Origin: an uncultured bacterium
GTDB taxonomy: Bacteria > Patescibacteriota > Minisyncoccia > Phycocordibacterales > DATDWN01
NCBI GenBank assembly: GCA_903861205.1
Contig: CAIOTC010000022.1
Span: 25-64,024 of the forward strand
Length of the DNA stretch: 64,000 bases
Direction of reading: 5' to 3'
Both the position numbers and the translations under genes were made by a program. Under the pieces are notes generated by a model. That model made no database searches. It had not been told where the DNA came from and worked only from the letters and a program-made list of their open reading frames with translations. Positions 1 to 64,000 of this stretch are shown in pieces. The number at the start of each line of letters is the position of its first letter. Positions within the stretch are counted from its first letter, which is position 1.

Positions 1-671
1 ATTTCTTCTTCATCCGCGGGCGAAACCGTTTTTTTGAATCTTGCGCCGGAGACACCGTGAACGCGCGCTTTGCACTCCTCCCACGTTTTGTGAGTTTGGA
101 TCACTCCGCCGACTTCGCTGACGTATGAATAAGTTTTTCTGGTGCGGACTTTTGACCATTCCCTTTCCGCCGAACCAACTTCCTTTTTATCCGTGATAGA
201 AAGCGAAACACCATATCTTTCTTTGGCGCCACTATATAGTACGATTGATTTTTTGTCGGCAAAAGAAGTGGCGATGACATCGCAGCGTTCGTTTGGCGCA
301 TGACCGGCATGACCTTTGAGCAGTTTCCAGTCGATAATTCTGTGAAAGGTCAGCTTGTAAATTCTTTCCCACAAATCGCGATTAGCCACGTCTTCCTTTT
401 GCGAAGTCTTCCAATTATTCTTTTGCCAACCGACCACCCAGCGCGTTGAGCCGTTTAAAACATAGGCCGAATCCGTATATATAGTCATTTCGTGTTCGTG
501 CGGAATTGATTCAAGCGCTGAAATAACCGCCAAAAGTTCCATCCGGTTGTTGGTTGTGTAATCCTCGCGACCGCCGAGCTCCGTCACGGTCTCGTCACCA
601 GCCACAATCGCTCCCCAACCACCCGGCCCGGGATTACCGCGCGCCGCTCCGTCTGTGAAAATGGTAATCAT
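1..671 (-). CDS. rnhA: Ribonuclease HI. The N-terminus and catalytic domain are in the window; the 3' end runs past the window start. A C-terminal extension carries a hybrid-binding-domain-like motif.
   Basis: Reverse translation from ATG (669-671 rc) gives MITIFTDGAARGNPGPGGWGAIV...TTNNRMELLAVISALE...IYTDSAYV...LKGHAGHAPNERCDVIA, the canonical RNase HI core with its D-E-D-D residues. The extension ...YSYVSEVGGVIQTHKTWEECKARVHGVSGARFKK resembles the eukaryotic RNase H1 hybrid-binding domain (HBD). The ORF is missing from the supplied track because no stop codon lies inside the window. Confidence 0.8.
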   Translation of the reverse strand, partial: MITIFTDGAARGNPGPGGWGAIVAGDETVTELGGREDYTTNNRMELLAVISALESIPHEHEMTIYTDSAYVLNGSTRWVVGWQKNNWKTSQKEDVANRDLWERIYKLTFHRIIDWKLLKGHAGHAPNERCDVIATSFADKKSIVLYSGAKERYGVSLSITDKKEVGSAEREWSKVRTRKTYSYVSEVGGVIQTHKTWEECKARVHGVSGARFKKTVSPADEEE

Positions 672-683
672 ATATAGAGTATA

Positions 684-2441
684 TCAAAAAATATCAACTA
701 TTCGTAAACGCAGTTCGGGGAAGTTTCGAAAGTTTGATTTTTCTAAAGTTGCGACGAGATTTATTTTTTTTCCGATTTCAACTGGTACGGGAAATTTTTC
801 CGGTGCGGAAAAAAATGAGATGGCAGTTACTTCATTATTATTTTCACGAAGCTTCAATTCCAAATGATTTTTTTCTTTACCGAATTGTTTGACCGCGGAA
901 ACCAAAGCGTTTTCAAACAAAAACATCGGCTTTGGATTTTCAAAACCAAACGGCGCGAATTTTTCCACGTCGCCGTATGTATTCCAATTAACATCGCCAA
1001 GCGATAACTTTTTATCAACCAAAATTTCTGATTCAATATTTTCCGATTTCATTTCCAAAAATGCTTCATTGAGCTTTTCTTCCAGCGTGTGAATATTTTC
1101 TTGCGATACGGAAAATCCGCCGGCGCCGTGATGACCGCCGTACTCGACAAAAACATCTTTAGCTTTTTCCATAAGAGCGACGACTGAAATTCCATTTCCG
1201 GATCGGCATGAACCTTTTATTATCGCGCTGCCGTTGCAACCTTCTCTGCCCCACAAAAAAACCGGACGATTATGTTCATCAGAAAAACTGTTGGCCACCA
1301 AACCAAGAAGCGATGGCTTCCAATCCGGATTGCCGAGAACCAAAACATTTTTCATAACTTGATCGCGATCTTTTATTTTCTTTTTTATTTCCTTGACCAT
1401 GCCAGCCACCACGCCTTTGCGTTCATCGTTTTTATTATTCAAATGCTCGGCCAATGTCCCCGCTTCAACTTCGTCAGTGGTCGAAAGTAATTTAAAAGCG
1501 TCAAGCGGAATGCCCATGCGTGAAGCGGCGTTGATGCGCGGAGTAATCATGAAAGTCAGATCATCCTCGGTCACGTATCTCTGATCAATTTTGAGAAGAT
1601 TGAAAAGTTTTGAAAGGCCGGCTCGCGGACTTTTGTGCAAAACTTTCAGACCAAAATACGCGAACACTCTGTTCTCGCCAAGGAGTGGAACCATGTCGGA
1701 AAGTGTTGCCAGACCGATCATGTCGAGCAACCATTTCTCCCAACCTACTGGAGAAATGGTTGCAATTTTCAATTTACAATTTCCAATTTCCAATGAATTT
1801 TTCAATGAATCAATTTCCAAACACAACGCTTGAATGACTTTAAAAATCACGCCAGCGCCGCATAGCATTTTTTCCGGATATTCGCAGTCGTTTTGTTTTG
1901 GATTTATGATGGCAAATGCGTCCGGCAAATTTGTTTTGGGGATGTGATGATCAGTGATGATGATATCCAAATTGTGTTTCTTGGCTTCCTCCACTTGCGC
2001 GCCATCGGAAACACCGCAATCAATCGTGATCAAAAGTGTCACACCATCCGCAACGAGCGAATCAATCGCTTCGTGATTTAATCCGAATCCTTCCTCGTTT
2101 CGCATCGGAATATAATTGACGAAATTTTGAAAATTTATTTTTTTGAAAAAATCATGCAGTGCCACTGCGCCGGGAATGCCATCCGCATCGTAATCGCTGT
2201 AAATCGCCACACGCTCATTTTTTTCGATAGCAGAAATAATTCTGTCAACAACTTTTTTCATATCCTTGAGCAAAAAAGGATCGTGAACGCCATTCTCGTA
2301 ATCAGGATTCAAAAATTTTTCCGCGCATTCTTCCGTGATGATACCGCGCGAATGCAGCAATGTCCGCGTGAGCGGAGAGTAACTTTCAAAAATTTTGTTG
2401 ATCTCATCCGGTATTCCTCCTCGCAACGAATATTTTTTCAT
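684..2441 (-). CDS. recJ: Single-stranded-DNA-specific exonuclease RecJ (DHH/DHHA1)
   Basis: 585 aa. Motifs IYSDYDADG, ITDHH and GGHHGAGG are typical of RecJ. It sits immediately upstream of rnhA in the same orientation. Confidence 0.88.
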   Translation of the reverse strand: MKKYSLRGGIPDEINKIFESYSPLTRTLLHSRGIITEECAEKFLNPDYENGVHDPFLLKDMKKVVDRIISAIEKNERVAIYSDYDADGIPGAVALHDFFKKINFQNFVNYIPMRNEEGFGLNHEAIDSLVADGVTLLITIDCGVSDGAQVEEAKKHNLDIIITDHHIPKTNLPDAFAIINPKQNDCEYPEKMLCGAGVIFKVIQALCLEIDSLKNSLEIGNCKLKIATISPVGWEKWLLDMIGLATLSDMVPLLGENRVFAYFGLKVLHKSPRAGLSKLFNLLKIDQRYVTEDDLTFMITPRINAASRMGIPLDAFKLLSTTDEVEAGTLAEHLNNKNDERKGVVAGMVKEIKKKIKDRDQVMKNVLVLGNPDWKPSLLGLVANSFSDEHNRPVFLWGREGCNGSAIIKGSCRSGNGISVVALMEKAKDVFVEYGGHHGAGGFSVSQENIHTLEEKLNEAFLEMKSENIESEILVDKKLSLGDVNWNTYGDVEKFAPFGFENPKPMFLFENALVSAVKQFGKEKNHLELKLRENNNEVTAISFFSAPEKFPVPVEIGKKINLVATLEKSNFRNFPELRLRIVDIF

Positions 2442-2793
2442 TTGGTACAGTTTACCACAAGTCTAGTGAAACAAAGGATTTTCAATTCGTTCCAAAGAAA
2501 AGGCCCACCCTGCGGTGAGCACTCTGCTAACTTATTACAAATCTTGGACCAAATCAACTTTCTTACATGGTGACAACTTTAAACCATCTTCCACACTCTT
2601 TTTCAATTCAACCAGATTGTTAGCAACTGACCGACCGGCCCCGTGAAGAGAAAACCAAGGCCTTATTTCAATCGGGAAACCTAAATGTTTTGATTGTTTG
2701 ATAGCTTCTTCCAAAGATTCGATGGATATCCGTTGGGGCATTTTGCCACTCCTTCCATAGAAGATACTATCACACATGCTATAATATTTCCAT

Positions 2794-3153
2794 ATGAACA
2801 ATTGTATATTTTGTAAAATTATAAAAGGAGAAATTCTGGCGCATAAAGTTTTCGAGGATGAAAATTTTTTGGCCTTTCTAGACATTCATCCGACATCTCC
2901 GGGACATGTTCAAGTCATTCCAAAAGAACATGTGAGATGGGTTTGGGACGTGGAAAATATCGGAGAATATTTTGAAGTGGTACGCAAAATCGCCAAGGCG
3001 CAACAAAAAGCATTTGAAACAGATTGGATACTTTCCAAAATTGTCGGTGACGAAATAGAACACGCACACATTTGGGTTTATCCGAACAACAAAGTTACTG
3101 GCGACAAAATGGATTTTGAAAATAATGCAGGAAAAATAAGAAATAGTCTGTAA
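2794..3153 (+). CDS. HIT (histidine triad) family hydrolase
   Basis: 119 aa. Starts CIFCKII, has HPTSPGHVQVIPKEH and the histidine triad EHAHIWVYP. TATAAT (2780-2785) lies 8 nt before the ATG, suggesting a leaderless transcript. Confidence 0.8.
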   Translation: MNNCIFCKIIKGEILAHKVFEDENFLAFLDIHPTSPGHVQVIPKEHVRWVWDVENIGEYFEVVRKIAKAQQKAFETDWILSKIVGDEIEHAHIWVYPNNKVTGDKMDFENNAGKIRNSL

Positions 3154-3460
3154 AGTCCATAAAGTCAAAAGCCTATAAAGTCAGTTCTTTAGACTCTTAA
3201 TAAGTCCTGACAATATTTTTGATATCTCAAAAGTCAGATTGTATAAAAAAATAAAATTATCTTTATTGAGATAATTTAGTTCAAGGGCCAAATACAACAT
3301 TGATCTAACTTCGCCAGACGAACCTTTCGCAATAAACAAAAATTTTTATAAATTTCTTTTGTAAGAATTTTTGATTTTTGCCAAGCTATTATATCTTCAA
3401 ACTTTTGAATCTGCATTTTGTGTTTACTTTATGGACTTTACAGACTTTATAGACTTTCAA
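3148..3460. mobile_element. MITE-like (miniature inverted-repeat transposable element) AT-rich insertion between the convergent HIT and pgk genes, bounded by 17-19 bp terminal inverted repeats ctgtaaagtccataaagtc
   Basis: Left 3148-3166 ctgtaaagtccataaagtc. The right side 3427-3445 is its reverse complement. The TIRs overlap both stop codons. Confidence 0.45.
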
Positions 3461-4580
3461 CTTCCAAGGCTTTCAGCCCTGGAAGAGTTTCGTTGACCAG
3501 GAAATCGAGCATCGCGCCACCACCGGTGGAGATGAAAGAAAATTTTTCTTCCAGTCCGAGTTTTTTAATTGACGCGAGTGTATCTCCCCCACCGACAATC
3601 GACTCCGCGCCACTTGTCACGATAAGTTCAGCCAACTGTTCCGTTTTATCGGCAAAACCATTTTCGTAATTTCCAAGCGGTCCGTTCCAGACAACAGTTT
3701 TGCTGCCGTCCAAAATATTTTTTAACTGTGTAATTGTTTCCGTTCCGGCGTCGGCCACAGTTTCGTCCGGCGCGATTTCATTTTGTTTTTTGAAAGAAAC
3801 ACTACCGTCATCTTTTGTCACGGTAACATCAGCCGGAAAAATTAATTTCGGATTTTTCAACATTTCCGAAATTCCAAAGTCACCTTCAGAAATTAATGAC
3901 TTCCCCACTTCAAAACCTTTGGCCTTGTAAATATCGGTGGCCAACGCTCCGCCGACAAAAACCGCGTCTGCCTTTTCCAAATATTTTTTGATGAGCGGCA
4001 TTTTTGTTTCGAACTTTGCTCCGCCTAAAATAAAAACAAAAGGATGAACAGGACTGAAAACTTTTGAGAGGTTTTCGATTTCTTGTCGCATTAAAAGTCC
4101 ACCATAACTTGGCAAAAATTCCGGCACGCCGACAATCGAAGCATGTTTGCGATGGCAAACGGAAAAAGCATCGTTAACGAAAATGTCCGCCATCTGTGAA
4201 AGTTTTTTGGCAAAGTCCGGATCGTTTTCTTTTTCGCCCGGATTGATCCGCAAATTTTCAAACATTAAAACGCCTTTGTCTTCCAGTTTCAAAAGTTTTT
4301 CAATCGCTTCCGGCGTGAAAAAGTCGCCACAAAAATCAACCGGCAGAAAACCGTTCAGATAATCGTGCATCGGCAAAAGCGATGAGGATTCTTTTCCTTC
4401 GCAATGAGCGATAATAATTACTTTCGCTTCCTTGGCTCGTAAAAAATCAATCGTCTGGAGTGATCTCTCCATGCGATACGGATCGGCCACCTTGCCGTCC
4501 ACAATGGGAACATTTAAATCAAGACGAAGCAATACTCTAACTCCCTTTAAGCTTGGAACTTCATCGATGTAATAGATCAT
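3447..4580 (-). CDS. pgk: Phosphoglycerate kinase
   Basis: 377 aa with the PGK N-terminal motif RVLLRLDLNVP and C-terminal GGGDT...STGGGA. Confidence 0.9.
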   Translation of the reverse strand: MIYYIDEVPSLKGVRVLLRLDLNVPIVDGKVADPYRMERSLQTIDFLRAKEAKVIIIAHCEGKESSSLLPMHDYLNGFLPVDFCGDFFTPEAIEKLLKLEDKGVLMFENLRINPGEKENDPDFAKKLSQMADIFVNDAFSVCHRKHASIVGVPEFLPSYGGLLMRQEIENLSKVFSPVHPFVFILGGAKFETKMPLIKKYLEKADAVFVGGALATDIYKAKGFEVGKSLISEGDFGISEMLKNPKLIFPADVTVTKDDGSVSFKKQNEIAPDETVADAGTETITQLKNILDGSKTVVWNGPLGNYENGFADKTEQLAELIVTSGAESIVGGGDTLASIKKLGLEEKFSFISTGGGAMLDFLVNETLPGLKALEVESL

Positions 4581-4683
4581 GGAACAATTTTTAATTTAAA
4601 ATTTTTAATTTTTAATGAATTTTAAATAATTAAATTTTTAAATTTAGACATTCATTAAAAATTCTAAATTAAAAATTACAAAA
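4581..4683. repeat. AT-rich intergenic hairpin element, family A copy 1 (about 100 bp)
   Basis: Near identical to 7370-7471 and 8102-8213. It contains the inverted repeat taatttttaatgaatt...acattcattaaaaatt. Confidence 0.7.
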
Positions 4684-5442
4684 TTATTTGCTTTCCTCCA
4701 CTGCCTTTATTATTTCCCCAAATCTCTTCCCATCCAAACTGTCTCGCCCGACCAAAACCCCATCCACGCCATTTTTCATGATGTCGGAAATATTTTCAAC
4801 ATTGACAGAACCGCCGTACAAAATTTTCACTCCGTCCGCCGGAAGACCGTATATTTCGCGCAAAACTTTTTTTATGTAAATAGCCATTTCGTGAATATCG
4901 CGTCCGGCCATTGATTCGCTCGCGCCGATGGCCCAAACCGGCTCGTAGGCAATGACCAGATGGTCGAGAGATTTTTTGGAAACGTCGCGCAGATCGGCCA
5001 TGATTTGTCCGCGAACAAAAGAAAGATAATCGCCGTGAGCATCTCGTGTTTTTTCGCCGACACATAGCACGACCGTCATGCCATCACTAACAACAGCCGT
5101 CACTTTTTTGTTTATAATTTCATCACTCTCGCCTCTCGCTCGCCTCTCGCTATGCCCGACTAAACAGTGACTTACTTTGAACTGAGGCAACTGGCTGAAA
5201 CTGACTTCACCGGTGTGAGCGCCGAGCGGTTCATAAAAAGCGTCCTGAGCACCGACAAAAATTGATGTGCTGGCCGTGTTTGAAATAGCTGGAATGTAAA
5301 TAAATGGCGGACAGAGCACCACCTGCGTTTTTTTGATGTTTTTCATTCCGCGTTTGACGTCACTCGCGATTTTTTTGGCTTCCTCCAAACATTTCGGGTT
5401 CATTTTCCAATTCCCCACCACAAGTTTTTTTGGTTTCTTCAT
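4684..5442 (-). CDS. tpiA: Triosephosphate isomerase. The start is placed at the internal Met (MKKPKKLVVGNWKMN); the track ORF extends to 5478.
   Basis: GNWKMN, VGHSERR, AYEPVWAIG and YGGSV motifs. Confidence 0.9.
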   Translation of the reverse strand: MKKPKKLVVGNWKMNPKCLEEAKKIASDVKRGMKNIKKTQVVLCPPFIYIPAISNTASTSIFVGAQDAFYEPLGAHTGEVSFSQLPQFKVSHCLVGHSERRARGESDEIINKKVTAVVSDGMTVVLCVGEKTRDAHGDYLSFVRGQIMADLRDVSKKSLDHLVIAYEPVWAIGASESMAGRDIHEMAIYIKKVLREIYGLPADGVKILYGGSVNVENISDIMKNGVDGVLVGRDSLDGKRFGEIIKAVEESK

Positions 5443-5475
5443 GGTCATATTGTAGCAAAGTTTGAAGTCGGCGAC

Positions 5476-5632
5476 CACAAATCTCGCGAATGCCCGCTTT
5501 CCGGAGTAACCTCAAAAACTCCAGCGATTTTTGAGGCTGATCCTCGGCCTGAACTTGTCAAGATGGAATGCCTTGACAAGACCATGCTTCAGGCCTGCGG
5601 AGCCTCCGGAAAGCGGGCATTCGCGAGATTTG
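5476..5632. repeat. Nested-hairpin element, family B copy 1, with core cttgtcaagatggaatgccttgacaag
   Basis: Outer 30 bp stem cacaaatctcgcgaatgcccgctttccggag/ctccggaaagcgggcattcgcgagatttg encloses a conserved 67 nt core shared with 47562-47629. Confidence 0.7.
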
Positions 5633-5788
5633 TTCGGTGGTAATTTTTATAAATAAACTGGCAAACATGACTAGAAATAAGGGTTTAATTAATTTAAATA
5701 CTCCAAAGGTCTGGCCTTAAACAGCTAATTTCCCAAGGCCAGACCTTGGGTGCGGGTGCGAAACTAAAGTGAAAAATCACCACTAAGC

Positions 5789-5916
5789 AAATTTTGTCGA
5801 GACAAAGCAATTTTGGGGGCTCACGGACGCTGGCGAGCGGAGTGCGAGCGCAAAAAATAGCAATTTTTTGACGCGCACCCCAAAATTGTTTTGGCTCGTA
5901 AGAAATTTGCGTCGTC
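5789..5916 (-). repeat. Structured element family C copy 1 (inverted orientation)
   Basis: Shares the core cggacgctggcgagcggag and the flanking long IR with the copies at 18.6 and 49.5 kb. Confidence 0.65.
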
Positions 5917-7369
5917 ACTGCACCTCCTGCCAGGAAATAGTTTGGTATTGGTCAGTCGTCAGCGGGAATGACGGCGGAGGGGCGTATAGCAGGTTGGCGT
6001 CGTAAATAATATTTCTGGTTTGGTAGCCGGTGCCGTCCGTATAGGCAAAACCGTACCTCGAATAACTGCCGATCATCCCATACAAAGTGATCGTGTCGCG
6101 CACGTATTGCGCCGTACAATCGCTTTCGTAATAAAATCTTCCCACCCGCCCATTTTGCGAAATAAGCGCGGCATCGATGCGCAAGTCGTCAGCGCTGTAA
6201 AGACCGTTATTGATATTTTCCTGGGCGATAAGGCCGATGGAATCCTGCCCGTCGTAGTTGGTGTAAAGCAAATCGTCATTTATCGTTATACTCGTCCTCT
6301 GCGAGGGATTGTCTGGAAATTTCCCAGCCACAACGGTCACTCTGGCAGTGTTTATCTGCCCGTCAATCCAAACATTATCCTCCACAAAAATAATTCCGTT
6401 CCCCGGCATTGGGTAATTGGAAACGAAAGTTTGCGTTTTGACACTCCACGTTCCCCAATCGCTCTGGTTGCCGTTATTGCCGCAATGATCCGGCAGAGGT
6501 TGGAGCTGAGTTACTTTGTACAAATCAAAAGTGTCGTTCGTTTTTAAAACCAGATGATAGCCGAGCACGCCGGAACTGGAAATATATTTGCCACCGGCTT
6601 GAGCTTTGCTTTTCATATCAGCCATGTCTGTGGTGATGCCGGCAAAGTCGACAACCGGCACGGGAAACTGCCTGCCTGCCTCAAAAACATCCGGCCGATT
6701 TGGAACGGGATTTCCGGGAGATTCCAGTGGACGATAATCAGTGTTTACGCCACTGCCCGGAGGTGGATTGACGTGAGTGTGAACGCCAAATTCCTGTCCG
6801 CCGGTATGGTCAGGGTCGTCGAATTTGCTCACTCCGCTCGAGACAACATTGTGCGCAATACCGTCAAAGCGAATTCCGCCATTTGACATAATCGGACCAA
6901 AAACTTCCGTGCCTTCGCCAAAACGCATGTCGTCGTTGGCCACCACGGCAAATTTGGCCAGCGACGGCTTGGCCAGCTGAACGAGAATGGAGCGAGAAAC
7001 AGTCGCGTCAGCCAAAATTTTGCCGGTTGATTTGACTTTGACCATCGTCCAACCGGTTGGCGGCGCGGTAATATTGAGAGTGAAAGTACCGATCTTTGTG
7101 CCGTCTTTGTCGAAAAAATCGTGAACGTACGGACCGGCGTGTCCGGTACCGTCTTGGAAATCGGTCGAAGCGTGCGCCAGATGCCATCTATAATAATCAA
7201 CTCCGGCTTCGGCGATTTGCAAAGCTTGTTCACGCTCAACAGCCAACCGCGAAGCTTTGATGTTCACTCCGGCCCAGCTGACCAAAGCGCCGATGATAAC
7301 CACGGAAATGGTACCAAAGACGAGAGCTTGGACGAGAATGGAACCAGATTGTAATGATTTTTTGAACAT
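5915..7369 (-). CDS. PilX-N-like type IV pilus-associated protein (minor pilin / pilus tip-like)
   Basis: 484 aa. N-terminal hydrophobic anchor followed by REQALQIAEAGVDYYRW (PilX_N-like). It is co-directional with the pilin genes. Confidence 0.55.
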   Translation of the reverse strand: MFKKSLQSGSILVQALVFGTISVVIIGALVSWAGVNIKASRLAVEREQALQIAEAGVDYYRWHLAHASTDFQDGTGHAGPYVHDFFDKDGTKIGTFTLNITAPPTGWTMVKVKSTGKILADATVSRSILVQLAKPSLAKFAVVANDDMRFGEGTEVFGPIMSNGGIRFDGIAHNVVSSGVSKFDDPDHTGGQEFGVHTHVNPPPGSGVNTDYRPLESPGNPVPNRPDVFEAGRQFPVPVVDFAGITTDMADMKSKAQAGGKYISSSGVLGYHLVLKTNDTFDLYKVTQLQPLPDHCGNNGNQSDWGTWSVKTQTFVSNYPMPGNGIIFVEDNVWIDGQINTARVTVVAGKFPDNPSQRTSITINDDLLYTNYDGQDSIGLIAQENINNGLYSADDLRIDAALISQNGRVGRFYYESDCTAQYVRDTITLYGMIGSYSRYGFAYTDGTGYQTRNIIYDANLLYAPPPSFPLTTDQYQTISWQEVQ

Positions 7370-7471
7370 AACTGATTAAAAAATTTTTAATTTAAAATTT
7401 TTAATTTTTATTGAATTTTCAATGATTTAATTTTTAAATTTAAACATTCATTAAGAATTCTAAATTAAAAA
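7370..7471. repeat. Family A copy 2
   Basis: See copy 1. Confidence 0.7.
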
Positions 7472-8101
7472 TTATAAATTGTCTTTTAGATTCCGCAGAT
7501 TAACCTGCGACGTCACAATCATCGGCGTCGGCGCGCGGTTTTTGTCTCTGTCAATTATAACAGTAATTTTAACCAAGCGGACGGTTGACGCCGTTACCGG
7601 CTGTGACAAAGGAGAACCGGTGCCGGAATAATCGGCGGAATAATATTGAAACAGAGGAGCGGTCGAGCTGGAGATGACGCCGGAAAAAATGGTCGTCACT
7701 TTTTCATCATCATCGTCATAGGTGTACGGACTTCCGGTTGGCACCACCACGCCTCTTTTGATATCCGATCCGCTCAAAAAATATCTGACTTTGTCCTGCA
7801 AACCGTCGTTGTTAACATCACTGTAAAAAGTGACCGATGACACGCCGGCTGAAGCGATGGCGTAAGCGCCGTTCTCCGACGGACTGGCCTCTCGCATCTC
7901 GGCCACCATCACCTTGACCACGTGCCGGGCATCGAGCTGGGCGTTCATACTGCCGCTCAAATTGGAATTCAAGGAAAAAACATTAACCATAAAAGTGGCA
8001 ACAACAGTGGAAACAAGGCCGAGAATGGCGAGGGAGATTAGGATTTCGACGAGAGTGAAGCCTCGACTGAAATTATTTATTTTTAAATTTTTAACAAACA
8101 T
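7472..8101 (-). CDS. Type IV pilin / pseudopilin with a class III prepilin signal
   Basis: N-terminus ...NNFSRG|FTLVEILISLAILGLV shows the G/FTLVE prepilin cleavage and methylation motif. Confidence 0.75.
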   Translation of the reverse strand: MFVKNLKINNFSRGFTLVEILISLAILGLVSTVVATFMVNVFSLNSNLSGSMNAQLDARHVVKVMVAEMREASPSENGAYAIASAGVSSVTFYSDVNNDGLQDKVRYFLSGSDIKRGVVVPTGSPYTYDDDDEKVTTIFSGVISSSTAPLFQYYSADYSGTGSPLSQPVTASTVRLVKITVIIDRDKNRAPTPMIVTSQVNLRNLKDNL

Positions 8102-8213
8102 TATTTTATGAAATTTTTAATTTAAAATTTTTAATTTTTAATGAATTTTCAATGACTTAATTTTTAAATTTATACATTCATTAAAAATTTTAAATTAAAA
8201 ATTAAAAATTATT
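8102..8213. repeat. Family A copy 3
   Basis: See copy 1. Confidence 0.7.
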
Positions 8214-10046
8214 CTAGTTCGTCTGCATTGTCACGCTGGTTGACTGCCAATCCCCCGAAATCGTCACCGGAACATCCTGGTTCGCGTAGCCGGTTTTGGA
8301 GAGGTGCATGGTGTAAGAGCCGGAAGCAAGGGCCGAAAAAGAAACTTGGCCGGGCGGAGTGCAGGAAAGAGTGTAGGTGAAAGAAATGTTGGAAATGTTC
8401 GGTGCCGTGATAGTGGAAGTTGTATCCAAAAACAATTTGTACCGCAAAAATCTGTTGCCGTTGTTGGTCGAACTGATATTTTTGTTGGCGTTGGTGTAAT
8501 ACGTACCCGCCGTGCCATCCGGCCCGGTGAAATTCCAGGTGGCGCCGTCGTTGTTTGTGGCAATTTGCAAGCGCACGGTCGATCCGACCGGCTCGTCAGT
8601 CGGCGTCCAATCAATTCCCTGGAAATTGCTTTGCGCTCCGGTGTCAAATGACGACGAAATCAAACTGCCGCTTGAAACATAATCTCCGAAAACTTTTTTG
8701 AGAGTGACATCTCCGACCGGACTGGCCGTTTCCATGTTTCCATCGGATGAAAAATATTTCGTTTTGTCCGTCGATGTCGCCTGTCCCCCTCCGCCGGACC
8801 AATCCGTTTGTCCGAGAAATCCTTGACCGGTAATTTTAATGGAATCGTACCCGGCCTTGGTCAAATCGACGGAAACGCCGGAAAGCGGAAGCCCCGTCAC
8901 ACCATCTTTGACCGTCACCAGAAGAGTTTTTGGATTTTTGGGCGCGACAATGAGCGAAACGGCTTGGGTACTGTTCGGAGCCAGAGTTACCGGCGAGAGC
9001 GGATTAAGACCGATGAAATCATAGGCCGTATCGATGTTTGTAATAGTGTAAGTGTCCCATTCCATGCCGGAGAGAGTTAGCAAGCCACTTCCATTTGTCA
9101 CTTTGTTCTGATTATATTTCGGCACGACAGGATTAAGGCCGACATTTTTGCTGCTCAAAAGGGTAAAATCGATTGTTCCTACATTCGCGCAAGTGTCGGA
9201 AAGAGATGAAAAAGAAAAAGTGGCCAAGCGATCAATGGCGAAGCTGACCTGGGTAACCTGGCCTCGCAAAACTGTGGCATGCGGTTTGGTCGGATGAGGA
9301 TTGTTTTGAACGGCCTGATATGTTTTGTCCGTCGAGTAACCGGATTTGGTCACGGTGATTTCGTAAGCATTCCCACCGGGCGGAACGTCAACGATTTGGA
9401 GCATGCCGGCGGAATTGGTCACGTCGTCAACGACAATGTGCGGAGAAATCAGATTGTTCTCGATGTGCACGGCCGCGTCCGGCAGGACCACGCCGTTGGC
9501 GTCAAAAACTTTGACGAACAGCGCGCCATTCGACGAGGAATTTTCCAAACTTTTCGGAGCGACGCGGGTGGTCACAATCATCGGATTAAAATTTTTGCAG
9601 GTGGCACAGGAAATTTCGATTTCCACCGTTTTAAAATCGGCCGGCGCGGTATCGTTTGGCGTGCCACCGAGCGTGCCGTCGAACGGATCATCCACATTGC
9701 GCACAGTGGTCATGACAGAAAAAGTTTCCGCACCGCGATTCAAACTCTGAATGTGCGTCAATGTGCCGGAAGGAATACCGCCGGAAATACCGACGCTGGC
9801 ATACGGCATATTGCGAACAATTTCTAACTGCTCGTTGACCAAATCGATGGCGTCGATTTTAGCCCGACTAACAGAAACCACATTGAAAATGGAAGTGTAG
9901 GCGTTGTAAACCGCCACGACGATAACAGTAAAAACAGCAACACCGACGATAAGCTCCACCAGAGTAAAACCTAGGGAAAATTTTTTGTTGTGGTGATTGT
10001 TAAGTTTTCTTGACATAAAATTTTCAATTTCCAATAAATGAATCAA
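8214..10046 (-). CDS. Large prepilin-type N-terminal domain protein (pilin-like, 610 aa)
   Basis: Leader ...KKFSLG|FTLVELIVGVAVF (prepilin motif) followed by a long T/S/G-rich beta-type extracellular region. The real start may be the internal Met at about 10016. Confidence 0.7.
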   Translation of the reverse strand: MIHLLEIENFMSRKLNNHHNKKFSLGFTLVELIVGVAVFTVIVVAVYNAYTSIFNVVSVSRAKIDAIDLVNEQLEIVRNMPYASVGISGGIPSGTLTHIQSLNRGAETFSVMTTVRNVDDPFDGTLGGTPNDTAPADFKTVEIEISCATCKNFNPMIVTTRVAPKSLENSSSNGALFVKVFDANGVVLPDAAVHIENNLISPHIVVDDVTNSAGMLQIVDVPPGGNAYEITVTKSGYSTDKTYQAVQNNPHPTKPHATVLRGQVTQVSFAIDRLATFSFSSLSDTCANVGTIDFTLLSSKNVGLNPVVPKYNQNKVTNGSGLLTLSGMEWDTYTITNIDTAYDFIGLNPLSPVTLAPNSTQAVSLIVAPKNPKTLLVTVKDGVTGLPLSGVSVDLTKAGYDSIKITGQGFLGQTDWSGGGGQATSTDKTKYFSSDGNMETASPVGDVTLKKVFGDYVSSGSLISSSFDTGAQSNFQGIDWTPTDEPVGSTVRLQIATNNDGATWNFTGPDGTAGTYYTNANKNISSTNNGNRFLRYKLFLDTTSTITAPNISNISFTYTLSCTPPGQVSFSALASGSYTMHLSKTGYANQDVPVTISGDWQSTSVTMQTN

Positions 10047-10128
10047 TTATCCAATTGAACAATTGATTCATTGGGAAATTCATTGGAAATTGGAAATTGT
10101 TACTTGAAAATTATTTTGAGTTTGCATT
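10047..10128. repeat. Cargo-less copy of the IR pair that bounds the four-helix-bundle element (solo miniature element)
   Basis: aattttcaatttccaataaatgaatcaatt...aattgattcattgggaaattcattggaaattggaaattg matches the ends of the element at 61262-61705. Confidence 0.5.
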
Positions 10129-11346
10129 TTACAAGGCATCCGCCAATGAATACGTCGGTCCCAACATCGATATCGCAAACACCCCCACCGCCGCGCCGAT
10201 AATAATCATCAGGACCGGCTCGATAATCGACGACATATCTTTCGTTTTCTGATCAACTTCATCCTCGTAAAATGTAGCCACGCCCAGAAGCATTTCCCCT
10301 ATTTTACCCGTCTCCTCGCCAACGGAAACCATTTCGCCGACAAAAAGCGGATACAATTTTTCATGCTTTACGAATATTGCCGAAATTTGTTCGCCTTTCT
10401 GAATAGCCACTTCGATTTCGTTCAGCACGTCTTTGTAGTAGGAATTTTGAACGACGTCCTTTGTCACGCCGATGGCAATAACAATATCAACGCCGGACGA
10501 AAGAAGCGACGAGAGCGTCCGAGCGGTGCGAGCCGAGTTAATCTGCTGAGTTATTTCGCCGATGACAGGCGTGCGCAAAAGTATCGTGTCCCAAATTCTC
10601 TGGCCCAGCGTTGTGCGCAAACCCCAGATGACAAACATGACCAAAGCAACAACTCCGACAGCCACAAACAGAAAGTAATTTTTCAAAAAATCGCTCATGG
10701 CAATAATAATGCGTGTCGAGAGCGGCAAGGCCACCCCAAGTCCTTTGAAAGTGGATGTCAGTGTCGGCACCATGTAAATCATCATCAGCACGCCGATGAC
10801 CAGCATGAGCGAAAAAATAACCGCCGGATACATCATAGCACCGCGGATTTTTTTGGTCAGCTGGTACGACTTTTCCATCTGATTGCTGACGTTTCGCAAG
10901 GCCAGCACCAGATTGCCGGATTCCTCGCCAGCCCGAACCATCGAAACGAAAAGGGTGTTGAAAACGTTCGGATATTTTTTCATGGCGTCCGAAAGCGTCT
11001 CGCCTTTGGAAAGCGAATCATTCAAATCATGCAAAATATTTTTCAACTTCCCTTTCTTGGCCTGACGCTCCATGATAGAAAGTCCGCGAGTGATGGGAAG
11101 CCCGGCGTCAATCATCTGCCCGAGGTTTCTGGAAAAAGTGATTTTGTCGTGCGCTTTGACACCGCCGAGAAAAGGAAAAAGATTGTTCAAAGAAAAATTA
11201 TTCCCATCTTTGGCCTCTGTCGCCGAGACAACGGTACTGCCATCTTTTTTGAGCAAATGATACAGCTCGAATTTATCCTTGGCATCCATTACGCCTTCAA
11301 TATTTTTCCCCTCTTTATCTATGGCTTTGTAGTTGAAAATTGTCAT
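10129..11346 (-). CDS. pilC: Type IV pilus assembly platform protein PilC (GspF family)
   Basis: 405 aa with two GspF-type repeats and three transmembrane segments. It lies in the operon with pilB. Confidence 0.85.
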   Translation of the reverse strand: MTIFNYKAIDKEGKNIEGVMDAKDKFELYHLLKKDGSTVVSATEAKDGNNFSLNNLFPFLGGVKAHDKITFSRNLGQMIDAGLPITRGLSIMERQAKKGKLKNILHDLNDSLSKGETLSDAMKKYPNVFNTLFVSMVRAGEESGNLVLALRNVSNQMEKSYQLTKKIRGAMMYPAVIFSLMLVIGVLMMIYMVPTLTSTFKGLGVALPLSTRIIIAMSDFLKNYFLFVAVGVVALVMFVIWGLRTTLGQRIWDTILLRTPVIGEITQQINSARTARTLSSLLSSGVDIVIAIGVTKDVVQNSYYKDVLNEIEVAIQKGEQISAIFVKHEKLYPLFVGEMVSVGEETGKIGEMLLGVATFYEDEVDQKTKDMSSIIEPVLMIIIGAAVGVFAISMLGPTYSLADAL

Positions 11347-11350
11347 TTAT

Positions 11351-11926
11351 TTATTTTTTAACGACAAACCCAATCGGATTTTTTCGTGATTCCGACGGAA
11401 TTTTTCTAATTTTATTAATTTCGTCAACCAAAAATCCTATTATCGAGGAATGTTTTTTTTGAGCATTTTCAACTCTTTCCATTCTGTTTGCTAAATCCTT
11501 ATTACCAGCAATCATCTCTCGCAATTTAACAAAAGCTCTAATTATCAAAATGTTCATTTGCACAGCCTGTTTGCTTTTTAAAACAGAAGAAAGCATGGCG
11601 ACTCCGTGTTCGGTAAAAACATATGGTAAATAACGACGACCACCATAACTTGAGGTTGCAAATTGTAACCTCAAGTTTGAGGTCATAATTTGTGACTTCC
11701 AATTTTCAGATTCTTCCTTGGTAAGTTGAAACATAAAATCTTTTGGGAAACGGTCCTTATTGCGACGTACAGCCAAATTCAAGTTTTTTGTAAGCACCTG
11801 ATACAACTCTGCCAAATCAGAGTCAAACATCACTTTTTCTCCACGAATCAAATAAATCTGACGTTCAACACGTTCAAGCGGAATTAAATTTTTACTGTCA
11901 ACTTTTTTCTTTTGAGCAAGCTTCAT
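11351..11926 (-). CDS. ORF6N/ORF6C (KilA-N-related) domain protein. Start placed at internal Met MKLAQKK.
   Basis: IRGEKVMFDSDLAELYQVLTKNLNLAVRRNKDRFPKDFMFQL (ORF6N domain) and LPYVFTEHGVAMLSSVL (ORF6C domain). It is a paralog of 33551..34108. Confidence 0.7.
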   Translation of the reverse strand: MKLAQKKKVDSKNLIPLERVERQIYLIRGEKVMFDSDLAELYQVLTKNLNLAVRRNKDRFPKDFMFQLTKEESENWKSQIMTSNLRLQFATSSYGGRRYLPYVFTEHGVAMLSSVLKSKQAVQMNILIIRAFVKLREMIAGNKDLANRMERVENAQKKHSSIIGFLVDEINKIRKIPSESRKNPIGFVVKK

Positions 11927-12125
11927 ATTCACTATAATTGTATCAAAAAATATTTTATTTTTCACAAAATATGTGCACAAGAAATTTTTTTTGAAAACAA
12001 AAAAGCCCTCCGGTGAAGGATAGGCGTGTGTACATCTGTACACTGGTTCGTGGGTCTGCCACTTGGTTACTGCTGACTGGTTAAGAAGAAGTGCTACGCA
12101 ATCGTACTACGGAAGGGTTGGCAAG

Positions 12126-12332
12126 TTAGAGTAGATGGATCGGCAATTCCGATATGTTGTCGGAGTTGCAATCCGGGCATTCGACGGGAACTTTTCCGCC
12201 ACCACCGATATGCCGGCATTCATCACATCTTATTCCCAATTTCTTTTCCATCATTGTCGCGCAATCGAATTCATCACTGCACAATGGGCAAGGAACAAAA
12301 ATAAACTTTTTGTCATTGCACGTTTTACACAT
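12126..12332 (-). CDS. Small double zinc-ribbon protein (four CxxC pairs)
   Basis: 68 aa with CKTC..CPLC..CDEC..CPDC. It sits between the toxin-antitoxin pair and the ORF6N gene. No family assignment. Confidence 0.4.
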   Translation of the reverse strand: MCKTCNDKKFIFVPCPLCSDEFDCATMMEKKLGIRCDECRHIGGGGKVPVECPDCNSDNISELPIHLL

Positions 12333-12455
12333 ACTTTCTCCTCTTTTCAGTGAACTTTCCGGGAATCTGCCGGATCAGAATTCTGCTACTATTATACACC
12401 AAAAGATACCATCTTGTCAAGCAAAGTGGTTAAATATGGCTATAAATAAGGGTTT

Positions 12456-12716
12456 TTATCTGTATGAATCGTGGTCTCCCACCGATAATATGGCAACCTC
12501 GTCTTTTGACATGTATTGAAAAACAATTCTGATCTTGTAGTTCACGGAAAAACTGAAACAGCCGGAAAATTTTCCATGCAGTTTATGAACTTTCAAATAT
12601 TCGTGGTTTTTTTCATTTTCAAACAGATCGATCTTCTCCAAAATCTCCTCTTTCAAAGACGGCTCAATTTTCTTTAGCTGCTTTAGGAAGCTGGGCGCAT
12701 ATATGAACTTTATCAT
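12456..12716 (-). CDS. Type II toxin, RelE/ParE superfamily
   Basis: 86 aa. KFIYAPSFLKQLKKI...LHGKFSGCFSFSVNYKIRIVF...AILSVGDH is the RelE/ParE fold pattern. Its start overlaps the stop of the upstream antitoxin (ATGA). Confidence 0.7.
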   Translation of the reverse strand: MIKFIYAPSFLKQLKKIEPSLKEEILEKIDLFENEKNHEYLKVHKLHGKFSGCFSFSVNYKIRIVFQYMSKDEVAILSVGDHDSYR

Positions 12717-12934
12717 TTTATTTTTTTCAAGAGACTGCGGAGATCACCTTTCAAGCCTTTTCCGAGAGTGATTTCCCTCTGGGCACGCAAAACAGCCTCG
12801 ACAACTTCGTCTTCCTCGAGTCGCCTGATGGCTTTGCGCACAACGTCAGCTTTGTTGGCCGCTCGTCCTTCCTTCACCATTTTATTTATGAAATTTTCCA
12901 ATTCGCCTGAAATGGGCACTGATAATGTGGTCAT
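12713..12934 (-). CDS. Antitoxin, ribbon-helix-helix / ParD-like
   Basis: 73 aa. MTTLSVPISGELENFINKMVKEGRAANKADVVRKAIRRLEE is typical of ParD/CopG antitoxins. It overlaps the toxin gene by 4 nt. Confidence 0.6.
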   Translation of the reverse strand: MTTLSVPISGELENFINKMVKEGRAANKADVVRKAIRRLEEDEVVEAVLRAQREITLGKGLKGDLRSLLKKIK

Positions 12935-13093
12935 GGTTTTATTTAGGCGAACATTTTGTAGTCAAAATGTTTTAGCCGGTATTATATTATAATATGATAT
13001 TATCATACATTACCATGAAATCAAAGTGAAAAAATCCCTCGGCTTTCGGCCACTCCCTTTAAGAAAGGGAGATTCTAAATCAAATTTGGAAGT

Positions 13094-14848
13094 TTACTCT
13101 GACGCTACTCTCAAAACTTCTTCAATAGTTGTAGATCCCTGCACTGCCTGGAAAATGCCATCCTCGATCATGGTCAGCATACCTTCGGCTTCGGCTTGTT
13201 TTTGAATGGCGTCGGTTGTGCCGTCCTTTAAAATGACTTCCTTAATAGCCGGGGAAACTTTCATTATTTCGTGAATGCAAGCGCGACCGCTATACCCTTC
13301 CTCCGAGGCGGCACCTTTTTTCGGTCGCCAGAACGGCACCTTGTCCCAGGTGTCGGATTTGCCGACGATTTTTTCTTCCTGCAGAGCTTTCAAAATTTTG
13401 TCCATGTTGGCCGATTTGCCGAGAGTGGCCAGTTCAGGTTTTGTCAGGAAATATTTTTCCTTTTGGTCGGAAAGTTTTCGAACCAGTCGCTGGCCGATGA
13501 TGATATTTATGGTTGAAACGATGAGGAACGGTTCGACTTTCATATCCATCAGTCGCGGTACAGCGCCGGCGGCCGAGTTAGTGTGCAAAGTGGAGAGGAC
13601 GACGTGGCCGGTCAGCGAAGCGTTGATGGCGAGAGAGGCCGTTTCGTTGTCGCGAATTTCACCGACCATAATAATGTCCGGATCCTGGCGAACCAGCGTG
13701 CGCAATCCGTTGGCAAATGTCAAACCAATTTCCGAGCGAACTTGCGTTTGGTTGATGCGCTTCATTTGGTACTCGATCGGATCCTCGACGGTCGAAATGT
13801 TAACGTCCGGTGTATTGAGAATGTCGAGCACAGTATATAGTGTGGTCGTTTTTCCGGAACCAGTCGGGCCGGTGGTCAAAATCATGCCGGTCGTGGACTT
13901 GAGCGCGCGGTGAATTCGCTCGAGACCTTCGCCGTGAAAGCCAAGAACTTCCAGGGTGAAATTGGAAACATTCTCGCGAAGCAAACGCATGACAGTTTTT
14001 TCGCCGTAATACGTAGGCAATGTCGAAACGCGAAAGGAAACTTTTTCGCCGTTCATGTCGATTTTGAAACGGCCATCCTGTGGCAAGCGTTTTTCGTCGA
14101 GTTTGAGCGCGGAAAGAACTTTGATGCGCGCGGTAATCGAGGCGGCCGTGTTTTTCGGCAAAATCATGGCGTCGTGAAGCAAACCGTCGATGCGATAGCG
14201 CACCAAAAGCTCCTGCTCCTGCGGTTCGATGTGAATATCGGAAGCGTTTTGCAAAATGGCGTGTTTCAAAAGTGTGTCGACAATACGCACCACCGGCACG
14301 TCGTCGGCCAATTTTTTCAAATCATCTTCGGAAACATCCTCACCATCACCCGCGTCAGGAATGCTTTGAAGTTGGACAGCATCTTTGGCAATGAGATCAC
14401 CGAACTCGGCTTTGAGCGATTTTTGATACTGGAGCAGAACGCTTTTCATCGACTCGCCGTCGGTGAGCCTCGGCAAAATTTTCAAGCCGACTTTCTTTTT
14501 GATGAAATCGATGGCCGTCAAATCCTCGGTGTCGAGCATGGCTACCTCGAGCGCCGTGTCTGTTTTTTTGAAAGCAATGATGTTGTGGTTGCGGGCAATC
14601 GGTTCGGGCACAAGCGAGAGAACTTCGAACGGAATTTTTTCCGTTTTCAAATCGACAAAAGGAATGCCGAGAATGTAAGCTTGCATCCGGCGCAAATCGT
14701 CCTCGGTCAGTTTTCCACCATTGACCAAAATTTTGCCGATCCCCTCACCCGTTTTCTCGTGATCCTTTTCGGCCAGCGTCACATCCGCCCGAGAAACAAG
14801 ACCCGAGTCCAAAATAAAATCCCTAAGTTGTGATTCTTCAATGTGCAT
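13094..14848 (-). CDS. pilB: Type IV pilus assembly ATPase PilB (GspE family)
   Basis: 584 aa. Walker A GPTGSGKTTT, Asp box, His box, and an N-terminal GspII_E-type domain. Confidence 0.9.
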   Translation of the reverse strand: MHIEESQLRDFILDSGLVSRADVTLAEKDHEKTGEGIGKILVNGGKLTEDDLRRMQAYILGIPFVDLKTEKIPFEVLSLVPEPIARNHNIIAFKKTDTALEVAMLDTEDLTAIDFIKKKVGLKILPRLTDGESMKSVLLQYQKSLKAEFGDLIAKDAVQLQSIPDAGDGEDVSEDDLKKLADDVPVVRIVDTLLKHAILQNASDIHIEPQEQELLVRYRIDGLLHDAMILPKNTAASITARIKVLSALKLDEKRLPQDGRFKIDMNGEKVSFRVSTLPTYYGEKTVMRLLRENVSNFTLEVLGFHGEGLERIHRALKSTTGMILTTGPTGSGKTTTLYTVLDILNTPDVNISTVEDPIEYQMKRINQTQVRSEIGLTFANGLRTLVRQDPDIIMVGEIRDNETASLAINASLTGHVVLSTLHTNSAAGAVPRLMDMKVEPFLIVSTINIIIGQRLVRKLSDQKEKYFLTKPELATLGKSANMDKILKALQEEKIVGKSDTWDKVPFWRPKKGAASEEGYSGRACIHEIMKVSPAIKEVILKDGTTDAIQKQAEAEGMLTMIEDGIFQAVQGSTTIEEVLRVASE

Positions 14849-14892
14849 ACGATACGAAAATTATGCGAATGATACGAATGGCTACGAATAAA
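14849..14892. promoter_or_regulatory. Array of 9-11 bp spaced TACGAAT motifs in the pilB / Clp-ATPase divergent intergenic region
   Basis: gatacgaaaattatgcgaatgatacgaatggctacgaat. The same words recur at 16276-16386 and (inverted) at 40329-40368. Confidence 0.45.
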
Positions 14893-15017
14893 TACAATAT
14901 AAGTATAACAAAAAAATTTTTATATCACATGAAAAATTGTGCACAAGAAATATAAGATTGACAATCTGACAGAAGGTGTATGATGAATACAGAAATAGTA
15001 CCTTGAAAGGAGAAACG

Positions 15018-16148
15018 ATGCCAAAGAAAAAACTTCGGCTTCTGGACCCGACACTTACGGGCGACAGAGCCAGAGGACTCGGGATTAATTTGCGCAAAAA
15101 GATCATTGGTCAAGACACGGCCATTGACCAAGTCGTGAACGTTTACCAAACTTTTCTGTCGAACATGTCACAACCGGGGAAACCTATTGGAAGTCTTCTT
15201 TTCCTTGGACCGACCGGCACGGGAAAAACGAGAATGGTTGAGGCCGTTGCAGAGAGTTTGTTTGGAGATCCGCGCGCTGTCATAAAAGTTGACTGCGCCG
15301 AATTTCAGCACAGCCACGAAATTGCCAGACTGATTGGCGCTCCCCCGGGATATTTGGGACACAGGGAGACTAAACCATTTTTGAGCCAGGAAGTTATCAA
15401 CCAGTGGCAAACTGATGAAATCAAACTGAGCTTCGTTTTGTTCGACGAGATCGAGAAAGCAAGTGACACTTTGTGGAATTTGCTTTTGGGAATCTTGGAC
15501 AAAGCCACGCTAACCCTCGGCGACAATCGTAATGTGGATTTTTCCCGATGCATGATTTTCATGACAAGCAACTTGGGTTCAAGGGAAATTGATTCTTTTC
15601 TCAGACCGGGATTTGGGTTCGTAAATCAGACGGGCGGAAGCAAACTCGGCGAAAAAATAAAAAGAGCCGGTGAAGAAGCGGCGCGCAAACGGTTTAGTCC
15701 GGAATTCATCAACCGAATCGACAAAACAATCGTTTTCAACTCTCTCGGAAAACCGGAGTTGGAAAAAATTCTTGATTTGGAAATTAGAAATGTCCAAGGC
15801 AGAATACTGACCTCGACGGCGGGTTCAGCTTTTGTCATCAATGTGACCAGAGAAGCCCGAGGTTACTTGCTAGCGGAGGGCACCGATCCCAGATACGGAG
15901 CGCGCAATCTGAAACGGACCATCGAACGAGGAATCGTGCACCCATTGTCAAATCTGATCGCCACAAGCCAAGTCGGTTGCGGAGATTTAGTCCAAATAAG
16001 CTTTGACCCCAAAACATCCGAGATTCTTTTTTCCAAATTGAGCGAGGAAATGTCACCTCGCGAAATAATCCAAGCCGTCGACTATGAAGTGACCGACGAA
16101 GAATATCGCGCGGTTACCGCCTCAATGAGCAAGGCAGTATCGAGATGA
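15018..16148 (+). CDS. Stand-alone Clp-type AAA+ ATPase corresponding to the ClpA/ClpB D2 module (AAA_2 plus ClpB D2-small). Start placed at MPKKKLRLL.
   Basis: GQDTAIDQV...LFLGPTGTGKTRMVEA...IKVDCAEFQHSHEIARLIGAPPGYLG...VLFDEIEKA...GARNLKRTIE. No D1 domain or N-domain is present. Confidence 0.7.
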   Translation: MPKKKLRLLDPTLTGDRARGLGINLRKKIIGQDTAIDQVVNVYQTFLSNMSQPGKPIGSLLFLGPTGTGKTRMVEAVAESLFGDPRAVIKVDCAEFQHSHEIARLIGAPPGYLGHRETKPFLSQEVINQWQTDEIKLSFVLFDEIEKASDTLWNLLLGILDKATLTLGDNRNVDFSRCMIFMTSNLGSREIDSFLRPGFGFVNQTGGSKLGEKIKRAGEEAARKRFSPEFINRIDKTIVFNSLGKPELEKILDLEIRNVQGRILTSTAGSAFVINVTREARGYLLAEGTDPRYGARNLKRTIERGIVHPLSNLIATSQVGCGDLVQISFDPKTSEILFSKLSEEMSPREIIQAVDYEVTDEEYRAVTASMSKAVSR

Positions 16149-16198
16149 AATTAGTTTGAATCGTTACCGGTCCGCCGATAACGATTTTTTTTGCATGC

Positions 16199-16228
16199 TT
16201 GACAAGAATTGGACAGAGATGATAATAT
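16199..16228 (+). promoter_or_regulatory. Sigma70-like promoter upstream of nusA (TTGACA-16nt-GATAAT)
   Basis: ttgacaagaattggacagagatgataat. Confidence 0.5.
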
Positions 16229-16275
16229 AGTGTTATTGAAGTTCGCCCCACGGCGGACTCATTTTTTAAGATAAA

Positions 16276-16386
16276 CATACGAATCTACGAATTATGCGAA
16301 TGATACGAATAACAACGAATATTAAAAATCAAACGCATTTAATTCGTTGCCATTCGTAGATTGGTATTTATTCGTTAATTCGTAAC
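16276..16386. promoter_or_regulatory. TACGAAT x4 followed by ATTCGTA x4 (large dyad) immediately upstream of nusA
   Basis: catacgaatctacgaattatgcgaatgatacgaataacaacgaat...ttcgttgccattcgtagattggtatttattcgttaattcgtaac. Confidence 0.45.
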
Positions 16387-16390
16387 TATT

Positions 16391-17542
16391 ATGTTAGATC
16401 TCAAAGTTATCAACTCCGTGTTGACTCAGCTCGAGGAGGAGCGCGGAATACCGCAGGAGAAAATTCTCGAAGCGATCGAGCTGGCTTTGGCCACTGCTTA
16501 CAAAAAAGAGTACGGCAAAAAAGGCCAGATTATTCGCGCTAAATTCGATTTGAACTCCGGCAAAACGGAAATGTTCCAGGTCAAAGTTGTTGTCGACGAA
16601 ACAACCGTCATCATGGATCCCGAGGAAATCGACAAACTTCCCGAGACAGATGAACGCGAAGTTTACAATCCCGAACATCACATGCTCATCGCTGACGCCA
16701 AACGCATCAAAAAAGATGTCGTGCTCGGCGACGAAATGATCTTCCCTATCGAATCATCCGGCGACTACGGACGCATTGCCGCTCAAACCGCCAAACAAGT
16801 TATCATGCAGAAAATTCGCGAAGCCGAAAAAGTTTCGGTCATGAGCGAATACGGCAAGCGCGAAGGCGAAATTGTCTCGGGCACAGTCCAGAGAATCGAG
16901 CGCGGCAACATTTTCGTCGACATGGGACGAGCCACCGGCTTTCTGCCATACGAAGAGCAAATTCCCGGCGAACGTTTTGCCCAAGGCGAGCGCGTCAGAG
17001 CCTACCTTTTCCGCGTGGAGGAAGGTGGCAAAGGTGTTTTTGTGAGACTCAGTCGATCACATCCGAAATTCCTCGAAAAACTTTTTGAAACAGAAGCACC
17101 GGAAATCGCCAACGGCACCGTCGTGGTCAAATCAATTGCCCGCGAAGCCGGCTCGAGAAGCAAAATCGCTGTCGCCTCTAGTGACTCGCACATCGACCCC
17201 GTCGGCTCAATGGTCGGCCAGCGCGGCGTGCGCGTTTCAACCGTCATGTCCGAACTTGGCGGCGAAAAAATCGATATCATCGAATGGAACGAGGATCCGA
17301 AAAAATTCATTGAGGACGCCTTGTCCCCGGCCAAAGTCCTGTCCGTCAAAATCGACGAGAAGGAAAAACAAGCCGTGGTGGAAGTTTCCGAGGATCAGCA
17401 ATCCCTGGCTATCGGCAAAGGCGGCCAGAACGTTCGCCTGGCGGCCAAACTAACCGGCTGGAAAATCGACATCAAATCGGCCCAGCGGGAAGAAAGAGAG
17501 GTTTCGGTTACGGCAGAAGATGAATACCGAGACGAAGAATAA
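16391..17542 (+). CDS. nusA: Transcription termination/antitermination factor NusA
   Basis: 383 aa with an N-terminal NusA domain, S1 and tandem KH domains (GQRGVRV...GGEKIDII, IGKGGQNVRLA). Confidence 0.9.
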   Translation: MLDLKVINSVLTQLEEERGIPQEKILEAIELALATAYKKEYGKKGQIIRAKFDLNSGKTEMFQVKVVVDETTVIMDPEEIDKLPETDEREVYNPEHHMLIADAKRIKKDVVLGDEMIFPIESSGDYGRIAAQTAKQVIMQKIREAEKVSVMSEYGKREGEIVSGTVQRIERGNIFVDMGRATGFLPYEEQIPGERFAQGERVRAYLFRVEEGGKGVFVRLSRSHPKFLEKLFETEAPEIANGTVVVKSIAREAGSRSKIAVASSDSHIDPVGSMVGQRGVRVSTVMSELGGEKIDIIEWNEDPKKFIEDALSPAKVLSVKIDEKEKQAVVEVSEDQQSLAIGKGGQNVRLAAKLTGWKIDIKSAQREEREVSVTAEDEYRDEE

Positions 17543-17652
17543 AAGCAAAAACTCCTTCGCCACGGATTACCGCGGCATAAGTGTTCGCAAAGATAACATC
17601 TTTGCTCCCTTATCCACTACTGGCTAGGAGTTTTTTGTTATATACTGGGGGT

Positions 17653-18252
17653 ATGAAAAACAACACATACATATTGTCAGCGATTTTCCTCATTACATCA
17701 GCCTCGCCAGCTTTGGCCCAAGCGGCAAATACGTCTGTAAAAACTATTCGGGCGGATTTGGCCAGCACGACAAAAAAAGAAAAAGACGCGGCAAATGACG
17801 CCATAAAAAGTCAGATGGAAGCGGCCCAGAGAGAAATGCAACAGCAGCGAGACAACGCGGTTAGAACTGTTTTGAAAAACCAAGCAACCAGAGTTGGAAT
17901 AAGAGTCGGCGCGACCATCGACCGATTACAAAACATCATGGATCGAGTCAATTCGCGTATCGAGAAAATTAAAAATGCCGGCGCGGGAAATACAGCCGGC
18001 GCGCAAAAATACGTTGCGGACGCAAAAACCAGCCTGGACAAAGCCAAGGCCTCGTTCGAATCAATGAAAAACGCCGTTAATTCCATGACCAGTGGCGCAA
18101 ATGCCACGGCCAGCAGCACGTCGGAAGTGGTAAAAAGTCTGAAGAGCATGGAAAAAGATGTGGAAAAAAATCTCCAGTCAACCAGAACTTCGCTTTCCAA
18201 AGCAATCGGCAGTCTGAAAGGTCTTGCAACAACTACAAACCAAACAAATTAA
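17653..18252 (+). CDS. Secreted coiled-coil protein of unknown function (signal peptide MKNNTYILSAIFLITSASPALAQA)
   Basis: RBS gggggt before the ATG at 17653, then a cleavable signal peptide and an A/K/Q-rich helical protein. Confidence 0.5.
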   Translation: MKNNTYILSAIFLITSASPALAQAANTSVKTIRADLASTTKKEKDAANDAIKSQMEAAQREMQQQRDNAVRTVLKNQATRVGIRVGATIDRLQNIMDRVNSRIEKIKNAGAGNTAGAQKYVADAKTSLDKAKASFESMKNAVNSMTSGANATASSTSEVVKSLKSMEKDVEKNLQSTRTSLSKAIGSLKGLATTTNQTN

Positions 18253-18272
18253 CCATTAACTAACCAATTCAT

Positions 18273-18308
18273 CCTGTGATATGGGTGCCCTACGGGCAAT
18301 ATCACAAG
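18273..18308 (+). promoter_or_regulatory. Conserved hairpin family D copy 1: cctgtgatat-gggtgccctacgggca-atatcacaag, 10 nt upstream of the start codon of 18319
   Basis: 10 bp inverted arms with a conserved 16 nt loop. A second copy lies upstream of xth. Confidence 0.55.
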
Positions 18309-18318
18309 ATAAAATACC

Positions 18319-18618
18319 ATGAATGACGAAAACAAATCATCAGTCGGTTCAATAATAGGCACAATCATCATCATTGCTCTCATCGTCCTGGGCGGTTTGT
18401 ATTTCTGGGGCAAGCGCGTTGAGGAAGCGCAGAACGCCAAGAAAATGGCCAGCGAAGCGACTCTTCCAACAGTCTCGGCCGAGGATCAGGCGGCGGCCAA
18501 CGAAGCCGCGTCGATAAAAAGCACCAGTTCATTGGACGATTTGGATTCCATTGAGTCTGATTTGAATAACACAAACACCACAAACTTGAGCCCGGAGTTG
18601 GATGTGCAAGCACAGTAA
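18319..18618 (+). CDS. Small single-pass membrane protein, unknown function
   Basis: 99 aa with a TM helix SIIGTIIIIALIVLGGLYFW. It is immediately preceded by conserved hairpin element D1. Confidence 0.45.
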   Translation: MNDENKSSVGSIIGTIIIIALIVLGGLYFWGKRVEEAQNAKKMASEATLPTVSAEDQAAANEAASIKSTSSLDDLDSIESDLNNTNTTNLSPELDVQAQ

Positions 18619-18626
18619 AAGTGGAC

Positions 18627-18745
18627 AAAAATTCGCTGAATAATATTTTTTTGGAGCACGGATATTTTTCTGCTGAAAAATTCCTCAAGCCTCCGCTCGC
18701 CAGCGTCCGGAGTCTCCCAAAAAACATTATCCAGCGAATTTTTTA
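18627..18745 (+). repeat. Family C copy 2 (a 70 nt core identical to copy 3) bounded by the 17 bp IR aaaattcgctgaataat / attatccagcgaatttt
   Basis: ttggagcacggatatttttctgctgaaaaattcctcaagcctccgctcgccagcgtccggagtctcc. Confidence 0.75.
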
Positions 18746-18791
18746 GTGGTGATGTCGGGGTTTGCAAAAAGATGGCTTGTAATATAAAGTA

Positions 18792-19889
18792 ATGAATATG
18801 TCAAAAAATTACGAAAACATTGTTCTTAATTCATTGCCGGAGAGAGAAATGGAAATTGTCGGACAAATTACGGCCGAGAAAATGGCGCTCTTGCGCGAGA
18901 AAGCTTTGGCCAAGGTCAAGGAAAATTTGGAAGTGGATGGGTTCCGCAAAGGCAACGCGCCGGATTCGGTCGTCGCCCAAAAAGTTGGCGAGATGCGCCT
19001 TCTGGAGGAAGCGGCTGAAATCGCTCTAGGTGAAGAATATCCGAACATTTTGGAAGAGCACAATATCGATGCCATCGGCCGTCCGGAAATCACCATCACC
19101 AAAATCGGTGTCGGCGCACCATTGGAATTCAAAGTCAAAACCGCTCTGATGCCAGAAATTAAGCTTGGAGATTATAAAAAAATTGCTTCTTCTGTGGCGC
19201 CAGCCAATGAAAAAAATAAGGCGCCAGCTACGACAGTGCCGGAAGTTACGGACAAAGAAGTTGACGATGTTGTGTTAAATATTCGCAAAAACATGGCTCA
19301 TCAATTGGCCCATGAAAAAGCTGGGCTGGATGAGCATGATCATAATCACGGAGAAATAAAAGATGAAGACTTGCCCGCTATCGACGAAAACTTTTTGAAA
19401 TTGCTCGGTGATTTCAAAAGCGAAACAGATTTGCGAGAAAAAATAAAAGAGAATATTGGAAAAGATAAGGCGCGAGCTACGACAGACAAACGACGAACAG
19501 ATATCTTGGAAAAAATAATCGCCGAATCAAAAATAGAAATGCCAAAAATCATTGTTGAAGGCGAGCTGGAAAAAATGCTGGCCCAATTCAAAGATGACTT
19601 GGCTCGAAGCGGAGTTCCCTACGATGAATATTTGAAACATATCAAAAAATCTGAGGAAGATTTGAAAAAGGAATGGCACGACACCGCCGTCAAACGCGCC
19701 AAATCGCAGATTATTCTAAACACCATCGCCAAGGAAGAAAATATCTCGCCTGCCGAGGAAAATATTAAAAAAGAAATGGAAAACATCCTGGCCAATTTCA
19801 AAGAAGCCGATAGGTTCCGCGTCCGGATGTATGTGGAAACATTTTTGACCAATGATTTAGTCTTTAAGTTTTTAGAGGAGCAAAAATAA
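18792..19889 (+). CDS. tig: Trigger factor, short form lacking the FKBP/PPIase domain
   Basis: 365 aa. N-terminal ribosome-binding domain with GFRKGNAP, plus the C-terminal chaperone domain. No FKBP segment is present. It lies upstream of clpP, as is usual for tig. Confidence 0.8.
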   Translation: MNMSKNYENIVLNSLPEREMEIVGQITAEKMALLREKALAKVKENLEVDGFRKGNAPDSVVAQKVGEMRLLEEAAEIALGEEYPNILEEHNIDAIGRPEITITKIGVGAPLEFKVKTALMPEIKLGDYKKIASSVAPANEKNKAPATTVPEVTDKEVDDVVLNIRKNMAHQLAHEKAGLDEHDHNHGEIKDEDLPAIDENFLKLLGDFKSETDLREKIKENIGKDKARATTDKRRTDILEKIIAESKIEMPKIIVEGELEKMLAQFKDDLARSGVPYDEYLKHIKKSEEDLKKEWHDTAVKRAKSQIILNTIAKEENISPAEENIKKEMENILANFKEADRFRVRMYVETFLTNDLVFKFLEEQK

Positions 19890-20612
19890 ACTTGCCACGG
19901 CAATGGCGGCGGTTTCGGCACGAAGGATTTGCGAACCGAGGGAGACGATCGGCAAGTTGTAAGATTTGAAAAGGGCGATTTCTTTGTCGGAAAATCCTCC
20001 TTCGGGGCCGATAAATGTGGCAAAAGAATTTTGATTCGTGCTACTTATATATTGTCTAAAACTTATGCAAGGACTGTCCTTGCTAAAATTGGTGTGAAAG
20101 GCAATTTTCTCTTGAGGTAAGATTCCGACAGTAAACACATCCTGGAGTGTCATCTCTGGATGAATGACCGGAATGTCTCCCCTGCCGGATTGCTCGCTCG
20201 CCTCGATGGCAATTTTTTTCATTCTTTCCAGATTCAATTTTCTTTTCTCGCTGTGTTCACAAATTATTGGCACAATGTTCGTAACGCCGAGCTCCGTCGC
20301 TTTCTGTACCACCAAATCGAAATTATCTTTCTTGAGGAGCGCCACACACAGCCAAACATTTTTCCTCTGGTTCACATCCGCCGTTTTGTGATTTTTTAAA
20401 ACCTGCACCGTCGCACCCAAATTGCGAATTGACGAAATCATGCACAGATAGTCCATTCCTGCGCCGTCAAAAAGGACGACTTGCGAGCCGACATTGTAAC
20501 GAAAAACATTTTTCCACTGATGAACCAGGTCTTTGTCAGCGATATCAAAACTTCCCTTCTGCTCAAAAAGTTCAGCAATATTTGCGTTTATAAAAAATCG
20601 ATGAAGTCTCAT
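19872..20612 (-). CDS. rsmE: 16S rRNA (uracil1498-N3)-methyltransferase RsmE. Start placed at MRLHRFFI.
   Basis: MRLHRFFI...C-terminal GPEGGFSDKEIALF...LGSQILRAETAAI. Confidence 0.75.
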   Translation of the reverse strand: MRLHRFFINANIAELFEQKGSFDIADKDLVHQWKNVFRYNVGSQVVLFDGAGMDYLCMISSIRNLGATVQVLKNHKTADVNQRKNVWLCVALLKKDNFDLVVQKATELGVTNIVPIICEHSEKRKLNLERMKKIAIEASEQSGRGDIPVIHPEMTLQDVFTVGILPQEKIAFHTNFSKDSPCISFRQYISSTNQNSFATFIGPEGGFSDKEIALFKSYNLPIVSLGSQILRAETAAIAVASLFLLL

Positions 20613-20654
20613 ATAAATAGAGTACAACGTTTTTAAGCAAAAGAAAAGACAAAA

Positions 20655-20682
20655 TTGCCAAAAGACGATTTTTTGGTATAAT
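20655..20682 (+). promoter_or_regulatory. Promoter of clpP (TTGCCA-16nt-TGgTATAAT, extended -10)
   Basis: ttgccaaaagacgattttttggtataat. Confidence 0.5.
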
Positions 20683-20734
20683 CTGCTTGTTCCCAACTTA
20701 TTAGACTTATTCAACTTATCTAACTTATAAAACT

Positions 20735-21307
20735 ATGTTGATTCCCACAGTTATCGAAAAATCACAATTCGGCGAGCGAGCATACGACATTTACTCGCGA
20801 CTTTTGCGCGAAAATATCATTTTCCTCGGCGGACCGATCGATGACGACACAGCCAACATTATCATCGCCCAGCTTCTTTTCTTGCAGTCCGAAGATCCGA
20901 AAAAAGACATTTCGCTTTATGTAAACTCACCAGGAGGATCGGTCACTTCCGGCTTGGCTATTATCGACACCATGGATCACATCAAAAATGACGTGTCGAC
21001 CGTTTGTGTCGGAGTGGCAGCTTCAATGGGAGCAATGATTTTGTCCGCTGGCAAAAAGGGCAAGCGCTTTGCCCTGCAAAACGCAGAAGTGATGATTCAT
21101 CAGCCCCTCTTGCATGGTCTAGAAGGACAAGCTTCAGATATCGAAATCGGCGCTAAAAATATCATCAAAATGCGCGAGAACCTTTACAAAATGCTGTCAA
21201 AAAACACCGGTCAACCAATGCCAAAAATCGAAAAAGACGCCGACCGAAATTTCTACATGTCCGCCGACGAAGCCAAAAAATACGGCATCATCGACAAAGT
21301 TTTGTAA
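20735..21307 (+). CDS. clpP: ATP-dependent Clp protease proteolytic subunit
   Basis: 190 aa. The Ser-His-Asp catalytic region [11 protein letters not shown]...MIHQPL. Confidence 0.9.
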
Positions 21308-21363
21308 TAAATTCCAAATTTTGAGCAAAAGAAAATGGCAAGGACCGTCCTTGCCATTTTTGA

Positions 21364-22164
21364 TTATGTCACTTTAAGTCTTTTTTCTTCTTGTTCGATG
21401 AGAGCTTTGAAATTCCCTTCGTCAATATCGGCACCGAATAGACCGGGTGCCCATTTGAACGGTGCTGGATTTTTGGCAAAAAGTTCTTCAATTTCACTCG
21501 TGCCGAAAATCTTAAGTGGCAGGCTTTGCTTCTTTTCAAAATCGCTCTCGAGTCGCATAGCATAGCCGACTGTGCCGGCTTCGTTGACCATGCACTCCAA
21601 AGCGATGAGTTTTGAATCTCGTGGTTTAAGTGATTTCCACACATGGAAAATCGAGTCTCTGTCACTGGTGATGAGCATAATTTTGGGCATTGCCTTCACT
21701 ATCGCTGGAAAGAATCCCATGAGGCCATGCTTCAACTCCAAGGCCCAGCACGGTTTGCTCACCCAACCAGCCCTGTCACCTTCGAGCAAATCTTTGAGAT
21801 TGTTCGGAAATGAAATGTCGATGGGCACGCCACGCTCTTCAAGCATGCGTTTGCTTTCCCGACCAGTTTCTTCAAAGTCGTACCGTTCTTTCATTTGAGC
21901 GTTGTAAACCTGTTTTGTTACGTGTTTTCCATCCAAACCGTGCTGGCAAGTTTGGCAAAGTGCCGCACCGCAGATTAAACTGCTACCAACATCGCAACTT
22001 CGCACGGCATGCTCTCCGCACGATACACACTTGACTTCTTCGTGCTTTGAACACCAGCCGTTTGTGCTCGGCTTTTTGCACGGTACCCAACCTTTCTCGT
22101 CAAATTTGCAAGGAACAGATTTTGGCATTTTTACATCCGACATTGTCTTTACCTCCGCTACCAC
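21364..22164 (-). CDS. Hypothetical protein with an N-terminal Cys-rich zinc-ribbon region and a C-terminal region weakly resembling a NYN/PIN-like nuclease
   Basis: CKFDEKGWVPC..CSKHEEVKCVSCGEHAVRSC..CGAALCQTC. The C-terminal PKIMLITSDRDSIFHVWKSLK..KLIALE looks like the vvLvSgDgDf..lv core of NYN domains. This is a weak call. Confidence 0.35.
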   Translation of the reverse strand: MVAEVKTMSDVKMPKSVPCKFDEKGWVPCKKPSTNGWCSKHEEVKCVSCGEHAVRSCDVGSSLICGAALCQTCQHGLDGKHVTKQVYNAQMKERYDFEETGRESKRMLEERGVPIDISFPNNLKDLLEGDRAGWVSKPCWALELKHGLMGFFPAIVKAMPKIMLITSDRDSIFHVWKSLKPRDSKLIALECMVNEAGTVGYAMRLESDFEKKQSLPLKIFGTSEIEELFAKNPAPFKWAPGLFGADIDEGNFKALIEQEEKRLKVT

Positions 22165-22346
22165 TCTACCTAAATTTGGAAAAAAGTAAAGGATTTGCCT
22201 CTTTCCCTTATTTCATATATAGTATGTTCATTATTGATTTTAATTTTACCGTACCGGCTTTCTTTAAATTTATGAACTTTTTCCACCTCGACTTACCAAA
22301 TAGATTCAACAAATTTCTCGAATAGAAAACGGACGGTTTACATAAC

Positions 22347-23876
22347 ATGTCATTAAAAATAGTTTTCGCTCTGCTCTCTGTAGCAACAGCGGCCGGGATC
22401 GCCCTCGGTTATTATTTGCGCTTCATCATTTCGCTAGGTCGCAAAGGCTCTCTCGAACTTCGCCTTCAGCAGATGGAGATTTTGGCCAAGGATAAGGAAA
22501 AAGAAATCATCACTGAAGCCGAAAAGAAAGCGGAAGAAATTTTGAAGGAAGCTCGCCACGAAATAAAAGAAAAAGAAGTTGAAAGTAAAAAAACGGAGGA
22601 TCGCTTGATCAAAAAGGAGGAGCTTTTGGATCACCGCCAGACTGATATCGACCGCGAAGTGGAGGAAATCAAAAAGCGAATCGAGGAAATAAAAACCATC
22701 CGCGAAAACACCGAAAAGCTCGAGTCGGAAAAACGTGAGGAATTGCACAAAGTGGCCAAACTTTCCGAGGAAGACGCCAAAGCGGAAATTTTCAAAGTGG
22801 TTGAAAAAAATTCCGAGGAGGACATTTTGGCCCACATGCAAAAACTGGAGATGATGGGCACAGAAAAGTTCGAGGATAAAGCCAAGACAATCGTGGCCAC
22901 GGCTATTCAGCGACTGTCCAACTCCGTCTCATCCGACATGCTCACCACGCACGTCGTCATTCCAAACGACGAAATCAAAGGCAAAATCATCGGCAAGGAA
23001 GGCCGAAATATCAAAGCTTTTGAGCGCGTCACCGGTGTTGAAGTCATAGTCGACGACACGCCCGGTTCGATTACCATTTCATCGTTTGATCCTGTTCGCC
23101 GCCAAATCGCCAAACTGGCTCTGGAGAAACTCATCGCCGACGGACGCATTCAGCCGGCCAAAATCGAGGAATTCACCCAGAAAGCCGAGTCGGAAATCAA
23201 CAAAATAATCAAAGAAAAAGGTGAGGAAGCCGTTTACGAAACTGGCGTGCTCGGACTCGATCCGCGCGTCGTTTCCATTTTGGGCCGTCTCCATTTCCGC
23301 ACTAGCTATGGCCAGAATATTTTGGCGCACTCGATCGAAATGTCGCACATCGCCGGAATGCTGGCCGAGGAGCTCGGCGCTGACGTCTCGGTGGCCAAAG
23401 CCGGCGCGCTGGTTCACGACATCGGCAAAGCCCTCGACCATGAGGTGGTCGGCACGCACGTTGACATCGGACGACGTATTTTGCAGAAATTCGGAACGAA
23501 CGAAGCCATCATCAAGGCCATGCAAGCCCACCACGAGGAATACCCTTACGAAACAGTCGAATCAATCATCGTCCAATCAGCCGACGCCATTTCCGGCAGC
23601 CGTCCTGGCGCCCGCCGTGACAGCGTCGAGAATTACTTGAAGCGCCTGGCTGACCTGGAAGGTTTGGCCAAATCGTTCACCGGCGTGGAAAAAGCTTATG
23701 CCCTGCAAGCCGGCCGCGAAATCCGCATTTTTGTCACCCCGACCGACGTTTCCGACCTTGATGCCAAGAAAATGGCGCGCGATATAGCCATTAAAATCGA
23801 ACAAGACCTCAAATATCCAGGTGAAATCAAGGTGGTCGTCATCCGCGAAGCTCGTATTATCGAATTCGCAAGATAA
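22347..23876 (+). CDS. rny: Ribonuclease Y
   Basis: 509 aa with an N-terminal TM helix, coiled coil, KH domain (GKIIGKEGRNI) and HD domain (HSIEMSHIAGMLAEELG...LVHDIGKA). Confidence 0.9.
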   Translation: MSLKIVFALLSVATAAGIALGYYLRFIISLGRKGSLELRLQQMEILAKDKEKEIITEAEKKAEEILKEARHEIKEKEVESKKTEDRLIKKEELLDHRQTDIDREVEEIKKRIEEIKTIRENTEKLESEKREELHKVAKLSEEDAKAEIFKVVEKNSEEDILAHMQKLEMMGTEKFEDKAKTIVATAIQRLSNSVSSDMLTTHVVIPNDEIKGKIIGKEGRNIKAFERVTGVEVIVDDTPGSITISSFDPVRRQIAKLALEKLIADGRIQPAKIEEFTQKAESEINKIIKEKGEEAVYETGVLGLDPRVVSILGRLHFRTSYGQNILAHSIEMSHIAGMLAEELGADVSVAKAGALVHDIGKALDHEVVGTHVDIGRRILQKFGTNEAIIKAMQAHHEEYPYETVESIIVQSADAISGSRPGARRDSVENYLKRLADLEGLAKSFTGVEKAYALQAGREIRIFVTPTDVSDLDAKKMARDIAIKIEQDLKYPGEIKVVVIREARIIEFAR

Positions 23877-24052
23877 TTTGGAAGGATTTTTAAAATTTCT
23901 TACGAACAGAGGCTTTTCCGTCGCCAGAATATTTTCCTGCTGGAAAATTTCTTCCTCCTCGTCTCTTCACGGACTCCGGAACGCGCCGGAAAAGCCTCTG
24001 TTCGACTAAATTTTGAAAAATCCAACTATATTTTTTGTCCACAGTCAATATG

Positions 24053-24080
24053 TTGCCTAAAAAAACCGTTGGTATATAAT
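24053..24080 (+). promoter_or_regulatory. Promoter of hup (TTGCCT-16nt-TGgTATATAAT)
   Basis: ttgcctaaaaaaaccgttggtatataat. Confidence 0.45.
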
Positions 24081-24132
24081 GTCCATATAGTAGATAGTCA
24101 AAATTTATTAGCCATAACTAAAATTAACAATC

Positions 24133-24405
24133 ATGAACAAAGCATCAATCGCAGACAAAGTTCACGAAAAACTTGGCGGAACAAAAGTTCAAGCCGAAGA
24201 AATCGTGGATTTGATGATCAGCTCGATCGTCGACACATTAAAACAAGGTGGTGAAGTTTCGATCGCCGGCCTCGGCATCTTCTCGACCAAGACCCGCGCC
24301 GCTCGCCAAGCTCGCAACCCGCGCACAGGCGAATCGATTTCCGTTCCGTCAATGAAAGTGCCAAAATTCCGCGCAGCAAAAGCGCTCAAGGAAGCTGTAA
24401 AGTAA
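24133..24405 (+). CDS. hup: DNA-binding protein HU
   Basis: 90 aa. GFGTF-like arm ...ARNPRTGESISVP... Confidence 0.9.
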   Translation: MNKASIADKVHEKLGGTKVQAEEIVDLMISSIVDTLKQGGEVSIAGLGIFSTKTRAARQARNPRTGESISVPSMKVPKFRAAKALKEAVK

Positions 24406-24428
24406 TTTAATTTTAAATTGCGCAAATC

Positions 24429-24455
24429 AAAAAACACCGTGAACGGTGTTTTTTG
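24429..24455 (+). terminator. Rho-independent terminator of hup
   Basis: aaaaaacaccgtgaacggtgtttttt, a perfect stem followed by a T-run. Confidence 0.7.
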
Positions 24456-24462
24456 ATTTCTG

Positions 24463-24533
24463 TGCGGGACGGGGGAATCGAACTCCCGCCAAAAGATTGG
24501 AAATCTTTTGTTCTACCACTAAACTAGTCCCGC
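24463..24533 (-). tRNA. tRNA-Gly (anticodon UCC)
   Basis: The reverse complement GCGGGAC..GTTTAGTGGTAGAAC..AAAGA-TTTCCAA-TCTTT..GGGAG-TTCGATT-CCCCC-GTCCCGC-A folds as a cloverleaf with a 7 bp acceptor stem and anticodon loop ttTCCaa. Confidence 0.8.
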
Positions 24534-24583
24534 AATAAAAACATATTACCAAAAAATTACCTTGTGGGCAATTTTTTGTTTAG

Positions 24584-24811
24584 CTATTCAATACCGATAA
24601 AATCTTTCAAATTTTCCACCGTCTCGCCGGTGTCTCGCAAAATTTTCCGGAGCACACCGCGACTTACCGGATTATGCGCTGGCACGGTCACGGAAACTCT
24701 GCCCAAACATTCAAATCTGATGTGACTTCCTTTTTGTCTGACTTTCACATAACCTAAACTGGAAAGAAATTTAGCAACTTCAGTGTATTTTAGAGAAGGA
24801 ATTGGAGACAT
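24584..24811 (-). CDS. hicA: HicA toxin (mRNA interferase, YcfA-like)
   Basis: 75 aa. KGSHIRFECLGRVSVTVPAH. Confidence 0.8.
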   Translation of the reverse strand: MSPIPSLKYTEVAKFLSSLGYVKVRQKGSHIRFECLGRVSVTVPAHNPVSRGVLRKILRDTGETVENLKDFIGIE

Positions 24812-24814
24812 AAT

Positions 24815-25069
24815 TTAAATAGAAACTGCGTGTAAACTTATATCCGAAAAAGAATAATTTTTTATAAAAGTTTTGTTTTCTTTTTCTTCCAAGCACAGAG
24901 AAATAACCTCCTTGATATTTTTCAAAGCTTCGTCGAGAGTTTTTCCAGATGTATAACAGCCATTAAAAAGCGGACATTCAACGACATAAACATTGTCCTC
25001 GTCTTTTTCCACCACAACTGGAAATGTATTTTTATTGGGTATTTTTTTCATTTTTTTCTTCTTTTTCAT
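24815..25069 (-). CDS. hicB: HicB antitoxin (UPF0150 family). Start ambiguous: Met at 25069 or 25051.
   Basis: FPVVVEKDEDNVYVVECPLFNGCYTSGKTLDEALKNIKEVISLCLEE. It is followed 3 nt later by hicA. Confidence 0.7.
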   Translation of the reverse strand: MKKKKKMKKIPNKNTFPVVVEKDEDNVYVVECPLFNGCYTSGKTLDEALKNIKEVISLCLEEKENKTFIKNYSFSDISLHAVSI

Positions 25070-25101
25070 ACTATAGCATAATAATTTGCTATAATGAAGC
25101 C

Positions 25102-26235
25102 ATGCTAAAAACAATCGGGGTAACAATTTTGCTTTTGATATCGGTTGCTTTAGGTGTAGCATCCTACGCCATTTTGTCCATGCCACTTGTTGTTTCCACG
25201 CAAAATGTGGCCGTTAATTCGACAAATACGACCGATTCGACCTATCCGTCCAATTCAACTGTTGCCACAACAACGAAACAAAAAACTCCGGAAAAATCAG
25301 TGGTAGCTAAAAAAATCGCAGCGCCCGTAAAAACCGAGCAAACACCGGCGACACAGGCAACTCCCGTCCCCGCCGTGCCGCAAATTCCGTTTGAACAGCT
25401 GAACGTCACAGCCAGAAAAGCGCTGGTCAACATTCTCTGCTCAACGCAATCCGGCGGACCGCTTTCCCCCATCTCCGGCAGCGGAGTCATCATAAGCGAC
25501 AACGGTGTCATTTTGACCAACGCCCACATCGCCCAATATTTTTTGCTCCGCGATTTTAACGGCCAAAAAGACGCGGTCGAGTGCCTCATCCGCACCGGCT
25601 CGCCCGCCTACAATACCTACAGCGCCGAACTTGTTTACATTTCGCCGACATGGATTGCCGACAACAAAACCGTTCTGACTGATCAGAATCCAAAAGGTAC
25701 CGGCGAACACGATTACGCCTTTCTGCGCATTACGGGAAAAGTTGACGGCTCGCCAGTGACAGACCGGGTTCCGTATTTACCAGTGAGTCTCTCGGAAAAT
25801 AATATCGTGGGCACTTACGAACTCCTGGCCTCATATCCGGCCGGCTTTCTCGGCGGACAATCCATTTTGCAAAATTTGTTTCAATCGAGCGCCATCACCA
25901 CCATACAAGAAGTTTACACATTTGGCTCTGACACCATCGACCTCGTTTCCGTCCCAAGTACCGTCGTCTCGCAAAAAGGCTCGTCCGGTGGCGCGGTGGT
26001 CAACGGATTTGGCACACTAACGGGCATCATTTCCACCGAAACGGAAGGCGCCACCACCGGCGACCGCGACCTGCGTGCCATCACCGCTAGTTACATAAAT
26101 CGTGATCTCAAAGCCGAATCCGGTTCGTCCATCGCCGACATCCTCGCCTTCCCCGCCCAGTACACCCAAAATTTCAACACCACCATAGCGCCGAAACTCT
26201 CCGAAATCTTAACCAACGCCATTTTGAAAAAATAA
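25102..26235 (+). CDS. Secreted/membrane-anchored trypsin-like serine protease (S1 family)
   Basis: Signal/anchor MLKTIGVTILLLISVALGVASYAIL. His motif GSGVIISDNGVILTNAHI and Ser motif QKGSSGGAVVNGFGTLTGI. tgctataat lies 8 nt before the ATG. Confidence 0.75.
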   Translation: MLKTIGVTILLLISVALGVASYAILSMPLVVSTQNVAVNSTNTTDSTYPSNSTVATTTKQKTPEKSVVAKKIAAPVKTEQTPATQATPVPAVPQIPFEQLNVTARKALVNILCSTQSGGPLSPISGSGVIISDNGVILTNAHIAQYFLLRDFNGQKDAVECLIRTGSPAYNTYSAELVYISPTWIADNKTVLTDQNPKGTGEHDYAFLRITGKVDGSPVTDRVPYLPVSLSENNIVGTYELLASYPAGFLGGQSILQNLFQSSAITTIQEVYTFGSDTIDLVSVPSTVVSQKGSSGGAVVNGFGTLTGIISTETEGATTGDRDLRAITASYINRDLKAESGSSIADILAFPAQYTQNFNTTIAPKLSEILTNAILKK

Positions 26236-26260
26236 AAATAAATTACTAAACCCTGTATTT

Positions 26261-26330
26261 GTCATTCCCGCGCAGGCGGGAATCCAGAAATATGTATGGA
26301 AATATGGATTCCCGCCTGCGCGGGAATGAC
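26261..26330. repeat. 70 nt near-perfect palindrome (24 bp arms) between convergent genes; likely a bidirectional terminator
   Basis: gtcattcccgcgcaggcgggaatcc-N20-ggattcccgcctgcgcgggaatgac. Confidence 0.7.
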
Positions 26331-26366
26331 ACGGTGGTGAGTTTTGTTAATTTAAGAAGTTTGAAA

Positions 26367-26672
26367 CTATTTTGAATTATTGGCGCTGATCTGTATGATC
26401 ATCTGGAAATTGTCCTCTTTAACCGCTTTGTTCGGCTTTTCGGTGCCGCACTTTTGGCATTTGTGGATAATAGTGTACTCCTTGTTTTTCACTTCCACAC
26501 GCACCGGTTCCATCATCCCGCCGCAATCCCCCGCTCTGTCGCCCGGAAAAACGTCCACGTGCTTGGACCACAAACATTCCGGACAATGATTCGTGTAGCC
26601 GTTCCCCACTACATCCGCTCCGCACTTCTGGCACACAAAATCCTCCTTATTTTTTATGAATTTAGATGACAT
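26367..26672 (-). CDS. RNHCP domain-containing protein (Cys-rich). Start placed at MSSKFIKN.
   Basis: FVCQKCGADVVGNGYTNHCPECLWSKHVD...IIHKCQKCG. Confidence 0.6.
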   Translation of the reverse strand: MSSKFIKNKEDFVCQKCGADVVGNGYTNHCPECLWSKHVDVFPGDRAGDCGGMMEPVRVEVKNKEYTIIHKCQKCGTEKPNKAVKEDNFQMIIQISANNSK

Positions 26673-26676
26673 CAGA

Positions 26677-27111
26677 TTAGTTTGAATTTCCTGTCGTGGC
26701 CCGAATGACTTGCATAATTCCGTCTTTTTCAGCACCCTCAACTTTCGTCAGAGCGCTACTTGGAAGCAAAACATCTGGACACTTCCCTGTTTGATTGTTG
26801 AATTTACACACACTTTTTTCGTCAAACAAAAGTTCCACAGTCAAAGCCGGAGTCCCCGGTTTTTCATACACCAAATACCACACACCAACTTTCAGACCGG
26901 GGTTATCTTTCACTAAATGTCCCATTTCAACAAAATTTATATTTTTGTCCGTCTCTTGTCCGCATCCCGAAACAGGTTTCTCTGCGCTTGGGTTACCGTG
27001 CTTGACCCACTCCCCTTTAACGCAAATCCAAGTATCTTCAGGGCTCAATAACCTTGCACCAATAATAAAAACAACGACTAGGATTAAAATATATAAAATT
27101 GTCTTTTTCAT
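26677..27111 (-). CDS. Hypothetical exported protein with an N-terminal TM/signal anchor
   Basis: 144 aa. N-terminus MKKTILYILILVVVFIIGA. Confidence 0.45.
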   Translation of the reverse strand: MKKTILYILILVVVFIIGARLLSPEDTWICVKGEWVKHGNPSAEKPVSGCGQETDKNINFVEMGHLVKDNPGLKVGVWYLVYEKPGTPALTVELLFDEKSVCKFNNQTGKCPDVLLPSSALTKVEGAEKDGIMQVIRATTGNSN

Positions 27112-27115
27112 ACTG

Positions 27116-27187
27116 TCGGGGCACTGGGATTTGAACCCAGAGTCTTACGAACCCGAATCGTAAATGTTACCGTTACACCATGCCCCG
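27116..27187 (-). tRNA. tRNA-Pro (anticodon CGG)
   Basis: Reverse complement CGGGGCA..ACGGTAAC..TACGA-TTCGGGT-TCGTA..CTGGGTTCAAATCCCAG..TGCCCCG-A forms a cloverleaf. Confidence 0.8.
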
Positions 27188-27214
27188 AAAACTATTTAAT
27201 TTTTGAAAACTCTG

Positions 27215-27286
27215 TCGGGGTGCCGAGATTCGAACTCGAAACGCTTGCTCCCAAAGCAAGAATGATAGCCGTTTCACTACACCCCG
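27215..27286 (-). tRNA. tRNA-Pro (anticodon UGG)
   Basis: Reverse complement CGGGGTG..CTTGC-TTTGGGA-GCAAG..CGAGTTCGAATCTCG..CACCCCG-A forms a cloverleaf. Confidence 0.8.
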
Positions 27287-27353
27287 AAAAATCAAATTAA
27301 CATTATGCAGTCTAACATAAAAACAAAAATTCACAAACAAAAAGGAAGAGTTT

Positions 27354-27830
27354 TTAGGCTACTTCCTTTAAAGGTTCATACTCAAAACAAACTTGTTTCT
27401 TCATGCCCGTATCATAGTGCGACTTGGCGCGGATCTTTTGACCGGAAAAAACGAGTGGTATCCATGTTTTGTCCGCGTGCCACATTCTGTCAAATGGCAT
27501 GTTGCTCATACTATGCAATTCCGGAAAACCCATCTCCTCGGTTTCGCGCAAATCCCCCGCCCACCTGCGACAAAAATAAATATGACACTCGTAAAGATGG
27601 ACTTCCCCTTCAAAAAAGTCTATGACGGCCACTTTTTCCAAATCCCGCTTTGAGGCAACCGCACCCGCTTCCTCCTCCAACTCGCGAATGGCCGTATCAT
27701 CAATTGTTGTGTCAATTGGTTTTTGTTTGCCTCCATATCCATTCAAAAAACCAACACCAAACCCGTCTTTTTTGTTGGCAAGAAAAACATTTTGACCCTG
27801 AATTGGAAAAACAATAGTGGTTATTCTCAT
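27354..27830 (-). CDS. NUDIX hydrolase
   Basis: Nudix box GGKQKPIDTTIDDTAIRELEEEAG. Confidence 0.75.
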   Translation of the reverse strand: MRITTIVFPIQGQNVFLANKKDGFGVGFLNGYGGKQKPIDTTIDDTAIRELEEEAGAVASKRDLEKVAVIDFFEGEVHLYECHIYFCRRWAGDLRETEEMGFPELHSMSNMPFDRMWHADKTWIPLVFSGQKIRAKSHYDTGMKKQVCFEYEPLKEVA

Positions 27831-27875
27831 ATTTGCTCCATTTTCATAATATTCCCCTTTTAAATTTTAAGCAAA

Positions 27876-28262
27876 CTATAGGACAAGATCATCGATCACT
27901 TCAATTTTTACGAGTCTTTTATCATTATCCAAATAGACAGTAACGACATCAAACTGCCACTCTGTTTCGTCTGAAACATCCTTGTCCATTAAATATGTTT
28001 CAAACACCCTGCCCAGCCTTTGCAGTTTCCACGCATGAACATTGTCTTCCGGCCGATAATCGCTCGATGTTCCACGTGTAACACTCTTTACCTCCACAAA
28101 ATGGATTTTACTCCCCTTCTTGGCTACAATATCAATCTCGCCCCACTTTCGCAGATAGTTACGATCTATTATCTTATAGCCGTTTTTTTTCAGATAATCA
28201 CAAGCAAAATCCTCGCCAATTCTACCTATTATTTGCTTATCTGTTGGTTTACCGTGGAACAT
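27876..28262 (-). CDS. yraN: YraN family (UPF0102) endonuclease
   Basis: GRIGEDFACDYLKKNGYKIIDRNYLRKWGEIDIVAKKGSKIHFVEVK. Confidence 0.75.
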   Translation of the reverse strand: MFHGKPTDKQIIGRIGEDFACDYLKKNGYKIIDRNYLRKWGEIDIVAKKGSKIHFVEVKSVTRGTSSDYRPEDNVHAWKLQRLGRVFETYLMDKDVSDETEWQFDVVTVYLDNDKRLVKIEVIDDLVL

Positions 28263-28518
28263 GGAAATATTGTATCATGTGTAACAAAATAAATGTTTTC
28301 ACGTGAAACATTGGTAAAAAATCTATAAAACAGACGTCTGATAGGTTAGTTGTTCTTGAGAAACCCGTATTTTAAGCCATTTTTTGATTCATAGGGACAA
28401 AATTCATCAAATCTTCATAATAGTCAAAGACCTGTCCTTAATCCCCATGTCCACACAGTTATCCACAGTTTTTGACAATGGCAGAGATATAATTTTTGAA
28501 GTGCTGTATAATATATTA

Positions 28519-29190
28519 ATGATATCACAGGAGTTAAAAGATAAAGCATTGCAACTTAGAAAAAACGGCAAAAGCTACGGGTTTATCTCCGCAGAAACAG
28601 GCATATCTTCAGGTATGTTATCTTATTGGTTTTCAAAGAAAGAGTGGTCAAAGAAAATTGCTATAGAAAATAATGATAAGAATATAAAAAACTCAACAAA
28701 AAGAATTATTGCTATGGATAGGCAAAGATTATTCAATTTATCAGAGAAATACAGACTTGCTAGGGAAGAGGCTACTGAGCAATTCCAAAATTGGAAGTAT
28801 GAGCCATTATTTGTTGGTTCACTCATGCTATATCAGGGCGAAGGTGATAAATCAGCGACTGGTGGCAGTATCAGAATTGGAAACATTGATTATTCAGTTT
28901 TAAAGATATTTATCAGATTCATATTAAAATATTCTGATATTTCGCCTAATAATATACATTTCTGGCTATTAGCATACCCAGATCTTGATGTTAAAAATTG
29001 TGAAAAGTGGTGGTTAGAAAAGTTAGAATTATCAATGAATAATTTATATAGAACTCAGATAATTCAGGGTAGACACAAAACAAAAAGGTTGCGTTTTGGA
29101 GTAGGAAATATTATAATTCCAAACAAGAGATTGAAAGTGAAAATATTGAAATGGATTGAACTCGCTTCAGAGGAATTAATGCGGGCGTAG
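28519..29190 (+). CDS. Hypothetical protein with an N-terminal helix-turn-helix region; distant LAGLIDADG-like endonuclease resemblance is possible. The start is uncertain (track ORF begins 28384).
   Basis: The region is AT-rich relative to its surroundings. LRKNGKSYGFISAETGISSGMLSYWF is HTH-like. ...LMLYQGEGDKSATGGSIRIGNIDYSVLKIF... is the weak LAGLIDADG-like stretch. The stop codon TAG is embedded in the 5' end of tRNA-Gly. tgtataat lies immediately before the ATG at 28519. Confidence 0.4.
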   Translation: MISQELKDKALQLRKNGKSYGFISAETGISSGMLSYWFSKKEWSKKIAIENNDKNIKNSTKRIIAMDRQRLFNLSEKYRLAREEATEQFQNWKYEPLFVGSLMLYQGEGDKSATGGSIRIGNIDYSVLKIFIRFILKYSDISPNNIHFWLLAYPDLDVKNCEKWWLEKLELSMNNLYRTQIIQGRHKTKRLRFGVGNIIIPNKRLKVKILKWIELASEELMRA

Positions 29191-29254
29191 TTTAGCGGTA
29201 GAACATTTGGTTGCCAATCAAATAGTGTGAGTCCGACTCTCACCTCCCGCACCA
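29181..29254 (+). tRNA. tRNA-Gly (anticodon GCC), with CCA encoded
   Basis: GCGGGCG..AGCGGTAGAAC..TTTGG-TTGCCAA-TCAAA..GTGAG-TCCGACT-CTCAC..CTCCCGC-ACCA. There is one acceptor-stem mismatch. Confidence 0.7.
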
Positions 29255-29292
29255 TAGAAAAAAGACCTAATTTTAGGTCTTTTTTCTATGGT
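29250..29292 (+). terminator. Perfect 20 bp hairpin that incorporates the tRNA-Gly 3' end (caccatagaaaaaagaccta / taggtcttttttctatggtg)
   Basis: Stem-loop followed by a T-run; it overlaps the tRNA CCA end. Confidence 0.6.
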
Positions 29293-29428
29293 GCCCCGTA
29301 TCGAGACGTACCTCGAACCTGGAATGCACTGCTGCCGAAACTCGTTGAGTGGATTACAACGAGTGATGACGATTCACATGAGGTAGTAAAGACATTGCTG
29401 GAACAACACAAAGGGGCCAGCCCGACTC

Positions 29429-29662
29429 CTACGCTAAATTAAGCTCGCGTCGCACCTCGTCCATCTGATGCTCCAGCTCCGTTATCTTGTTACCAACATC
29501 TAGTCGTGAAGTGACATCATCAAAACCGCGCTTGGTCATCCGGGCCAACTGTTCCTGAGACTCGTCGATACGAGTGACCAGCTTAACTTCAAGATCTTGC
29601 AGATCTGCTTTTGTCGCTAAGCCCTGAATTGTTTTATCAAAATGTTCTTTAGTGAGCTCCAT
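29429..29662 (-). CDS. Small coiled-coil hypothetical protein, inside a GC-rich insert
   Basis: 77 aa. The local GC content is clearly higher than in neighbouring genes. Confidence 0.3.
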   Translation of the reverse strand: MELTKEHFDKTIQGLATKADLQDLEVKLVTRIDESQEQLARMTKRGFDDVTSRLDVGNKITELEHQMDEVRRELNLA

Positions 29663-29773
29663 GGTAATGAGAGGTTAATAATTGATGTCAATTTTATACC
29701 CCGATATCTTTTTGGTCAAGCCGTGGCAATGTACAGTTTCCAAAAGGTCGGCAGCCATAATTACACATGACCT

Positions 29774-30043
29774 ATGGAAAGACATACACACCCATTGGCA
29801 GAATTGTACCCGACGTTCTCGCGCGAGCAGTTGGACGAAGCTGAGGAGAATCTTAAGCAATACGCTGCCCTGGCGGCTCGAATGTTTGAGAGGATATGGG
29901 GCGACCCTGAGGCCCACGCCAGGCTTACTCGTATCATTGATCGGGAGAGGGCAATTGGCACGGCACAGAACATTGACGCCGGCGACAAGAAGTTCGATTC
30001 CTCTCCAGAAATATCACTGAGTAAAAATGCAAAGATACTGTAG
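29774..30043 (+). CDS. Hypothetical protein inside the same GC-rich insert
   Basis: 89 aa. Followed by a strong terminator. Confidence 0.3.
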   Translation: MERHTHPLAELYPTFSREQLDEAEENLKQYAALAARMFERIWGDPEAHARLTRIIDRERAIGTAQNIDAGDKKFDSSPEISLSKNAKIL

Positions 30044-30062
30044 CCTGCGGGGGCAGATCAGC

Positions 30063-30091
30063 AAAAAACACTGATGACATCAGTGTTTTTT
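30063..30091 (+). terminator. Rho-independent terminator
   Basis: aaaaaacactgatgacatcagtgtttttt. Confidence 0.7.
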
Positions 30092-30140
30092 GACAATTCA
30101 CAATTTGTCGATGGCGACAACTTTCACCGCCTTGACAATG

Positions 30141-30212
30141 TGCTCCCGGCAGGACTCGAACCTACAATGACTGATTCGAAGTCAGTTATGATATCCATTT
30201 CACCACGGGAGC
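30141..30212 (-). tRNA. tRNA-Arg (anticodon UCG)
   Basis: Reverse complement GCTCCCG..ACTGA-CTTCGAA-TCAGT..TAGGTTCGAGTCCTG..CGGGAGC-A. Confidence 0.8.
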
Positions 30213-30260
30213 AATGAGATAAATATACAACAAAAGAGCAATTAATGCTATTATTGAGAC

Positions 30261-31733
30261 ATGAAAATCGAATTTCCGGTACCACAGGAAGTTACACGTG
30301 TAACAGAAACACTCAAAAAGGCAGGTTTTGAGGCTTTTTTGGTGGGTGGATGCGTGCGAGATCTGTTTTTGAATAGAAAACCGAAGGACTGGGATGTGAC
30401 CACGAACGCCACACCGGAGCAGATAATTCCTTTATTTCCACACACATTTTACGAAAACACGTTCGGAACTGTCGGGATTGTAAATGATGAGACCGAGGAT
30501 TCGAGCTTAAAAACCGTGGAAGCCACTCCATATCGTATAGAATCCGACTATTCTGATAATCGTCATCCGGATAAAGTGACATTCAGCCAGAAAATCGAGG
30601 ACGATTTGAAAAGACGAGATTTTACCATGAACGCTTTAGCCTACGATACAACGACAGGGAAGATAATAGACCTGTTTGATGGGATAAAAGACATAAAGGA
30701 CAAAACCATTAGAACAGTAGGGAAGCCGGAGGATAGATTCAAGGAAGACGGCTTGCGAATACTTCGAGCTGTACGCTTTTTCGCTGAACTCGGCTTTGTT
30801 GTTTCACCTGAAACAGAGAAAGCTATTCTTGAAAACGCAGATTTGTTGAAAAACATTTCAAAAGAGAGGATTCGCGATGAGTTTACCAAGATAATCATGT
30901 CAGAAAAGCCAATGGATGGACTTTTGTTGCTGCGAAAACTCGGTTTGATGAAGTATGTCATTCCACAAATGGAAGAAGCGTATGATATAGAACAAAATCA
31001 TGCACATAAATACGATGTCTGGGAGCATTTAATCCGAAGTGTTCAAACTGCAGCCGATAAGAACTTTCCCCTGGAAATCCGTTTAACGGCTATGGTACAC
31101 GATATTTCCAAGCCGGCCGCTCGCCGATGGGACGCCGAACACGAACAATGGACTTTTTACGGCCATGAAGTTTTGGGTTCACGTGAAACGAAGAAAATTC
31201 TTTCCGACTTACGTTTCCCGGCAAAGGTTGTTGAAAAAGTAACGACACTTGCCCGTTGGCATATGTTTTTTTCCGATACCGAGCAAATTACGCTCTCTGC
31301 GGTCCGTAGAATGATTGCCAATGTTGGACGAGAAAACATCTGGGATTTGATGAATGTGCGCATATGCGACCGTATAGGGACCGGCAGGCCCAAGGAAGAT
31401 CCATATCGTCTACGAAAATATCACGCCATGATCGAAGAAGCACTTCGCGATCCGGTTTCCGTAGCAATGCTTAAGATTGACGGCAAAAAAATAATGGATG
31501 TTACACGGGAAACACCTGGACCGAAAATCGGTTGGACTTTGCACGCTCTGCTCGAGGAAGTTTTGGATGATCCAAAGAAAAATACCGAGGAATATCTGGA
31601 AAATCGCGCAAAAGAGCTATTTTCATTGCCTGAAAATGAATTGGAAGCTCTGGGCGAGAAAGGAAAACAAACAAAAGAGGAAGCAGATGAGGAGGAAATA
31701 AAGAAAATACGTGGAAAACATTGGGTTAAATAG
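30261..31733 (+). CDS. cca: CCA-adding tRNA nucleotidyltransferase with a C-terminal HD domain
   Basis: LVGGCVRD...DWD polymerase-beta head domain, and the HD motif in ...MVHDISKP. Confidence 0.85.
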   Translation: MKIEFPVPQEVTRVTETLKKAGFEAFLVGGCVRDLFLNRKPKDWDVTTNATPEQIIPLFPHTFYENTFGTVGIVNDETEDSSLKTVEATPYRIESDYSDNRHPDKVTFSQKIEDDLKRRDFTMNALAYDTTTGKIIDLFDGIKDIKDKTIRTVGKPEDRFKEDGLRILRAVRFFAELGFVVSPETEKAILENADLLKNISKERIRDEFTKIIMSEKPMDGLLLLRKLGLMKYVIPQMEEAYDIEQNHAHKYDVWEHLIRSVQTAADKNFPLEIRLTAMVHDISKPAARRWDAEHEQWTFYGHEVLGSRETKKILSDLRFPAKVVEKVTTLARWHMFFSDTEQITLSAVRRMIANVGRENIWDLMNVRICDRIGTGRPKEDPYRLRKYHAMIEEALRDPVSVAMLKIDGKKIMDVTRETPGPKIGWTLHALLEEVLDDPKKNTEEYLENRAKELFSLPENELEALGEKGKQTKEEADEEEIKKIRGKHWVK

Positions 31734-32157
31734 AGGTTAGGGATTAGAGAGAAGAGGTTAGGGTTAACAAAAAACCGCCCATACACGAGCGAGATGTGCT
31801 AGTGAATAGAGCGGTTGGGTAAAGGAACCACTCAGTCAGACCATAAAGTCAGATACTATATCTCGAAAAAATAAAAAATAGTAGATAGTTTGAAGATATT
31901 TAGATCGTTGACTAAAAGTATAACCAAGTTGCCCTTAAATAGAGGACTGGCCAAGTCCCAAAAAAGAACGACACTATGTGTAAAGAACAATGCAGATTTT
32001 TTGCCCGGGTTTTATCGGACATATTAACTGCGGTCTGAAATTATTATACTACCAGTAAAAGACATGTAAAGGACATAACAATAAAACTGTGGATAAGTCA
32101 TGTCTTTTAGATTAGATACACTGTATAATTATTTCATTAACAATTAATTTTTATTTT

Positions 32158-32388
32158 ATGAAAACACTTCACGTCGTCGCCTTCATACTTCTTGTTGTGG
32201 GAGGTTTGAATTGGGGATTGGAGGTTTTTGGTTGGGGAATCGGCAGTTGGGGATTCTTGCCGACAGTGGTCGTGCAAGCAATATATTTGTTGGTGGCCGT
32301 TTCCGCATTAGTGGAAATTTTCACCCACAAAAGCAACTGTGCACATTGCGCTTCAAAGGAAGCAGCACCTATGAGTACTACGATATAA
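32158..32388 (+). CDS. DUF378-like small membrane protein
   Basis: VGGLNWGL...VYLLVAVSAL. Confidence 0.6.
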   Translation: MKTLHVVAFILLVVGGLNWGLEVFGWGIGSWGFLPTVVVQAIYLLVAVSALVEIFTHKSNCAHCASKEAAPMSTTI

Positions 32389-32420
32389 ACAGAGGTTAGA
32401 GATAAGAGATTTGAGATAAC

Positions 32421-32448
32421 AAAAAACTCGGCAAGGCCGAGTTTTTTG
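32421..32448. terminator. Bidirectional rho-independent terminator between DUF378 and xth
   Basis: aaaaaactcggcaaggccgagtttttt. Confidence 0.75.
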
Positions 32449-33243
32449 TTACTTGATTTCCAGTTCGATAGGGCAGTGGTCGGAGCCGAGAACATCGGAA
32501 AGAATTTTTGAACTTTTGACCTTTGGCAAAAATTCTTTGTTGACGAAAAAATAATCAATGCGCCAGCCGATATTTCTTTCTCGAGCATTTCGCCAGGGCG
32601 TCCACCATGTATAGTGACCATTGCCTTTTGTAAAATGGCGAAAGGTATCAACAAATCCACCTTTGACCAACATGTCGATTCCTTCACGCTCTTGTTTTGT
32701 AAAACCATGATTACCCTCATTTTCCTTTGGATTGGCCAAGTCATCCTCGGTATGCGCCACATTCAGATCACCACAGAAAATGACCGGTTTTGTCTTTTTT
32801 AGATCTTTTATATATTCCAAAAATGCAGGATCCCAGCCTTTGTGTCGCAGATCCAAACGACTCAAATCTTGCTTGGCGTTCGGAGTGTAAACATTAACCA
32901 CATAAAAATTAGCAAATTCAGCTGTCATAACTCGGCCTTCTTTGTTTGGATCACCGTAACCGTCTTCGGAAAGTTTGTACTTGGCGCAAATTTCCTCTGA
33001 GAAACCGAAAGAAACGCTTACAGGTTTTTCACGGCAAAAAATAGCTGTTCCACTGTAACCGGCTTTCACAGCTGAATTCCAATATTCTTCGTACTCGGGC
33101 AAATCCACTTCGCTTTGGTGTTGCTGGGCTTTCGTTTCCTGCAAACAAATGATATCCGGTTTGTATTTCTCAACAAAAGGCACAAAAAGTCCTTTTTTAT
33201 GCACCGCCCGCAAACCGTTGACGTTCCAAGAGATTATTTTCAT
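32449..33243 (-). CDS. xth: Exodeoxyribonuclease III
   Basis: MKIISWNVNGLRA...C-terminal GSDHCPIELEI. Confidence 0.9.
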   Translation of the reverse strand: MKIISWNVNGLRAVHKKGLFVPFVEKYKPDIICLQETKAQQHQSEVDLPEYEEYWNSAVKAGYSGTAIFCREKPVSVSFGFSEEICAKYKLSEDGYGDPNKEGRVMTAEFANFYVVNVYTPNAKQDLSRLDLRHKGWDPAFLEYIKDLKKTKPVIFCGDLNVAHTEDDLANPKENEGNHGFTKQEREGIDMLVKGGFVDTFRHFTKGNGHYTWWTPWRNARERNIGWRIDYFFVNKEFLPKVKSSKILSDVLGSDHCPIELEIK

Positions 33244-33283
33244 CCCTCCATTTTAGCAAATTACAAACAAATCTGCATTTTGA

Positions 33284-33322
33284 CCCTGTGATATTGCCCA
33301 GAGGGCACCTATATCACAGGGT
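33284..33322 (-). promoter_or_regulatory. Family D copy 2, in the 5' region of xth (same orientation relative to its downstream gene)
   Basis: The reverse complement reads ccctgtgatataggtgccctctgggcaatatcacaggg. Confidence 0.55.
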
Positions 33323-33550
33323 GGACTTTTAACATAATTCAGCGTAGTGTAATTATCGGAGGCGACACAATGGTACCAACACTCAATCTTCTGCATGCAA
33401 ATAACGTGAAATTTATTGGAGAAATTCACTTGGAAATTGACAGATTTCTCAAAAAATTAGTCGTTTTATGCTTCGTTGTGGCAGTTCTTTGTTTTTCCAT
33501 GACAACATACATATTCTTGAAGTAGGGAACCGTCCGTCGGTTCTCTTTTT

Positions 33551-34108
33551 TTATTTCGTATTAAAACCAATTTTTGATTTTGGTTTTACTTTTTCAACAA
33601 TTAGTTGGCGAATTGCATCAAAAATAGAAGCAAACTGACCATCATATTTTTGCTCCAAATCATCAAGTCTTTTAGCAATATCTTTATGCGATAACATCAA
33701 TTCGCGAATTCGCACAAATACTCTCATAATTGCAATGTTCATTTCAATAGCTCTGTTACTATTTAAAACACTGGATAACATAGCAACACCTTGTTCAGTG
33801 AATACATAAGGTAAATTACCAATGTTGCGTTTTGATGCGGTCACACTTTGTGACCGCATATTGACATTTGGTATCACAAATTGTGATACCAAATGAAGCG
33901 AATTTGTCTCTTTGATATTAAGTTGAAACATAAAATCTTTCGGAAACCTTTTTATGTTCCTTTTTACCGCTTGATTGAGAACTTTTGTCGGCACACCATA
34001 CAATTCTGCTAAATCACTATCCATCATCACTTTTTGACCACGAATAAAATATATTTTTCTCTCTATAAACTCTGCCGGAACCAAAACTTTTAAACTTATT
34101 TTACTCAT
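33551..34108 (-). CDS. ORF6N/ORF6C domain protein (second paralog)
   Basis: IRGQKVMMDSDLAELYGVPTKVLNQAVKRNIKRFPKDFMFQL and LPYVFTEQGVAMLSSVL. Confidence 0.7.
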   Translation of the reverse strand: MSKISLKVLVPAEFIERKIYFIRGQKVMMDSDLAELYGVPTKVLNQAVKRNIKRFPKDFMFQLNIKETNSLHLVSQFVIPNVNMRSQSVTASKRNIGNLPYVFTEQGVAMLSSVLNSNRAIEMNIAIMRVFVRIRELMLSHKDIAKRLDDLEQKYDGQFASIFDAIRQLIVEKVKPKSKIGFNTK

Positions 34109-34114
34109 GAAAAA

Positions 34115-34654
34115 TTAAAAAGAATATTTATTTGTAACATATTTTTCTAACTCCTTTGTCAATTCGTAAACCAAATCTTTTTCGGGTGATTCAGGACAAC
34201 TTTCCAAAAACTTGCGAATCAAAACTATATATTGGTCGTGATAAGGTTTCTCCGGTTCTGACTGACGGATTTTGGTTATCCCTCTCAGATTAGCGGTGAA
34301 ATCAGCCAATTTTATTATTTTTGCTTTTGGTGATGTGTGATTCAGGTGTTCATAATATTCAACTTGCTGAATTTTGTTATAATTTTTTGGATGAGAAACT
34401 TCTTGGACCAAATCGGCCACCTCTTTTGAAAAAGTCTGTTCCAACTCCTCGTATGTTGTTTCAGTGTCTTCCAAAGTGTCGTGGAGAATAGCTGAAACCA
34501 AAATGTCCGGATCTTCAACATAAAATTCGTTTTGCAAAACTGCCAAAACATCAGGCCAATGATTGTCCGCGCCGGCTTCTTTGAATTTCCGTATGGCAAA
34601 TTCTTTTGCATGTTCAATTTTTTCAGCAGATTCCATATTTTTTATTTCTTCCAT
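34115..34654 (-). CDS. Small HD-domain hydrolase of the RelA/SpoT type, a small alarmone hydrolase (SAH) that is Mesh1-like
   Basis: VSAILHDTLEDTETTYEELEQTFSKEVADLVQEVSH closely matches the RelA/SpoT HD consensus AALLHDVVEDT...EVA.LV.GVTK. There is no synthetase domain. Confidence 0.7.
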   Translation of the reverse strand: MEEIKNMESAEKIEHAKEFAIRKFKEAGADNHWPDVLAVLQNEFYVEDPDILVSAILHDTLEDTETTYEELEQTFSKEVADLVQEVSHPKNYNKIQQVEYYEHLNHTSPKAKIIKLADFTANLRGITKIRQSEPEKPYHDQYIVLIRKFLESCPESPEKDLVYELTKELEKYVTNKYSF

Positions 34655-34659
34655 AAATT

Positions 34660-35157
34660 TTATTTGTTATTATATTTCTCTTTCATTTCCATCGCACGTT
34701 CCATAATTCTGTCAGCAGCGTCGCTCCACTTTATATATTGTTTGAAATCCTGAGGATTAATTAATTTGATTTCTGTAATATCTCCGTCCGGATCAGAAAC
34801 AAAATCGCCATATGGTTCAACTATGCAAAAAGAATTTGCATGAAATATTGTTTTACCACTTTCAAACGTTAGAATCTGATATCCGATGTATTCTTGATGC
34901 AAAACTTTCATATTCGATTCTTCTTTTACCTCCCGTGTGGTAGCTTCTTCGAGTGTCTCGCCTTTTTCAATAGCGCCACCCGGAAATCCCCACGTATCGT
35001 TTTTATCACGAACAATAACCAACTTGTCCCCATAAAAACAATGGCCACTGACACCATTTAAAACAATCCCTTTAAGTTCAATCTCAGGATTACCTTCTTT
35101 ATACATAATATCAACTTTTTTTCCTTCCTTTGTGACAGTTTGAGATTTTATTTCCAT
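34660..35157 (-). CDS. NUDIX hydrolase
   Basis: Nudix box GFPGGAIEKGETLEEATTREVKEESN. The gap to the SAH gene is 5 nt. Confidence 0.75.
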   Translation of the reverse strand: MEIKSQTVTKEGKKVDIMYKEGNPEIELKGIVLNGVSGHCFYGDKLVIVRDKNDTWGFPGGAIEKGETLEEATTREVKEESNMKVLHQEYIGYQILTFESGKTIFHANSFCIVEPYGDFVSDPDGDITEIKLINPQDFKQYIKWSDAADRIMERAMEMKEKYNNK

Positions 35158-35703
35158 GGTTTTAGTATAACAAATTTATGTAAACAAAAAGGGCTACCTC
35201 CGATATCATCGAAAGTAGCCCGTAACATAAAGCGCGGACAGAACGCCGGCGCTATACGCTATGATCTCGCGTCGATATCGACGCCAGGCCCAGCGACAGA
35301 AACGAACGAACTGTCGCCAGAGGGAAGTCGCGGTCCTTCTCAACACGCGTCCCGTCCAGCCCATGTATGCATGGTGCTGGCGAACGATCATCGAGAAGCC
35401 GAACCCCATGACCCAAATTACAAGGGCCATGAAAAAGAGCGTATTGAAAGCCTGCATTTCCGTTCTCCTTTTTTTTTCCCACTTGCCTCGGCGAATGGAA
35501 ATTTTGCCATTTTGCCGGGAAGTCCGTTTGGTGTCCTTGTGGACACCACCAGTTTGAACGGGAAGGGGAAGGCGGATGCCTTTCCGTACCTCCCTCATGG
35601 AAATTACGGTCTTTGCTTTTTTCATAAAGAACTCCTGCCAAAGAAAATTTTTTAAACTTGCTTTGGTAGAAGCCCGATCCGGTGTTTTGGATCGGGCAAA
35701 GGA

Positions 35704-36366
35704 TTACTTCTGATGATTGCGACGGGTTTTGAAAGCCATCGCATAGCGGATCTGGAGTTGAGGCGCGCCTTGTGGCATGCGCTGAAGCCAAAATTCCAAA
35801 TCGCCGTACCGTCCGCCTTTGAGGGTAACCGAGGCAAAGGGTTTGTGTTCCCATTTGGCTTCGCCGAACTGGTATGCGCCGTAGCCACCACCGAGCTTCC
35901 ATCGCCTGAACTCGTACTCCACCTTGGACCTCTCCAGAACATGCTGGATGCGTCCGGATTTGTTGAGTGGCAAGTAGGGGAAGTAGCAGGTCTCGCTCGC
36001 AATCTTGGGCGTCACTTTCCAGATAACCAGTGTCCAAGGAATAAAGTATGTTGCATTCCCTGAAGCTGTGCCGATTGCCTGTTCGATGTAGCCTTCCTCG
36101 ATAACGACGAACCGCTTAGAAGCGTGCAGGATTGCACCGCCGCCGATGCCAATCTCCCGGTAGTTGTTCTTACCGAAGTCGATGTAAAGCACATCGGGGT
36201 AGATCCAGCGGCCGCGGGTCTGATAGACCTCGGCATAGTGGTAGGTCGCTGTGTTCCTTGTGCCCATGCGAGCCATCACCGAAGTTTCGATCTCCTGCGC
36301 GTTGAGCGAAGAAAGACCGGCGAATAAGGCAAACATCACTATAATCGTTCTCATAATTCCTCTCAA
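35704..36366 (-). CDS. Exported beta-rich protein with a Gram-negative-style signal peptide, inside a GC-rich island
   Basis: MRTIIVMFALFAGLSSLNAQE signal peptide, then an aromatic-rich alternating pattern. GC is far above the window average. Confidence 0.4.
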   Translation of the reverse strand: MRGIMRTIIVMFALFAGLSSLNAQEIETSVMARMGTRNTATYHYAEVYQTRGRWIYPDVLYIDFGKNNYREIGIGGGAILHASKRFVVIEEGYIEQAIGTASGNATYFIPWTLVIWKVTPKIASETCYFPYLPLNKSGRIQHVLERSKVEYEFRRWKLGGGYGAYQFGEAKWEHKPFASVTLKGGRYGDLEFWLQRMPQGAPQLQIRYAMAFKTRRNHQK

Positions 36367-37001
36367 AGAACTTGAATTTTACTCCTGTGTAACGTTGTTT
36401 CTGTACTTTTCCAGTTCTCTATTATACACCCATTACAATCACTTGTCAAGTATTTTCGGGGAGAATTTTTAGCTTATTTTGAGCCCAAATTAGCCTTTTG
36501 TGATTGCCCCCACCGCAGAAAACTTTTGCAAAATTTTCTCTGGTAGAAGTCCCTGCTTAGCAGGGACTGGCTCGTCGCCTCGGCGGATTTTTCTCGGATT
36601 CTTCCAGCTTAATTCGATCTTGTGCCGCCAGAGTCGCTCCGACTGACACCGACAAACTAAAGCCGTGTTTTTTGAGAAACTCGACACAGCCGTCGTAGTT
36701 GCCATTTGAAGCTATCAAGTATGCTTTGGCAACCATGAGCGGCACACGGCCGGGATTTCTTTGAACTCTCAATGCTAAAGAAAGTTTCTGATGAGACATT
36801 GGATCTCCTTTCGCCGTTTTCCGCCCGGCAGGCGTATTTTAAAGAACTTTGGGATTTCTCCCTTCAAAACATTCTCACTGAAAATGTTTTGAAGGGAGCT
36901 CAATCGAAGACCGATTGAGCGACTCGTTTTTAGCAACTGGTGAGCATCATCCAGTATCAACACGAATTTAAAGTCCTCATGTCTCCCGGACCGACCTCCT
37001 T

Positions 37002-37289
37002 TCAGCTGGTCAGGCTGTCACGCCTCTTCCGTCGAGGAATGAAGAATTCAACCACCATGAATGCCGCAAAAACTGCGCAGCACCCGCCGAGCATCCAAGC
37101 TGACTTGGCAATCGGCGCCGGCAAATGGTTGAATCTGGCCGCGTGGAAGAAAATCCCCGCCGTGGCCGCCTGAAGCACGAACATGAAAAAGCAGAGAATC
37201 TTCTTGAACACGTTCGTCTCCATCACCCCGATGACCGCCAAGATAAATTCAACGATGTAATACAACACCCACTCAAAGAACGATCCCAT
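37002..37289 (-). CDS. Small polytopic membrane protein (95 aa) preceded by a long structured leader
   Basis: Two or three TM helices. RBS gggagga lies 5 nt upstream and sits inside a hairpin. Confidence 0.45.
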   Translation of the reverse strand: MGSFFEWVLYYIVEFILAVIGVMETNVFKKILCFFMFVLQAATAGIFFHAARFNHLPAPIAKSAWMLGGCCAVFAAFMVVEFFIPRRKRRDSLTS

Positions 37290-37880
37290 AAATTCCTCCC
37301 GTTTGGGAAATGAAGGTGGGATTTTTCATTTCTCAAACGGAAGCCCGAGAAAATTCTCGGGCGGTTGTGCGTCTTTCCGACGCGGTGAATTGCAAAAGAA
37401 CTGTGTGCAGTGGGAGTCTTGGTTTGGCAACCTTGACTCCCTGGGTGCCAACCCACTCTCGCTCTTGTTGGTCCGCATTCTCCCGCCCGAATCACTCGGT
37501 ACCAGGTGCGGTATCTTCCTATCTGAACTACTCTTATAACCTCGGCGAAAGCCGGGCGAGCAGACAGAATTGCTAGGTTGATAGCTGAGCGATCAAGCCC
37601 CTGCCGTAATGTATCTCTGCACAGATACACGACTAATTTCAAAATTTTGGGAGCGAAACTGGCCCGCCGGCCTCGTGTGGGGTGGCACGGGGCATACGCC
37701 CGCACCACGAAAATCCCACGGCGGTGGGTGGTCTTGGTAGACCGCCACACGATGTTTCGCTCCCACTTAGGGGTCCCTCGCAACTCAAATTCGTGCGAAC
37801 CGGACCGCCTGAGCGGAAGCAAAACTGTCAGACGTTTAAAACATTTCAATATTTGATTCTGGGATAAGCATACACCCATC
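37290..37880 (-). ncRNA. Candidate structured 5' leader or non-coding RNA. It is ORF-poor and GC-rich. It contains a pseudoknot-capable segment and a hairpin that sequesters the RBS. The class is not identified.
   Basis: On the minus strand just 5' of the start codon: ccgtttgagaaatgaa-aaatcccacc-ttcatttcccaaacgg, whose 3' arm continues into GGGAGGA-attt-ATG. At plus 37405-37460, GGGAGTC..TTGGCA..GACTCCC..TGCCAA are interleaved complementary pairs. There is long-range pairing GGGAGCGAAAC...GUUUCGCUCCC around 37640-37760. Confidence 0.35.
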
Positions 37881-38149
37881 CATATTTTTTGTCAAGAACT
37901 TTTGACACTTTATACAAAATACTTTTTCTGACACAAAAAATATGGCCTAATATATGGCCATTTTTGAACGCAAAACAAAATGAGATTAATTTTGATCACT
38001 GACAGAACATGTTTTTCAAGAAAAGTTTTTGTGAAAAATTTTCTAAATTTTATCAAAAAATAGTGTTTTTGCGAAAAAACACTATTTTTTACTACAATAT
38101 GGCTAGAAATATGATTTTATTGTAAATTTGATACGAAAATGACAAAAAC

Positions 38150-38520
38150 ACTTGACATTTTAATTCGAGTTTGCTAAGCTTGTTCGCGGAGGTGATCAAT
38201 GGAGGACTAGAGAAGCGGAGTGCTGCTTCCTAGTGAAATCCATTGTCACTAGGAAGCAGCATTTTGCGGATCAAAATCCGTCACCTCTGTAGTTAACAAT
38301 TAAAGACAGTCGGCCCACCTCGTTCGCCTTAACTTCGTTTCGATTTAGGTGGTGCCCGAAAAAAGGTGCGAAATGCAAGATTGACGCTGGAGAAACAGCC
38401 GGCCGGAATCCCGGTCGACCAGTGACTCCTAATTTGTTCGCAAGCTGGGTCGTAGGGCGTTCAACGTTCCACGTATTCAGCAAAAAAGGCCCCGCTCATC
38501 GGGGCCTTTCTCAATTTCAA
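38150..38520 (+). ncRNA. Candidate small RNA locus: a promoter-like TTGACA-17-TAAGCT, a 16 bp perfect hairpin, a 3-codon uORF with a perfect Shine-Dalgarno sequence, and a terminal hairpin
   Basis: cacttgacattttaattcgagtttgctaagctt; ggaggtgatcaATGgaggacTAG; tgctgcttcctagtga-N13-tcactaggaagcagca. It ends at the hairpin ggccccgctcatcggggcc. Confidence 0.25.
38482..38510 (-). terminator. Rho-independent terminator of the TrmB-like gene (reads on the minus strand as ggccccgatgagcggggcc + ttttttg)
   Basis: GC-rich stem followed by a T-run on the minus strand. Confidence 0.65.
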
Positions 38521-38523
38521 AAA

Positions 38524-39273
38524 TTATTTCTTATAATTGTCAAAAATGACCTTAAACAAACTTTTCATTGTTTCTGCCACATCTTCACTTTGAATTGAAA
38601 TACTTGAAAATCTTTTGTTAAGCACACTTATGCGCACTTTATCTTTATAAATAGCGATATCACAGGTAAGTGGGTATTTCTTGCCATCAATTTTATATCT
38701 CTCACTCATATCATCCGACGGAATTTCTCCATTTTCAAACGTATATAAAGCTTTAGATTTAACTTTTTTATTCAATCTCCTTTGTTTGAATTGACTCCTT
38801 TCATCAAGAGGAAATAATTTGTCTAGCAAATCCCTTGGATAGATAAGGTATATTGGCTCTTCTGTATTGGTATCGTTTTCGAAAATACCGTTGACCGCAC
38901 TGACAATTCCTTCCTTGCCGTCATAATATTTGACCACCGGTCGCTCACCGGAACCACGTTCGATGCCTTTGATTTGGGGAATAATATCTTTCAAACGCTT
39001 GCTATTTTCATCCAAAACAAGCTTTTGACGTTCAACAAAAGTCTCCAGTCTCTCCGGTGGTTCGGCTTGGTAGTGAGTTTTCTTGCCGACAGTCGTTTCT
39101 GACACCAGACCTTTTTTGGAGAGAGATTCCAAAACCACGTAGACGGTTGGCCGTTTCAGCTTTGTTTTCTTGGCTAAATCAAGAACCGAGGCGTTATCCA
39201 CCTGAACCAGAGCCAAATATACTGTAGATTCCTTGTCAGTTAAACCTATGTTTTGCAAATATTTTTCAAGCAT
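38524..39273 (-). CDS. TrmB family transcriptional regulator
   Basis: N-terminal winged HTH: IGLTDKESTVYLALVQVDNASVLDLAKKTKLKRPTVYVVLESLSKKGLV. Confidence 0.7.
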   Translation of the reverse strand: MLEKYLQNIGLTDKESTVYLALVQVDNASVLDLAKKTKLKRPTVYVVLESLSKKGLVSETTVGKKTHYQAEPPERLETFVERQKLVLDENSKRLKDIIPQIKGIERGSGERPVVKYYDGKEGIVSAVNGIFENDTNTEEPIYLIYPRDLLDKLFPLDERSQFKQRRLNKKVKSKALYTFENGEIPSDDMSERYKIDGKKYPLTCDIAIYKDKVRISVLNKRFSSISIQSEDVAETMKSLFKVIFDNYKK

Positions 39274-39353
39274 AGTAATTAATGGTTATTTTTGACTATT
39301 ATACCACATAAACCTTGAACTTGCGTAAAATATGCTTTTGTGATAACATATTG

Positions 39354-39623
39354 CCAATGCTTACAAAAACCAAAAAATTGAAAATAGTCAAAGATGTCCA
39401 GGTTCACGAGACAGATACCGGCTCTCCGGAGGTGCAAATCGCCATTATTTCTCGCCGAATTGACGAGTTGGCTTCACATTTGAAGAAAAACCCAAAGGAT
39501 AACCACTCCCGACGCGGACTCCTGCAAATGGTGGCTGATCGCAAGACTCACATGAAATATTTGGAAAAGAAATCTCCAAAGCGTTTCAACGCGCTGAACA
39601 AAAAGCTCGGATTGAAGAAATAA
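39354..39623 (+). CDS. rpsO: 30S ribosomal protein S15. Start placed at MLTKTKK.
   Basis: TGSPEVQIAIISRRIDELASHLKKNPKDNHSRRGLLQMV. Confidence 0.85.
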   Translation, partial: PMLTKTKKLKIVKDVQVHETDTGSPEVQIAIISRRIDELASHLKKNPKDNHSRRGLLQMVADRKTHMKYLEKKSPKRFNALNKKLGLKK

Positions 39624-39630
39624 TCCAGAA

Positions 39631-39654
39631 GTCACCCGCTCGGGTGATTTTGTT
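39631..39654 (+). terminator. Rho-independent terminator after rpsO
   Basis: gtcacccgctcgggtgattttgtt. Confidence 0.65.
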
Positions 39655-39739
39655 AATGTGAAAGCTTTTTTATTTATTTTTGGTATACTTAATATTAGAA
39701 GTATTTTTTAATAATTGAAGAAATAATTTTTTTAATACA

Positions 39740-40312
39740 ATGAGTGTAATCAAACACAAGAATCAAAGGGTTGGAATTTTTATTGATACGCAGAATCTGT
39801 ATCACACGGCCAAAAATATTTATGGGGCAAAGGTAAACTTTGACCAGGTAGTCAAAGATGGTTTGGCCGGACGGTCGCTGACGCGCGCAGTGGCTTATGT
39901 CATCACCACCGAGAGCGGCGAGGAAAAAGGCTTTTTCGAAGCGCTTGAGAAAATGGGCATTGAAACCAAAACTAAAAATTTGCAGATTTTTTCCGGCGGG
40001 GCCAAGAAAGGTGACTGGGATGTCGGCATGGCTGTCGACACCATCAAACTAATGCCGAAGCTGGACACGGTTATTTTGGTCACCGGCGACGGAGATTTTG
40101 TGCCGCTGGTGGAATATTTGAAAAACGGCGGATGCCAAGTGGAAGTGATGTCTTTTGGACGATCAAGTTCGGCCAAGTTGGTGGAAATTGCCGACGATTT
40201 TGTTGATCTCGATGAAAATCCGCGCAAATATCTGATCGGCTATCGAGGCGGAAGCAATCGTTACATCAGAAAACCACGAACGGAACCGGATCAGGAAAAA
40301 CCGGCGTACTAG
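39740..40312 (+). CDS. NYN domain (LabA-like) putative ribonuclease
   Basis: RVGIFIDTQNLYH...VILVTGDGDFVPLVEYLKNGGCQVEVMSFG. Confidence 0.75.
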   Translation: MSVIKHKNQRVGIFIDTQNLYHTAKNIYGAKVNFDQVVKDGLAGRSLTRAVAYVITTESGEEKGFFEALEKMGIETKTKNLQIFSGGAKKGDWDVGMAVDTIKLMPKLDTVILVTGDGDFVPLVEYLKNGGCQVEVMSFGRSSSAKLVEIADDFVDLDENPRKYLIGYRGGSNRYIRKPRTEPDQEKPAY

Positions 40313-40328
40313 AATTTTGTCTTTGCAT

Positions 40329-40368
40329 TATTCGTAGCCATTCGTAGACCTATTCGTTATTTCGTATA
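40329..40368. promoter_or_regulatory. ATTCGTA motif array upstream of the membrane protein gene at 40379
   Basis: attcgtagccattcgtagacctattcgttatttcgtat. Confidence 0.4.
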
Positions 40369-40378
40369 TTTGTAATTT

Positions 40379-41455
40379 ATGGAAGAAAACTTGCAACAAA
40401 ATGTGGAAAATATGTTGAAAGCCGAGGCGAAAAAATCGGAACAAGTTCCGTATGATTCTCCGCTTAAACCGCTTCGCACATACCAGGGCGACGTGGACCA
40501 AATCATCGGCAAAAATAAAGTGTCGATGGTTACCGTAGCGGTAGCGGAACAAAAAAAGAAATATGACGAGCCGGCCAAAGCCGAGCCAATTCCGGTTGCG
40601 CCAAAAATGACAAAAACAGTACCGGAAAAAGAAGTTAAAACCGAGACACCGGCAACAGCGCCTGCGCCGACACCAGTTCCGAAGCCCACACCAACCCCAA
40701 CAGAAACAGCCACTTCTTCATTTTACAAGGAACTTGCCAGAGAGGAAGCTTCGGCCGACGACATGCAAATAAAAAGTAAGTTTTCCAAAGTAATCGGTAT
40801 TATTCTGGTTGTTTTCGGTATCGTGGTTGTCGGTTTGGTTTATTACATGATCAGCTCCCAAAATACCGCGCAGGTAGCCGAGCAGAAAAGCACTTTGATC
40901 AGCTACACCCAGGAATTTGATACGCCGATTGCCGGAACAAACAGAAGCGCTCTGGTCAAAACAATTGTCGCCCAAAAAAACGGGTTTAGTTTACCGGCCA
41001 ATTCGATACTATATATAAACATGGCAAATGCCAGCACGACGGCGAGCGCGGCCGACGCTTTCAAACTGCTTGCTCCGAACATGCCGGCGCCAATTTCGCG
41101 AAATTTGAAAAAAGACTACATGGTTGGCGTTTATTCATTCGACACGAACGAGCCATTCATCATATTTACGACCGATGACTACGGCGTCAGCTACTCCGGA
41201 ATGCTGGAATGGGAAGGAAAAATGACCTCCGATATCGGGCCGGTTTTTGGCATGGCTCAAGCCAGCACGACCATGGCCTACACATGGAAGGACGAGGCCA
41301 TTCGCAACAAAGATTTGCGCATCGTTCAGGACGGAGCCGGAAAAACTATTTTGCTGTATTCATTTTTGGACAAAAACACCATTTTGATTACAACCAGCGA
41401 AAAAATATTCAACGCCATTTTGGGCAAGTATATGACGAGTAAAATGGTGAGGTAG
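40379..41455 (+). CDS. Bitopic membrane protein: cytoplasmic N-domain, Pro/Thr-rich linker, one TM helix, extracytoplasmic C-domain
   Basis: 358 aa. TM IGIILVVFGIVVVGLVYYMI. No family assigned. Confidence 0.5.
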   Translation: MEENLQQNVENMLKAEAKKSEQVPYDSPLKPLRTYQGDVDQIIGKNKVSMVTVAVAEQKKKYDEPAKAEPIPVAPKMTKTVPEKEVKTETPATAPAPTPVPKPTPTPTETATSSFYKELAREEASADDMQIKSKFSKVIGIILVVFGIVVVGLVYYMISSQNTAQVAEQKSTLISYTQEFDTPIAGTNRSALVKTIVAQKNGFSLPANSILYINMANASTTASAADAFKLLAPNMPAPISRNLKKDYMVGVYSFDTNEPFIIFTTDDYGVSYSGMLEWEGKMTSDIGPVFGMAQASTTMAYTWKDEAIRNKDLRIVQDGAGKTILLYSFLDKNTILITTSEKIFNAILGKYMTSKMVR

Positions 41456-41492
41456 TTGCTTAGGCGATTATTTATGATACTATAATTGAACT

Positions 41493-41843
41493 ATGAAAAA
41501 TCTGGAACACTACAAAGAAATGCTCGAGGCGGAGGCCAAAAACCTCGAAAAAGAGCTTTTGACCGTTGGGCGAAAAAATCCTGACGCCAAGGGCGATTGG
41601 GAGGCGACTGAAAAAATGGATATTGATCCGGCTGACGAGGACGAAGTGGCCGACAGCATCGAGGAATTCGAGAACAACAAGGGCATTTTGAACCAGCTAG
41701 AAATCAGATTGAAGGAAGTGAATGAAGCGCTGGAAAAAATAAAAAACGGAACATACGGAGTATGCGAAATTTCCGGCGAACCAATAGAGGAGGATAGACT
41801 GGAAGCCAACCCAGCGGCCAAAACTTGTAAACTACATATGTAA
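41493..41843 (+). CDS. DksA/TraR family C4-type zinc-finger protein
   Basis: Coiled-coil N-terminus, then GTYGVCEISGEPIEEDRLEANPAAKTC. Confidence 0.7.
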   Translation: MKNLEHYKEMLEAEAKNLEKELLTVGRKNPDAKGDWEATEKMDIDPADEDEVADSIEEFENNKGILNQLEIRLKEVNEALEKIKNGTYGVCEISGEPIEEDRLEANPAAKTCKLHM

Positions 41844-41866
41844 TTAAAAAATAATTTACACACAGG

Positions 41867-43972
41867 ATGACTAAAAAAGAATTTGCGGTGGATTTCGGAG
41901 GGAGAGAATTGAAGGTGGGGTTCAATGATATGGTGGACCAGGCGCATGGATCGTGCTTGGTTCATTATGGCGACACTGTTGTGCTAGCGACAGCAGTCAT
42001 GTCCAAGGAGGCAAAAGATAACGCCGATTTTTTTCCGCTGACGGTTGATTTTGAGGAAAAATTTTACGCGACCGGCAAAATTCTCGGCTCGCGTTTCCAA
42101 AAAAGGGAAGGCAGGCCGACTGACGAGGCGATACTGTCCGGCCGAATCGTCGACCGCACCATTCGTCCGCTTTTTGATCAGTGGATTCGTCACGACATCC
42201 AGGTGGTAGTGACCGTGCTTTCCATTGGCGAGGACGACCCGGATATTTTGGCCGTGCTTGGCGCTTCTATCGCCATCGGCACGTCGCAAATTCCGTGGAA
42301 CGGGCCGGTTTCGGCCGTGCGAATTGGTAAAAACGGCGAATTCAGCACGAACCCGACATACACCCAGAGGAACACCGACAATTACGAAATGGATTTGCTC
42401 GTTTGCGGAAAGGACGACAAAATAAACATGATAGAAATCGGTTCGAACGAAATTTCCGAGGAAGAAATTTTGACCGGTATGGAAATGGCCAAAAATGAGC
42501 TGGCCAAGCTGCAAAAATTCCAGGAAAAAATAATTTCGGAAATCGGAAAAGAAAAAGTCAAAATTGCCAAGCCGGAAATTTCCGACGCCACCAAAAAATT
42601 GTTTGAAGAAAAAATCGCTCCTATTTTCATGCAAAAAGTTTTTTCGGGGAATGTCGGAAAAGAAGATTTGTCAGAGCTTGTCGTCGGCTGGAATAAAGAG
42701 ATCGAAGCAATTGAGGACGACAAAGAAAGAAATTTGGCCAAAGATTATATCCAGGAAAAAATCGATGAGATTATTCACGAGGAAGCCATCAAAAACAAGA
42801 AACGACCGGACAACAGAAAAGTGGACGAGTTGCGACCGCTGTTTGCCAAAGTTGGCGGTCTGTCAAAAATTCTGCACGGCACCGGATTGTTTTATCGCGG
42901 AGGAACGCACGTTTTGTCGGTACTGACACTCGGCGCGCCCGGCGATGCACAGCTGATCGACACCATGGAAACGCAGGAGGGAAGCAAGCGATTTATGCTC
43001 CACTATAATTTTCCGCCATATTCTGTCGGCGAAGTCGGCCGAATGGGTGGAACGAACCGCCGAATGGTTGGCCACGGCGCTTTGGCCGAAAAAGCCCTGG
43101 TCCCAGTTTTGCCAAAGAAAGAAGTTTTTCCTTACACAATCCGACTGGTGGCCGAATCAATGGCGTCCAACGGCTCGACATCGATGGCTTCGGTCTGCGC
43201 CGGAACGCTGGCGCTGATGGATGGAGGTGTGCCGATCACTCGGCCGGTTGCCGGAATAGCTAGCGGTCTCATGATGAAAGATGACAAAAATTTCGTGGTA
43301 CTGACGGACATTCAAGGACCGGAGGACCATCATGGCGACATGGATTTCAAAGTGGCAGGAACGACGGTTGGTGTGACCGCGGTACAAATGGACGTCAAGG
43401 TGGCCGGTATTCCGCTGCACATTTTGAAGGAAGCGTTTGAAAAAGCTAAAGCCGCCCGATTGCAAATTTTGAAAGTGATGACGGACGAAATTGCTGCTCC
43501 GCGAGAAAACATTTCCGAATTCGCTCCGCATATTGTTTCCATGAAAATAAAACCAGACCAAATCGGCATGGTTATCGGCACCGGCGGAAAAACAATCAAA
43601 GAAATCAAAGAAAAAACCGGCGCAGAAATTGACATTGACGATGACGGCACGGTTTACATCACCGGCAAAAAAGAAGCTTGCGAGGAAACGCAGAGAATCA
43701 TCGGCATCATCACCTGGGAGGCAAATGTAGGAGACCGATTCCGCGGGGAAGTGGTCAAAATCACCGAGTTCGGGGCCTTTGTTAAAATCAACGGCGGATC
43801 AGAAGGTTTGTTGCACATTTCCGAAATTTGTCCGCAACGACTCAAAACCGTTGACGAGAAACTGCATGTTGGCGACATCGTCCCGGTGGTAGTCAAAGAA
43901 GTTGACGACCGCGGAAGATTAAAACTATCTATCAAAGAAATCGACCCAGAGTGGTTTGATAAAGTGAAGTAA
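41867..43972 (+). CDS. pnp: Polyribonucleotide nucleotidyltransferase (PNPase)
   Basis: 701 aa with two RNase PH domains, KH (IGMVIGTGGKTIKEI) and S1 domains. Confidence 0.9.
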   Translation: MTKKEFAVDFGGRELKVGFNDMVDQAHGSCLVHYGDTVVLATAVMSKEAKDNADFFPLTVDFEEKFYATGKILGSRFQKREGRPTDEAILSGRIVDRTIRPLFDQWIRHDIQVVVTVLSIGEDDPDILAVLGASIAIGTSQIPWNGPVSAVRIGKNGEFSTNPTYTQRNTDNYEMDLLVCGKDDKINMIEIGSNEISEEEILTGMEMAKNELAKLQKFQEKIISEIGKEKVKIAKPEISDATKKLFEEKIAPIFMQKVFSGNVGKEDLSELVVGWNKEIEAIEDDKERNLAKDYIQEKIDEIIHEEAIKNKKRPDNRKVDELRPLFAKVGGLSKILHGTGLFYRGGTHVLSVLTLGAPGDAQLIDTMETQEGSKRFMLHYNFPPYSVGEVGRMGGTNRRMVGHGALAEKALVPVLPKKEVFPYTIRLVAESMASNGSTSMASVCAGTLALMDGGVPITRPVAGIASGLMMKDDKNFVVLTDIQGPEDHHGDMDFKVAGTTVGVTAVQMDVKVAGIPLHILKEAFEKAKAARLQILKVMTDEIAAPRENISEFAPHIVSMKIKPDQIGMVIGTGGKTIKEIKEKTGAEIDIDDDGTVYITGKKEACEETQRIIGIITWEANVGDRFRGEVVKITEFGAFVKINGGSEGLLHISEICPQRLKTVDEKLHVGDIVPVVVKEVDDRGRLKLSIKEIDPEWFDKVK

Positions 43973-43987
43973 AACTTCTATAAAAAG

Positions 43988-44011
43988 AACGCGCCCACTC
44001 GGCGCGTTTTT
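43988..44011. terminator. Hairpin terminator between pnp and the convergent phosphatase gene
   Basis: aacgcgcccactcggcgcgttttt. Confidence 0.55.
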
Positions 44012-44571
44012 CATACCAACGGAACAATCTGGCAATTCTGGTAATGACCTTCTTGCAAAACTTCCAAAAAATGAACTTTTCGGTGAACCGCTTCAAGGGC
44101 CTTCATCACATCACCATGACTAACAACAAGAATTCTCTTGCATGTCGGATAACAGGCCAGTTTTACAAGTTCATAATAAACCGGACTAACCCGGTCAACG
44201 AGTTCATAAAATGTTTCCACCCCATCACCAGACAAAAAATAAACAGAATTCTCGTTCACACGCAAAATTTTTCCTGGAAATTCCGGAATTTTGCTTTCCG
44301 GCTGGTGGGTCATTTTTCCAAAGTTTCTTTCATTCAATTCTCTCATGGCAACAACCCTGTTGACATCAAGAATTCTGGCTACTATTTGGGCGGTAACAAA
44401 CGATCGAATCAGCTGGGAAGAATATATAATTCCTATACCCAAACCGAAACATTTTTTCGCTAAAATCTCAGCCTGTTCTTTGCCGAGTTCACTCAAAGGA
44501 TCGTCGTGTTGCCCGTTGAGCAATTTTTTCGCGTTGTATTCCGTCTGCCCGTGCCTTGCCAAATAAATCAT
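44011..44571 (-). CDS. Histidine phosphatase family protein (phosphoglycerate mutase-like)
   Basis: MIYLARHGQTEYN...LVVSHGDVM. Confidence 0.75.
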   Translation of the reverse strand: MIYLARHGQTEYNAKKLLNGQHDDPLSELGKEQAEILAKKCFGLGIGIIYSSQLIRSFVTAQIVARILDVNRVVAMRELNERNFGKMTHQPESKIPEFPGKILRVNENSVYFLSGDGVETFYELVDRVSPVYYELVKLACYPTCKRILVVSHGDVMKALEAVHRKVHFLEVLQEGHYQNCQIVPLV

Positions 44572-44647
44572 CTTTCACTCCTTCCGTTCATTACATTACA
44601 TTTTTTCAAATAAAAAGCAATATTTTTACAAAAAAACGGCCACCTTT

Positions 44648-45106
44648 TCAGGCGACCTGTGAAATTCTTTCTATTACTTTCTTTGTGGCTTTGTGCGATT
44701 TGAGCCAGCGAAACGTTCCTGCTGGACATTTTGCAAGCTTCATTTGGGAAGCATACGTTTCCATCTTTGGGCAAATCTCGTTGTTTGCCGAGTCAATGCG
44801 CCATGGCAATTTGTCACCCTCTCTTATTTGTCTGAGGTGAATAAAAACAGAACTACCAACCATATCAAATCCCGTTATCAGATACGGTTTGCTTTCAAAG
44901 ACAACAATCCAAGAGAAAGATTCCTCGTAATGAAAGAACGGTAGGATTGGAAAATCCCTAAAATACACAGCACCCTTTTCCAATAATTTACTGTCCACAG
45001 CACTTACTTCCGGCAAAGAATCAATGTCAATATGTCCAGTAAAACCGCTGTTTTCTATTAAATACTCGACAAACTTTCGGATTGAGTTCATACCAAACCT
45101 CCGCAA
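44648..45106 (-). CDS. Hypothetical protein
   Basis: 152 aa ORF with no recognisable motifs. Confidence 0.35.
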   Translation of the reverse strand: MRRFGMNSIRKFVEYLIENSGFTGHIDIDSLPEVSAVDSKLLEKGAVYFRDFPILPFFHYEESFSWIVVFESKPYLITGFDMVGSSVFIHLRQIREGDKLPWRIDSANNEICPKMETYASQMKLAKCPAGTFRWLKSHKATKKVIERISQVA

Positions 45107-45243
45107 TTCAAACTACTCTTTTGACCAAAATTGTCAATGTCTTCATTGAATTCACATAAAAATTGTGATAAATTATTGTTATGCTTGTGGGCACAAGCCC
45201 CTTATCGGCCAAATGATATCATTGAGTTGAAAACAAACATTAC

Positions 45244-45272
45244 AAAAAAACCGCTAAGTAGCGGTTTTTTGT
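45244..45272. terminator. Bidirectional rho-independent terminator
   Basis: aaaaaaaccgctaagtagcggtttttt. Confidence 0.65.
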
Positions 45273-45315
45273 TACCTTAAAATGACATTGTGGTTTCATC
45301 TTTATATTTTTTAAC

Positions 45316-45351
45316 ATTCCATATCTTACGATATATCGTAAGATATGGAAT
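45316..45351. promoter_or_regulatory. 36 bp perfect palindrome attccatatcttacgatatatcgtaagatatggaat, downstream copy of the putative operator
   Basis: It shares the 20 bp core tcttacgatatatcgtaaga with the palindrome at 45748-45771. Confidence 0.5.
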
Positions 45352-45355
45352 TAAA

Positions 45356-45742
45356 CTAAAATTGTAAAAATTTTTTGAAACGGTTTCTTCCGACCCGCGG
45401 AGGAATAATCTTTTCCATTTGTGACACAAAACTGTTTTGTTTTTTTATTTCTTTGATAAGATTAGCGAACTTTTCCTCTTCATAAGCAAGAGAAATCCTT
45501 GCAACAGTTGAAGGGCTTACTTTGAGCGCATTTTCAATAGCATAGATTGATTCACCCTGATCAAGTAGGAGAATGATGGCTAGTCTTTTAGCCAGCATTA
45601 GTTTTTCCGTTTTTGTAAAAAGCTCGTCAAAAACTAGCTTGGCATTGCCGGATATTGATAATTCTTTGATTATTTTGTAGAACTGTTTGTGAATTTCCAA
45701 ATATTGCTCTTTTTGGAGCAATCGTTTTGATACATGTGGCAT
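45356..45742 (-). CDS. TrpR-like / YerC-YecD family DNA-binding protein
   Basis: ...FTKTEKLMLAKRLAIILLLDQGESIYAIENALKVSPSTVARI... Confidence 0.65.
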   Translation of the reverse strand: MPHVSKRLLQKEQYLEIHKQFYKIIKELSISGNAKLVFDELFTKTEKLMLAKRLAIILLLDQGESIYAIENALKVSPSTVARISLAYEEEKFANLIKEIKKQNSFVSQMEKIIPPRVGRNRFKKFLQF

Positions 45743-45747
45743 ATTAT

Positions 45748-45771
45748 TATCTTACGATATATCGTAAGATA
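45748..45771. promoter_or_regulatory. 24 bp perfect palindrome tatcttacgatatatcgtaagata, 6 nt upstream of the TrpR-like start codon; putative autoregulatory operator
   Basis: Perfect dyad; same core as at 45316-45351. Confidence 0.5.
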
Positions 45772-45896
45772 ATACAAGTGATATCGCGATCACCTTACGC
45801 ACAACATTGGATACCAACCTGTATCTTGTATAACAAACTTCTGGTGTTATAATTATTTCATTACTCCTTACATATTACTCATTACTTTTTAATTCC

Positions 45897-47486
45897 ATGG
45901 CCGTTTCAAAAATTTATAGCGCGCAGACGACGTTGCTCAACGCTCAAATTATTGATATTGAAATCGATTTGTCGAAAGGACTGCATGCGTTTACTATTGT
46001 CGGTCTGGGGGACACATCAGTCGGTGAGGCCAAGGACAGAGTATCATCGGCCATCAAAAATTCCGGCTTCAAGTCGCCGAAAATGAAAAATCAAAAAGTG
46101 GTCGTATCACTCGCTCCGGCGGACATCAAAAAAGAGGGTCCGCTTTTTGATTTGCCGATCGCCATCGCATATCTCATGGCGGCCGAGGAAATCAGAGTTG
46201 ATACCAAAAATAGAATTTTTGTCGGCGAACTCTCGCTCGATGGAGAACTGCGACCGATCAAAGGCGCGCTACCGATTGCTCAAAAAGCCAAGAAGGAAGG
46301 CTTCACGGAAATATTTTTGCCAAGAGAAAACGCCGAGGAAGCGTCGGCCATCTCCGGCATCACAGTGTACGGCGCAAAAAATCTGATGGAGGTTTTGCAA
46401 CATATAAATGTGAAGAGGCAAAAAGAAAGTGATGAAATTGAAGAAGATGGAAAAAAAGTTATCAAACACTTGGAAATGGCGCCGTATGTCCGGCAAGAAA
46501 AAATTTGCAAAGCACGCGAAATTGATATTGATTTCGCCGACGTCAAAGGTCAAGAATCGGCCAAAAGAGGATTGGAAATCGCGGCAGCCGGCGGACACAA
46601 TATCATCATGTTCGGGCCTCCGGGCACTGGCAAAACGATGTTGGCCAAAGCTTTCACGCACATCTTGCCACCGCTTTCTTTCGACGAAGTGCTCGAGGTT
46701 ACTTCCATTTATTCCATTGGCGGAGAGCTCGAGGGAGGACTGATCGAAGAACCGCCTTTCCGCGCGCCGCACCACACCGCTTCGTATGTTTCGCTGGTCG
46801 GCGGAGGAAATAATTTGCGTCCGGGAGAAATTACCATGGCTCACAAAGGCGTGCTTTTCATGGACGAGTTTCCGGAGTTCGACAAAAAAGTTTTGGAAAC
46901 TTTGCGCCAACCGCTCGAAGACAGGGTGGTGACGGTTTCGCGGGCCAAAGGCACCGCGCGATTTCCGGCCAATTTTATTTTGATCGCCACTATGAATCCG
47001 TGCCCGTGCGGAAATTACGGTGTGAAAGGCAAGGAATGCATTTGCAAATCGCAGGATATTGATAAATATAAAAGAAAATTGTCAGGGCCGATCGCCGACC
47101 GCATCGACATCTGGGTGGAAGTTTCAAAAGTAGAGCACGAAAAACTGACCGACGCGCGCGACAAAAATCTGATGACAGAAATATTAAAGGAACGTGTGAG
47201 GAAAGCGCGGGAAATCCAAAACAAAAGATATGAAAGCTTGGGATTGAAAAATAAAACAAACGCCGAACTGTCGCCAAAACATTTGATTGAATTTGTGAAG
47301 CTCGACGACAAAATCAAAAAAATATTGAACGACAGCGCAAAAAGATTGGATCTGTCTGCTCGCATGTATCACCGCATCATCAAAATCGCCCGCACCATCG
47401 CGGACCTCGCCGGTCGGGAAAATATCGAACAGGATGACATAATGGAAGCGCTGACATACCGCCCGAAAAAATACCAGGTGATATAA
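45897..47486 (+). CDS. comM: Mg-chelatase-like AAA+ ATPase ComM/YifB
   Basis: 529 aa. Lon-like N-domain, Walker A FGPPGTGKTMLAK, Walker B LFMDEFPEF, and a C-terminal domain. Confidence 0.9.
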   Translation: MAVSKIYSAQTTLLNAQIIDIEIDLSKGLHAFTIVGLGDTSVGEAKDRVSSAIKNSGFKSPKMKNQKVVVSLAPADIKKEGPLFDLPIAIAYLMAAEEIRVDTKNRIFVGELSLDGELRPIKGALPIAQKAKKEGFTEIFLPRENAEEASAISGITVYGAKNLMEVLQHINVKRQKESDEIEEDGKKVIKHLEMAPYVRQEKICKAREIDIDFADVKGQESAKRGLEIAAAGGHNIIMFGPPGTGKTMLAKAFTHILPPLSFDEVLEVTSIYSIGGELEGGLIEEPPFRAPHHTASYVSLVGGGNNLRPGEITMAHKGVLFMDEFPEFDKKVLETLRQPLEDRVVTVSRAKGTARFPANFILIATMNPCPCGNYGVKGKECICKSQDIDKYKRKLSGPIADRIDIWVEVSKVEHEKLTDARDKNLMTEILKERVRKAREIQNKRYESLGLKNKTNAELSPKHLIEFVKLDDKIKKILNDSAKRLDLSARMYHRIIKIARTIADLAGRENIEQDDIMEALTYRPKKYQVI

Positions 47487-47514
47487 TATAAAATTTTTTC
47501 AATGTTCGTCCGTG

Positions 47515-47646
47515 CAGTATTTTTCCTCGACCGCCAGTCGTCTCCTGCGGACGACCGGCTCTGATCCTCGGCCGTGACTTGTCAAGATGGAATGCCTTGA
47601 CAAGTCCAAGCTCACGGCCTGCGGAGCCGAGGAAAAACACTGCACT
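47515..47646. repeat. Family B copy 2
   Basis: Same core ctgatcctcggcc..gacttgtcaagatggaatgccttgacaag..cca.gct.ca.ggcctgcggagcc. The outer stem has a different sequence but is still complementary. Confidence 0.7.
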
Positions 47647-47726
47647 ACCGAACCTTTCAAAATTTTATATTAAATTCTTGACTTTTTGCTTGAAAAGTAT
47701 AGTTTGATACATGGAGGAGACATCTT

Positions 47727-48131
47727 ATGTATAACACCAGTATAGTTGTACCCATTGAAAAACGACGACCAAACAAGGTTGATTTACTTCAAATAGAAAT
47801 CAGTTCTTTGCAAGGAGTGTGTGATCATTTATTTGTGCCATTTGAACCAGTGATTCTTCAGGAGTCTTTGGTTCCGGAAATTTTTCTGGCAAATGACAAG
47901 CACGGATACACAAACCCCCCGTGTATTAAAACCCAATGCACACGGTGCAGTTTCCGTAAAGAGTTTTCAGTCACTGACATATGTCCAAAGTGTATGCACG
48001 AAATGATTAAGGGAGAACTTGATCGACCTCGTGAAAAATATCACGGTGAGCAGAATGGATATAATTCTTCCCGGATATACACTTGCAATAAGTGCGGTTT
48101 CACTTTAGTCGCAGACGAATGGGATCAGTAA
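47727..48131 (+). CDS. Cys-rich hypothetical protein (multiple CxxC)
   Basis: 134 aa with CIKTQCTRC, CPKC and CNKC. A TTGACT/TATAGT promoter and a GGAGGA RBS lie upstream. Confidence 0.4.
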   Translation: MYNTSIVVPIEKRRPNKVDLLQIEISSLQGVCDHLFVPFEPVILQESLVPEIFLANDKHGYTNPPCIKTQCTRCSFRKEFSVTDICPKCMHEMIKGELDRPREKYHGEQNGYNSSRIYTCNKCGFTLVADEWDQ

Positions 48132-48213
48132 ATCCAGTCAAGGCGCTTGGTTAATAACCGGCGCTTTTTATTTGTATTTTTCTATTGACTAAAGACTATC
48201 AACTAATGACTGT

Positions 48214-49248
48214 TTAAAAAGGATTCTTGGCGCCACGAACTTCAAAGTGAACGTGATTGCCCGTTGAATTTCCGGTCGAGCCCATTCGGCCGATTGACTG
48301 GCCTTGACTGACACTGTCGCCGACAGAGACGTTGACTTGGGACATGTGACCGTAAACAGTTTGGGTGCCGTTTGCGTGACTGATAACCACATACTCGCCA
48401 TAACCGCCGTTCCAGCCGGAACTTTTGGCCACGATGACCGTACCATCGGCAGCCGCCATGATGTTGGTGCCATAAGCCGAGGCCAAGTCGACGGCGTTGT
48501 GGCCGTGAATGCCTTGCGTTTTGATGCCTCCAACAATCGGTCGCAAATAATAACCGCTATACGACGGAACCGAACCTGTCGAACCCGAACCACCGGATGG
48601 TTTTGATCCACTGCCTGGAGAAATTGGCGTTACTTCGCCGTCCGGAATGAAAATTGTGTCGCCGAGGGCCAGTTTGGAATTTTTGGTTAGGTTGTTGTAT
48701 TGCAAAATTTCGTTCAAGTCGCCGCGGTATTTATTGGCTATGCCTTGCAAAGTATCGCCCTTGACCACAGTGTGAGTAATTCCGGAAATCGGCATGATAA
48801 CAAGCGTTTGACCCTCCTTTATCGTTTTGCCGGAGAGGTCGTTTGCCCAAACGATGGTGTTAGTCGTCACGCCGAACATTTTGGCGATGGCCGGCAAAGT
48901 GTCACCCTTGCGGACAACATACAAACTGATCTGGTCGCTTTGGCTGGTATGGTCCTGGCCGTCAGTAAACGGTCCTTGAGCCTCGGGCAAAATGGATGTT
49001 CCACCTACAATCGAAAGGTCGTTTTTGGTCGTTGACGCGCCGAGGTCGGGGGAGATAGCGGCCTGCAGTAAAGCCATATTTTGCGAGTTCGGCAATTCTT
49101 CGCTTGCGTCCGCCTTGTTGCCGGAAATGAAATCTATGATGGACGAAAAAATACTGGCTTCGGCTCGAAGCGGTGTTAGAAGTGACACAAATAGAATGAA
49201 AACGGGCACCAGTGTCAATATGTTCACCCAGATTTTGCTTGATCCCAC
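48214..49248 (-). CDS. LysM-domain M23 family metallopeptidase
   Basis: Two LysM repeats (YVVRKGDTLPAIAKMFG; HTVVKGDTLQGIANKY) and the M23 core HNAVDLA...GHMS...GSTGNSTGNHVHFEV. Confidence 0.85.
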   Translation of the reverse strand: MGSSKIWVNILTLVPVFILFVSLLTPLRAEASIFSSIIDFISGNKADASEELPNSQNMALLQAAISPDLGASTTKNDLSIVGGTSILPEAQGPFTDGQDHTSQSDQISLYVVRKGDTLPAIAKMFGVTTNTIVWANDLSGKTIKEGQTLVIMPISGITHTVVKGDTLQGIANKYRGDLNEILQYNNLTKNSKLALGDTIFIPDGEVTPISPGSGSKPSGGSGSTGSVPSYSGYYLRPIVGGIKTQGIHGHNAVDLASAYGTNIMAAADGTVIVAKSSGWNGGYGEYVVISHANGTQTVYGHMSQVNVSVGDSVSQGQSIGRMGSTGNSTGNHVHFEVRGAKNPF

Positions 49249-49460
49249 CCTGCCTTGTGGGGTGATTTTAAGACCATTGCTAGATCGAGGATCCTGATTT
49301 TTGCTTATAATAAGCCAAAATTTAACGAAAAATTCTGGATTTCCTGAAAAAATGGCTCTGTTGAGCCAAATGACAATTCTGAAGCTTACATGAATATTAT
49401 ATAGTTTTCTCTGCCAGGGTCAACACAGTTTTGCACTTTCGTGTGTTATATTTTGGAGCA

Positions 49461-49580
49461 CAAATTTCTTACGAGCCAAAGCAATTTTGGAGCACGGATA
49501 TTTTTCTGCTGAAAAATTCCTCAAGCCTCCGCTCGCCAGCGTCCGGAGTCTCCAAAATTGCTTCGTCTCGACGAAATTTG
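49461..49580 (+). repeat. Family C copy 3, with the 32 bp imperfect IR caaatttcttacgagccaaagcaattttggag / ctccaaaattgcttcgtctcgacgaaatttg
   Basis: Identical 70 nt core to copy 2. Confidence 0.75.
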
Positions 49581-49634
49581 TTTAGTGGTTGAGTTGGTTT
49601 AGGAATGGTAAATATTTTATGATAAACTTTCGGG

Positions 49635-51662
49635 ATGGATTATTTGGAAACATTGAATGAGGAGCAGAAAAAGGCGGTTTTGGCGACGGAAGGGCCGGTG
49701 TTGATCGTGGCGGGAGCAGGAGCGGGCAAGACCAAAACCATTACACATAGGATTTTGCATTTAATACGAACAGGAGTCAGACCGGAAAACATTTTGGCCA
49801 TCACTTTCACCAACAAGGCAGCGCGGGAAATGCGCGAGAGGGTGATGCTGTTACTTGAATCCCCGAGGACTGACCTTAAAATTCAAATTTCCCAAGGTCA
49901 GACCTTCGGGATTCCGTTTGTAAGCACTTTTCATGCCCTTGGAGTCCAGATCATCAAAGAAAACGCTCCACTTTTAAAACTGCCGAGGCATTTTACCATT
50001 TTTGACAAATCCGATTCTAAGAAAGCTTTGAAGGACGCTTTTAATTACATTGGTGTCGATCCGAAAGAAGTTATCGAAAAAGTCCAAAATATTATTTCGT
50101 CCGAAAAAGGACGAGGAAACAGCCTGGCGGATTATTTGGAAAGGGGAGCTTATGACTACACATCCGAGCTGACGAAAAAAATTTGGCAGAGATATGAGGA
50201 GATTTTGTCGCGCGATAATGCGCTGGACTTTGACGATTTGCTTCTCAAAACGCTCAAACTGCTTAAAAATCCGGAAGTTTTGGAAAGATATCAAAACAGA
50301 TTTGTTTATATCCACGTGGACGAATACCAGGACACCAACCTGGTGCAGAATGAAATTGTGGCCATGCTGGCGCGGAAAAATAAAAATTTGTGTGTAGTTG
50401 GAGACACGGATCAAAATATTTATTCGTGGCGAGGGGCGGAAATAAAAAACATGTTGCATTTCGAGAGAACGTATCCGGACGTCCAAACTTTTTTCCTGGA
50501 AGAAAATTATCGCTCGACCAAAACCATTTTGGCGGCGGCTAACGATGTCATTCAGAAAAATAAATACAGAATTCCGAAAAAGCTTTTTACCAACAATGGT
50601 GATGGTGAAAAAATCGGCTTGTTTGAAGCGCGAAACGAAACGGATGAGGCGCATTTTATCGCATTGAAATGCAAAGATTTGATTGAAAGTAACGTGCCGG
50701 CCGATGAGATGGCGGTGCTTTTTCGGGCCAATTTCCAGTCACGCGCACTGGAAGAAGCTTTCCTGGCTTACGGTGTGCCGTATCAAATGCTCGGGACTAA
50801 ATTTTTTGAAAGAAAGGAAATCAAAGACGTCATGAGTTTTATCAAAGCTTCGCTTAGCCCGGAAAATTTGTCGGATTTTGCCCGCGTTATAAATGTGCCG
50901 GCGCGTGGCATAGGCAAAACAACGCTCCAAAAAATCGTGGCGGGGAAGGAAAATGAATTGCCGGCCGGTATGCAGTCAAAAATCCAGAATTTCCGAGAAA
51001 TGCTTGCCAGTTTCAAAATAATTTTGGAAAAAGAAAAACCTTCGGTGGCGGTCAAATATATTATCGAAAAATCTGGAATGGAAAAAATGTATTCGACCGG
51101 TCTGGAAGAGGATAGCGACCGGTTAGAAAATATTATGGAGCTCGTTTCATTAGCTACAAAGTATGACCCAGTAGTAGAAGTCGGCATTGTGCCAAAGCAC
51201 GGAGAAGAAGATGCCGACTTCACTACGGGGCAAAGTGCGGAAGAATCGAATGAATCAGCCATCGAAAAATTTCTGACTGATTGTTCACTGACATCGGATC
51301 AAGATTCACTCGACGGACAAAAAACTGGAGTGAAGCTCATGACCGTGCACAGCGCCAAAGGTTTGGAATTTGATTACGTTTTCATTTGCGGACTGGAAGC
51401 CGACCTTTTTCCGCACAAAGGGTTTGGCGAAAAGCGCAAATCCGGCGAGGAGTCGGAGGAGGAGCGCCGACTTTTTTACGTCGCTTTGACGCGAGCAAGA
51501 AAAAAACTTTTTCTGACTCACGCCGGAACACGAACCATTTTCGGTTCGCAGGAAGTGAACTCTCCGTCGGAATTTTTGGACGATGTGGCGGATAAATATG
51601 TGGAGAAAGAGTCGTATTTCGGCGTCGAAAAAAGTGAGCCGATTTTCAAAATTGAGTTTTAA
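49635..51662 (+). CDS. pcrA: ATP-dependent DNA helicase PcrA/UvrD
   Basis: AGAGAGKT Walker A, DEYQDTN, VGDTDQNIYSWRGA, and C-terminal VALTRARKKL. Confidence 0.9.
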   Translation: MDYLETLNEEQKKAVLATEGPVLIVAGAGAGKTKTITHRILHLIRTGVRPENILAITFTNKAAREMRERVMLLLESPRTDLKIQISQGQTFGIPFVSTFHALGVQIIKENAPLLKLPRHFTIFDKSDSKKALKDAFNYIGVDPKEVIEKVQNIISSEKGRGNSLADYLERGAYDYTSELTKKIWQRYEEILSRDNALDFDDLLLKTLKLLKNPEVLERYQNRFVYIHVDEYQDTNLVQNEIVAMLARKNKNLCVVGDTDQNIYSWRGAEIKNMLHFERTYPDVQTFFLEENYRSTKTILAAANDVIQKNKYRIPKKLFTNNGDGEKIGLFEARNETDEAHFIALKCKDLIESNVPADEMAVLFRANFQSRALEEAFLAYGVPYQMLGTKFFERKEIKDVMSFIKASLSPENLSDFARVINVPARGIGKTTLQKIVAGKENELPAGMQSKIQNFREMLASFKIILEKEKPSVAVKYIIEKSGMEKMYSTGLEEDSDRLENIMELVSLATKYDPVVEVGIVPKHGEEDADFTTGQSAEESNESAIEKFLTDCSLTSDQDSLDGQKTGVKLMTVHSAKGLEFDYVFICGLEADLFPHKGFGEKRKSGEESEEERRLFYVALTRARKKLFLTHAGTRTIFGSQEVNSPSEFLDDVADKYVEKESYFGVEKSEPIFKIEF

Positions 51663-51919
51663 CGTTTCTTTTTGTAGATATGACGCCGATGATCAACCAT
51701 TTGAATTACAATGGCTTCTCCAAGAACTTTGTATAAAACCCTATAATCTCCCACGCGCAGTTTGTATATTCCTTTCAAATCATAGTGCAAAAGTTCCGGT
51801 ATTATATTTTCGTAGTTCTCCGCCAACCACGACACCTTGGCAACAATTTTTTTAGCAATAGAAAAATCAATTGATTCTAGGTCATCAACAGCCCGCTTAT
51901 CCCATTTAACTGACACCAT
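51659..51919 (-). CDS. RelE/ParE family type II toxin
   Basis: ...LKGIYKLRVGDYRVLYKVLGEAIVIQMVDHRRHIY. Confidence 0.7.
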   Translation of the reverse strand: MVSVKWDKRAVDDLESIDFSIAKKIVAKVSWLAENYENIIPELLHYDLKGIYKLRVGDYRVLYKVLGEAIVIQMVDHRRHIYKKKR

Positions 51920-52100
51920 ATTTTTTCAAAACTTGATTGTGAGAAACAAGAAGCGACTTATTGTTCATACGTGTTTTCAATTTTTTGAGAAAAGATTTGT
52001 CCAGCGTTAAAAGACTGTCGGGATCTCCGAGTAATTCATTTAATTTCTTTTCAACAAGAAAATCTATTTTTTTATTGAGATATTCTAAGGTCATTTTCAT
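51906..52100 (-). CDS. Putative antitoxin partner (64 aa), overlapping the toxin start
   Basis: MKMTLEYLNKKIDFLVEKKLNELLGDPDSLL...; 14 nt overlap with the toxin ORF. No family assigned. Confidence 0.45.
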   Translation of the reverse strand: MKMTLEYLNKKIDFLVEKKLNELLGDPDSLLTLDKSFLKKLKTRMNNKSLLVSHNQVLKKYGVS

Positions 52101-52158
52101 ATTATAACATAAGCGACATTTTTTCACAAAAAGATGAAAAGAATGTATAATTCGCAAC

Positions 52159-53007
52159 ATGCAAGCAAAGAAATCACTGGGACAACATTTTTTGAAGTCA
52201 CAAAAAGCCATTGAAACGATGGTGAAAACTTCTGGCGCACAGACCGGTGATTTGGTGTTGGAAATTGGGCCGGGAATGGGGGTTTTGACGGAAGCGCTTT
52301 TGCAGGCTGGTGCAAGCGTGGTGGCAGTAGAAAAAGATGATTTGCTCATTCCTGTTTTGGAAGAGAAGTTTGAGAAAGAAATAAAATCTGGACAACTGAA
52401 ATTGATTCACGATGATATTTTAAATTTTGACGTGTCAAAGGTGCCCTTTGGCGGTTCCGAATTGCCAAGGGGCACCCTTGACACTTATAAACTTGTAGCA
52501 AATATTCCATATTACATTACCGGACAAATTATCAGAATATTTTTGGAAGCGGAAAATCAGCCGGAGTCGATGACTTTGCTCGTCCAAAAAGAAGTGGCCG
52601 AGAGAATCGTGGCTCGTGACGAAAAAGAAAGTTTGCTTTCGCTTTCGGTCAAAGCCTACGGCACGCCGAAATATGTTGAGAAAGTCCCACGCGGAGCTTT
52701 CGCTCCGGCACCGAACGTCGATTCGGCCATCATTCACATTTCAAACATTTCCAAAAATAATTTTCGCAAGAACGGTTCTTGCGAAAAATGTGAAAAAGAA
52801 TTTTTTGAGTTGATCCATGCCGGATTCGCTCACAAACGTAAAATGCTTTTGCCAAACCTCTCCTCGCTTTACGCAAAAGACGCGCTTTCGCGCGCCTTCG
52901 CAGAATGTAAACTTGATGTCAAATGCCGAGCAGAAGACGTTCCTCTCCAAAAATGGTTTGAACTTCTGCGAGAACTGTTCTCGCAAGAAGAAATTATTGA
53001 ACGGTAA
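52159..53007 (+). CDS. rsmA: 16S rRNA (adenine1518/1519-N6)-dimethyltransferase RsmA/KsgA
   Basis: LGQHFL..., VLEIGPGMGVLTEAL, NIPYYITGQI. It contains an in-frame 63 bp palindrome (52432-52494). Confidence 0.85.
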   Translation: MQAKKSLGQHFLKSQKAIETMVKTSGAQTGDLVLEIGPGMGVLTEALLQAGASVVAVEKDDLLIPVLEEKFEKEIKSGQLKLIHDDILNFDVSKVPFGGSELPRGTLDTYKLVANIPYYITGQIIRIFLEAENQPESMTLLVQKEVAERIVARDEKESLLSLSVKAYGTPKYVEKVPRGAFAPAPNVDSAIIHISNISKNNFRKNGSCEKCEKEFFELIHAGFAHKRKMLLPNLSSLYAKDALSRAFAECKLDVKCRAEDVPLQKWFELLRELFSQEEIIER

Positions 53008-54496
53008 TCGTTACTATACTGGTCATCCCGTTGTACGTCACGGCGATCGTTGCTGTGCCTTTTGAGACCGCCATAACTTGACCGCTGTGATCGGCGCTTG
53101 CGGCGTACGGATTGAATGTGACCATTTTGGCCACGGCCGGATTGCTTGAAATCCAGCTGGCTTGCGTTGTAATGGCCGACAAAGAACCTCCTGTCGTAGA
53201 ATTCTGCCAGGCTAAAAATTGGTAAGCGCTTCCGACCGACAGTGTGATGCTCGATGGCTGGACCAAAATATTTCCGTTGGTCGTCGCTCCTCCCGGCGAT
53301 GATGTATTACACGACGCTTTGCCGTTTATGAACGCTCTCGTGCTGGAACCAACATAACCCGTCCCGGCAGTCAAACCAAGTGGTGTCAAAATCTGGTCAG
53401 CATATTTTTCCTGGTAGGCAACAACAGCCTGATAAACAGCGTCATCGAATGTGCTTTGCGACTGAGGTAAAAGCCCTTCTCCGGCCAAAACGCCTGTTAA
53501 ATATGTTACGGCTGTTCCACTGTCACCTTTTTGGAGGTCGGATGTCAGAGGAATGCACGACGTTGAACCAGATGTTGAACTATTTGTAGTCGCAGGGGAT
53601 GGTGGCACATATTGGCTGAGCTGGCCCTGTAAATCGGCCAGTTGTTTTTTGTACGTGGCAATCATATTGCTCACATAATTCGTCGTGGCTTGTTGCGCAG
53701 TTGATGCGTTGGTCACGACAACAGGCGTCGTCTGGTTTCCGCCAGTCGTAATGCCCGAACCGCTTGGATTTATAGCTGCGCCGTTGGAAAAACTACCTTT
53801 GGCGCCTGTCATATCGGTCACCCAGTTGGTGTAAGCGTTTTGGGACAAATTACCTCCGTAGCCAAAATATCTGTCCAGGGCGTATCCGGCATTAACCATC
53901 TCTCCATTTGGCAATTTGATATAGGCCTGATCGGGATTATAAGTTCCGCCGAGCAAATTTTGAGGAACCATAACCACCGTACCGCCCGTACATGCTGCCA
54001 GTTTTTGCGCGGCATCAGTTGTAGCATACCAAAGAGGGTTTATCGGCACTTCAGGCTGAACTCCAGTTTGAGGATCAGGAAAACTCAAGCCTTTTACGTC
54101 ATTCTGGAGATAATTACTCGATGATCCACTGAAATTGCAGCTAACACCGTCAACCGGCGCAATAGTTATCGTGCCAGTCCCGCCATTTGAGCCGTTGTTT
54201 ACGGGCGGTAAAGTTGCGCAAGCATTGTAACAATTCGAAACGGTGTAAGCGCCCTGGCCAGTCGGATCAAGTTCGCATGAGTTGCCGGTGCATTTGTAGC
54301 GCACGGGAATCGGTGAACCGGCCACGCAGGAATTGTTGCAGGTGGCGGTGGAATACGGGCCATAGCCGGAAATAGCAGTGCATTGACCTCCAACGCAAGC
54401 ATAATCAGCATGAGTTAATGTTGGTAAAACAAATAAAAAGACTAAACTTAACGAAAATAAAATAAAATATTTTTTCATATGCACATATTGTATCAT
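52994..54496 (-). CDS. Secreted protein with a Cys-rich N-region, a peptidoglycan-binding (PG_binding_1-like) domain and a C-terminal Big_2 Ig-like domain
   Basis: Signal peptide MKKYFILFSLSLVFLFVLPTLTHA; LQKGDSGTAVTYLTGVLAGEGLL...AVYQAVVAYQEKY; the C-terminus ...AITTQASWISSNPAVAKMV...ATIAVTY.. is Big_2-like. Confidence 0.65.
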   Translation of the reverse strand: MIQYVHMKKYFILFSLSLVFLFVLPTLTHADYACVGGQCTAISGYGPYSTATCNNSCVAGSPIPVRYKCTGNSCELDPTGQGAYTVSNCYNACATLPPVNNGSNGGTGTITIAPVDGVSCNFSGSSSNYLQNDVKGLSFPDPQTGVQPEVPINPLWYATTDAAQKLAACTGGTVVMVPQNLLGGTYNPDQAYIKLPNGEMVNAGYALDRYFGYGGNLSQNAYTNWVTDMTGAKGSFSNGAAINPSGSGITTGGNQTTPVVVTNASTAQQATTNYVSNMIATYKKQLADLQGQLSQYVPPSPATTNSSTSGSTSCIPLTSDLQKGDSGTAVTYLTGVLAGEGLLPQSQSTFDDAVYQAVVAYQEKYADQILTPLGLTAGTGYVGSSTRAFINGKASCNTSSPGGATTNGNILVQPSSITLSVGSAYQFLAWQNSTTGGSLSAITTQASWISSNPAVAKMVTFNPYAASADHSGQVMAVSKGTATIAVTYNGMTSIVTITVQ

Positions 54497-54531
54497 TTTT
54501 TCTTGCTCCGCATGATATACTTATACACAAC

Positions 54532-55371
54532 ATGCCGGAAACAAACACCCGAAAAATTTTTGTTGTGCTTATCATTTGCCTGGCTATCGTGGCATCAGTG
54601 GCCATTTGGCAATGGCGAGCAAACTCGGCAACGTCGGAAACTCCAGCAAACACCGCCGACGTTGTTTCTGACAACTCAAACACAGACAACGCCAACTCCG
54701 CCGCGCAAAACTGGCAGGGAATTTTGTCGAATATAAAAAGCGACACCACGTCCGTTTTGGCGAACAATGACACGACAAATCCAACAGACGGAACATTGAC
54801 CGCCCAAATGGCCCAGGACTTTTTCTCCCAATATCTCGCTTTGAAACAAAACAACGGCACAGTCACGGCTGATGAAGCCAACCAAATCGCTCAAAGCACA
54901 CTGACTGGCGCAGCCTACACCAACGCCACCGGCGTCCAATATACGGCCAAGGATCTGCATATAAACGCGCAAACAAGCAGGGAGATCGTGCAGAAATATC
55001 ATGACGTTATAAACACAAGCCTTAAAAACAGAGCATTGAAAAATAAAGTTGACCCCCTTGCAATTCTCAACAGCGCGGTGAAAAACGGAAGCACTGCTGA
55101 CTTGGCAGAACTCAACCCTCTTATTGTAAATTTCAAAGGCGTTGTTTCAGATCTTGCCAGTATGTCAGTGCCAGCCGACGCCACCCAAGTCCATTTGGAT
55201 TTTCTAAACGCTTACAGCAATATTTTGGCCAATTTAGAATCAATGAAACTGACATTCTCCGACCCGGTTAAAAGTTTTGCCGCAGTCAGCCAATACAAAC
55301 AACACCTAGCAGATTTGCAAACTGCCGTGCAAAAAATTGACGCATATTTTTTGGCAAAATTAAAAAGTTAA
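54532..55371 (+). CDS. Membrane-anchored hypothetical protein (N-terminal TM helix, extracytoplasmic domain)
   Basis: 279 aa. N-terminus IFVVLIICLAIVASVAIW. Confidence 0.45.
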   Translation: MPETNTRKIFVVLIICLAIVASVAIWQWRANSATSETPANTADVVSDNSNTDNANSAAQNWQGILSNIKSDTTSVLANNDTTNPTDGTLTAQMAQDFFSQYLALKQNNGTVTADEANQIAQSTLTGAAYTNATGVQYTAKDLHINAQTSREIVQKYHDVINTSLKNRALKNKVDPLAILNSAVKNGSTADLAELNPLIVNFKGVVSDLASMSVPADATQVHLDFLNAYSNILANLESMKLTFSDPVKSFAAVSQYKQHLADLQTAVQKIDAYFLAKLKS

Positions 55372-55416
55372 AAAATTTTACTTTTCAACAGAGCACGCTG
55401 GGATTTTAAATGAGTA

Positions 55417-57066
55417 TTGATATATAATATAAGTGCGGTAATGTCTTTTTTAAAAATGACACACTATTTGAAATATAAAATAATTTTGGGCGCTGTTTGT
55501 TTATCTTTTTTATTTGTTTTTTTGCCTCAAAAAGCTAACGCGCAATTTGGTATACCTGTTGAAGATTACGATGTGGAAATAAACACCAGCTTCATGGCTG
55601 TTGACACATTTGATATCGCCGTTGCAACAGATATTACTGCAGGAGCTTCGGTTGATACGGCAGTAAACACGAGCGCAAACACATGGGCTAAAGAGTTTCT
55701 GGGTGACGGGGTGGCCAACTTCATTGCCAAAATGATTGTAAAACAATTAACCGCCCAAACGGTTAATTGGATCAATTCCGGTTTCAAAGGCAACCCGGCT
55801 TTCGTGACCAACCCCGAAGGCTTTTTCCTCAACGTCGGCGACCAAATGGCGGCCGATTTTCTGACCAACACTTCACTAAACGGCCTTTGCAGTCCTTTCC
55901 AAGCTAAAATCCGTTTGGCTCTGGTTAAAAATTACCTGGCCGAAACAAATAAAAATTATTCTTGTACCCTCGGCCGACTTGAACAAAATTTTGAAAACTT
56001 CGCCAACAATTTCGACCAGGGAGGCTGGGACGGCTGGTTTACCATGACTCAAACAACCCAAGGCAATCCGTATGGGGCGTATCTCGACACCAAGGATCAA
56101 CTGTCAATCAACCTTGGTAATCAGGCAATAAAATATCAAAACCAACTAAACTGGGGCAAGGGCATTTTGTCTTACGAAAAATGCAAGAAGGGGGCGACAA
56201 TAATAAATCCTGCCAGAACAGTTGACAACGCCATTGACCCGTCACAAGATCCAAATTCGCCAACAAACTTACAGAGACAAAATATTGTTAATTATCAGAA
56301 TGCCATAGATAAAGCCAAGAAAGCCTACCAGGCTCTAACATTGAAAACAACTCCAGTTGCCACTGCAGCAGAACTCAACGCGGCGCAAGCGGCTATAAAC
56401 CAAGCTCAAACAAATTTTGATAATTACAGAGCGGATCATGGAATAAGCGATGAGCAGTTAAATTCCACACTAACTAATATTGACAGTGGTTTGGGAGAAG
56501 GAGATTGTGCACCAAGCGATAAAGAAACGGTTACACCTGGAAGCGTCATCAGCAATCAGTTGGACAGCGCTCTTGGTCAAACATGGGGTGAGCTCGTTAG
56601 TGCAGACGAAATAAACGAAATCGTCAGTGCTCTCATGACCCAAATGATTAGCCATGTTGTTGGCGGAATAGGAGATGGTTTGAGAAGTTTAAGCCAAAGC
56701 GATTCGTCATCGAATTCAAATACGGGACGAACCCTAATGCAACAACTTGTTGATAGCACGGCTTCAACGTCACCGGAAACAACCAGCTTTAACAAAGGCG
56801 CAAACAGCTTAATACCGTCAAATTTGGGTGGAAGCGCAAATCCTACTCCGACAGCAGACACCCCTTCCAGGACAGATACCCAAAATAAATTACATTGCGA
56901 TTCATTATCAGATCCATCTTGTAATCAAAACAGTTCAGGAAGTGGTAGTGGTGCACCTTCAACTTACTGCCTCAATAATACCGGTGATTACTATTGCTCA
57001 ACATACAACGGTCATGCTAGTTGCAACGTAACACCACCAGGCATTGATCCAAATTGCATACCATAG
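55417..57066 (+). CDS. Exported hypothetical protein (549 aa) with signal peptide ...LSFLFVFLPQKANAQ
   Basis: Signal peptide plus an S/T/N/Q-rich surface-type protein ending with a Cys-rich tail. Confidence 0.45.
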   Translation: MIYNISAVMSFLKMTHYLKYKIILGAVCLSFLFVFLPQKANAQFGIPVEDYDVEINTSFMAVDTFDIAVATDITAGASVDTAVNTSANTWAKEFLGDGVANFIAKMIVKQLTAQTVNWINSGFKGNPAFVTNPEGFFLNVGDQMAADFLTNTSLNGLCSPFQAKIRLALVKNYLAETNKNYSCTLGRLEQNFENFANNFDQGGWDGWFTMTQTTQGNPYGAYLDTKDQLSINLGNQAIKYQNQLNWGKGILSYEKCKKGATIINPARTVDNAIDPSQDPNSPTNLQRQNIVNYQNAIDKAKKAYQALTLKTTPVATAAELNAAQAAINQAQTNFDNYRADHGISDEQLNSTLTNIDSGLGEGDCAPSDKETVTPGSVISNQLDSALGQTWGELVSADEINEIVSALMTQMISHVVGGIGDGLRSLSQSDSSSNSNTGRTLMQQLVDSTASTSPETTSFNKGANSLIPSNLGGSANPTPTADTPSRTDTQNKLHCDSLSDPSCNQNSSGSGSGAPSTYCLNNTGDYYCSTYNGHASCNVTPPGIDPNCIP

Positions 57067-57072
57067 AAATAA

Positions 57073-59430
57073 ATGAAAAAGTTTTTAATTTTCAGTTTAA
57101 TATTGATTCTCCTTGTCGGTGTTTTTGCACCGAGTGGGGTTGCATTTAGCGCGCCAGTTCCAGGCGGGGGCTCAGGCGGATACACCACAAACACGAATGG
57201 AACTGTTAATCAAAATGCCCAAAGCAATACCACTTCAAATCTATCCGCGATAATTATGGGTGCCCTCAGCGGTATATCTTATTTTATTCTTACCGCTATG
57301 GGCTGGCTTCTTTGGCTTTCAGGTATGCTTCTCAACCTAGTCCTTGACCAAACCATAATAAAATTCACAGCAAATATCGGAACCATGACGGGTATAAATA
57401 CTGCATGGAAAGTTATCCGCGATGTCATGAACATGTTCTTTATTTTTATACTCCTCTACAACGCCATCATGATTATTATCAGCCAGAAAAACAGAGGCGA
57501 CATCCAAAAAATTGTCGGTGGTATTGTCATCACGGCGCTTCTCATAAATTTCAGTATGTTCTTCACCAAAGTAATTATCGATGCTTCAAACATTGCCACA
57601 ATCGGATTTTATAATTCAATAATTAATGCCGGACAATCAACAGTCATAACTACTGGTACTGATTCTTCAGGGAATCCATTAACATCAAATTTGAGAATGG
57701 GGATTTCCGGCGCTTTCGCAAATGCTCTGCATATAACCAGTTTTTATTCTTCAAACGGCATAGCGAATCAACCCGCGCCGTCTTCAATGGTTATAATTTA
57801 TCTTGGAGGTGCTATTCTTTTTCTCATTGTGGCATTTGTTCTATTCGCAATAGCAGCAATGTTTGTTATTAGGTATGTCGCATTCATACTTCTACTAATG
57901 TTTTCACCTCTCGGTTTTATTGGATTTGGTTTGCCACAATTAAAAGGAGCTCAAGACGATTGGTGGAAAATACTTAAAGGTCAAGCGATTTTTGCGCCAC
58001 TATATATGTTTCTGACATGGGTAATTCTGACGCTCATGGGCAGTGATGGATTTATTCCAAAATCTGGCGCACTGGCAGACATTAATAATGCCGCTGATCC
58101 GACTGCGCAAATGGGAGCCATTGCACTCATAATAAACTTCGCGGTTATTATCATATTGATTATTTTCTCACTGACAAAATCGAAGGAGTACGCCGAGCAG
58201 GGTTCAAAATATCTCAGCCAAGCCACTGGCAAACTGACCGCCTTCGCTGGCGGGGTAGCAATGGGGGGCAGCGCGGCAATTATGAGAAATACAGCCGGGA
58301 GATATGCGAACAACAAAGCCAACGACCAGGATTTGAAAGATCGTGCTGCTAAGGGTGACAAACTTGCTCAGTTGCAGTTGAAAACTTACAGGGCGGCTGC
58401 AGCAGGAAGTTTTGACTTGAGAAGAAGCTCTGCAGGTGAACAAATAGCGAAAAGTACTGGCGTAAACTTCGGAAAAGGAATTCCATTTAATGAAAAATCT
58501 GGACAAGGTGGATTCAAGAAAGCAAAAGAAGAAAAAGCAAAGAAAGAACAAGAATATGCAAAATCCCTAAAACCTTCTGACGAAGAATACGAAATCGCAA
58601 AAGAAAAAGATGCTGAAATAAAAGCCGCACAGGCAAAACTAAAAGACGCAGGATTTATTGCTGAAGAAAAAAGAAGAAAAGATGGTGAGTTAAATTCTGA
58701 AAAATACAAAAATTCAGAAATGTATTTGAATGCAGAAAAAGAAAAAACAGAAAACGAAGCAAATGAAGCTAAGGTGATTACGGAAAAAGAAAAACAAGCA
58801 AAACTTGACGCAGAATTGAAAGAGATTGAGAAGTTAAAACAAAGTGCATCATATCTTCTCGACCAACAGAAACGAAAAGAAATTGATGATAATATTTCAG
58901 CAAAAAAACGAGAGATTGAGGACCAAAATGAAATAATATCAAAATTAAAAGAGAGTATAGAAAAAAATAGTGTAGCGACCAAAGAGCGTCAAAAATATGA
59001 GAATGAATGGAAGAGCAAGGATAAAAGTGATTTGGAAGAATTGGCAAAACAAGAAGCTAATAATGAAAAAGAGTTAGAAAATATTTGGAAAGAACGCAAG
59101 AATAATTATGCCGACAGCGTTGAAAATGCGTGGATGAAACGATATTCTATGACTATTCTTGGTGGTTTGGCGGGTGCCGCGTTGGGGGGGCCTATCGGTG
59201 CTGGGGTTGGCGCCGCAGTAGGCAAATCATTCGGTGGAACAAAAGCTGAGCAGGAACATATAGCCAGAAAAATAAGGAATGAAACGGGAAAGAAAAAAGA
59301 AATGACAAAAAAGGAAAAGGCTGAATTAAGAAAAAAATTGGATAAACTTGAAGACAAAGACAGTGATGAGGCGAAAGAGATAAAGAAAAAACTTGGTTGG
59401 GATGAAGAAGATAAAGAACTAGAAGAATAA
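57073..59430 (+). CDS. Polytopic membrane protein, VirB6/TrbL-like by topology, with a roughly 330 aa K/E-rich coiled-coil C-terminal tail
   Basis: Signal peptide, then at least 6 TM helices over about 400 aa, then a charged helical tail (KAKEEKAKKEQEYAKS...). Placement is within the T4SS-like gene neighbourhood. Confidence 0.45.
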   Translation: MKKFLIFSLILILLVGVFAPSGVAFSAPVPGGGSGGYTTNTNGTVNQNAQSNTTSNLSAIIMGALSGISYFILTAMGWLLWLSGMLLNLVLDQTIIKFTANIGTMTGINTAWKVIRDVMNMFFIFILLYNAIMIIISQKNRGDIQKIVGGIVITALLINFSMFFTKVIIDASNIATIGFYNSIINAGQSTVITTGTDSSGNPLTSNLRMGISGAFANALHITSFYSSNGIANQPAPSSMVIIYLGGAILFLIVAFVLFAIAAMFVIRYVAFILLLMFSPLGFIGFGLPQLKGAQDDWWKILKGQAIFAPLYMFLTWVILTLMGSDGFIPKSGALADINNAADPTAQMGAIALIINFAVIIILIIFSLTKSKEYAEQGSKYLSQATGKLTAFAGGVAMGGSAAIMRNTAGRYANNKANDQDLKDRAAKGDKLAQLQLKTYRAAAAGSFDLRRSSAGEQIAKSTGVNFGKGIPFNEKSGQGGFKKAKEEKAKKEQEYAKSLKPSDEEYEIAKEKDAEIKAAQAKLKDAGFIAEEKRRKDGELNSEKYKNSEMYLNAEKEKTENEANEAKVITEKEKQAKLDAELKEIEKLKQSASYLLDQQKRKEIDDNISAKKREIEDQNEIISKLKESIEKNSVATKERQKYENEWKSKDKSDLEELAKQEANNEKELENIWKERKNNYADSVENAWMKRYSMTILGGLAGAALGGPIGAGVGAAVGKSFGGTKAEQEHIARKIRNETGKKKEMTKKEKAELRKKLDKLEDKDSDEAKEIKKKLGWDEEDKELEE

Positions 59431-59433
59431 AAG

Positions 59434-60222
59434 ATGGACGAACAAACATTAAAACAAATGCCAGAATATGTGCAAAAACTCCCGAAAGAAGTGCGAGATT
59501 TTGTCTTTGACGGAGTTTGGGAAAGCAGAACAACAGAAATCGCAACAAAATATTCTTTGAACGAAAGCCAGACTGACACATTCATTAACAAAGTTTTATA
59601 CATTTTGATTGGGCTGGAAAATCCGGATGATTTTCTCAATTCAACAATTTCAGAGTTGAATATTTCGCGACTTTTAGCGACACAGATGATGGAAGAGATT
59701 GAAAAAAGAGTTTTTGAGTATGCAATAAATGAAATAGAAAAAAATAAAGTGCCGGAAGCGTCAAAGAAAACCTTCGACGCCAATGCTGACACCGAACCGG
59801 AAATTCCAGAGGTGCGACCGGAAATAACGCCCATGGTAGAGGGAGGCGAGAGTGTTCACACCAATCCGCCACCAGTTGAAACTCCAAAACCAGAAGTGGC
59901 AAGGACGGCCCTTGCCACTCCAGCTCCGAAACCAATTCCACAAGCGCCGGATAATTTACCGGGAGTTGAGCTTCCCAGTGCCGAGCGTCCCGGTGCCGAT
60001 GTTGCCGCTGCGCCTGCGGCACCGTCCCCCAATCCCGCTTCCGAGGTCGAACCCGAAAAAACTTTCATTGGTTCGGATTTCTTGCAGAAACCAGTTTCGC
60101 CCGAGGAGTTACCTCCGGTGTCCGACCCGAAGTCAGCACCCGAGGAAACTCCTCCGGCCATACCTACACCTCCTACTCCGCCTAAACACACTGTAGATCC
60201 ATACCGCGAACCAATTGAATAA
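59434..60222 (+). CDS. Hypothetical protein with a Pro-rich low-complexity C-terminal half
   Basis: 262 aa. Its start lies 4 nt after the stop of the upstream gene. Confidence 0.4.
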   Translation: MDEQTLKQMPEYVQKLPKEVRDFVFDGVWESRTTEIATKYSLNESQTDTFINKVLYILIGLENPDDFLNSTISELNISRLLATQMMEEIEKRVFEYAINEIEKNKVPEASKKTFDANADTEPEIPEVRPEITPMVEGGESVHTNPPPVETPKPEVARTALATPAPKPIPQAPDNLPGVELPSAERPGADVAAAPAAPSPNPASEVEPEKTFIGSDFLQKPVSPEELPPVSDPKSAPEETPPAIPTPPTPPKHTVDPYREPIE

Positions 60223-60263
60223 TAAAACAAAAAGACGCAAAAGCGTCTTTTTGTTTTATTATT
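60222..60263 (+). terminator. Strong rho-independent terminator (18 bp stem)
   Basis: aataaaacaaaaagacgcaaaagcgtctttttgttttatt. Confidence 0.7.
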
Positions 60264-60488
60264 CCCCCACCCTCGCAGAATAGTCCAAACATCTTCCACA
60301 GGGTTTGTGACGTGGTCTACGGCGCAAAGCCGTGTCGGTCAAACGGGTTTAGTCACTTTAGTGAAAATAAATTCACAACCACTTGACCCAAGTCGTATTA
60401 CCAGTTTGGCTGACGATACGACACTGTAATGATTTTATATTATCAAATTGTAGAATTTGTGCAAATATTCTGTTAAAATTAAAGTGAT

Positions 60489-60707
60489 ATGAGAGAAGTC
60501 AAAACTATAACAAAAAATTTTTTAGATTGGATAAAAATAAAGGAATTCTTACACTTCAAAAAAAATCCTGCTGGTTTTGAGACGAGCGCACCTTTGTCAC
60601 AAGCCAGAACAATTTCTTCCAAAAGACTTGTTAGGCTGATTGATAAGATGAGTAGTGATTCTTTCAAAGAATTAAAAACAGCCCTAAATAAGGCTATTTT
60701 TAAGTGA
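60489..60707 (+). CDS. Small hypothetical protein (72 aa)
   Basis: ORF only. Confidence 0.25.
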   Translation: MREVKTITKNFLDWIKIKEFLHFKKNPAGFETSAPLSQARTISSKRLVRLIDKMSSDSFKELKTALNKAIFK

Positions 60708-60793
60708 TTGCACTCTCACTTTCGTGAGAGCGATTGCCCCCGAAGGGATTTATGAATAAAGTATATCAACTCAAAGTGAAAAGTCAATGAGGT

Positions 60794-61264
60794 GTGGATA
60801 AGAAAAATGAGCTAAAATACAACTATATGAAATATCAAGTTCCACAATTCATCGAAATAGAAGACAAAATTATCGGGCCTTTGACGATCAAGCAGTTCGT
60901 TTACCTGGCCGGGGGAGCGGGAATGTGCTTTATCGCTTACCGATTTTTACCATTCCTCATTGCTATCGTTCTGATGGCAGTTATTATCGCTTTGTCACTG
61001 GCGCTGGCTTTTTACAAAGTCAACAATCGAAATTTCATCGAACTTTTGGAATCAATGTTTAATTTTTACACCAAAAGCCGGCTGTATATTTGGAAAAAGG
61101 AAGTTAAACAAATATCAAGAAATAAGGCGCCAGCTACGACAGCACTGGAACAAATATTCGTTCCAAAACTTTCCGAAAGCAAATTGAAAGAATTGTCGTG
61201 GAGTTTGGACATTAATGAGAACCTGAATCCATTAACGGGAGAGGAGGGAAAGAATACCAAATAA
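60794..61264 (+). CDS. Small two-TM membrane protein, a possible VirB3/PrgI-like T4SS component. It contains the 22 nt coding repeat.
   Basis: LTIKQFVYLAGGAGMCFIAYRFLPFLIAIVLMAVIIALSLALAF. It is positioned upstream of the VirB4-like gene. Confidence 0.4.
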   Translation: MDKKNELKYNYMKYQVPQFIEIEDKIIGPLTIKQFVYLAGGAGMCFIAYRFLPFLIAIVLMAVIIALSLALAFYKVNNRNFIELLESMFNFYTKSRLYIWKKEVKQISRNKAPATTALEQIFVPKLSESKLKELSWSLDINENLNPLTGEEGKNTK

Positions 61265-61705
61265 TTTTCAATTTCCAATTCTCAATTTTCAAACAATGAA
61301 TAAATTTTCAATGTATGAATTACGATTTAGAAAATAGGACAAGAGTTTTTTCAAAAAATATTCTTTGTTTTTGCAAGAAAATAAAAATTAATTATTTAAA
61401 CTCAAACATAATTTCTCAATTACTTAGATCGTCTACCAGTGTTGGAGCAAATTATTGCGAAGCAAACAACGCTAGTTCCAAAAATGATTTTAGAAATAAA
61501 ATTTATCTTTCAAGGAAGGAAATCCAAGAAACTGAGTACTGGCTAGATTTACTGGCAGAAATTTGTGAGATAAACGACGAATTACAAAAATTGCAGAAGG
61601 AAACGAGGGAACTTATACTGATTTTTAATAAGATTACTTTTTCATTGAAAAATTGAATCATTGGAAATTTTTTGAAAATTGAGAATTGGAAATTGAAAAT
61701 TTTTT
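61262..61705 (+). mobile_element. Inverted-repeat-bounded element carrying a four-helix-bundle (23S rRNA IVS-type) protein gene. The inverted repeats (IRs) are about 40 bp each.
   Basis: Left aattttcaatttccaattctcaattttcaaacaatgaat; right attgaatcattggaaattttttgaaaattgagaattggaaattgaaaa, which is its reverse complement. A cargo-less copy of the IR pair is at 10047-10128. Confidence 0.55.
61315..61656 (+). CDS. Four-helix-bundle protein (TIGR02436 / 23S rRNA intervening-sequence protein family)
   Basis: ...ISQLLRSSTSVGANYCEANNASSKNDFRNKIYLSRKEIQETEYWLDL... Confidence 0.7.
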   Translation: MNYDLENRTRVFSKNILCFCKKIKINYLNSNIISQLLRSSTSVGANYCEANNASSKNDFRNKIYLSRKEIQETEYWLDLLAEICEINDELQKLQKETRELILIFNKITFSLKN

Positions 61706-61722
61706 TGTGCTATAATATTCAC

Positions 61723-62358
61723 ATGGCAGTTTCTTCAAAAGCAACACAGGAATTTGTGCCGATCAAAGAAGTGCGCGATGGAGTGGTTATTCTGAAAACC
61801 GGCTCGATGCGCGCGGTTGTTTTGGCCTCATCGCTGAATTTTTCTCTCAAATCGGACGACGAGCGCGAGGCTATCGTCAGCCAGTTCCAAGATTTTTTGA
61901 ACTCGCTCGATTTCGAAGTGGAAATTTCCATTCAGTCCCGTCGGCTGGATATACGGCCGTACATAGCCCTGCTGGAGGAACAGTACAAAAAACAACTTAA
62001 CGACTTGATGAAAATCCAGACGCGCGAATACATCGAGTTCATCAAAAAATTCACAGAGTCAACTAACATCATGACCAAAAGTTTCTTTGTCGTCGTGCCA
62101 TATGATCCGGCCATCATCGGCGGAGGAGCGGGCGGCGGAATTTTCCAAAAACAATCGGCCGAAGAAAAAGTTCAAGCCAAGCAAGCAACATTCGAAGAAA
62201 ACCGAACACAACTCGAGCAGAGAGTTTCTGTGGTGGAGCAAGGTTTGGTTCGCTCCGGAATCCGCGTCATCAGACTGGGAACCGAAGAAGTGATAGAGTT
62301 GTTCTATAAGATTTTCAATCCGGGGGATACGGAGAAACCAATCAAGGTTAGCAGTTAG
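61723..62358 (+). CDS. Hypothetical protein (211 aa), probably leaderless (tgcTATAAT ends 6 nt before the ATG), just upstream of the VirB4-like gene
   Basis: MAVSSKATQEFVPIKEVRDGVVILKTGSMRAVVLASS...GGGAGGG. No family assigned. Confidence 0.45.
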   Translation: MAVSSKATQEFVPIKEVRDGVVILKTGSMRAVVLASSLNFSLKSDDEREAIVSQFQDFLNSLDFEVEISIQSRRLDIRPYIALLEEQYKKQLNDLMKIQTREYIEFIKKFTESTNIMTKSFFVVVPYDPAIIGGGAGGGIFQKQSAEEKVQAKQATFEENRTQLEQRVSVVEQGLVRSGIRVIRLGTEEVIELFYKIFNPGDTEKPIKVSS

Positions 62359-62430
62359 AATATAGTAGTTAGCATTTAGGAAAAATGCCGATGCATTCAC
62401 CTAAATTCTACCTACTAACTACTAAATACT

Positions 62431-64000
62431 ATGTCATTTCTAGATTTTTTCAAAACAAAAAAGGAACCCGAGATTGGCTCGATTTTGCCTTCCGAAATTT
62501 ACGAGGCTGGCACTTTGGAACTGAAAGACATCATCGCTCCTAGCGCTTTGAAAATTTCACCGAAAGAAATCAATCTCGGAGAGAAAATCACCCGCAGTTT
62601 TTTCGTCATTTCATATCCGCGCTACCTCTCCGAAAGCTGGTTTGCACCCATTATCAACCTCGATAAAATTTTTGATGTTTCCATTTTCATTTCACCCATC
62701 GAAACGGCTCAAGTCCTGCGCACCTTCCAGAAAAAAGTGGCTGAGGTACAGAGCCAAATCAGCGTTCGAGAAAGCAAGGGCCTGGTTCGTGATCCGAAAC
62801 TCGATACCGCTTACCAAGATCTCGAAAACTTGCGCGATCAACTCCAACAAGCCCAGGAAAAACTTTTTGACGTCGGTCTGTACATGACTATATATGGCGA
62901 GAGTGAAGGTGAGTTGGACAAAACGGAATCCGAAATAAAATCCATTCTCGAGTCCAAAATGGTTTACGTCAAACCAGCCCTTTTCCAACAGGAGCAAGGC
63001 TTTCGAACCACTCTGCCCATCGGCACCGACGAACTGAAAGTTTACAGCAAAATGAATTCCTCGCCACTTTCGTCTCTTTTTCCATTCATTTCGTTTGACT
63101 TGACCTCCGACAAAGGCATTCTCTACGGCATCAACCGCCACAACTCGTCCTTGGTTCTTTTTGATCGATTTTCTTTGGAAAACTACAACTCGATCACCTT
63201 CGCTAAGTCCGGCGCCGGGAAGAGCGTAAAGGGGTCCGAGCCGGTGCTGATTAGAAAAAATGGTAGTATTTCGCTAGAAAAAATCGGACCGTTGGTAGAA
63301 AAAACGATTCGAAAACAAGGTAAAACAAAACTCGACGGTGAAATGGAGGGGGTGGTTGACCCAGGATTTGAAGTTTGGAGTTTTGATAAAGAATTGAAAG
63401 GTTCGTGGAGCAAAGTTTCTGTGGCAGCCCGCAAAGACGCTCCGAATATTTATTATAGTTTCAAAACTAAAAGCGGGCGAGAAATAACCACCACGGAAGA
63501 TCACAACATGCTTGTTTTACGTGATGGGCGAGTAAATGTCGCAAAAAGTACAGAAATAAAAGAAGGGGAATTCGTACCATTACCTCGCGCCGTTTCTTTT
63601 TCCGAAAACTCGCCGATAAAATTAAATCTTTTGGATTTTTTCAAAAACGAACCGCGAATGTATGTGACTGGCGTAGCTGATATTATTGCCAGAATTCACA
63701 AAGCATACTCGCGAGAAGCTATTGACGTAAAATATGACGCTTATTTACCAATGTATAAAAAAGGCAGACGTGTTCCTTTGGAATTCTTTAATAAACTTCT
63801 CAAAAAATCAGAAATTATACTAACAGACGAGAAAATATCATCGCTTAATATCACATCTAGAAATGGCAAGAGCAAATTGCCTGCACTTTTTACAGTTACA
63901 AAAGACCTTGGAACACTTCTGGGTTACATCAGCGCCGAAGGAACCATAAACCGTGACGCCATACATATTAGTAATATAGATGTGGATGTTTTGGTTATAA
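62431..64000 (+). CDS. VirB4/TrbE/TraC-like T4SS ATPase (partial, runs off the window end). The Walker A P-loop is interrupted by an intein with a LAGLIDADG-like homing-endonuclease motif.
   Basis: N-terminus ...LKDIIAPSALKISPKEINLGEKITRSFFVISYPRYLSESWFAPII is a VirB4-family N-domain pattern. Walker A FAKSGAGK at 63199-63222 is followed directly by an intein-like SVKGSEPVLIRKNGSISLEKIG (block A-like). Further intein-like motifs are TTTEDHNMLVL (block B TxxH) and LLGYISAEGTI. The frame is open to the window end. Confidence 0.6.
   Translation, partial: MSFLDFFKTKKEPEIGSILPSEIYEAGTLELKDIIAPSALKISPKEINLGEKITRSFFVISYPRYLSESWFAPIINLDKIFDVSIFISPIETAQVLRTFQKKVAEVQSQISVRESKGLVRDPKLDTAYQDLENLRDQLQQAQEKLFDVGLYMTIYGESEGELDKTESEIKSILESKMVYVKPALFQQEQGFRTTLPIGTDELKVYSKMNSSPLSSLFPFISFDLTSDKGILYGINRHNSSLVLFDRFSLENYNSITFAKSGAGKSVKGSEPVLIRKNGSISLEKIGPLVEKTIRKQGKTKLDGEMEGVVDPGFEVWSFDKELKGSWSKVSVAARKDAPNIYYSFKTKSGREITTTEDHNMLVLRDGRVNVAKSTEIKEGEFVPLPRAVSFSENSPIKLNLLDFFKNEPRMYVTGVADIIARIHKAYSREAIDVKYDAYLPMYKKGRRVPLEFFNKLLKKSEIILTDEKISSLNITSRNGKSKLPALFTVTKDLGTLLGYISAEGTINRDAIHISNIDVDVLVI

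Follow-up and report, generated by a model that had tools for sequence, protein, structure and literature searches.

What is the structured repeat of about 120 nt that lies just upstream of pcrA at positions 49,461 to 49,580 of this 64,000-nt stretch of DNA (hereafter, the window), and why does it recur next to tig and tpiA, two genes functionally unrelated to pcrA and to each other? A sequence-only reading had recognized three copies and proposed either that the repeat is a mobile element carrying a promoter or that it forms a 5' regulatory RNA common to the three genes. We found that the repeat belongs to a real and previously undescribed family; a literature search returned no description of such repeats in CPR bacteria. 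The feature that its copies have in common is the end of the preceding gene and not the start of the next.

The three copies were located where the sequence-only reading had placed them, with A and B on the plus strand and a diverged copy, C, in inverted orientation. Their bounds were roughly right, but each unit is slightly larger than first stated because a conserved 3' tail, TTAGTGGTGA, follows the hairpin. Copy A (18625-18752, plus strand) comprises an outer stem, P1 (18627-18656 paired with 18714-18743), and a core formed by two further hairpins, P2 and P3 (18657-18714), and closes with the tail AGTGGTGA (18745-18752). Its start is separated by 7 nt from the stop codon of an ORF at 18319-18618, and the tig ATG (18792) follows 40 nt after its end. 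Copy B (49460-49592, plus strand) has its P1 at 49460-49492 and 49550-49581, a core of the same sequence as that of A at 49493-49550 and a variant tail, TTAGTGGTTGA, at 49582-49592. It is flanked by a divergent M23-peptidase gene on one side and by pcrA (ATG at 49635) on the other, and it lies between pcrA and the strong minus-strand promoter of the peptidase gene (49423-49396). Copy C (5777-5910, minus strand; P1, 5787-5818 and 5877-5910; core, 5819-5876; tail, 5777-5786) starts 4 nt past the stop codon (5915-5917) of a minus-strand ORF at 5915-7369. A fourth, diverged copy, here called W4, had been overlooked; it occupies 23884-24023 on the plus strand (core, 23924-23981) and starts 8 nt past the RNase Y stop codon (23876). 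The window therefore holds four copies in 64 kb, all of them non-coding units of 120-140 nt.

Similarity among these copies is a mosaic. A and B have a common core and different outer stems; the 70-nt identical core first attributed to them is shared as claimed, but the maximal exact match measures 69 nt (18649-18717 and 49485-49553), with 72 of 73 nt the same over 18649-18721. The 67-nt string quoted in the sequence-only reading occurs exactly twice in the window. Copies B and C, by comparison, share their outer stem (30 nt at 97% and 44 nt at 89% identity), and the diverged core of C is 54% identical to that of A and B. The inverted repeat that bounds each copy is indeed an individual one, but the stems are not all unrelated, as the case of B and C illustrates; the arms measure 30 nt in A (90% complementarity), 30 nt in C (80%) and ~32-33 nt in B, where one bulge interrupts the pairing. 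A 19-mer, CTCCGCTCGCCAGCGTCCG, is present in A, B and, on the minus strand, C, compared with zero occurrences expected from shuffles. An AGTGG repeat flanking both sides was seen at copy A alone.

We searched for relatives using the exact 19-mer, with which 3 of 22 loci found among 185,579 GTDB species genomes and 1 of 26 found in JGI metagenomes were real, the rest being chance matches in G+C-rich genomes. The true relatives are two copies in one Nomurabacteria MAG (L006 and L008), one in another CPR MAG (L002) and one on a 1-kb metagenome contig (L038). The trigger factor encoded in the window has its homologs in Paceibacteria (Parcubacteria) near Zambryskibacteria (best non-self match, 80% identical), and we fetched related contigs through homologs of Tig and KsgA and searched them with an nhmmer profile and then with a covariance model. 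Fourteen copies in the window and seven related contigs matched the covariance model at E <= 1e-8, and eleven further copies were counted in related Paceibacteria contigs beyond the four of the window. Copies are dense in some of this DNA (L052, two in 15 kb; L057, two or perhaps three in 21 kb; L055, one in 21 kb), and neither the profile nor the covariance model found any on contigs L049 and L059. A search of viral contigs, plasmids and phages revealed no relative of the repeat and no autonomous parent element. We rejected an artefact of assembly or MDA because identical elements occur in independent assemblies (L052/L053 and L057/L058) and reading frames are preserved.

Every copy folds into a three-way junction in which the long outer stem carries the two core hairpins at its tip. 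The conserved core spans ~58 nt (up to 73 nt), and the outer stem is largely specific to each copy: P1 has 17-37 bp of a sequence that varies by locus, with a purine-rich inner end on its 5' side preceded by a T-run. P2 consists of a lower stem of 3-4 bp, a bulged T, an A/T upper stem of 7-8 bp and a TGCT loop, and P3 of a short closing stem, a TC/TC(C) internal loop, a G/C stem of 3-4 bp and a CGYC-type loop; the helices are joined by (C)AC, TCG/TCA and AGY/ATG. Terminal ends of the form ACAAAT(T/C)TC...GA(A/G)ATTTGT are common to B, C, L038 and an unrelated element at 5477-5633, and the ends of A are a variant of this type; the stems of L006, L008, L052b, L057a and W4 are unrelated. The same fold accounts for the reading frames that cross the element, which are by-products of its hairpins. 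Coding for a small protein was accordingly rejected, since peptide similarity tracks the hairpin loops and compensatory changes in the stems rewrite the residues.

Covariation in this structure is strong. In a hand-curated alignment of 11 distinct copies, with 6-8 sequence variants per helix, own-arm pairs were standard in 183 of 183 cases (three of them G-T), compared with 56-71% when arms were swapped between variants. The unpaired nucleotides hardly vary, with the bulged T and the TC/TC(C) loop present in 11 of 11 copies and the TGCT loop in 10 of 11. In the model-derived alignment of 14 copies, which is fitted to the covariance model and so biased towards structure, 88% of cells were paired, compared with 63% in shuffles (0 of 500 reached the observed value) and no more than 54% in a slid-partner control, and 16 of 18 pairs had changes on both sides; the hand alignment and the slide control agree. 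Among 230 cells there was a single one-sided change of the G-U type compared with 53 double changes. Wobble intermediates are usually common in an RNA that evolves by point mutation, and their near-absence here fits complementarity that is made or kept at the DNA level. Template switching at quasi-palindromes, in which one arm is copied from the other, would have this effect.

No known RNA family matched. Rfam 15, which the sequence-only reading had proposed as a check, returned only tRNAs at the gathering score for the whole window and four loci, and its best matches to the elements in E-value mode were chance-level miRNA models. Hammerhead (CUGAUGA/GAAA core), K-turn, 5S, SRP, tRNA-like and retron structures were also considered and discarded, as the conserved nucleotides of the repeat do not fit them by eye and Rfam gave no support.

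Comparison of orthologous sites revealed polymorphism between relatives. Upstream of tig, an element is present in the window and in L052/L053, with outer stems that have diverged by matched changes in both arms; the same site holds a plain A-tract/hairpin/T-tract terminator in L055, L057 and L059 and a 38-nt spacer in L049. Between rny and hup, the window and L052 each carry a copy (unrelated outer stems, 36% core identity), and L055 and L059 are empty. The outermost 9 stem pairs of W4 use GAAAAATCC, a native flank that is also found in the empty L055 site, together with a partner arm, GGATTTTT, found in the filled site only. Target-site duplications, which the sequence-only reading had suggested looking for, were not visible at either of the two sites with empty comparators, namely rny-HU (window versus L055) and ksgA (L055 versus L061). 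Because the nearest relatives are only ~75-80% identical in protein sequence, these 'empty' sites could be losses and not ancestral states.

Whole units, comprising stem and tail, recur at unrelated loci. The clearest case is L038:670-791, which is 87% identical to copy A over 123 nt, including the outer stem and a TTAGT(T)GG tail, on a contig with no flank homology or other similarity to the window. Paralogs in the same genome differ little or not at all (core identity, 1.00 for A/B and 0.93 for L006/L008), whereas copies at orthologous sites diverge (0.67 for A/L052a and 0.36 for W4/L052b). The dispersal, these core identities and the mosaicism of stem and core together indicate that copies have been duplicated, replaced or homogenized within genomes.

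One copy lies inside a gene. In L055, an element at positions 3879-3971 of the contig lies within ksgA, on the strand opposite to the gene, and leaves an uninterrupted ORF of 306 aa; KsgA homologs of the clade mostly have 259-265 aa, and the closest (77% identical, 265 aa) is without the segment. A DNA alignment of L055 with L061 delimits a 93-nt insert preceded by ...AAAATTTTG (also given as AAAAATTTTG) and followed by AAATTTTC..., and the empty site, GGAAATTTT|AAATTTAAAATT, forms a quasi-palindrome rich in A and T. The 23 nt on the 3' side of the insert are, in the filled gene, a near-perfect inverted copy of the 23 nt on its 5' side, but the two flanks match at only ~14 of 22 positions in the empty gene. 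Since the upstream 23 nt encode the conserved GDILDF motif they must be native, and the inverted repeat of this copy was therefore made from local sequence, with one flank turned into the inverted copy of the other. An insert of 93 nt, a multiple of three, in an open frame fits read-through translation, and the data are also compatible with removal at the RNA level. No further coding insertions emerged when the open reverse frame was used as a peptide query against 1.8 billion protein representatives; the sole matches were two unrelated repeat proteins and a 46-aa ORF, itself spurious, on an element of the L038 type.

Palindromes of other kinds are also present in these genes and in the rest of the window. 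The ksgA gene of the window has a different palindrome (52422-52494) at the spot of the L055 insert, and KsgA homologs carry many different inserts at a few fixed positions. A family of small hairpins has one intergenic member (5703-5750), one in frame in pcrA (49857-49914) and one in the ksgA gene of L068, and the pcrA gene of L055 holds a 28-bp palindrome at the same loop as the pcrA palindrome in the window. We also observed a second family of three-way junctions (5477-5643 and 47491-47666), a 27-bp perfect hairpin (26260-26331) and several A/T-rich palindromes.

We favor reading the family as a selfish, duplicative, non-coding palindromic DNA element of Paceibacteria, similar to RPE, ERIC, Correia and SPRITE repeats but with an inverted layout in which the tip is conserved and the stem varies, and we give this reading a probability of roughly 0.6. 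The mobile-element half of the original proposal is supported by copies at non-orthologous loci, empty orthologous sites, identical paralogs and one copy within a gene. Insertion or exchange places the core at the tips of hairpins rich in A/T, mainly in terminators that follow a stop codon and once in the ksgA quasi-palindrome. Spread and homogenization probably proceed by copying at the DNA level, whether through template switching, gene conversion between hairpins or a hairpin-specific enzyme, and classical cut-and-paste transposition is probably not involved. For the host, the likely effect would be that of an oversized and probably bidirectional terminator or insulator hairpin at the 3' end of the upstream transcript, with the element supplying no downstream promoter and forming no leader. 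The bulged T, the TGCT loop, the TC/TC loop and the RGTGGTRA tail may be recognition features for a factor that propagates or binds the element. Several points count against the selfish reading. No transposase, reverse transcriptase or Y1/HUH gene was found among the ~40 window ORFs scanned with Pfam, neither site with an empty comparator has a visible target duplication, and no autonomous parent element came to light. The unpaired asymmetric nucleotides, the 19-mer shared across genera and the uniform orientation described below would fit a host-selected RNA equally well, and a coding insertion of this family was found only once.

A host-selected RNA is in fact the strongest competitor, although we consider it unlikely. 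Here the element would be a cis-acting 3' UTR module, such as a protein-dependent terminator, a stabilizing or processing signal or an insulator between closely packed genes, whose spread is secondary; it might, for example, combine a long double-stranded stem for RNase III with a protein-binding three-way junction. Strong covariation of the three helices around invariant unpaired nucleotides would be expected of such a module, and the core motif is conserved in Zambryskibacteria-like bacteria, Nomurabacteria and another CPR MAG. Position relative to genes speaks for it and for the selfish reading alike: A, C, W4, L006, L008 and L057:3078 start 4-14 nt past the upstream stop codon, behind genes that include serS (L006), a response-regulator gene (L008), pilC (L057:3078) and rny (W4), with cca preceding another copy. 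All nine copies (seven loci) that have a co-linear upstream gene share its direction, an orientation bias which over seven independent loci corresponds to a two-sided binomial p of ~0.016 by our own calculation. Yet copy B sits between divergent genes with no upstream gene to terminate, the ksgA copy is antisense within coding sequence and close relatives use plain terminators at the orthologous sites. The scarcity of G-U intermediates (1 in 230 cells), paralogs that are identical where orthologs have diverged, and the lack of an Rfam match also argue against a host-selected module.

Terminator activity is suggested by position only, as a clear T-run is present at no more than about half the copies. 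T-runs follow A, L052a, L052b and L008 and are missing after L006, L002 and L055a. A simple scan for intrinsic terminators did not call the elements, which it missed because their stems are too long and branched.

It is more doubtful that the elements are single-stranded DNA substrates of a hairpin-specific enzyme, comparable to REP/BIME sequences with RAYT or to IS200/IS605-derived PATEs, which would mobilize them in a strand-specific manner without duplicating the target. Such a system would be one particular form of the mobility mechanism, with recognition and cleavage signals provided by the bulged-T hairpin and by the RGTGGTRA tail beside the stem. Consistent with this proposal, no target-site duplication was detected, the bulged T of P2 is conserved and RGTGGTRA is a conserved short motif with constant spacing, placed 1-2 nt beyond the 3' side of the hairpin stem. 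It occurs at 10 sites in the window compared with 3.75 expected, and four of these are 1-2 nt past long hairpins that belong to three unrelated families (A, C, 5477-5643 and 26260-26340), with B carrying a variant. Across the Paceibacteria DNA examined, 3 of 17 RGTGGTRA sites are directly preceded by a hairpin, compared with 1% of random positions. Empty sites do not contain the motif, which is therefore part of the elements, travels with them and is excluded as a target site; neither a -10 element nor a Shine-Dalgarno sequence was a tenable reading of TTAGTGGTGA, there being no start codon or -35 box at the right spacing.

Indications of strand preference are inconsistent. Folding is slightly better on the strand opposite the flanking genes for A, B and C and in 11 of 14 outer stems; there, the invariant internal loop of P3 (TC/TC) reads as tandem G.A. 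The outer-stem G.U count (28 versus 19) mildly favors the same antisense strand, an asymmetry that is weak and not significant, whereas the wobble pairs of the core helices occur on the gene-sense strand only. Strand assignment from G.U versus A.C mismatches and fold energies thus gave conflicting answers for outer stems and core helices. Other evidence also weighs against single-stranded substrates: no Y1/HUH transposase was found in the window or among Pfam hits in ~100 kb of relatives' DNA, and the element is far larger and more complex than REPs.

A related and equally tentative idea, which we regard as improbable at present, joins the RGTGGTRA-tailed hairpin families as substrates of an undescribed DNA mobility system of CPR bacteria that targets hairpin tips. 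The three-way-junction core would be copied as single-stranded DNA into the apices of A/T-rich hairpins, either terminators or quasi-palindromes within genes, and conversion of one flank into the inverse of the other would build the inverted repeat. If true, this mode of spread would be unlike that of cut-and-paste MITEs, REP/RAYT systems or group II introns.

The original alternatives, a mobile promoter or a riboswitch-like 5' leader RNA for tig, pcrA and tpiA, are very improbable and are largely refuted for A and W4, because the tig and HU promoters lie downstream of these elements. The identities of the three genes had been called correctly, as had the orientation of A, B and C, each of which points like the next gene downstream; the start codons, first put 70-350 nt away, are at ~47 nt (tig), 54 nt (pcrA) and 300-340 nt (tpiA). 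The tig promoter block (TTGC[AC]A ... AATATA[AG]A), located between A and the start codon, aligns in six genomes and is kept in four relatives without the element, and the HU promoter (24053-24080), with 10 of 12 consensus matches, follows W4. In favor of the original alternatives, a weak promoter-like match (9 of 12) overlaps the 5' arm of A, and no consensus promoter was found between B and pcrA, so a leader position is possible for that copy. Two further hairpin elements, however, intervene between C and tpiA. Other copies downstream of serS, the response-regulator gene, pilC, cca and rny, and the absence of any matching Rfam family, likewise do not fit a leader shared by the three functionally unrelated genes.

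Among known repeats, the selfish element we propose resembles RPE, which are palindromic, non-autonomous sequences of ~100-150 bp in a reduced genome, both intergenic and translated in frame within housekeeping genes (PMC10969869). The family includes one in-frame ksgA copy, a single case of insertion with the ORF maintained (93 nt in L055), and other palindromes are in frame in pcrA and ksgA. RPE belong to another phylum, and homology across phyla is unlikely; our family is mostly intergenic at terminator positions, conserves a two-hairpin tip and not the whole palindrome, and has no conserved encoded peptide in other proteins. SPRITE, ERIC and Correia/NEMIS repeats are small structured sequences co-transcribed with flanking genes that can serve as terminators, RNase III or RNase E targets and insulators, with SPRITE being terminator-like and clusters with nested elements known (PMC10969869). 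The elements described here are similarly found at terminator positions, and copy C is clustered with other hairpin families at 5477-5916.

In classical MITEs, the terminal inverted repeats are conserved and the target site is duplicated (TA for Correia); the present elements are likewise small (<~300 bp), non-coding and multi-copy, but their outer repeats are variable and partly derived from the flanks, their interior is conserved, their 3' tail is asymmetric and no duplication was detected. Correia elements carry promoters, whereas this family does not supply that of tig or HU. REP/BIME sequences with RAYT and IS200/IS605 elements are imperfect palindromes with a short motif adjacent to the stem. 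They combine modules in mosaic fashion, evolve in concert within a genome, do not duplicate their target and use extrahelical bases for recognition. Our family shares the palindromes, the stem-side motif, the mosaics, the lack of duplication and the concerted evolution, but REPs are single hairpins of 20-40 nt and not three-way junctions of 120-140 nt, and the window ORFs scanned include no RAYT/Y1 gene. Lastly, attC sites keep their structure while the sequence of the paired arms varies, conserve extrahelical bases and are fixed in orientation to the upstream gene, comparable to the individual inverted repeats, conserved unpaired bases and fixed orientation observed here. They lack a conserved interior sequence, unlike this family, which in turn has no R''/R' core sites (RYYYAAC/GTTRRRY) or integrase and is flanked by housekeeping genes and not by cassettes.

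CPR/Patescibacteria genomes are tiny and usually thought to be poor in mobile DNA, and here 64 kb contain four copies of one family together with other hairpin families and with palindromes that are translated within the housekeeping genes pcrA and ksgA. If this is general, such elements would be a source of variation in protein length and of annotation errors in CPR MAGs, including spurious ORFs like the 46-aa example and apparent 'insertions', and they would open a way to study the insulation of transcription units where genomes are very compact. A phylum-wide census could make direct use of the present covariance model. The conserved tip and flank-derived stem, together with the ksgA case, would provide a concrete and testable example of palindrome growth by flank copying, which would be of wider interest if flank copying and the targeting of hairpin tips prove to be general in CPR genomes.

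Besides family C, a dispersed palindromic repeat of about 120-140 nt that folds as a three-way junction, we identified a second family of three-way-junction hairpins with two plus-strand copies in the window, at 5477-5643 and 47491-47666. They share 88% identity across the 68 nt of their cores (5537-5604 versus 47561-47628), and each core is enclosed by a separate outer stem, that at 5477/5604 being 30 nt long and 100% complementary. The copy at 5477-5643 has the ends ACAAAT...ATTTGT and the tail GGTGGTAA, both as in family C, but it lies antisense to its flanking genes.

A perfect 27-bp hairpin with a tail (26260-26340, plus strand) stands immediately 3' of the stop codon of an HtrA-like peptidase gene (25024-26235), and GGTGGTGA, which is the family C tail motif, begins 1 nt past it. 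On L057, a contig of a related member of the Paceibacteria, a marginal covariance-model match to family C (19055-19121, minus strand, 21 bits) contains a bulged-T hairpin resembling P2 of the family C core within a larger branched palindrome, antisense to both genes beside it; this element is either a remote family C relative or a member of a distinct family.

On the minus strand at 49423-49343, a near-consensus promoter (TTGACC-16-TATAAT) is followed after about 25 nt by a hairpin and T-run (49368-49343), located approximately 100 nt upstream of an M23/LysM peptidase gene. Together these could constitute an attenuator, a small RNA or a leader.

Several further repeats are present. Very A/T-rich palindromic repeats (AATTTTTAATTTAAAATTTTTAAT...) occupy the intergenic gaps between pgk, tpiA, pilin-like and type IV pilus genes, including three 111-nt copies (84-88% identity) at 4572-4682, 7368-7478 and 8098-8208, with further places at 1764-1815, 10005-10112 and 61256-61320/61644-61708. 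A 60-nt hairpin-containing sequence (CCTGTGATAT...ATATCACAGG) is found in opposite orientations at 18255-18314, immediately upstream of an ORF (18319-18618), and at 33279-33338, the two being 77% complementary. Palindromes built of ACGAAT-type short repeats lie between the clpX-like gene and nusA (16266-16378) and, on the related contig L068, in the intergenic regions on both sides of ksgA (1176-1268 and 2232-2321). The 24-nt intergenic motif AAA(C/T)ATG(A/G)CTA(G/T)AAATAAGGGTTT is present at 5663-5686, 12432-12455 (88% identical to the first copy) and 38095-38118 (75%). A 34-nt sequence (AAAAAATAAGGCGCCAGCTACGACAG...; 74-88% identity) occurs twice within tig (19211-19244 and 19460-19493) and once near a PrgI-like gene (61117-61150).

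The window also encodes two ORF6N-domain proteins (11351-12043 and 33551-34108) and a PrgI-family protein (60794-61264), beside several large ORFs that lack a Pfam match (52994-59430). These may mark an island, either for conjugation or type IV secretion-like, at its right end.

Other palindromes are translated. One small hairpin family (AGGTCAGACCTT...AAGGTCTGACCT) is found both between genes (5703-5750) and in frame within two housekeeping genes, pcrA (49857-49914), where it fills a variable loop of PcrA between the RERV and STFH motifs, and ksgA (L068:1960-2000). Additional palindromes lie within ksgA of the window (52422-52494; gene 52159-53007), within pcrA of the related contig L055 (7515-7590) and at L068:1558-1681. 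In both KsgA and PcrA, the palindrome translated in frame at a given loop position differs between lineages, and alignment of clade homologs of KsgA (240-344 aa) attributes the length variation to inserts at a few fixed spots. This pattern suggests that palindromes form or insert recurrently at A/T-rich quasi-palindromic codons.

Follow-up and report, generated by a model that had tools for sequence, protein, structure and literature searches.

Positions 52,994 to 64,000 of the window, by which we mean the whole 64,000-nucleotide stretch analysed, carry a cluster of genes that raises a simple question: is this an undescribed secretion machine, as a sequence-only reading considered plausible, or a known system in an unusual state? 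That reading described a T4SS-like locus of the monoderm type in a small genome of the episymbiont kind, where VirB4, VirB3/PrgI and VirB6-like parts are accompanied by uncharacterised proteins. Homology and synteny agree with this core description, and all ORFs were recovered in the order and at the coordinates given, as were the type IV pilus genes and ComM elsewhere in the window. The undescribed variant is unsupported because the same T4SS appears in Quiñonero-Coronel et al. (2025) and Wang et al. (2023); its components, its missing relaxase and its position were all published between 2023 and 2025 (PMC12102498, PMC10633639, PMC12857230). Quiñonero-Coronel et al. (PMC12102498) reported a Patescibacteria T4SS with VirB4, TrsD, PrgI/VirB3, VirB6 and VirB2-like pilins and without a relaxase, adjoining ksgA, rnpA and dnaA in Paceibacteria, and the system is also covered by a review (PMC12857230). 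Wang et al. (PMC10633639) found the T4SS genes SEML1_0006-0019 to be essential in Southlakia epibionticum, a member of Saccharimonadia, a class other than Paceibacteria. We consider it highly probable that the locus is a chromosomal, origin-proximal T4SS typical of Patescibacteria, here in a Paceibacteria (Parcubacteria) genome, and we hold with the same high confidence that its machinery is akin to the monoderm conjugation apparatus (MPF_FATA), minus the DNA-processing parts. Except for three selfish insertions, an intein among them, this is an ordinary Patescibacteria T4SS locus.

Gene neighbourhood and core components

The genes are not scattered in related genomes. The order uvrD–ksgA–(500)–279–549–785–(262)–prgI–trsD–virB4, in which the numbers are protein lengths in residues, is kept across 80 related species (tblastn). 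Downstream of virB4, relatives carry d357, the pilin-like d289 and d540, followed by yidC–rnpA–dnaA–dnaN (approximately 50 of the approximately 60 loci that are long enough); the pilin gene and the dnaA side lie outside this window and are known from relatives only. The pilin-like protein matches PF18895 (E 2e-5) at 24.9 bits, below the Pfam cutoff of 26.6, and the Mbov_0395 pilin-like family (E 5e-4). Homologues of VirB4 at 80–91% identity belong nearly all to Paceibacteria/Parcubacteria.

The earlier reading had left it to be seen whether a relaxase or a VirD4 coupling protein lies nearby. A Pfam scan found neither among the nine large ORFs of the window, and no DNA-transfer genes were found among the ORFs downstream of virB4 in loci L007 and L018. 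Searches by tblastn with TrwB (a Gram-negative coupling-protein query) and TrwC gave no match in the window or within ±10 kb of the relatives' loci, and the positive control TrwK matched 70 loci. No integrase was seen within the same limits. According to PMC12102498, VirD4-like proteins are encoded elsewhere in most Patescibacteria genomes.

The energy module begins with the PrgI/VirB3-like protein (60,794–61,264, forward strand; probable start ATG at 60,827), which shows a hydrophobic hairpin in the hydropathy profile, in line with the two-TM architecture first described, and a PF12666 match above threshold (E 1.8e-10; 41.6 bits vs. a cutoff of 27). Its gene is present in 77 of the 80 loci, with a median identity of 52% (tblastn). 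The 211-aa TrsD-like protein (61,723–62,358, forward strand) corresponds to the VirB4 N-terminal domain as a separate gene: it matches VirB4_plasma (E 4.5e-12), positions 2–117 of the CD1110 profile, TrsD/TraD (E 2.3e-5) and the TraC-like family PF26593, and was found by tblastn in 78 of 80 loci (median identity 66%). The main VirB4 ORF matches positions 184–431 of the CD1110 family profile (E 3e-42) and VirB4_plasma (E 7e-34), in agreement with the VirB4-family ATPase proposed earlier. Its N-extein (62,431–63,222, forward strand), which stops at the Walker A lysine (GAGK), is 80–91% identical to intein-free 603-aa Paceibacteria VirB4 proteins and contains no frameshift. Judged by these profiles, VirB4 is of the CD1110/MPF_FATA kind, with NCBIfam scores that are all far under the equivalog cutoffs (e.g., 144.9 vs. 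325). The division of VirB4 into two ORFs (TrsD-like and main) and the intein from nt 63,223 are two points absent from the sequence-only reading. The two ORFs are separated by a 72-nt palindromic spacer (62,359–62,430; fold z −4.06), compared with approximately 3 nt in relatives.

The 785-aa protein (57,073–59,430, forward strand) is polytopic according to both hydropathy and the AF2 model, and its C-terminal 356 aa, 44% of which are K/R/E/D, are modelled as long helices. The protein itself matches no Pfam family; its relatives match Pfam TrbL, and its model resembles R388 TrwI/VirB6 and Legionella DotA (Foldseek E-values 0.14–0.6). On the strength of the model and of the TrbL matches in relatives, we regard it as an extended VirB6, in keeping with the earlier description of a VirB6-like protein with a charged coiled-coil tail of roughly 330 aa.

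Secreted and partner proteins

N-terminal signals or anchors were identified by hydropathy on the 500-, 279- and 549-aa proteins, as had been anticipated. The 500-aa protein (52,994–54,496, reverse strand) is secreted and has 8 Cys in residues 34–93, so this part of the earlier description holds. The peptidoglycan-binding and Big_2 domains also claimed for it are both sub-threshold: PG_binding_1 reaches 13.8 of the 23 bits required, and the C-terminal Big_2 match 21.4 of 22.8, the latter only in a scan restricted to that segment. The label of wall-binding protein rests on these two sub-threshold matches. Because its gene is divergently transcribed and occupies the same position in 11 of the 80 related loci (tblastn), its membership in the T4SS is uncertain.

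The 279-aa protein (54,532–55,371, forward strand), with one N-terminal membrane anchor, is a clade-specific partner of no known family; tblastn located its gene at the corresponding place in 35 of the 80 loci, with a median identity of 24%. The 262-aa protein (59,434–60,222, forward strand) has no TM segment, no signal peptide and no known family; it was found by tblastn in 20 of 80 loci, and its C-terminal half is 26% Pro, as expected of the Pro-rich protein first described.

The 549-aa secreted protein (55,417–57,066, forward strand; probable start ATG at 55,441, MSFLK...) was found in 63 of 80 loci (tblastn) and belongs to a large clade-specific family (5584 clusters at 50% identity), relatives of which carry variable C-terminal surface Ig-like domains. 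Its mature N-terminus, AQFGIPVED, resembles VirB5/TrbJ; the N-terminus of R388 TrwJ reads AQGIPVFD. The TrbJ N-terminus is matched with E 4e-4, and relatives match DUF4141 at 33.0 and 32.7 bits (cutoff 30). This putative link spans only approximately 17–35 residues: in hhalign the motif alone aligns (P 0.008, probability 5%), no PF07996 (VirB5) match was found in the family, and the protein body shows no similarity to VirB5 (PF07996). The AF2 model is poor (pLDDT 61), and Foldseek was uninformative. The VirB5/TrbJ-like motif is the sole new lead offered by this locus.

The intein and other insertions

Alignment with intein-free homologues places a large intein between the Lys and Ser of the VirB4 Walker A motif (GAGK/S). 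Its N-terminal part (63,223–64,000, forward strand) begins with Ser1, contains block B (TEDH, nt 63,493) and a LAGLIDADG-like motif (LGYISAEG, nt 63,919), matches TIGR01445 (E 8e-13) and PF14890, and runs past the window end. Splicing is predicted, with the C-terminal junction lying beyond the window. In the related locus L018, which is the one locus of 80 with an intein, the orthologue is complete (approximately 660 aa within a 1264-aa protein) and ends ...FIHN/SYATKLEIL with an intact HN/S junction.

The inserted, inverted-repeat-bounded cargo element noticed earlier is a 453-nt IVS-like element between prgI and trsD (61,256–61,708, forward strand). Its 65-nt arms (61,256–61,320 and 61,644–61,708) share a 31-nt perfect core, are built of AATTTTC heptamers and enclose an S23p ORF (61,315–61,656) of the 23S_rRNA_IVP/four-helix-bundle type (PF05635, E 1.4e-16; TIGR02436, E 1.1e-21). 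The RNA stem has a fold z of −5.95, and a promoter-like site stands at the right end, 7 nt before the TrsD-like ATG. S23p-type elements occur in only 3 other loci of the 80, at differing positions and each with its own inverted repeat.

A 72-aa MazF/PemK-like ORF (60,489–60,707, forward strand) represents the C-terminal third of a toxin (PF02452, E 8.6e-4, profile positions 65–108 of 109). It lies in a 570-nt spacer that is absent from relatives, has no tblastn hit in the 80 loci, and is probably a decayed insertion. Upstream, a perfect 22-bp hairpin with a T-rich tract (60,217–60,264) begins within the final codons of the gene for the 262-aa protein; from its sequence it is probably an intrinsic terminator, and the consensus terminator scan did not report it. 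A 22-nt coding repeat had also been claimed, and no such direct repeat exists. Of two candidates for it, one is this mostly non-coding hairpin, and the other is a 19/22 match between the stretches that code for the signal peptides of the 500- and 549-aa proteins. The latter is no better than chance, since 11 kb contain 26 inverted-repeat pairs of similar quality, this one included.

Function and relation to known systems

In the mechanism that we propose, PrgI would anchor a VirB4 hexamer that powers assembly on the VirB6 platform. VirB4 would be active only once the Ser1 LAGLIDADG intein has spliced out of Walker A, and the S23p element and the MazF remnant are selfish insertions rather than parts of the machine. 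In relatives, the second gene after virB4 encodes a VirB2-like pilin, so the product is probably a short pilus or conduit toward a host cell, as proposed for Saccharibacteria, which require the T4SS for epibiotic growth. Among candidates for a host-contacting stalk or tip subunit, the 549-aa protein is the best, given its gene just upstream of virB6, its VirB5/TrbJ-like mature N-terminus and the variable Ig-like ends of its relatives.

Could the locus instead be the transfer module of a Gram-positive-type conjugative element (an ICE or integrated plasmid) moving DNA between cells? VirB4, TrsD and PrgI do match families defined on CTn2 CD1110, the Mycoplasma ICE, pGO1 and pCF10, and the locus has gained selfish elements. 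However, it occupies the same ksgA–dnaA interval in dozens of species, its GC content (42.0%) is in line with that of the window (43.5%, a value that tempers the earlier description of a low-GC genome), and relaxases were reported in only 103 Patescibacteria genomes (PMC12102498). The conserved chromosomal position and the lack of relaxase, coupling-protein and integrase genes in the window and ±10 kb of relatives' loci largely refute this reading, which we consider very improbable. Equally improbable is a locus decaying in this genome, non-functional through its intein, IVS-like element, toxin remnant and extra spacers. It does have three to four insertions relative to 80 relatives, and the intein breaks a P-loop that is indispensable for ATPase activity. 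However, every ORF of the system is intact and full length, all insertions but the intein lie between genes, the N-extein is free of frameshifts and close to intein-free homologues, the intein retains Ser1 and the TxxH block B, the junction in its L018 orthologue is intact, and a promoter-like site precedes the TrsD-like gene.

Uptake of DNA or other macromolecules (a ComB-like machine, or import of host RNA or nucleotides), rather than export or a pilus, is unlikely, if less so. It would fit the coupling protein and relaxase not found around these loci, organisms for which nucleotide synthesis is out of reach, and the class ABY1 T4SS that adjoins comF, recG and radA (PMC12102498); a 2026 preprint ties possible T4SS-pilus tubules to host RNA acquisition, and the review PMC12857230 speculates on uptake by a T4SS pilus. 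However, direct support within the clade is absent, transport direction cannot be read from sequence, and in S. epibionticum the comEC-dependent transformation is dispensable and the T4SS essential. Moreover, uptake would employ the same apparatus as the pilus or conduit that we favour, differing in cargo and direction only.

The closest known system is the T4SS of Quiñonero-Coronel et al. and Wang et al., which shares the MPF_FATA-related VirB4, the TrsD-like, PrgI/VirB3 and VirB6 genes beside virB4, the nearby VirB2-like pilin (here in relatives), the absent relaxase and the chromosomal position near ksgA, rnpA and dnaA. This copy has in addition the Walker A intein, the IVS-like S23p element and the MazF remnant, none of which figures in PMC12102498 (the terms "intein", "23S" and "four helix" are absent from it), and that paper does not discuss the conserved 279-, 549- and 262-aa partners or the charged VirB6 tail. 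Saccharimonadia have arrays of pilin genes, compared with one pilin-like gene in the relatives examined here. VirB4, TrsD, PrgI and the pilin-like protein are matched best by families of the monoderm MPF_FATA systems, namely C. difficile CTn2 CD1110, the Mycoplasma ICE (Mbov_0397/0395), pGO1 TrsD and pCF10 PrgI/PrgH/PrgJ; this locus differs from them in having no relaxase, no coupling protein nearby and no mobile-element context, and the window gave no match to VirB8 or VirB1. Sequence identity to R388 TrwI/TrwJ (PDB 7O3V, 8RT9) and the Legionella DotA protochannel (9NGY) is 10–16%. The charged tail is missing from TrwI and places the 785-aa protein in the "extended VirB6" class, and the organism, unlike the R388 system, is a monoderm without VirB7, VirB9 and VirB10. 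The Coxiella burnetii 23S rRNA IVS (PMC4990558) has a similar length (approximately 430–450 nt), a long stem of terminal inverted repeats, tandem heptamers and an S23p ORF in the loop; it resides in 23S rRNA helix 45, whereas the present element lies between two genes of a protein-coding operon, where excision by RNase III is a candidate process only. The intein resembles the P-loop ATPase inteins of Novikova et al. (2016; PMC4760082) in being class 1, with a LAGLIDADG homing endonuclease, in the Walker A of VirB4. The five VirB4 inteins of that study are from Firmicutes and Proteobacteria, whereas this one lies in a Patescibacteria chromosomal T4SS and differs from that set in its Ser1, in the length of its L018 orthologue and in its occurrence in a single locus among those of the related species.

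Components of the T4SS locus

The locus begins at 52994 with a minus-strand gene for a 500-aa protein, and genes encoding proteins of 279, 549, 785 and 262 aa follow downstream on the plus strand. Beyond the 262-aa gene come 570 nt of spacer, then the PrgI-like gene, a gene for a 113-aa protein with inverted repeats (IRs) on either side, a 211-aa gene (61723-62358; 228 aa if the TTG start of the ORF lister is used) and the virB4 ORF, which starts at 62431 and runs off the window end. This ORF listing, taken from 52994 to the window end, agrees with the order described in the sequence-only reading. According to hydropathy and sequence, the 500-, 279- and 549-aa proteins carry signal peptides or N-terminal anchors, the 785-aa protein has a signal peptide and approximately seven hydrophobic segments, and PrgI has a single long hydrophobic hairpin.

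The same reading had named VirB4-like and VirB3/PrgI-like components, and both homologies were recovered by profile searches. The virB4 ORF matches the CD1110 family (E 3e-42, profile positions 184-431) and VirB4_plasma (E 7e-34), and its product is 80-91% identical to VirB4 proteins of Paceibacteria MAGs, a clade placement made by sequence similarity. The PrgI/VirB3 protein matches PF12666 in Pfam at 41.6 bits against a cutoff of 27. Matches of the 211-aa protein are confined to the N-terminal part of the VirB4 models (VirB4_plasma at E 4.5e-12, and positions 2-117 of the CD1110 profile) and to the TrsD/TraD family (E 2.3e-5); its existing database annotation is PF26593, TraC-like, and we refer to it as TrsD-like. 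Family profile scans of the 500-, 279-, 549-, 785- and 262-aa proteins gave no match above threshold. When the 500-aa protein was scanned in pieces, Big_2 reached 21.4 bits (cutoff 22.8) and PG_binding_1 reached 13.8 bits (cutoff 23). Because both scores are below their cutoffs, the proposed wall-binding character of this protein is plausible but not established. A 22-nt coding repeat that had been singled out was rejected as a meaningful feature: it matches at only 19 of 22 positions, consists of Leu/Phe/Val-rich signal-peptide codons, and is 1 of 26 comparable inverted-repeat pairs.

At least 196 homologues of the 785-aa protein were found by word index, almost all of them 650-820 aa long and from Paceibacteria. 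The Pfam TrbL/VirB6 model scores two of these relatives at 28.5 bits (P0213) and 25.1 bits (P0228), and the cutoff of 25.9 is passed by P0213 only. An AlphaFold2 model of the window protein (92 sequences, mean pLDDT 82) was compared by Foldseek with 350,542 PDB chains, and the best four matches were all to TrwI/VirB6 in the R388 stalk, at probabilities of 0.80-0.96 and E-values of 0.14-0.6. Furthermore, an hhalign comparison of the family with TrwI aligned the invariant R267...S278-P279...W297 block (E 0.005); the family sequence profile searched against the PDB returned only coiled-coil or chance matches. A VirB6 homologue near virB4 is a feature of the Patescibacteria-type T4SS (PMC12102498), and the locus has one in this protein. 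Residues 430-785 are 44% charged and are modelled as long helices; because of this predicted charged helical tail, we count the 785-aa protein as one of the "extended VirB6" class that the 2025 review notes. Inside the tail, at residues ~690-720 (59140-59235), lies a Gly/Ala-rich hydrophobic segment, YSMTILGGLAGAALGGPIGAGVGAAVGKSFGG, with low model confidence, which may enter the membrane as a re-entrant or glycine-zipper segment.

Elsewhere in the window, Pfam identified the type IV pilus genes pilB (13094-14848) and pilC (10129-11346) and a gene for a pilin-like protein (8214-10046), as well as comM (45897-47486) and genes for RecJ, PNPase and RNase Y; five tRNAs are also present. Type IV pili and ComM, both anticipated from the sequence, are therefore indeed encoded here (8214-14848; 45897-47486), and they fit a Patescibacteria genome of the epibiont type. 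The pilin-like protein, of 610 aa, combines an N-methyl motif with CarboxypepD_reg domains.

Chromosomal neighbourhood

One genome per GTDB species was scanned with the VirB4 N-extein (the part of VirB4 before the intein, 62431-63222), which yielded 502 confirmed relatives, and the best 80 were kept. All 80 are Paceibacteria-type MAGs, e.g., Zambryskibacteria, Taylorbacteria and Parcubacteria. In tblastn searches of these loci, the trsD-like gene was matched in 78, directly upstream of virB4, prgI in 77, the virB6-like gene in 66, the 549-aa gene in 63, ksgA in 53, the 279-aa gene in 35, uvrD/pcrA in 34, the 262-aa gene in 20 and the 500-aa gene in 11, with absent matches reflecting mostly short contigs or divergence past the reach of tblastn. 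Gene order and orientation are constant in all but one of the 80 loci, so the neighbourhood is conserved across these relatives. Median identity is 80% for the VirB4 N-extein, a figure inflated because the loci were picked by VirB4 similarity, 66% for TrsD-like, 52% for PrgI and approximately 30% for the envelope proteins. The exception, L061 (JBBTSQ010000032.1), is the sole rearranged T4SS locus: relative to virB4, both its envelope-gene half and its dnaA side are inverted, and a gene for a 23S rRNA intervening-sequence protein (IVP) lies at the rearrangement junction adjoining virB4.

In the window, ksgA is directly upstream of the locus. In the related locus L007, virB4 is followed by genes for proteins of 357, 289 and 540 aa and then by yidC, rnpA, dnaA and dnaN, and this order recurs in approximately 50 loci, among those long enough. 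The distance from virB4 to dnaA-dnaN downstream is 6-8 kb in these ~50 relatives, and the dnaA side would be expected in the same place in the window genome. The three genes after virB4 (L007:11965-15536) have equivalents in ~55-70 related loci. The 357-aa protein is secreted and beta-rich, the 289-aa protein combines a pilin-like segment at its N-terminus with a larger domain at its C-terminus, and the 540-aa protein has a weak beta-propeller-like (DUF5050) match. The 289-aa protein scores 24.9 bits against PF18895 (E 2e-5; cutoff 26.6) and matches the Mbov_0395 pilin-like family at E 5e-4. These three genes are probably further parts of the T4SS, just outside the window.

A conjugative element would bring a relaxase and a type IV coupling protein together with its mating-pair genes, as in conjugative MPF_FATA systems and ICEs. 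Neither a relaxase nor a VirD4-like protein was found when nine large ORFs of the window and the ORFs downstream of virB4 in L007 and L018 were scanned with Pfam, and tblastn with TrwB and TrwC of R388 gave no match in a test of limited sensitivity in which the TrwK positive control matched. The variable site, integrase and atypical composition expected of an ICE are not seen either: the same housekeeping flanks recur in dozens of species, and the GC content of the locus is 42.0% against 43.5% for the whole window. We therefore reject the conjugative-element reading. Because the neighbourhood is conserved together with its dnaA side and no relaxase or VirD4-like protein was found, we consider the locus a core system of the chromosome, close to the origin, rather than a mobile element.

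An intein in VirB4 and insertions between the genes

The window copy of VirB4 is interrupted by a large intein. When the window protein was aligned with intein-free VirB4 homologues of 603 aa, whose extein is 91% identical, and with the complete protein from the related locus L018 (1264 aa), the insertion fell between K264 and the serine of Walker A. The intein begins with Ser1 (S265, nt 63223) directly after GAGK, and it carries block B (TEDH) at aa 355 and a first LAGLIDADG motif (LGYISAEG) at aa 497. At its N-terminus, TIGR01445 matches with E 8e-13, and PF14890 reaches 34.9 bits (cutoff 35.8) in a sequence truncated by the window edge. Both of the N-terminal splicing blocks of a class 1 intein, the position-1 nucleophile and TxxH, are present. 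The orthologous intein of L018 matches PF14528 (E 4.5e-21); of the window copy, the part up to the first LAGLIDADG motif lies inside the window. The L018 intein ends in ...FIHN; the sequence after it is SYATKLEIL, so that GKSY is restored, the form found in intein-free VirB4.

The intein is rare. It occurs in one of the 80 species loci, and PF14890 is found in 4 of the top 120 database homologues. Three of these carriers were aligned (P0001, P0002 and P0004), and all have the insertion at the same Walker A site, including P0004, an Andersenbacteria VirB4 with 49% overall identity to the window fragment. Judged from these alignments, a same-site intein in so distant a protein is the pattern expected of a homing element. 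Five VirB4 inteins are known, from Firmicutes and Proteobacteria (PMC4760082), and the Patescibacteria T4SS paper (PMC12102498) makes no mention of an intein. Short metagenome contigs of the window organism tend to end within the intein (63223 onward).

The second insertion lies between prgI and the trsD-like gene. The 113-aa protein belongs to the 23S_rRNA_IVP / TIGR02436 family of four-helix-bundle proteins according to profile scans, and its gene is contained in a 453-nt element (61256-61708) with 65-nt arms that are 80% complementary, share a 31-nt perfect core and are built of AATTTTC heptamers. As RNA, the arms would enclose the whole ORF in a stem of ~40 bp (fold z -5.95). The Coxiella 23S rRNA intervening sequence (IVS) is 428-444 nt long, with a 28-bp terminal stem, heptameric repeats, an S23p ORF and excision by RNase III (PMC4990558). 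The window element has the same architecture, an S23p ORF inside a terminal-IR stem, but it is located between two protein-coding genes and not inside a 23S rRNA gene; the Rfam scan found tRNAs and no rRNA in the window. IVP genes also occur in different spacers of the same T4SS locus in three relatives (L041:5822-6299, L061:9528-9979 and L075:8777-9247), each with its own IRs of short tandem units whose repeat sequences differ between the species. An apparent absence of the gene from L001, L002 and L005 proved to be an artefact of contig ends. The element had been described as inserted, IR-bounded cargo. That it is an IR-bounded insertion is correct, but its IVS architecture and its scattered positions in relatives indicate a sporadic selfish insertion rather than T4SS cargo; it may represent a kind of IVS-type mobile element with protein operons among its targets.

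Arm-like AATTTTC-type sequences are found at two other intergenic sites (10017-10118 and 1764-1794), one of them an 81% match over 65 nt, and among the regions concerned is the one separating the pilin-like gene from pilC. These sequences could be single arms, leftovers of the element or a repeat spread through the genome. Within the element's right arm lies a promoter-like TGGAAA-18-TATAAT sequence (61687-61716) with an extended -10 (TG before), a consensus match only, at 7 nt before the trsD-like start codon. On this match, an outward promoter may come with the insertion itself; in the promoter/terminator scan, counts were not above shuffled expectation.

Two further spacers differ from those of relatives. 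A perfect 22-bp hairpin (60217-60264) precedes the 570-nt spacer (60265-60793), which is absent from relatives and contains a 72-aa ORF (60489-60707) similar to MazF/PemK over the C-terminal third of that toxin (E 8.6e-4), with out-of-frame fragments upstream; it probably holds a decayed toxin gene. The gap between the trsD-like gene and virB4 is occupied by a 72-nt palindromic spacer (62359-62430; fold z -4.06) with CTAACTA repeats, compared with ~3 nt in relatives, and this spacer may have arisen as a small MITE-like insertion or may act as an attenuator. Rfam returned nothing beyond hairpin noise from the spacers at 60.2-62.4 kb.

The homing P-loop intein and the 23S-IVS-type S23p element indicate that even a highly conserved operon is invaded. 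Insertions of this sort can break up assemblies and misdirect gene callers, giving, for example, truncated VirB4 proteins or reports of partial VirB4.

A candidate VirB5 and the published Patescibacteria T4SS

The 549-aa protein belongs to a large family, with at least 5584 clusters at 50% identity in an exhaustive family HMM search, 2985 of them below E 1e-30. Its members have conserved cysteines and lengths of up to 1247 aa, and many carry C-terminal surface Ig-like or TIG domains. Several observations point to VirB5. In the relatives P0244 and P0264, DUF4141 scores 33.0 and 32.7 bits (cutoff 30) on the segment that immediately follows the signal peptide, and relatives match the N-terminus of TrbJ models at E ~4e-4. 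The window protein has a Sec signal peptide and the mature motif GIPV.D / V.DP.NL.Q, with a predicted mature N-terminus of AQFGIPVED compared with AQGIPVFD in R388 TrwJ/VirB5; so short a motif is a lead and not proof of homology. Moreover, the gene lies 7 nt upstream of the virB6-like gene, and trwJ and trwI of R388 have that relative order too.

Other comparisons do not favour this assignment. When the family was aligned by hhalign with seven VirB5 proteins, the best alignment covered the N-terminal motif only, at 17 columns (P 0.008, probability 5%), and the alignment with TrwJ alone was negative. PF07996 matched neither the window protein nor five relatives, whereas TrwJ matches it at E 3e-35. 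No VirB5/TrbJ link was present among the best 150 matches of the family HMM search, and the family sequence profile gave only coiled-coil or chance matches in the PDB. The AF2 model, examined for a VirB5-type three-helix bundle with an appendage domain, is poor (pLDDT 61.5, pTM 0.40), and the Foldseek search, which returned only generic helical bundles (best E 0.2), is therefore uninformative. On this balance of sequence evidence, we regard a VirB5-like stalk or tip role for the 549-aa protein as a tentative proposal that is more probably wrong than right. We are equally doubtful of its extension, in which the family would be the missing VirB5 of the Patescibacteria T4SS, with its N-terminus docking on VirB6 and its Ig-like C-terminus at the tip of a VirB2-like pilus, where it would recognise the host. 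The link is nevertheless concrete and testable, and it is one new lead from the window. If true, this T4SS would be the first in a monoderm to have a complete VirB2-VirB5-VirB6 pilus module, to which the rare VirB4 Walker-A intein would add a post-translational gate on assembly.

The identities of the components and their conserved linkage, as determined by sequence analysis, are the established part of the mechanism. By analogy with the respective families, a VirB4 hexamer would be anchored by PrgI/VirB3, the TrsD-like protein would supply or duplicate the VirB4 N-domain, VirB6 would form the membrane platform, and VirB4 would extract pilin-like subunits for assembly. In the window genome, ATPase activity of VirB4 would require intein splicing as an extra step.

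According to Quiñonero-Coronel et al. (2025; PMC12102498), the VirB4 proteins of the Patescibacteria T4SS form a monophyletic clade adjoining MPF_FATA, and TrsD is the most frequent VirB4 companion across Patescibacteria. Their system also includes PrgI/VirB3, VirB6 and VirB2-like pilins, relaxases are almost absent, and in Paceibacteria it is close to dnaA, dnaN, rnpA and ksgA. A homologous cluster is essential for the epibiotic growth of Southlakia epibionticum; pilins were noted in it, and recognisable coupling and relaxase proteins were absent (Wang et al., 2023; PMC10633639). A pilus conduit for signals or uptake has been proposed in a 2025 FEMS review (PMC12857230), and a 2026 preprint describes tubular structures, possibly T4SS pili, at the parasite-host interface. 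The Patescibacteria T4SS is nearly universal in the phylum and, among T4SSs, it alone is known to be essential for the growth of its owner. Its importance has already been argued in the literature, and the window is one more example. The clean, species-wide Paceibacteria gene order names conserved partners, namely, the 279-, 549- and 262-aa proteins and the products of the three downstream genes, which are obvious targets for structural work.

The sequence-only reading was largely sound in what it observed and right as to the kind of system, but its claim of novelty does not stand. Because the same components and setting are found in the system of PMC12102498 and in that of Wang et al., the locus is not an undescribed variant, and its interest lies mainly in the VirB4 intein, the IVS-like element and the possible link to VirB5. 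The window T4SS is a further member of the published kind: it shares with the system of PMC12102498 the kind of VirB4, a TrsD-like protein encoded next to virB4, PrgI/VirB3 and VirB6, and it is likewise chromosomal, adjoined by ksgA and without a relaxase in the cluster.

Follow-up and report, generated by a model that had tools for sequence, protein, structure and literature searches.

Inteins are enriched in P-loops, and five inteins of VirB4 (COG3451) have been tabulated (Novikova et al. 2016, PMC4760082, Table 3). The boundary between the Walker A lysine and the following Thr or Ser is the classic insertion point of P-loop inteins (Kelley et al. 2016, PMC5050341). The intein described here, in the P-loop of a VirB4-like T4SS ATPase of CPR bacteria, resembles by site and architecture the classic P-loop inteins mycobacteriophage TerL1-a, DnaB-b, MCM-a and RFC-a (PMC5050341, PMC4760082). 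In both cases, the intein sits between the Walker A Lys and the next hydroxyl residue, which likewise is the +1 nucleophile, and a class-1 intein with a His-Asn ending (here read in relatives) is carried by an oligomeric P-loop ATPase. By comparison, the host here is a CPR VirB4-like T4SS ATPase, and residue 1 is Ser, with Thr in three relatives. The five Firmicutes and Proteobacteria VirB4 inteins (PMC4760082), compared by host family alone, share the host protein family and come from phyla other than CPR; no description of the CPR VirB4 allele was found in the literature searched. The preliminary description of this DNA had called an intein in VirB4 unusual, which was overstated given the five tabulated cases and the classic K/S or K/T site. 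The intein described here is of a kind already known, inteins in VirB4 having been on record since 2016.

The intein lies at the end of the window, the whole stretch of 64,000 nucleotides that was analysed (Table 1). The VirB4-like ORF starts at 62431 on the forward strand and stays open to the window end, with 523 codons and no stop, and its translation gives ...NYNSITFAKSGAGK/SVKGSEPVLIRKNGSISLEKIG..., where the slash, here and below, marks a splice junction. In an NCBIfam profile search, the N-extein matches NF045971 (conju_CD1110) with E=3e-42 over aa 28–267, and the match breaks off at aa 267. With only model positions 184–431 in view, the window fragment stays below the cut-off of 325 bits, at 144.9; the full-length relative L011 scores 347 bits against the same model. 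Walker A is present as GAGK/(intein)/S, and immediately upstream lie a PrgI/VirB3-like gene and a separate ORF for a VirB4 N-domain. This 211-aa ORF matches N-terminal parts of the VirB4 models (NF045975 positions 101–233 and NF045971 positions 2–117), and its precomputed assignment is PF26593 TraC-like. The split arrangement of VirB4 N-domain and ATPase recurs in the syntenic loci L079, L080 and L081, in which the PrgI-family gene also takes the equivalent position. The PrgI-family gene marks a T4SS-like cluster, and T4SS_pilin-like genes lie downstream of VirB4 in the relatives L008 and L079. A PF05635 gene upstream belongs to a separate small cassette; it was considered as a sign of a diversity-generating retroelement and rejected, with no direct repeats of the template/variable-repeat type found in positions 54000–64000.

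Table 1. Features of the VirB4-like locus and its intein (window coordinates; residue numbers of motifs follow intein numbering unless given as aa)
Feature	Coordinates	Strand	Evidence
PrgI-family (VirB3-like) T4SS membrane protein gene	60794–61264	+	Pfam PF12666 PrgI, 41.6 bits vs cut-off 27
Separate ORF, 211 aa, VirB4 N-terminal domain (TraC-like)	61723–62358	+	NCBIfam and PF26593 matches
N-extein, VirB4-like ATPase, aa 1–264	62431–63222	+	Ends in first Walker A half (GAGK, 63211–63222)
FAKSGAGK	63199–63222	+
Intein, N-terminal 259 of about 663 residues, cut by window end	63223–64000	+	TIGR01445, family HMM, PDB phmmer
Intein residue 1, Ser265 (aa; AGC), block A	63223–63225	+	Directly after GAGK, where extein homology breaks
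TTTEDHNMLVL	63487–63519	+
Block B T-x-x-H, T91-E-D-H94	63493–63504	+	Family conservation
Variable linker, Hint N-lobe to endonuclease, residues about 126–225	63598–63897	+	Least conserved segment
First LAGLIDADG motif, LLGYISAEGTI	63916–63948	+	Family columns, PI-PkoII alignment
Acidic residue E239 of first LAGLIDADG motif	63937–63939	+

The motif and profile evidence for an intein is far beyond chance. TIGR01445 (intein_Nterm, NCBIfam) matches aa 266–362 (E=8.1e-13; 49.2 bits, cut-off 24.5), and a family HMM made from 42 full-length relatives matches the window with 371 bits (E=2e-112, HMM positions 1–259 of 665). Across all six frames, the family HMM finds no further copy of the VirB4 intein family in the window. 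The preliminary description had proposed HMM confirmation of the Hint and LAGLIDADG domains. On the fragment, the intein N-terminal part is borne out by TIGR01445, whereas Pfam Intein_splicing (PF14890), at 34.9 bits, falls 0.9 bit under its gathering score of 35.8, and the Pfam LAGLIDADG models have no match, since the fragment shows the first motif alone. The visible part is about 39% of the modal family length of about 663 aa, and the GC content goes from about 0.46 in the extein down to 0.34–0.39 within the intein. The parts downstream of base 64000 (second LAGLIDADG motif, blocks F and G, +1 Ser and C-extein) were read from relatives. In full-length L011, Intein_splicing reaches 75.4 bits, LAGLIDADG_3 (PF14528) 79 bits and TIGR01443 22.9 bits (cut-off 15.6), with TIGR01445 also above its cut-off. 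The second motif, YFEGDGG, is at least 95% conserved in the relatives (PF14528 71–79 bits in P0127 and L011).

The N-terminal junction supports the original proposal of an intein in the VirB4 P-loop with Ser as its first residue. Residue 1 of an intein of this type acts as nucleophile in the N-O acyl shift, and it is Ser in 50 and Thr in 3 of 53 family members. The Ser1 codon is AGY in the window (AGC) and in the four relatives inspected (L009, L010, L011 and L039), whereas the Walker A or +1 Ser is encoded by TCN in these four, in L008 and in three intein-less alleles, which fixes the boundary at K/S. Comparison with intein-less orthologs leads to the same position. The N-extein is 91% identical to the intein-less orthologs P0006–P0010 (603–605 aa; orthologs carry the names VirB4, TraC or CD1110-family in their sources), in which the P-loop is unbroken, GAGKSYTVKLEIL; the expected restoration of the P-loop in an extein-only comparison is thus observed. 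Syntenic intein-less orthologs read GAGK-SYTVKLEIL without interruption, in full FAKSGAGK-SYTVKLEILRTLMF, and the rejoined exteins of relatives give an equal sequence. The intein-less locus L080 has the gene order of the window (UvrD, KsgA, unknown ORFs, PrgI, TraC-like, VirB4). Its blastn alignment with the window stops at window base 63221, the insertion point, across which the L080 coding DNA reads ...GCCAAATCTGGTGCCGGCAAA/TCTTATACAGTTAAGCTAGAA...

Specific motifs of both the splicing and endonuclease domains are also conserved. TTTEDHNMLVL and LLGYISAEGTI had been taken for block B and a LAGLIDADG-like motif from the letters alone, and both assignments hold: T91, D93, H94 and N95 of the former and G234, E239 and G240 of the latter are invariant in an 8-sequence alignment and at least 95% conserved among the 42 full-length inteins. 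E239, which occupies the position of the catalytic acidic residue of the LAGLIDADG motif, is intact. The LAGLIDADG call in the window is based on these family-invariant columns and on an alignment with PI-PkoII, in which LLGYISAEG is paired with LLGYYVSEG.

Among solved structures, the nearest by sequence is PI-PkoII, the DNA polymerase intein endonuclease of Thermococcus kodakarensis (PDB 2cw7; phmmer E=1.2e-13 for the window fragment and E=4.6e-21 for full-length L011), followed by the Mja TFIIB and Pho CDC21 inteins. The 2cw7 match spans the Hint N-lobe and the first LAGLIDADG motif, of which only the Hint N-lobe aligns well. Together, the HMM and PDB sequence matches settle the predicted fold family as that of inteins. 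PI-PkoII and the VirB4 intein share the overall Hint plus LAGLIDADG architecture, while the host gene and the domain of life differ. At about 663 aa, the VirB4 family is about 125 aa longer than the 537-residue 2cw7 chain, and part of this difference is a conserved stretch of about 200 aa from the endonuclease core to block F, which belongs to no Pfam family and is covered by NCBIfam models of intein-containing archaeal RFC. The linker that joins the Hint N-lobe to the endonuclease shows 54–63% identity to the nearest relatives and a weak alignment with PI-PkoII residues 232–292; we only infer that it may be the DNA-recognition region. The nearest relatives outside VirB4 are P-loop inteins of UvrB (P0128, P0130 and P0131), which are 28–31% identical over nearly the full length and share the domain order. 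The insertion logic of P0128, the one that was read, is alike (GTGK/S...FVHN/TFT), with Thr as the +1 residue and UvrB as the host gene.

The C-terminal junction is readable in relatives. P0127 is identical to the last residues of the window, LLGYISAEGTINRDAIHISNID, and then continues to ...AGMFVHN/SYATKLEILRTLMF. All 53 GTDB loci with both junctions readable show [FY][VI]HN/S[YF], and in all 53 the intein HN is followed by Ser-Tyr/Phe-x-x-K, so that GAGKS is restored and the VirB4 sequence resumes exactly at the +1 Ser. The pattern ...VYDLTVDNE.FLAG..GMFVHN/S[YF] is also found in P0127, P0134, P0144 and the closest metagenome loci, L068–L070. The ending of HN plus nucleophile that the preliminary description asked for downstream is thereby seen in relatives. 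P0127 (L008) was considered as the continuation of the window, its protein being identical over the overlap, and rejected: blastn gives no significant alignment and synonymous differences are many, indicating a different organism. An exact look-up of the 211-aa protein returns only short contigs of the same population that end at or before the end point of the window, among which L001 extends to intein residue 236, and a protein search with the C-terminal intein part of P0127 finds no member of the same population. Samples with this population include ENA ERZ18624736, ERZ18626762 and ERZ18625396.

Taken together, the insert is very probably a canonical class-1 intein in which a two-motif LAGLIDADG homing endonuclease is embedded. 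By standard intein chemistry, the primary translation product would be a precursor of about 1270 aa with a split P-loop. Ser1 would carry out the N-O acyl shift, the +1 Ser would attack by transesterification, and the terminal Asn, helped by the penultimate His, would cyclise and release the intein; an O-N shift would then leave GAGK-SY... in a normal 603-aa VirB4 ATPase. The endonuclease, free or embedded, is predicted to cleave the GAGK/SY coding sequence of VirB4 alleles that lack the intein, and repair of the cut allele would copy the intein in. Such homing would account for the sporadic distribution of the intein and for its single identical site in many CPR lineages. The element would survive because its insertion site cannot tolerate imprecise deletion.

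A scan of GTDB species genomes finds 59 loci with the intein family, nearly all in VirB4 genes of Patescibacteria (CPR) and at an identical insertion site, with a best identity of 67% to the window intein. A metagenome scan with the intein fragment gives 11 loci with a best identity of 70%. In the protein database searched, all intein-bearing copies found are partial ORFs, some named by their sources 'hypothetical protein' or 'LAGLIDADG family homing endonuclease, partial'. The family also includes shortened inteins (391 aa in L062 and 522–604 aa in about nine others) and ORFs that stop within the intein (L044 and L059). These members raise the question of whether the window intein still splices, as a working VirB4 would require, but carries a homing endonuclease that is inactive or cut short downstream, a late stage of the homing cycle. 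In the closest relative, P0001 (82% identity), similarity to the window is lost within the endonuclease region, with 27% identity over the final 30 aligned residues, and the window's own endonuclease domain is almost wholly out of view. We read the loss in P0001 as a frameshift, its contig having other signs of error. Against decay, E239 is intact, the 34 visible endonuclease residues are 68–82% identical to full-length relatives, and the modal length of the family is the full one. Furthermore, in L009 and L010, the closest full-length pair and the only one in the selection test, dN/dS is about 0.04 in Hint-N, 0.22 in the linker, 0.08 in the endonuclease core, 0.03 in Hint-C and 0.02–0.03 in the exteins, values that are approximate at a dS of 0.7–1.5, near saturation. 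All parts of the intein, including the endonuclease core, are thus under apparent purifying selection in this pair, and a decaying intein in the window appears unlikely.

Another reading is that the intein has been domesticated, with splicing conditional on redox, temperature or host-cell contact gating the T4SS-like machine of an episymbiotic CPR bacterium. Its Walker A position would make the precursor an inactive ATPase, the site is kept in at least 59 species with purifying selection on the whole intein, and selective retention of P-loop inteins has been argued (Novikova et al., PMC4760082). However, no feature specific to conditional splicing is seen, and the nucleophiles are Ser1 and Ser+1, which leaves a redox trap without its Cys pair. 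The intein is missing from most close orthologs (P0006–P0120, 81–91% identical over the N-extein), indicating that the T4SS does not need it. The endonuclease conservation and the extein–intein discordance seen here are instead expected of a selfish homing element. The coupling between extein identity and intein identity is loose (Spearman 0.45 over 903 pairs): between L011 and L039, identity is 90% in the extein and 50% in the intein, intein similarity exceeds extein similarity in 43 pairs, and the window and L070 are 70% identical in the N-extein and 74% in Hint-N. This discordance fits horizontal homing. The lower GC content of the intein is a further sign of mobility, and the sporadic occurrence of the intein among the close orthologs and the selection on the endonuclease core lend homing indirect support. 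A regulatory intein is therefore very unlikely here, and the post-translational control suggested in the preliminary description gains no support past the trivial point that an unspliced precursor has a broken Walker A; its other suggestion, a selfish element, is the one the data support. That the segment is no intein at all, but a lineage-specific VirB4 accessory domain or an assembly chimera with an unrelated gene, has in its favour only the C-terminal junction lying outside the window, and is effectively refuted by the matches to intein HMMs and solved intein structures, the identical junction in independent same-population assemblies (L001 and L002) and in the 59 genome and 11 metagenome loci, the exact resumption of VirB4 at the +1 Ser in relatives and the clean absence of the segment from syntenic orthologs.

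Returning to the selfish homing intein, its family also has members outside VirB4. L056 and L060, two syntenic MAG contigs labelled archaeal, carry members at the equivalent site in a distinct HerA/AAA_10-type host, and further members lie on contigs labelled Altiarchaeota (L050) and Heimdallarchaeota (P0145), although for all four the MAG label is weak evidence of origin. The PurD and transglutaminase-like neighbours in L056 and L060 are uninformative as proof of archaeal origin. It is conceivable, if quite unlikely, that the family moves between CPR and DPANN archaea through the GxGK/SY(T/A)VK P-loop of VirB4/HerA-superfamily ATPases, and that its long retention in the CPR T4SS-like ATPase reflects co-option as a splicing-dependent cell-contact switch.

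Judged from its sequence, the intein in the VirB4 P-loop is a real but ordinary selfish element of a standard kind, and existing knowledge of inteins and of T4SS is unchanged by it. It adds to the catalogue of classic P-loop inteins a widely distributed allele, with at least 59 species representatives, nearly all at one site. The practical value lies in annotation: because an intein of about 663 aa occupies the P-loop, a CPR gene for the VirB4-like ATPase can measure about 3.8 kb rather than 1.8 kb, and T4SS genes of reduced CPR genomes can be miscounted. With its full, shortened and truncated copies, the family is well sampled for study of the homing cycle in uncultured lineages.

The VirB4-like ATPase ORF is, we conclude with high confidence, interrupted by a canonical LAGLIDADG-bearing class-1 intein at the K↓S site of its Walker A motif (arrows mark extein–intein junctions). 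The preliminary description had placed an intein in this P-loop, and translation confirmed the motifs that it named (FAKSGAGK, the following Ser, TTTEDHNMLVL and LLGYISAEGTI) exactly to the base; the placement is supported by an intein HMM, solved-intein matches, intein-less orthologs and the HN↓S junctions of relatives. The model of the intein N-terminal splicing region (TIGR01445) covers residues 266–362 of the ORF (E=8.1e-13) and, at 49.2 bits, lies above its cut-off of 24.5. On the window fragment, Pfam Intein_splicing reaches 34.9 bits, just below the gathering score of 35.8, as expected of a truncated copy. Among solved structures, the fragment best matches PI-PkoII (2cw7, E=1.2e-13), followed by the Mja TFIIB and Pho CDC21 inteins.

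Coordinates of the VirB4 locus, the visible intein motifs and neighbouring features
Feature	Position	Strand	Remark
VirB4-like ATPase ORF	ATG 62431 to window end	+	523 codons, open, no stop
FAKSGAGK	63199–63222	+	residues 257–264
Ser265 (AGC)	63223–63225	+	intein residue 1, then VKGSEPVLIRKNGSISLEKIG
TTTEDHNMLVL	63487–63519	+	contains block B
LLGYISAEGTI	63916–63948	+	LAGLIDADG-1
TraC-like ORF	61723–62358	+	211 aa; N-terminal part of same VirB4 models; classed PF26593
Spacer hairpin	62356–62431		imperfect 24-nt inverted repeat
PF05635 gene	61315–61656		113 aa; upstream of VirB4 ORFs
PF05635 cassette	61256–61708		inverted-repeat arms 61256–61320 and 61644–61708
PrgI/VirB3-like gene	60794–61264		upstream of VirB4 ORFs
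500-aa ORF	52994–54496	-	between KsgA and 279-aa ORF
KsgA, UvrD, M23/LysM peptidase, ComM-like Mg-chelatase ATPase, PNPase	further upstream		Pfam
tRNA genes	24–30 kb of the window		n=5

The insertion point is defined from the host side as well. Residues 28–267 of the ORF correspond to positions 184–431 of the 'VirB4-like conjugal transfer ATPase, CD1110 family' model (NCBIfam, E=3e-42), and the match stops 2 residues past the Walker A Lys. The expectation that the P-loop is restored in extein-only sequence was borne out by intein-less orthologs such as the protein P0006, in which it runs unbroken as ...NYNSITFAKSGAGKSYTVKLEILRTLMFDVDV... At the DNA level, the intein-less locus L080 shares the gene order of the window (UvrD, KsgA, 279-aa ORF, two large unknown ORFs, 260-aa ORF, PrgI, TraC-like, VirB4) and is alignable as far as base 63221, not beyond. 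The Ser codon after GAGK is AGC or AGT in the window and four inspected intein-bearing relatives, whereas a TCN codon is used for the Walker A Ser of three intein-less alleles and for the +1 Ser of the four relatives and a further locus, L008. This difference sets the boundary at K↓S and identifies the visible Ser as an intein residue.

The window reaches intein residue 259 only, and the C-terminal junction was judged on relatives. The protein P0127 starts within the endonuclease, where LLGYISAEGTINRDAIHISNID is identical to the window's tail, and runs on to ...YVYDLTVDNEVFLAGTAGMFVHN↓SYATKLEILRTLMF, followed by a complete VirB4 C-terminal half. Considered as the continuation from the same organism, P0127 was rejected; many synonymous DNA differences in the overlap and the lack of a significant blastn alignment assign it to a different organism. 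A GTDB scan (one genome per species), queried with eight aligned intein N-parts, returned 59 loci. Wherever the upstream side is readable, the element comes immediately after G-x-G-K, and the ORF is VirB4-like or, in L056 and L060, HerA-like. In all 53 loci with both junctions readable, the last residues of the element are [FY][VI]HN, with S[YF] next; in VirB4 hosts, the extein then goes on as ..K[LI]E.. The modal intein length is 657–670 aa, of which ~39% is visible in the window, and the fragment matches positions 1–259 of 665 in the family HMM at 371 bits. In the full-length relative L011, Intein_splicing (75 bits), LAGLIDADG_3 (79 bits), TIGR01445 and TIGR01443 (22.9 bits, cut-off 15.6) are all present, and despite the insert the protein scores above the CD1110 VirB4 cut-off (347 against 325 bits). 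The window's own copy is likely to be complete and functional downstream.

Positions that reach at least 95% conservation across the family include S1; T91, D93, H94 and N95 of block B; G234, E239 and G240 of LAGLIDADG-1; Y322, E324, G325, D326 and G327 of LAGLIDADG-2; S338, K339 and S340; V642, Y643, D644 and L645 of block F; and H662 and N663 of block G. The window carries all of these that lie within its reach. In 3 of the 53 loci (L027, L042 and L064; GSGK↓T...), the intein begins with Thr, an N-terminal nucleophile that few inteins use, and ends at the usual HN↓SY. Residues ~421–620 of the L011 intein, which lie between the LAGLIDADG core and block F, form a conserved ~200-aa segment with invariant W507, W514 and N528, the equivalent of which lies past the window end; it has no Pfam family and is covered by NCBIfam models of intein-containing archaeal RFC.

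By standard class-1 intein chemistry, the ~1270-aa precursor, its Walker A motif split, would be incapable of proper ATP binding. Ser1 would undergo an N–O acyl shift, the N-extein would pass to the +1 Ser by transesterification, Asn663, aided by His662, would cyclise to free the intein, and an O–N shift would restore GAGK-SY... The two-motif LAGLIDADG domain would be predicted to cleave the GAGK/SY coding sequence of intein-less alleles, leading to gene conversion (homing).

The host VirB4 is encoded in two ORFs, a 211-aa N-domain and a ~603-aa ATPase, as compared with the 752-aa CD1110-family model. The split is kept in all CPR relatives examined, including the intein-less loci L079, L080 and L081, and in L007 several other genes lie between the two, indicating a fixed arrangement and not a frameshift. 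Orthologs of the ATPase number thousands in the protein database; the named ones among the best 120 mostly carry Patescibacteria, Paceibacterota, Minisyncoccia or Zambryskibacteria labels, are 600–625 aa long and share 81–91% identity with the first 264 residues. Four further upstream ORFs gave no significant match in Pfam. The neighbourhood is chromosomal, with no obvious plasmid or integrative conjugative element. The 500-aa ORF next to KsgA is likewise without a significant Pfam match, and its counterpart is missing at the same position in L080.

Two further features mark this operon. The PF05635 ORF encodes a '23S rRNA intervening sequence protein' of a four-helix-bundle family and lies precisely between the arms, 80% complementary, of a 65-nt inverted repeat; the transcript is predicted to form a single long stem around the ORF (-105 kcal/mol, z = -5.0). 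Its GC content is 0.28 against ~0.46 in adjoining genes; L079–L081 lack the cassette, and about a dozen further CPR T4SS loci have scattered homologous ORFs. The whole resembles a small, mobile cassette of IVS type inserted in the T4SS operon. The 72-nt spacer between the TraC-like and VirB4 ORFs, which abut in L079 and L080, is taken up by a hairpin (-22 kcal/mol, z = -3.2) that could be a terminator, an attenuator or an insertion scar.

The view that a VirB4 intein would be unusual did not hold. The K↓T/S P-loop site is classic (Kelley et al. 2016, PMC5050341), and Novikova et al. 2016 (PMC4760082) listed 5 VirB4 (COG3451) inteins from Firmicutes and Proteobacteria and 21 in archaeal VirB11, and documented P-loop insertions in DnaB, MCM and RFC; thus both the site and the host family were already known. 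In the literature searched, we found no paper describing the present allele in CPR/Patescibacteria. Every intein-bearing copy found in the protein database is a partial ORF, named, where a name is given, 'hypothetical protein, partial', 'LAGLIDADG family homing endonuclease, partial' or 'TraG/VirB4 family ATPase, partial'.

Related inteins occur in other hosts. The nearest non-VirB4 relatives of this intein sit in the UvrB-like metagenomic proteins P0128, P0130 and P0131 and are 28–31% identical to it over nearly full length; in P0128, whose sequence was inspected, the intein lies in the UvrB-like Walker A (GTGK↓S...FVHN↓TFT), which suggests a single clade specialised on the K↓S/T site in the P-loops of various ATPases. 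Inteins of the same family as the window's, of 522–526 aa and 38–39% identical to it, also lie at the matching position (GSGK↓S...VHN↓SYTVK) of a ~480-aa HerA/DUF87-AAA_10 ATPase; the two MAG contigs are syntenic and bear the labels Micrarchaeota and 'archaeon' (L056:2490-5489 and L060:2406-5483), and VirB4-like hosts labelled Altiarchaeota (L050) and Heimdallarchaeota (P0145) carry the intein. These archaeal-labelled copies may reflect CPR–DPANN exchange or mis-binning; the genes adjoining the L056 and L060 hosts were uninformative on this choice.

Post-translational control had been proposed as one role of the intein; it was not supported. Nothing specific pointed to conditional splicing, and the nucleophiles are Ser and Ser. 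In the closest full-length pair (L009 and L010), dN/dS, approximate as dS is near saturation, is ~0.04 in Hint-N, 0.08 in the endonuclease core, 0.03 in Hint-C, 0.17–0.22 in two variable regions and 0.02–0.03 in the exteins. The endonuclease of this lineage is maintained, without decay. Extein and intein similarity are loosely coupled (Spearman 0.45, 903 pairs), and the intein is the more similar part in 43 of these pairs. Identity is 90% in the extein against 50% in the intein for L011 and L039, 83% against 47% for the window and L039, and 70% in the N-extein against 74% in Hint-N for the window and L070. The GC content is ~0.46 in the extein and 0.34–0.39 within the intein, and the intein is missing from most of the close orthologs (best 120 in the protein database). 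About ten family members are shortened to 391–604 aa, compared with ~663 aa (L062, L061, L034, L049, L055 and L064–L067), and the ORFs of L044 and L059 stop inside the intein although the contig goes on; such copies may be mini-inteins or decayed remnants from later in the homing cycle. Taken together, selection, discordance, GC content, sporadic presence and shortened copies fit what would be expected of a homing cycle.
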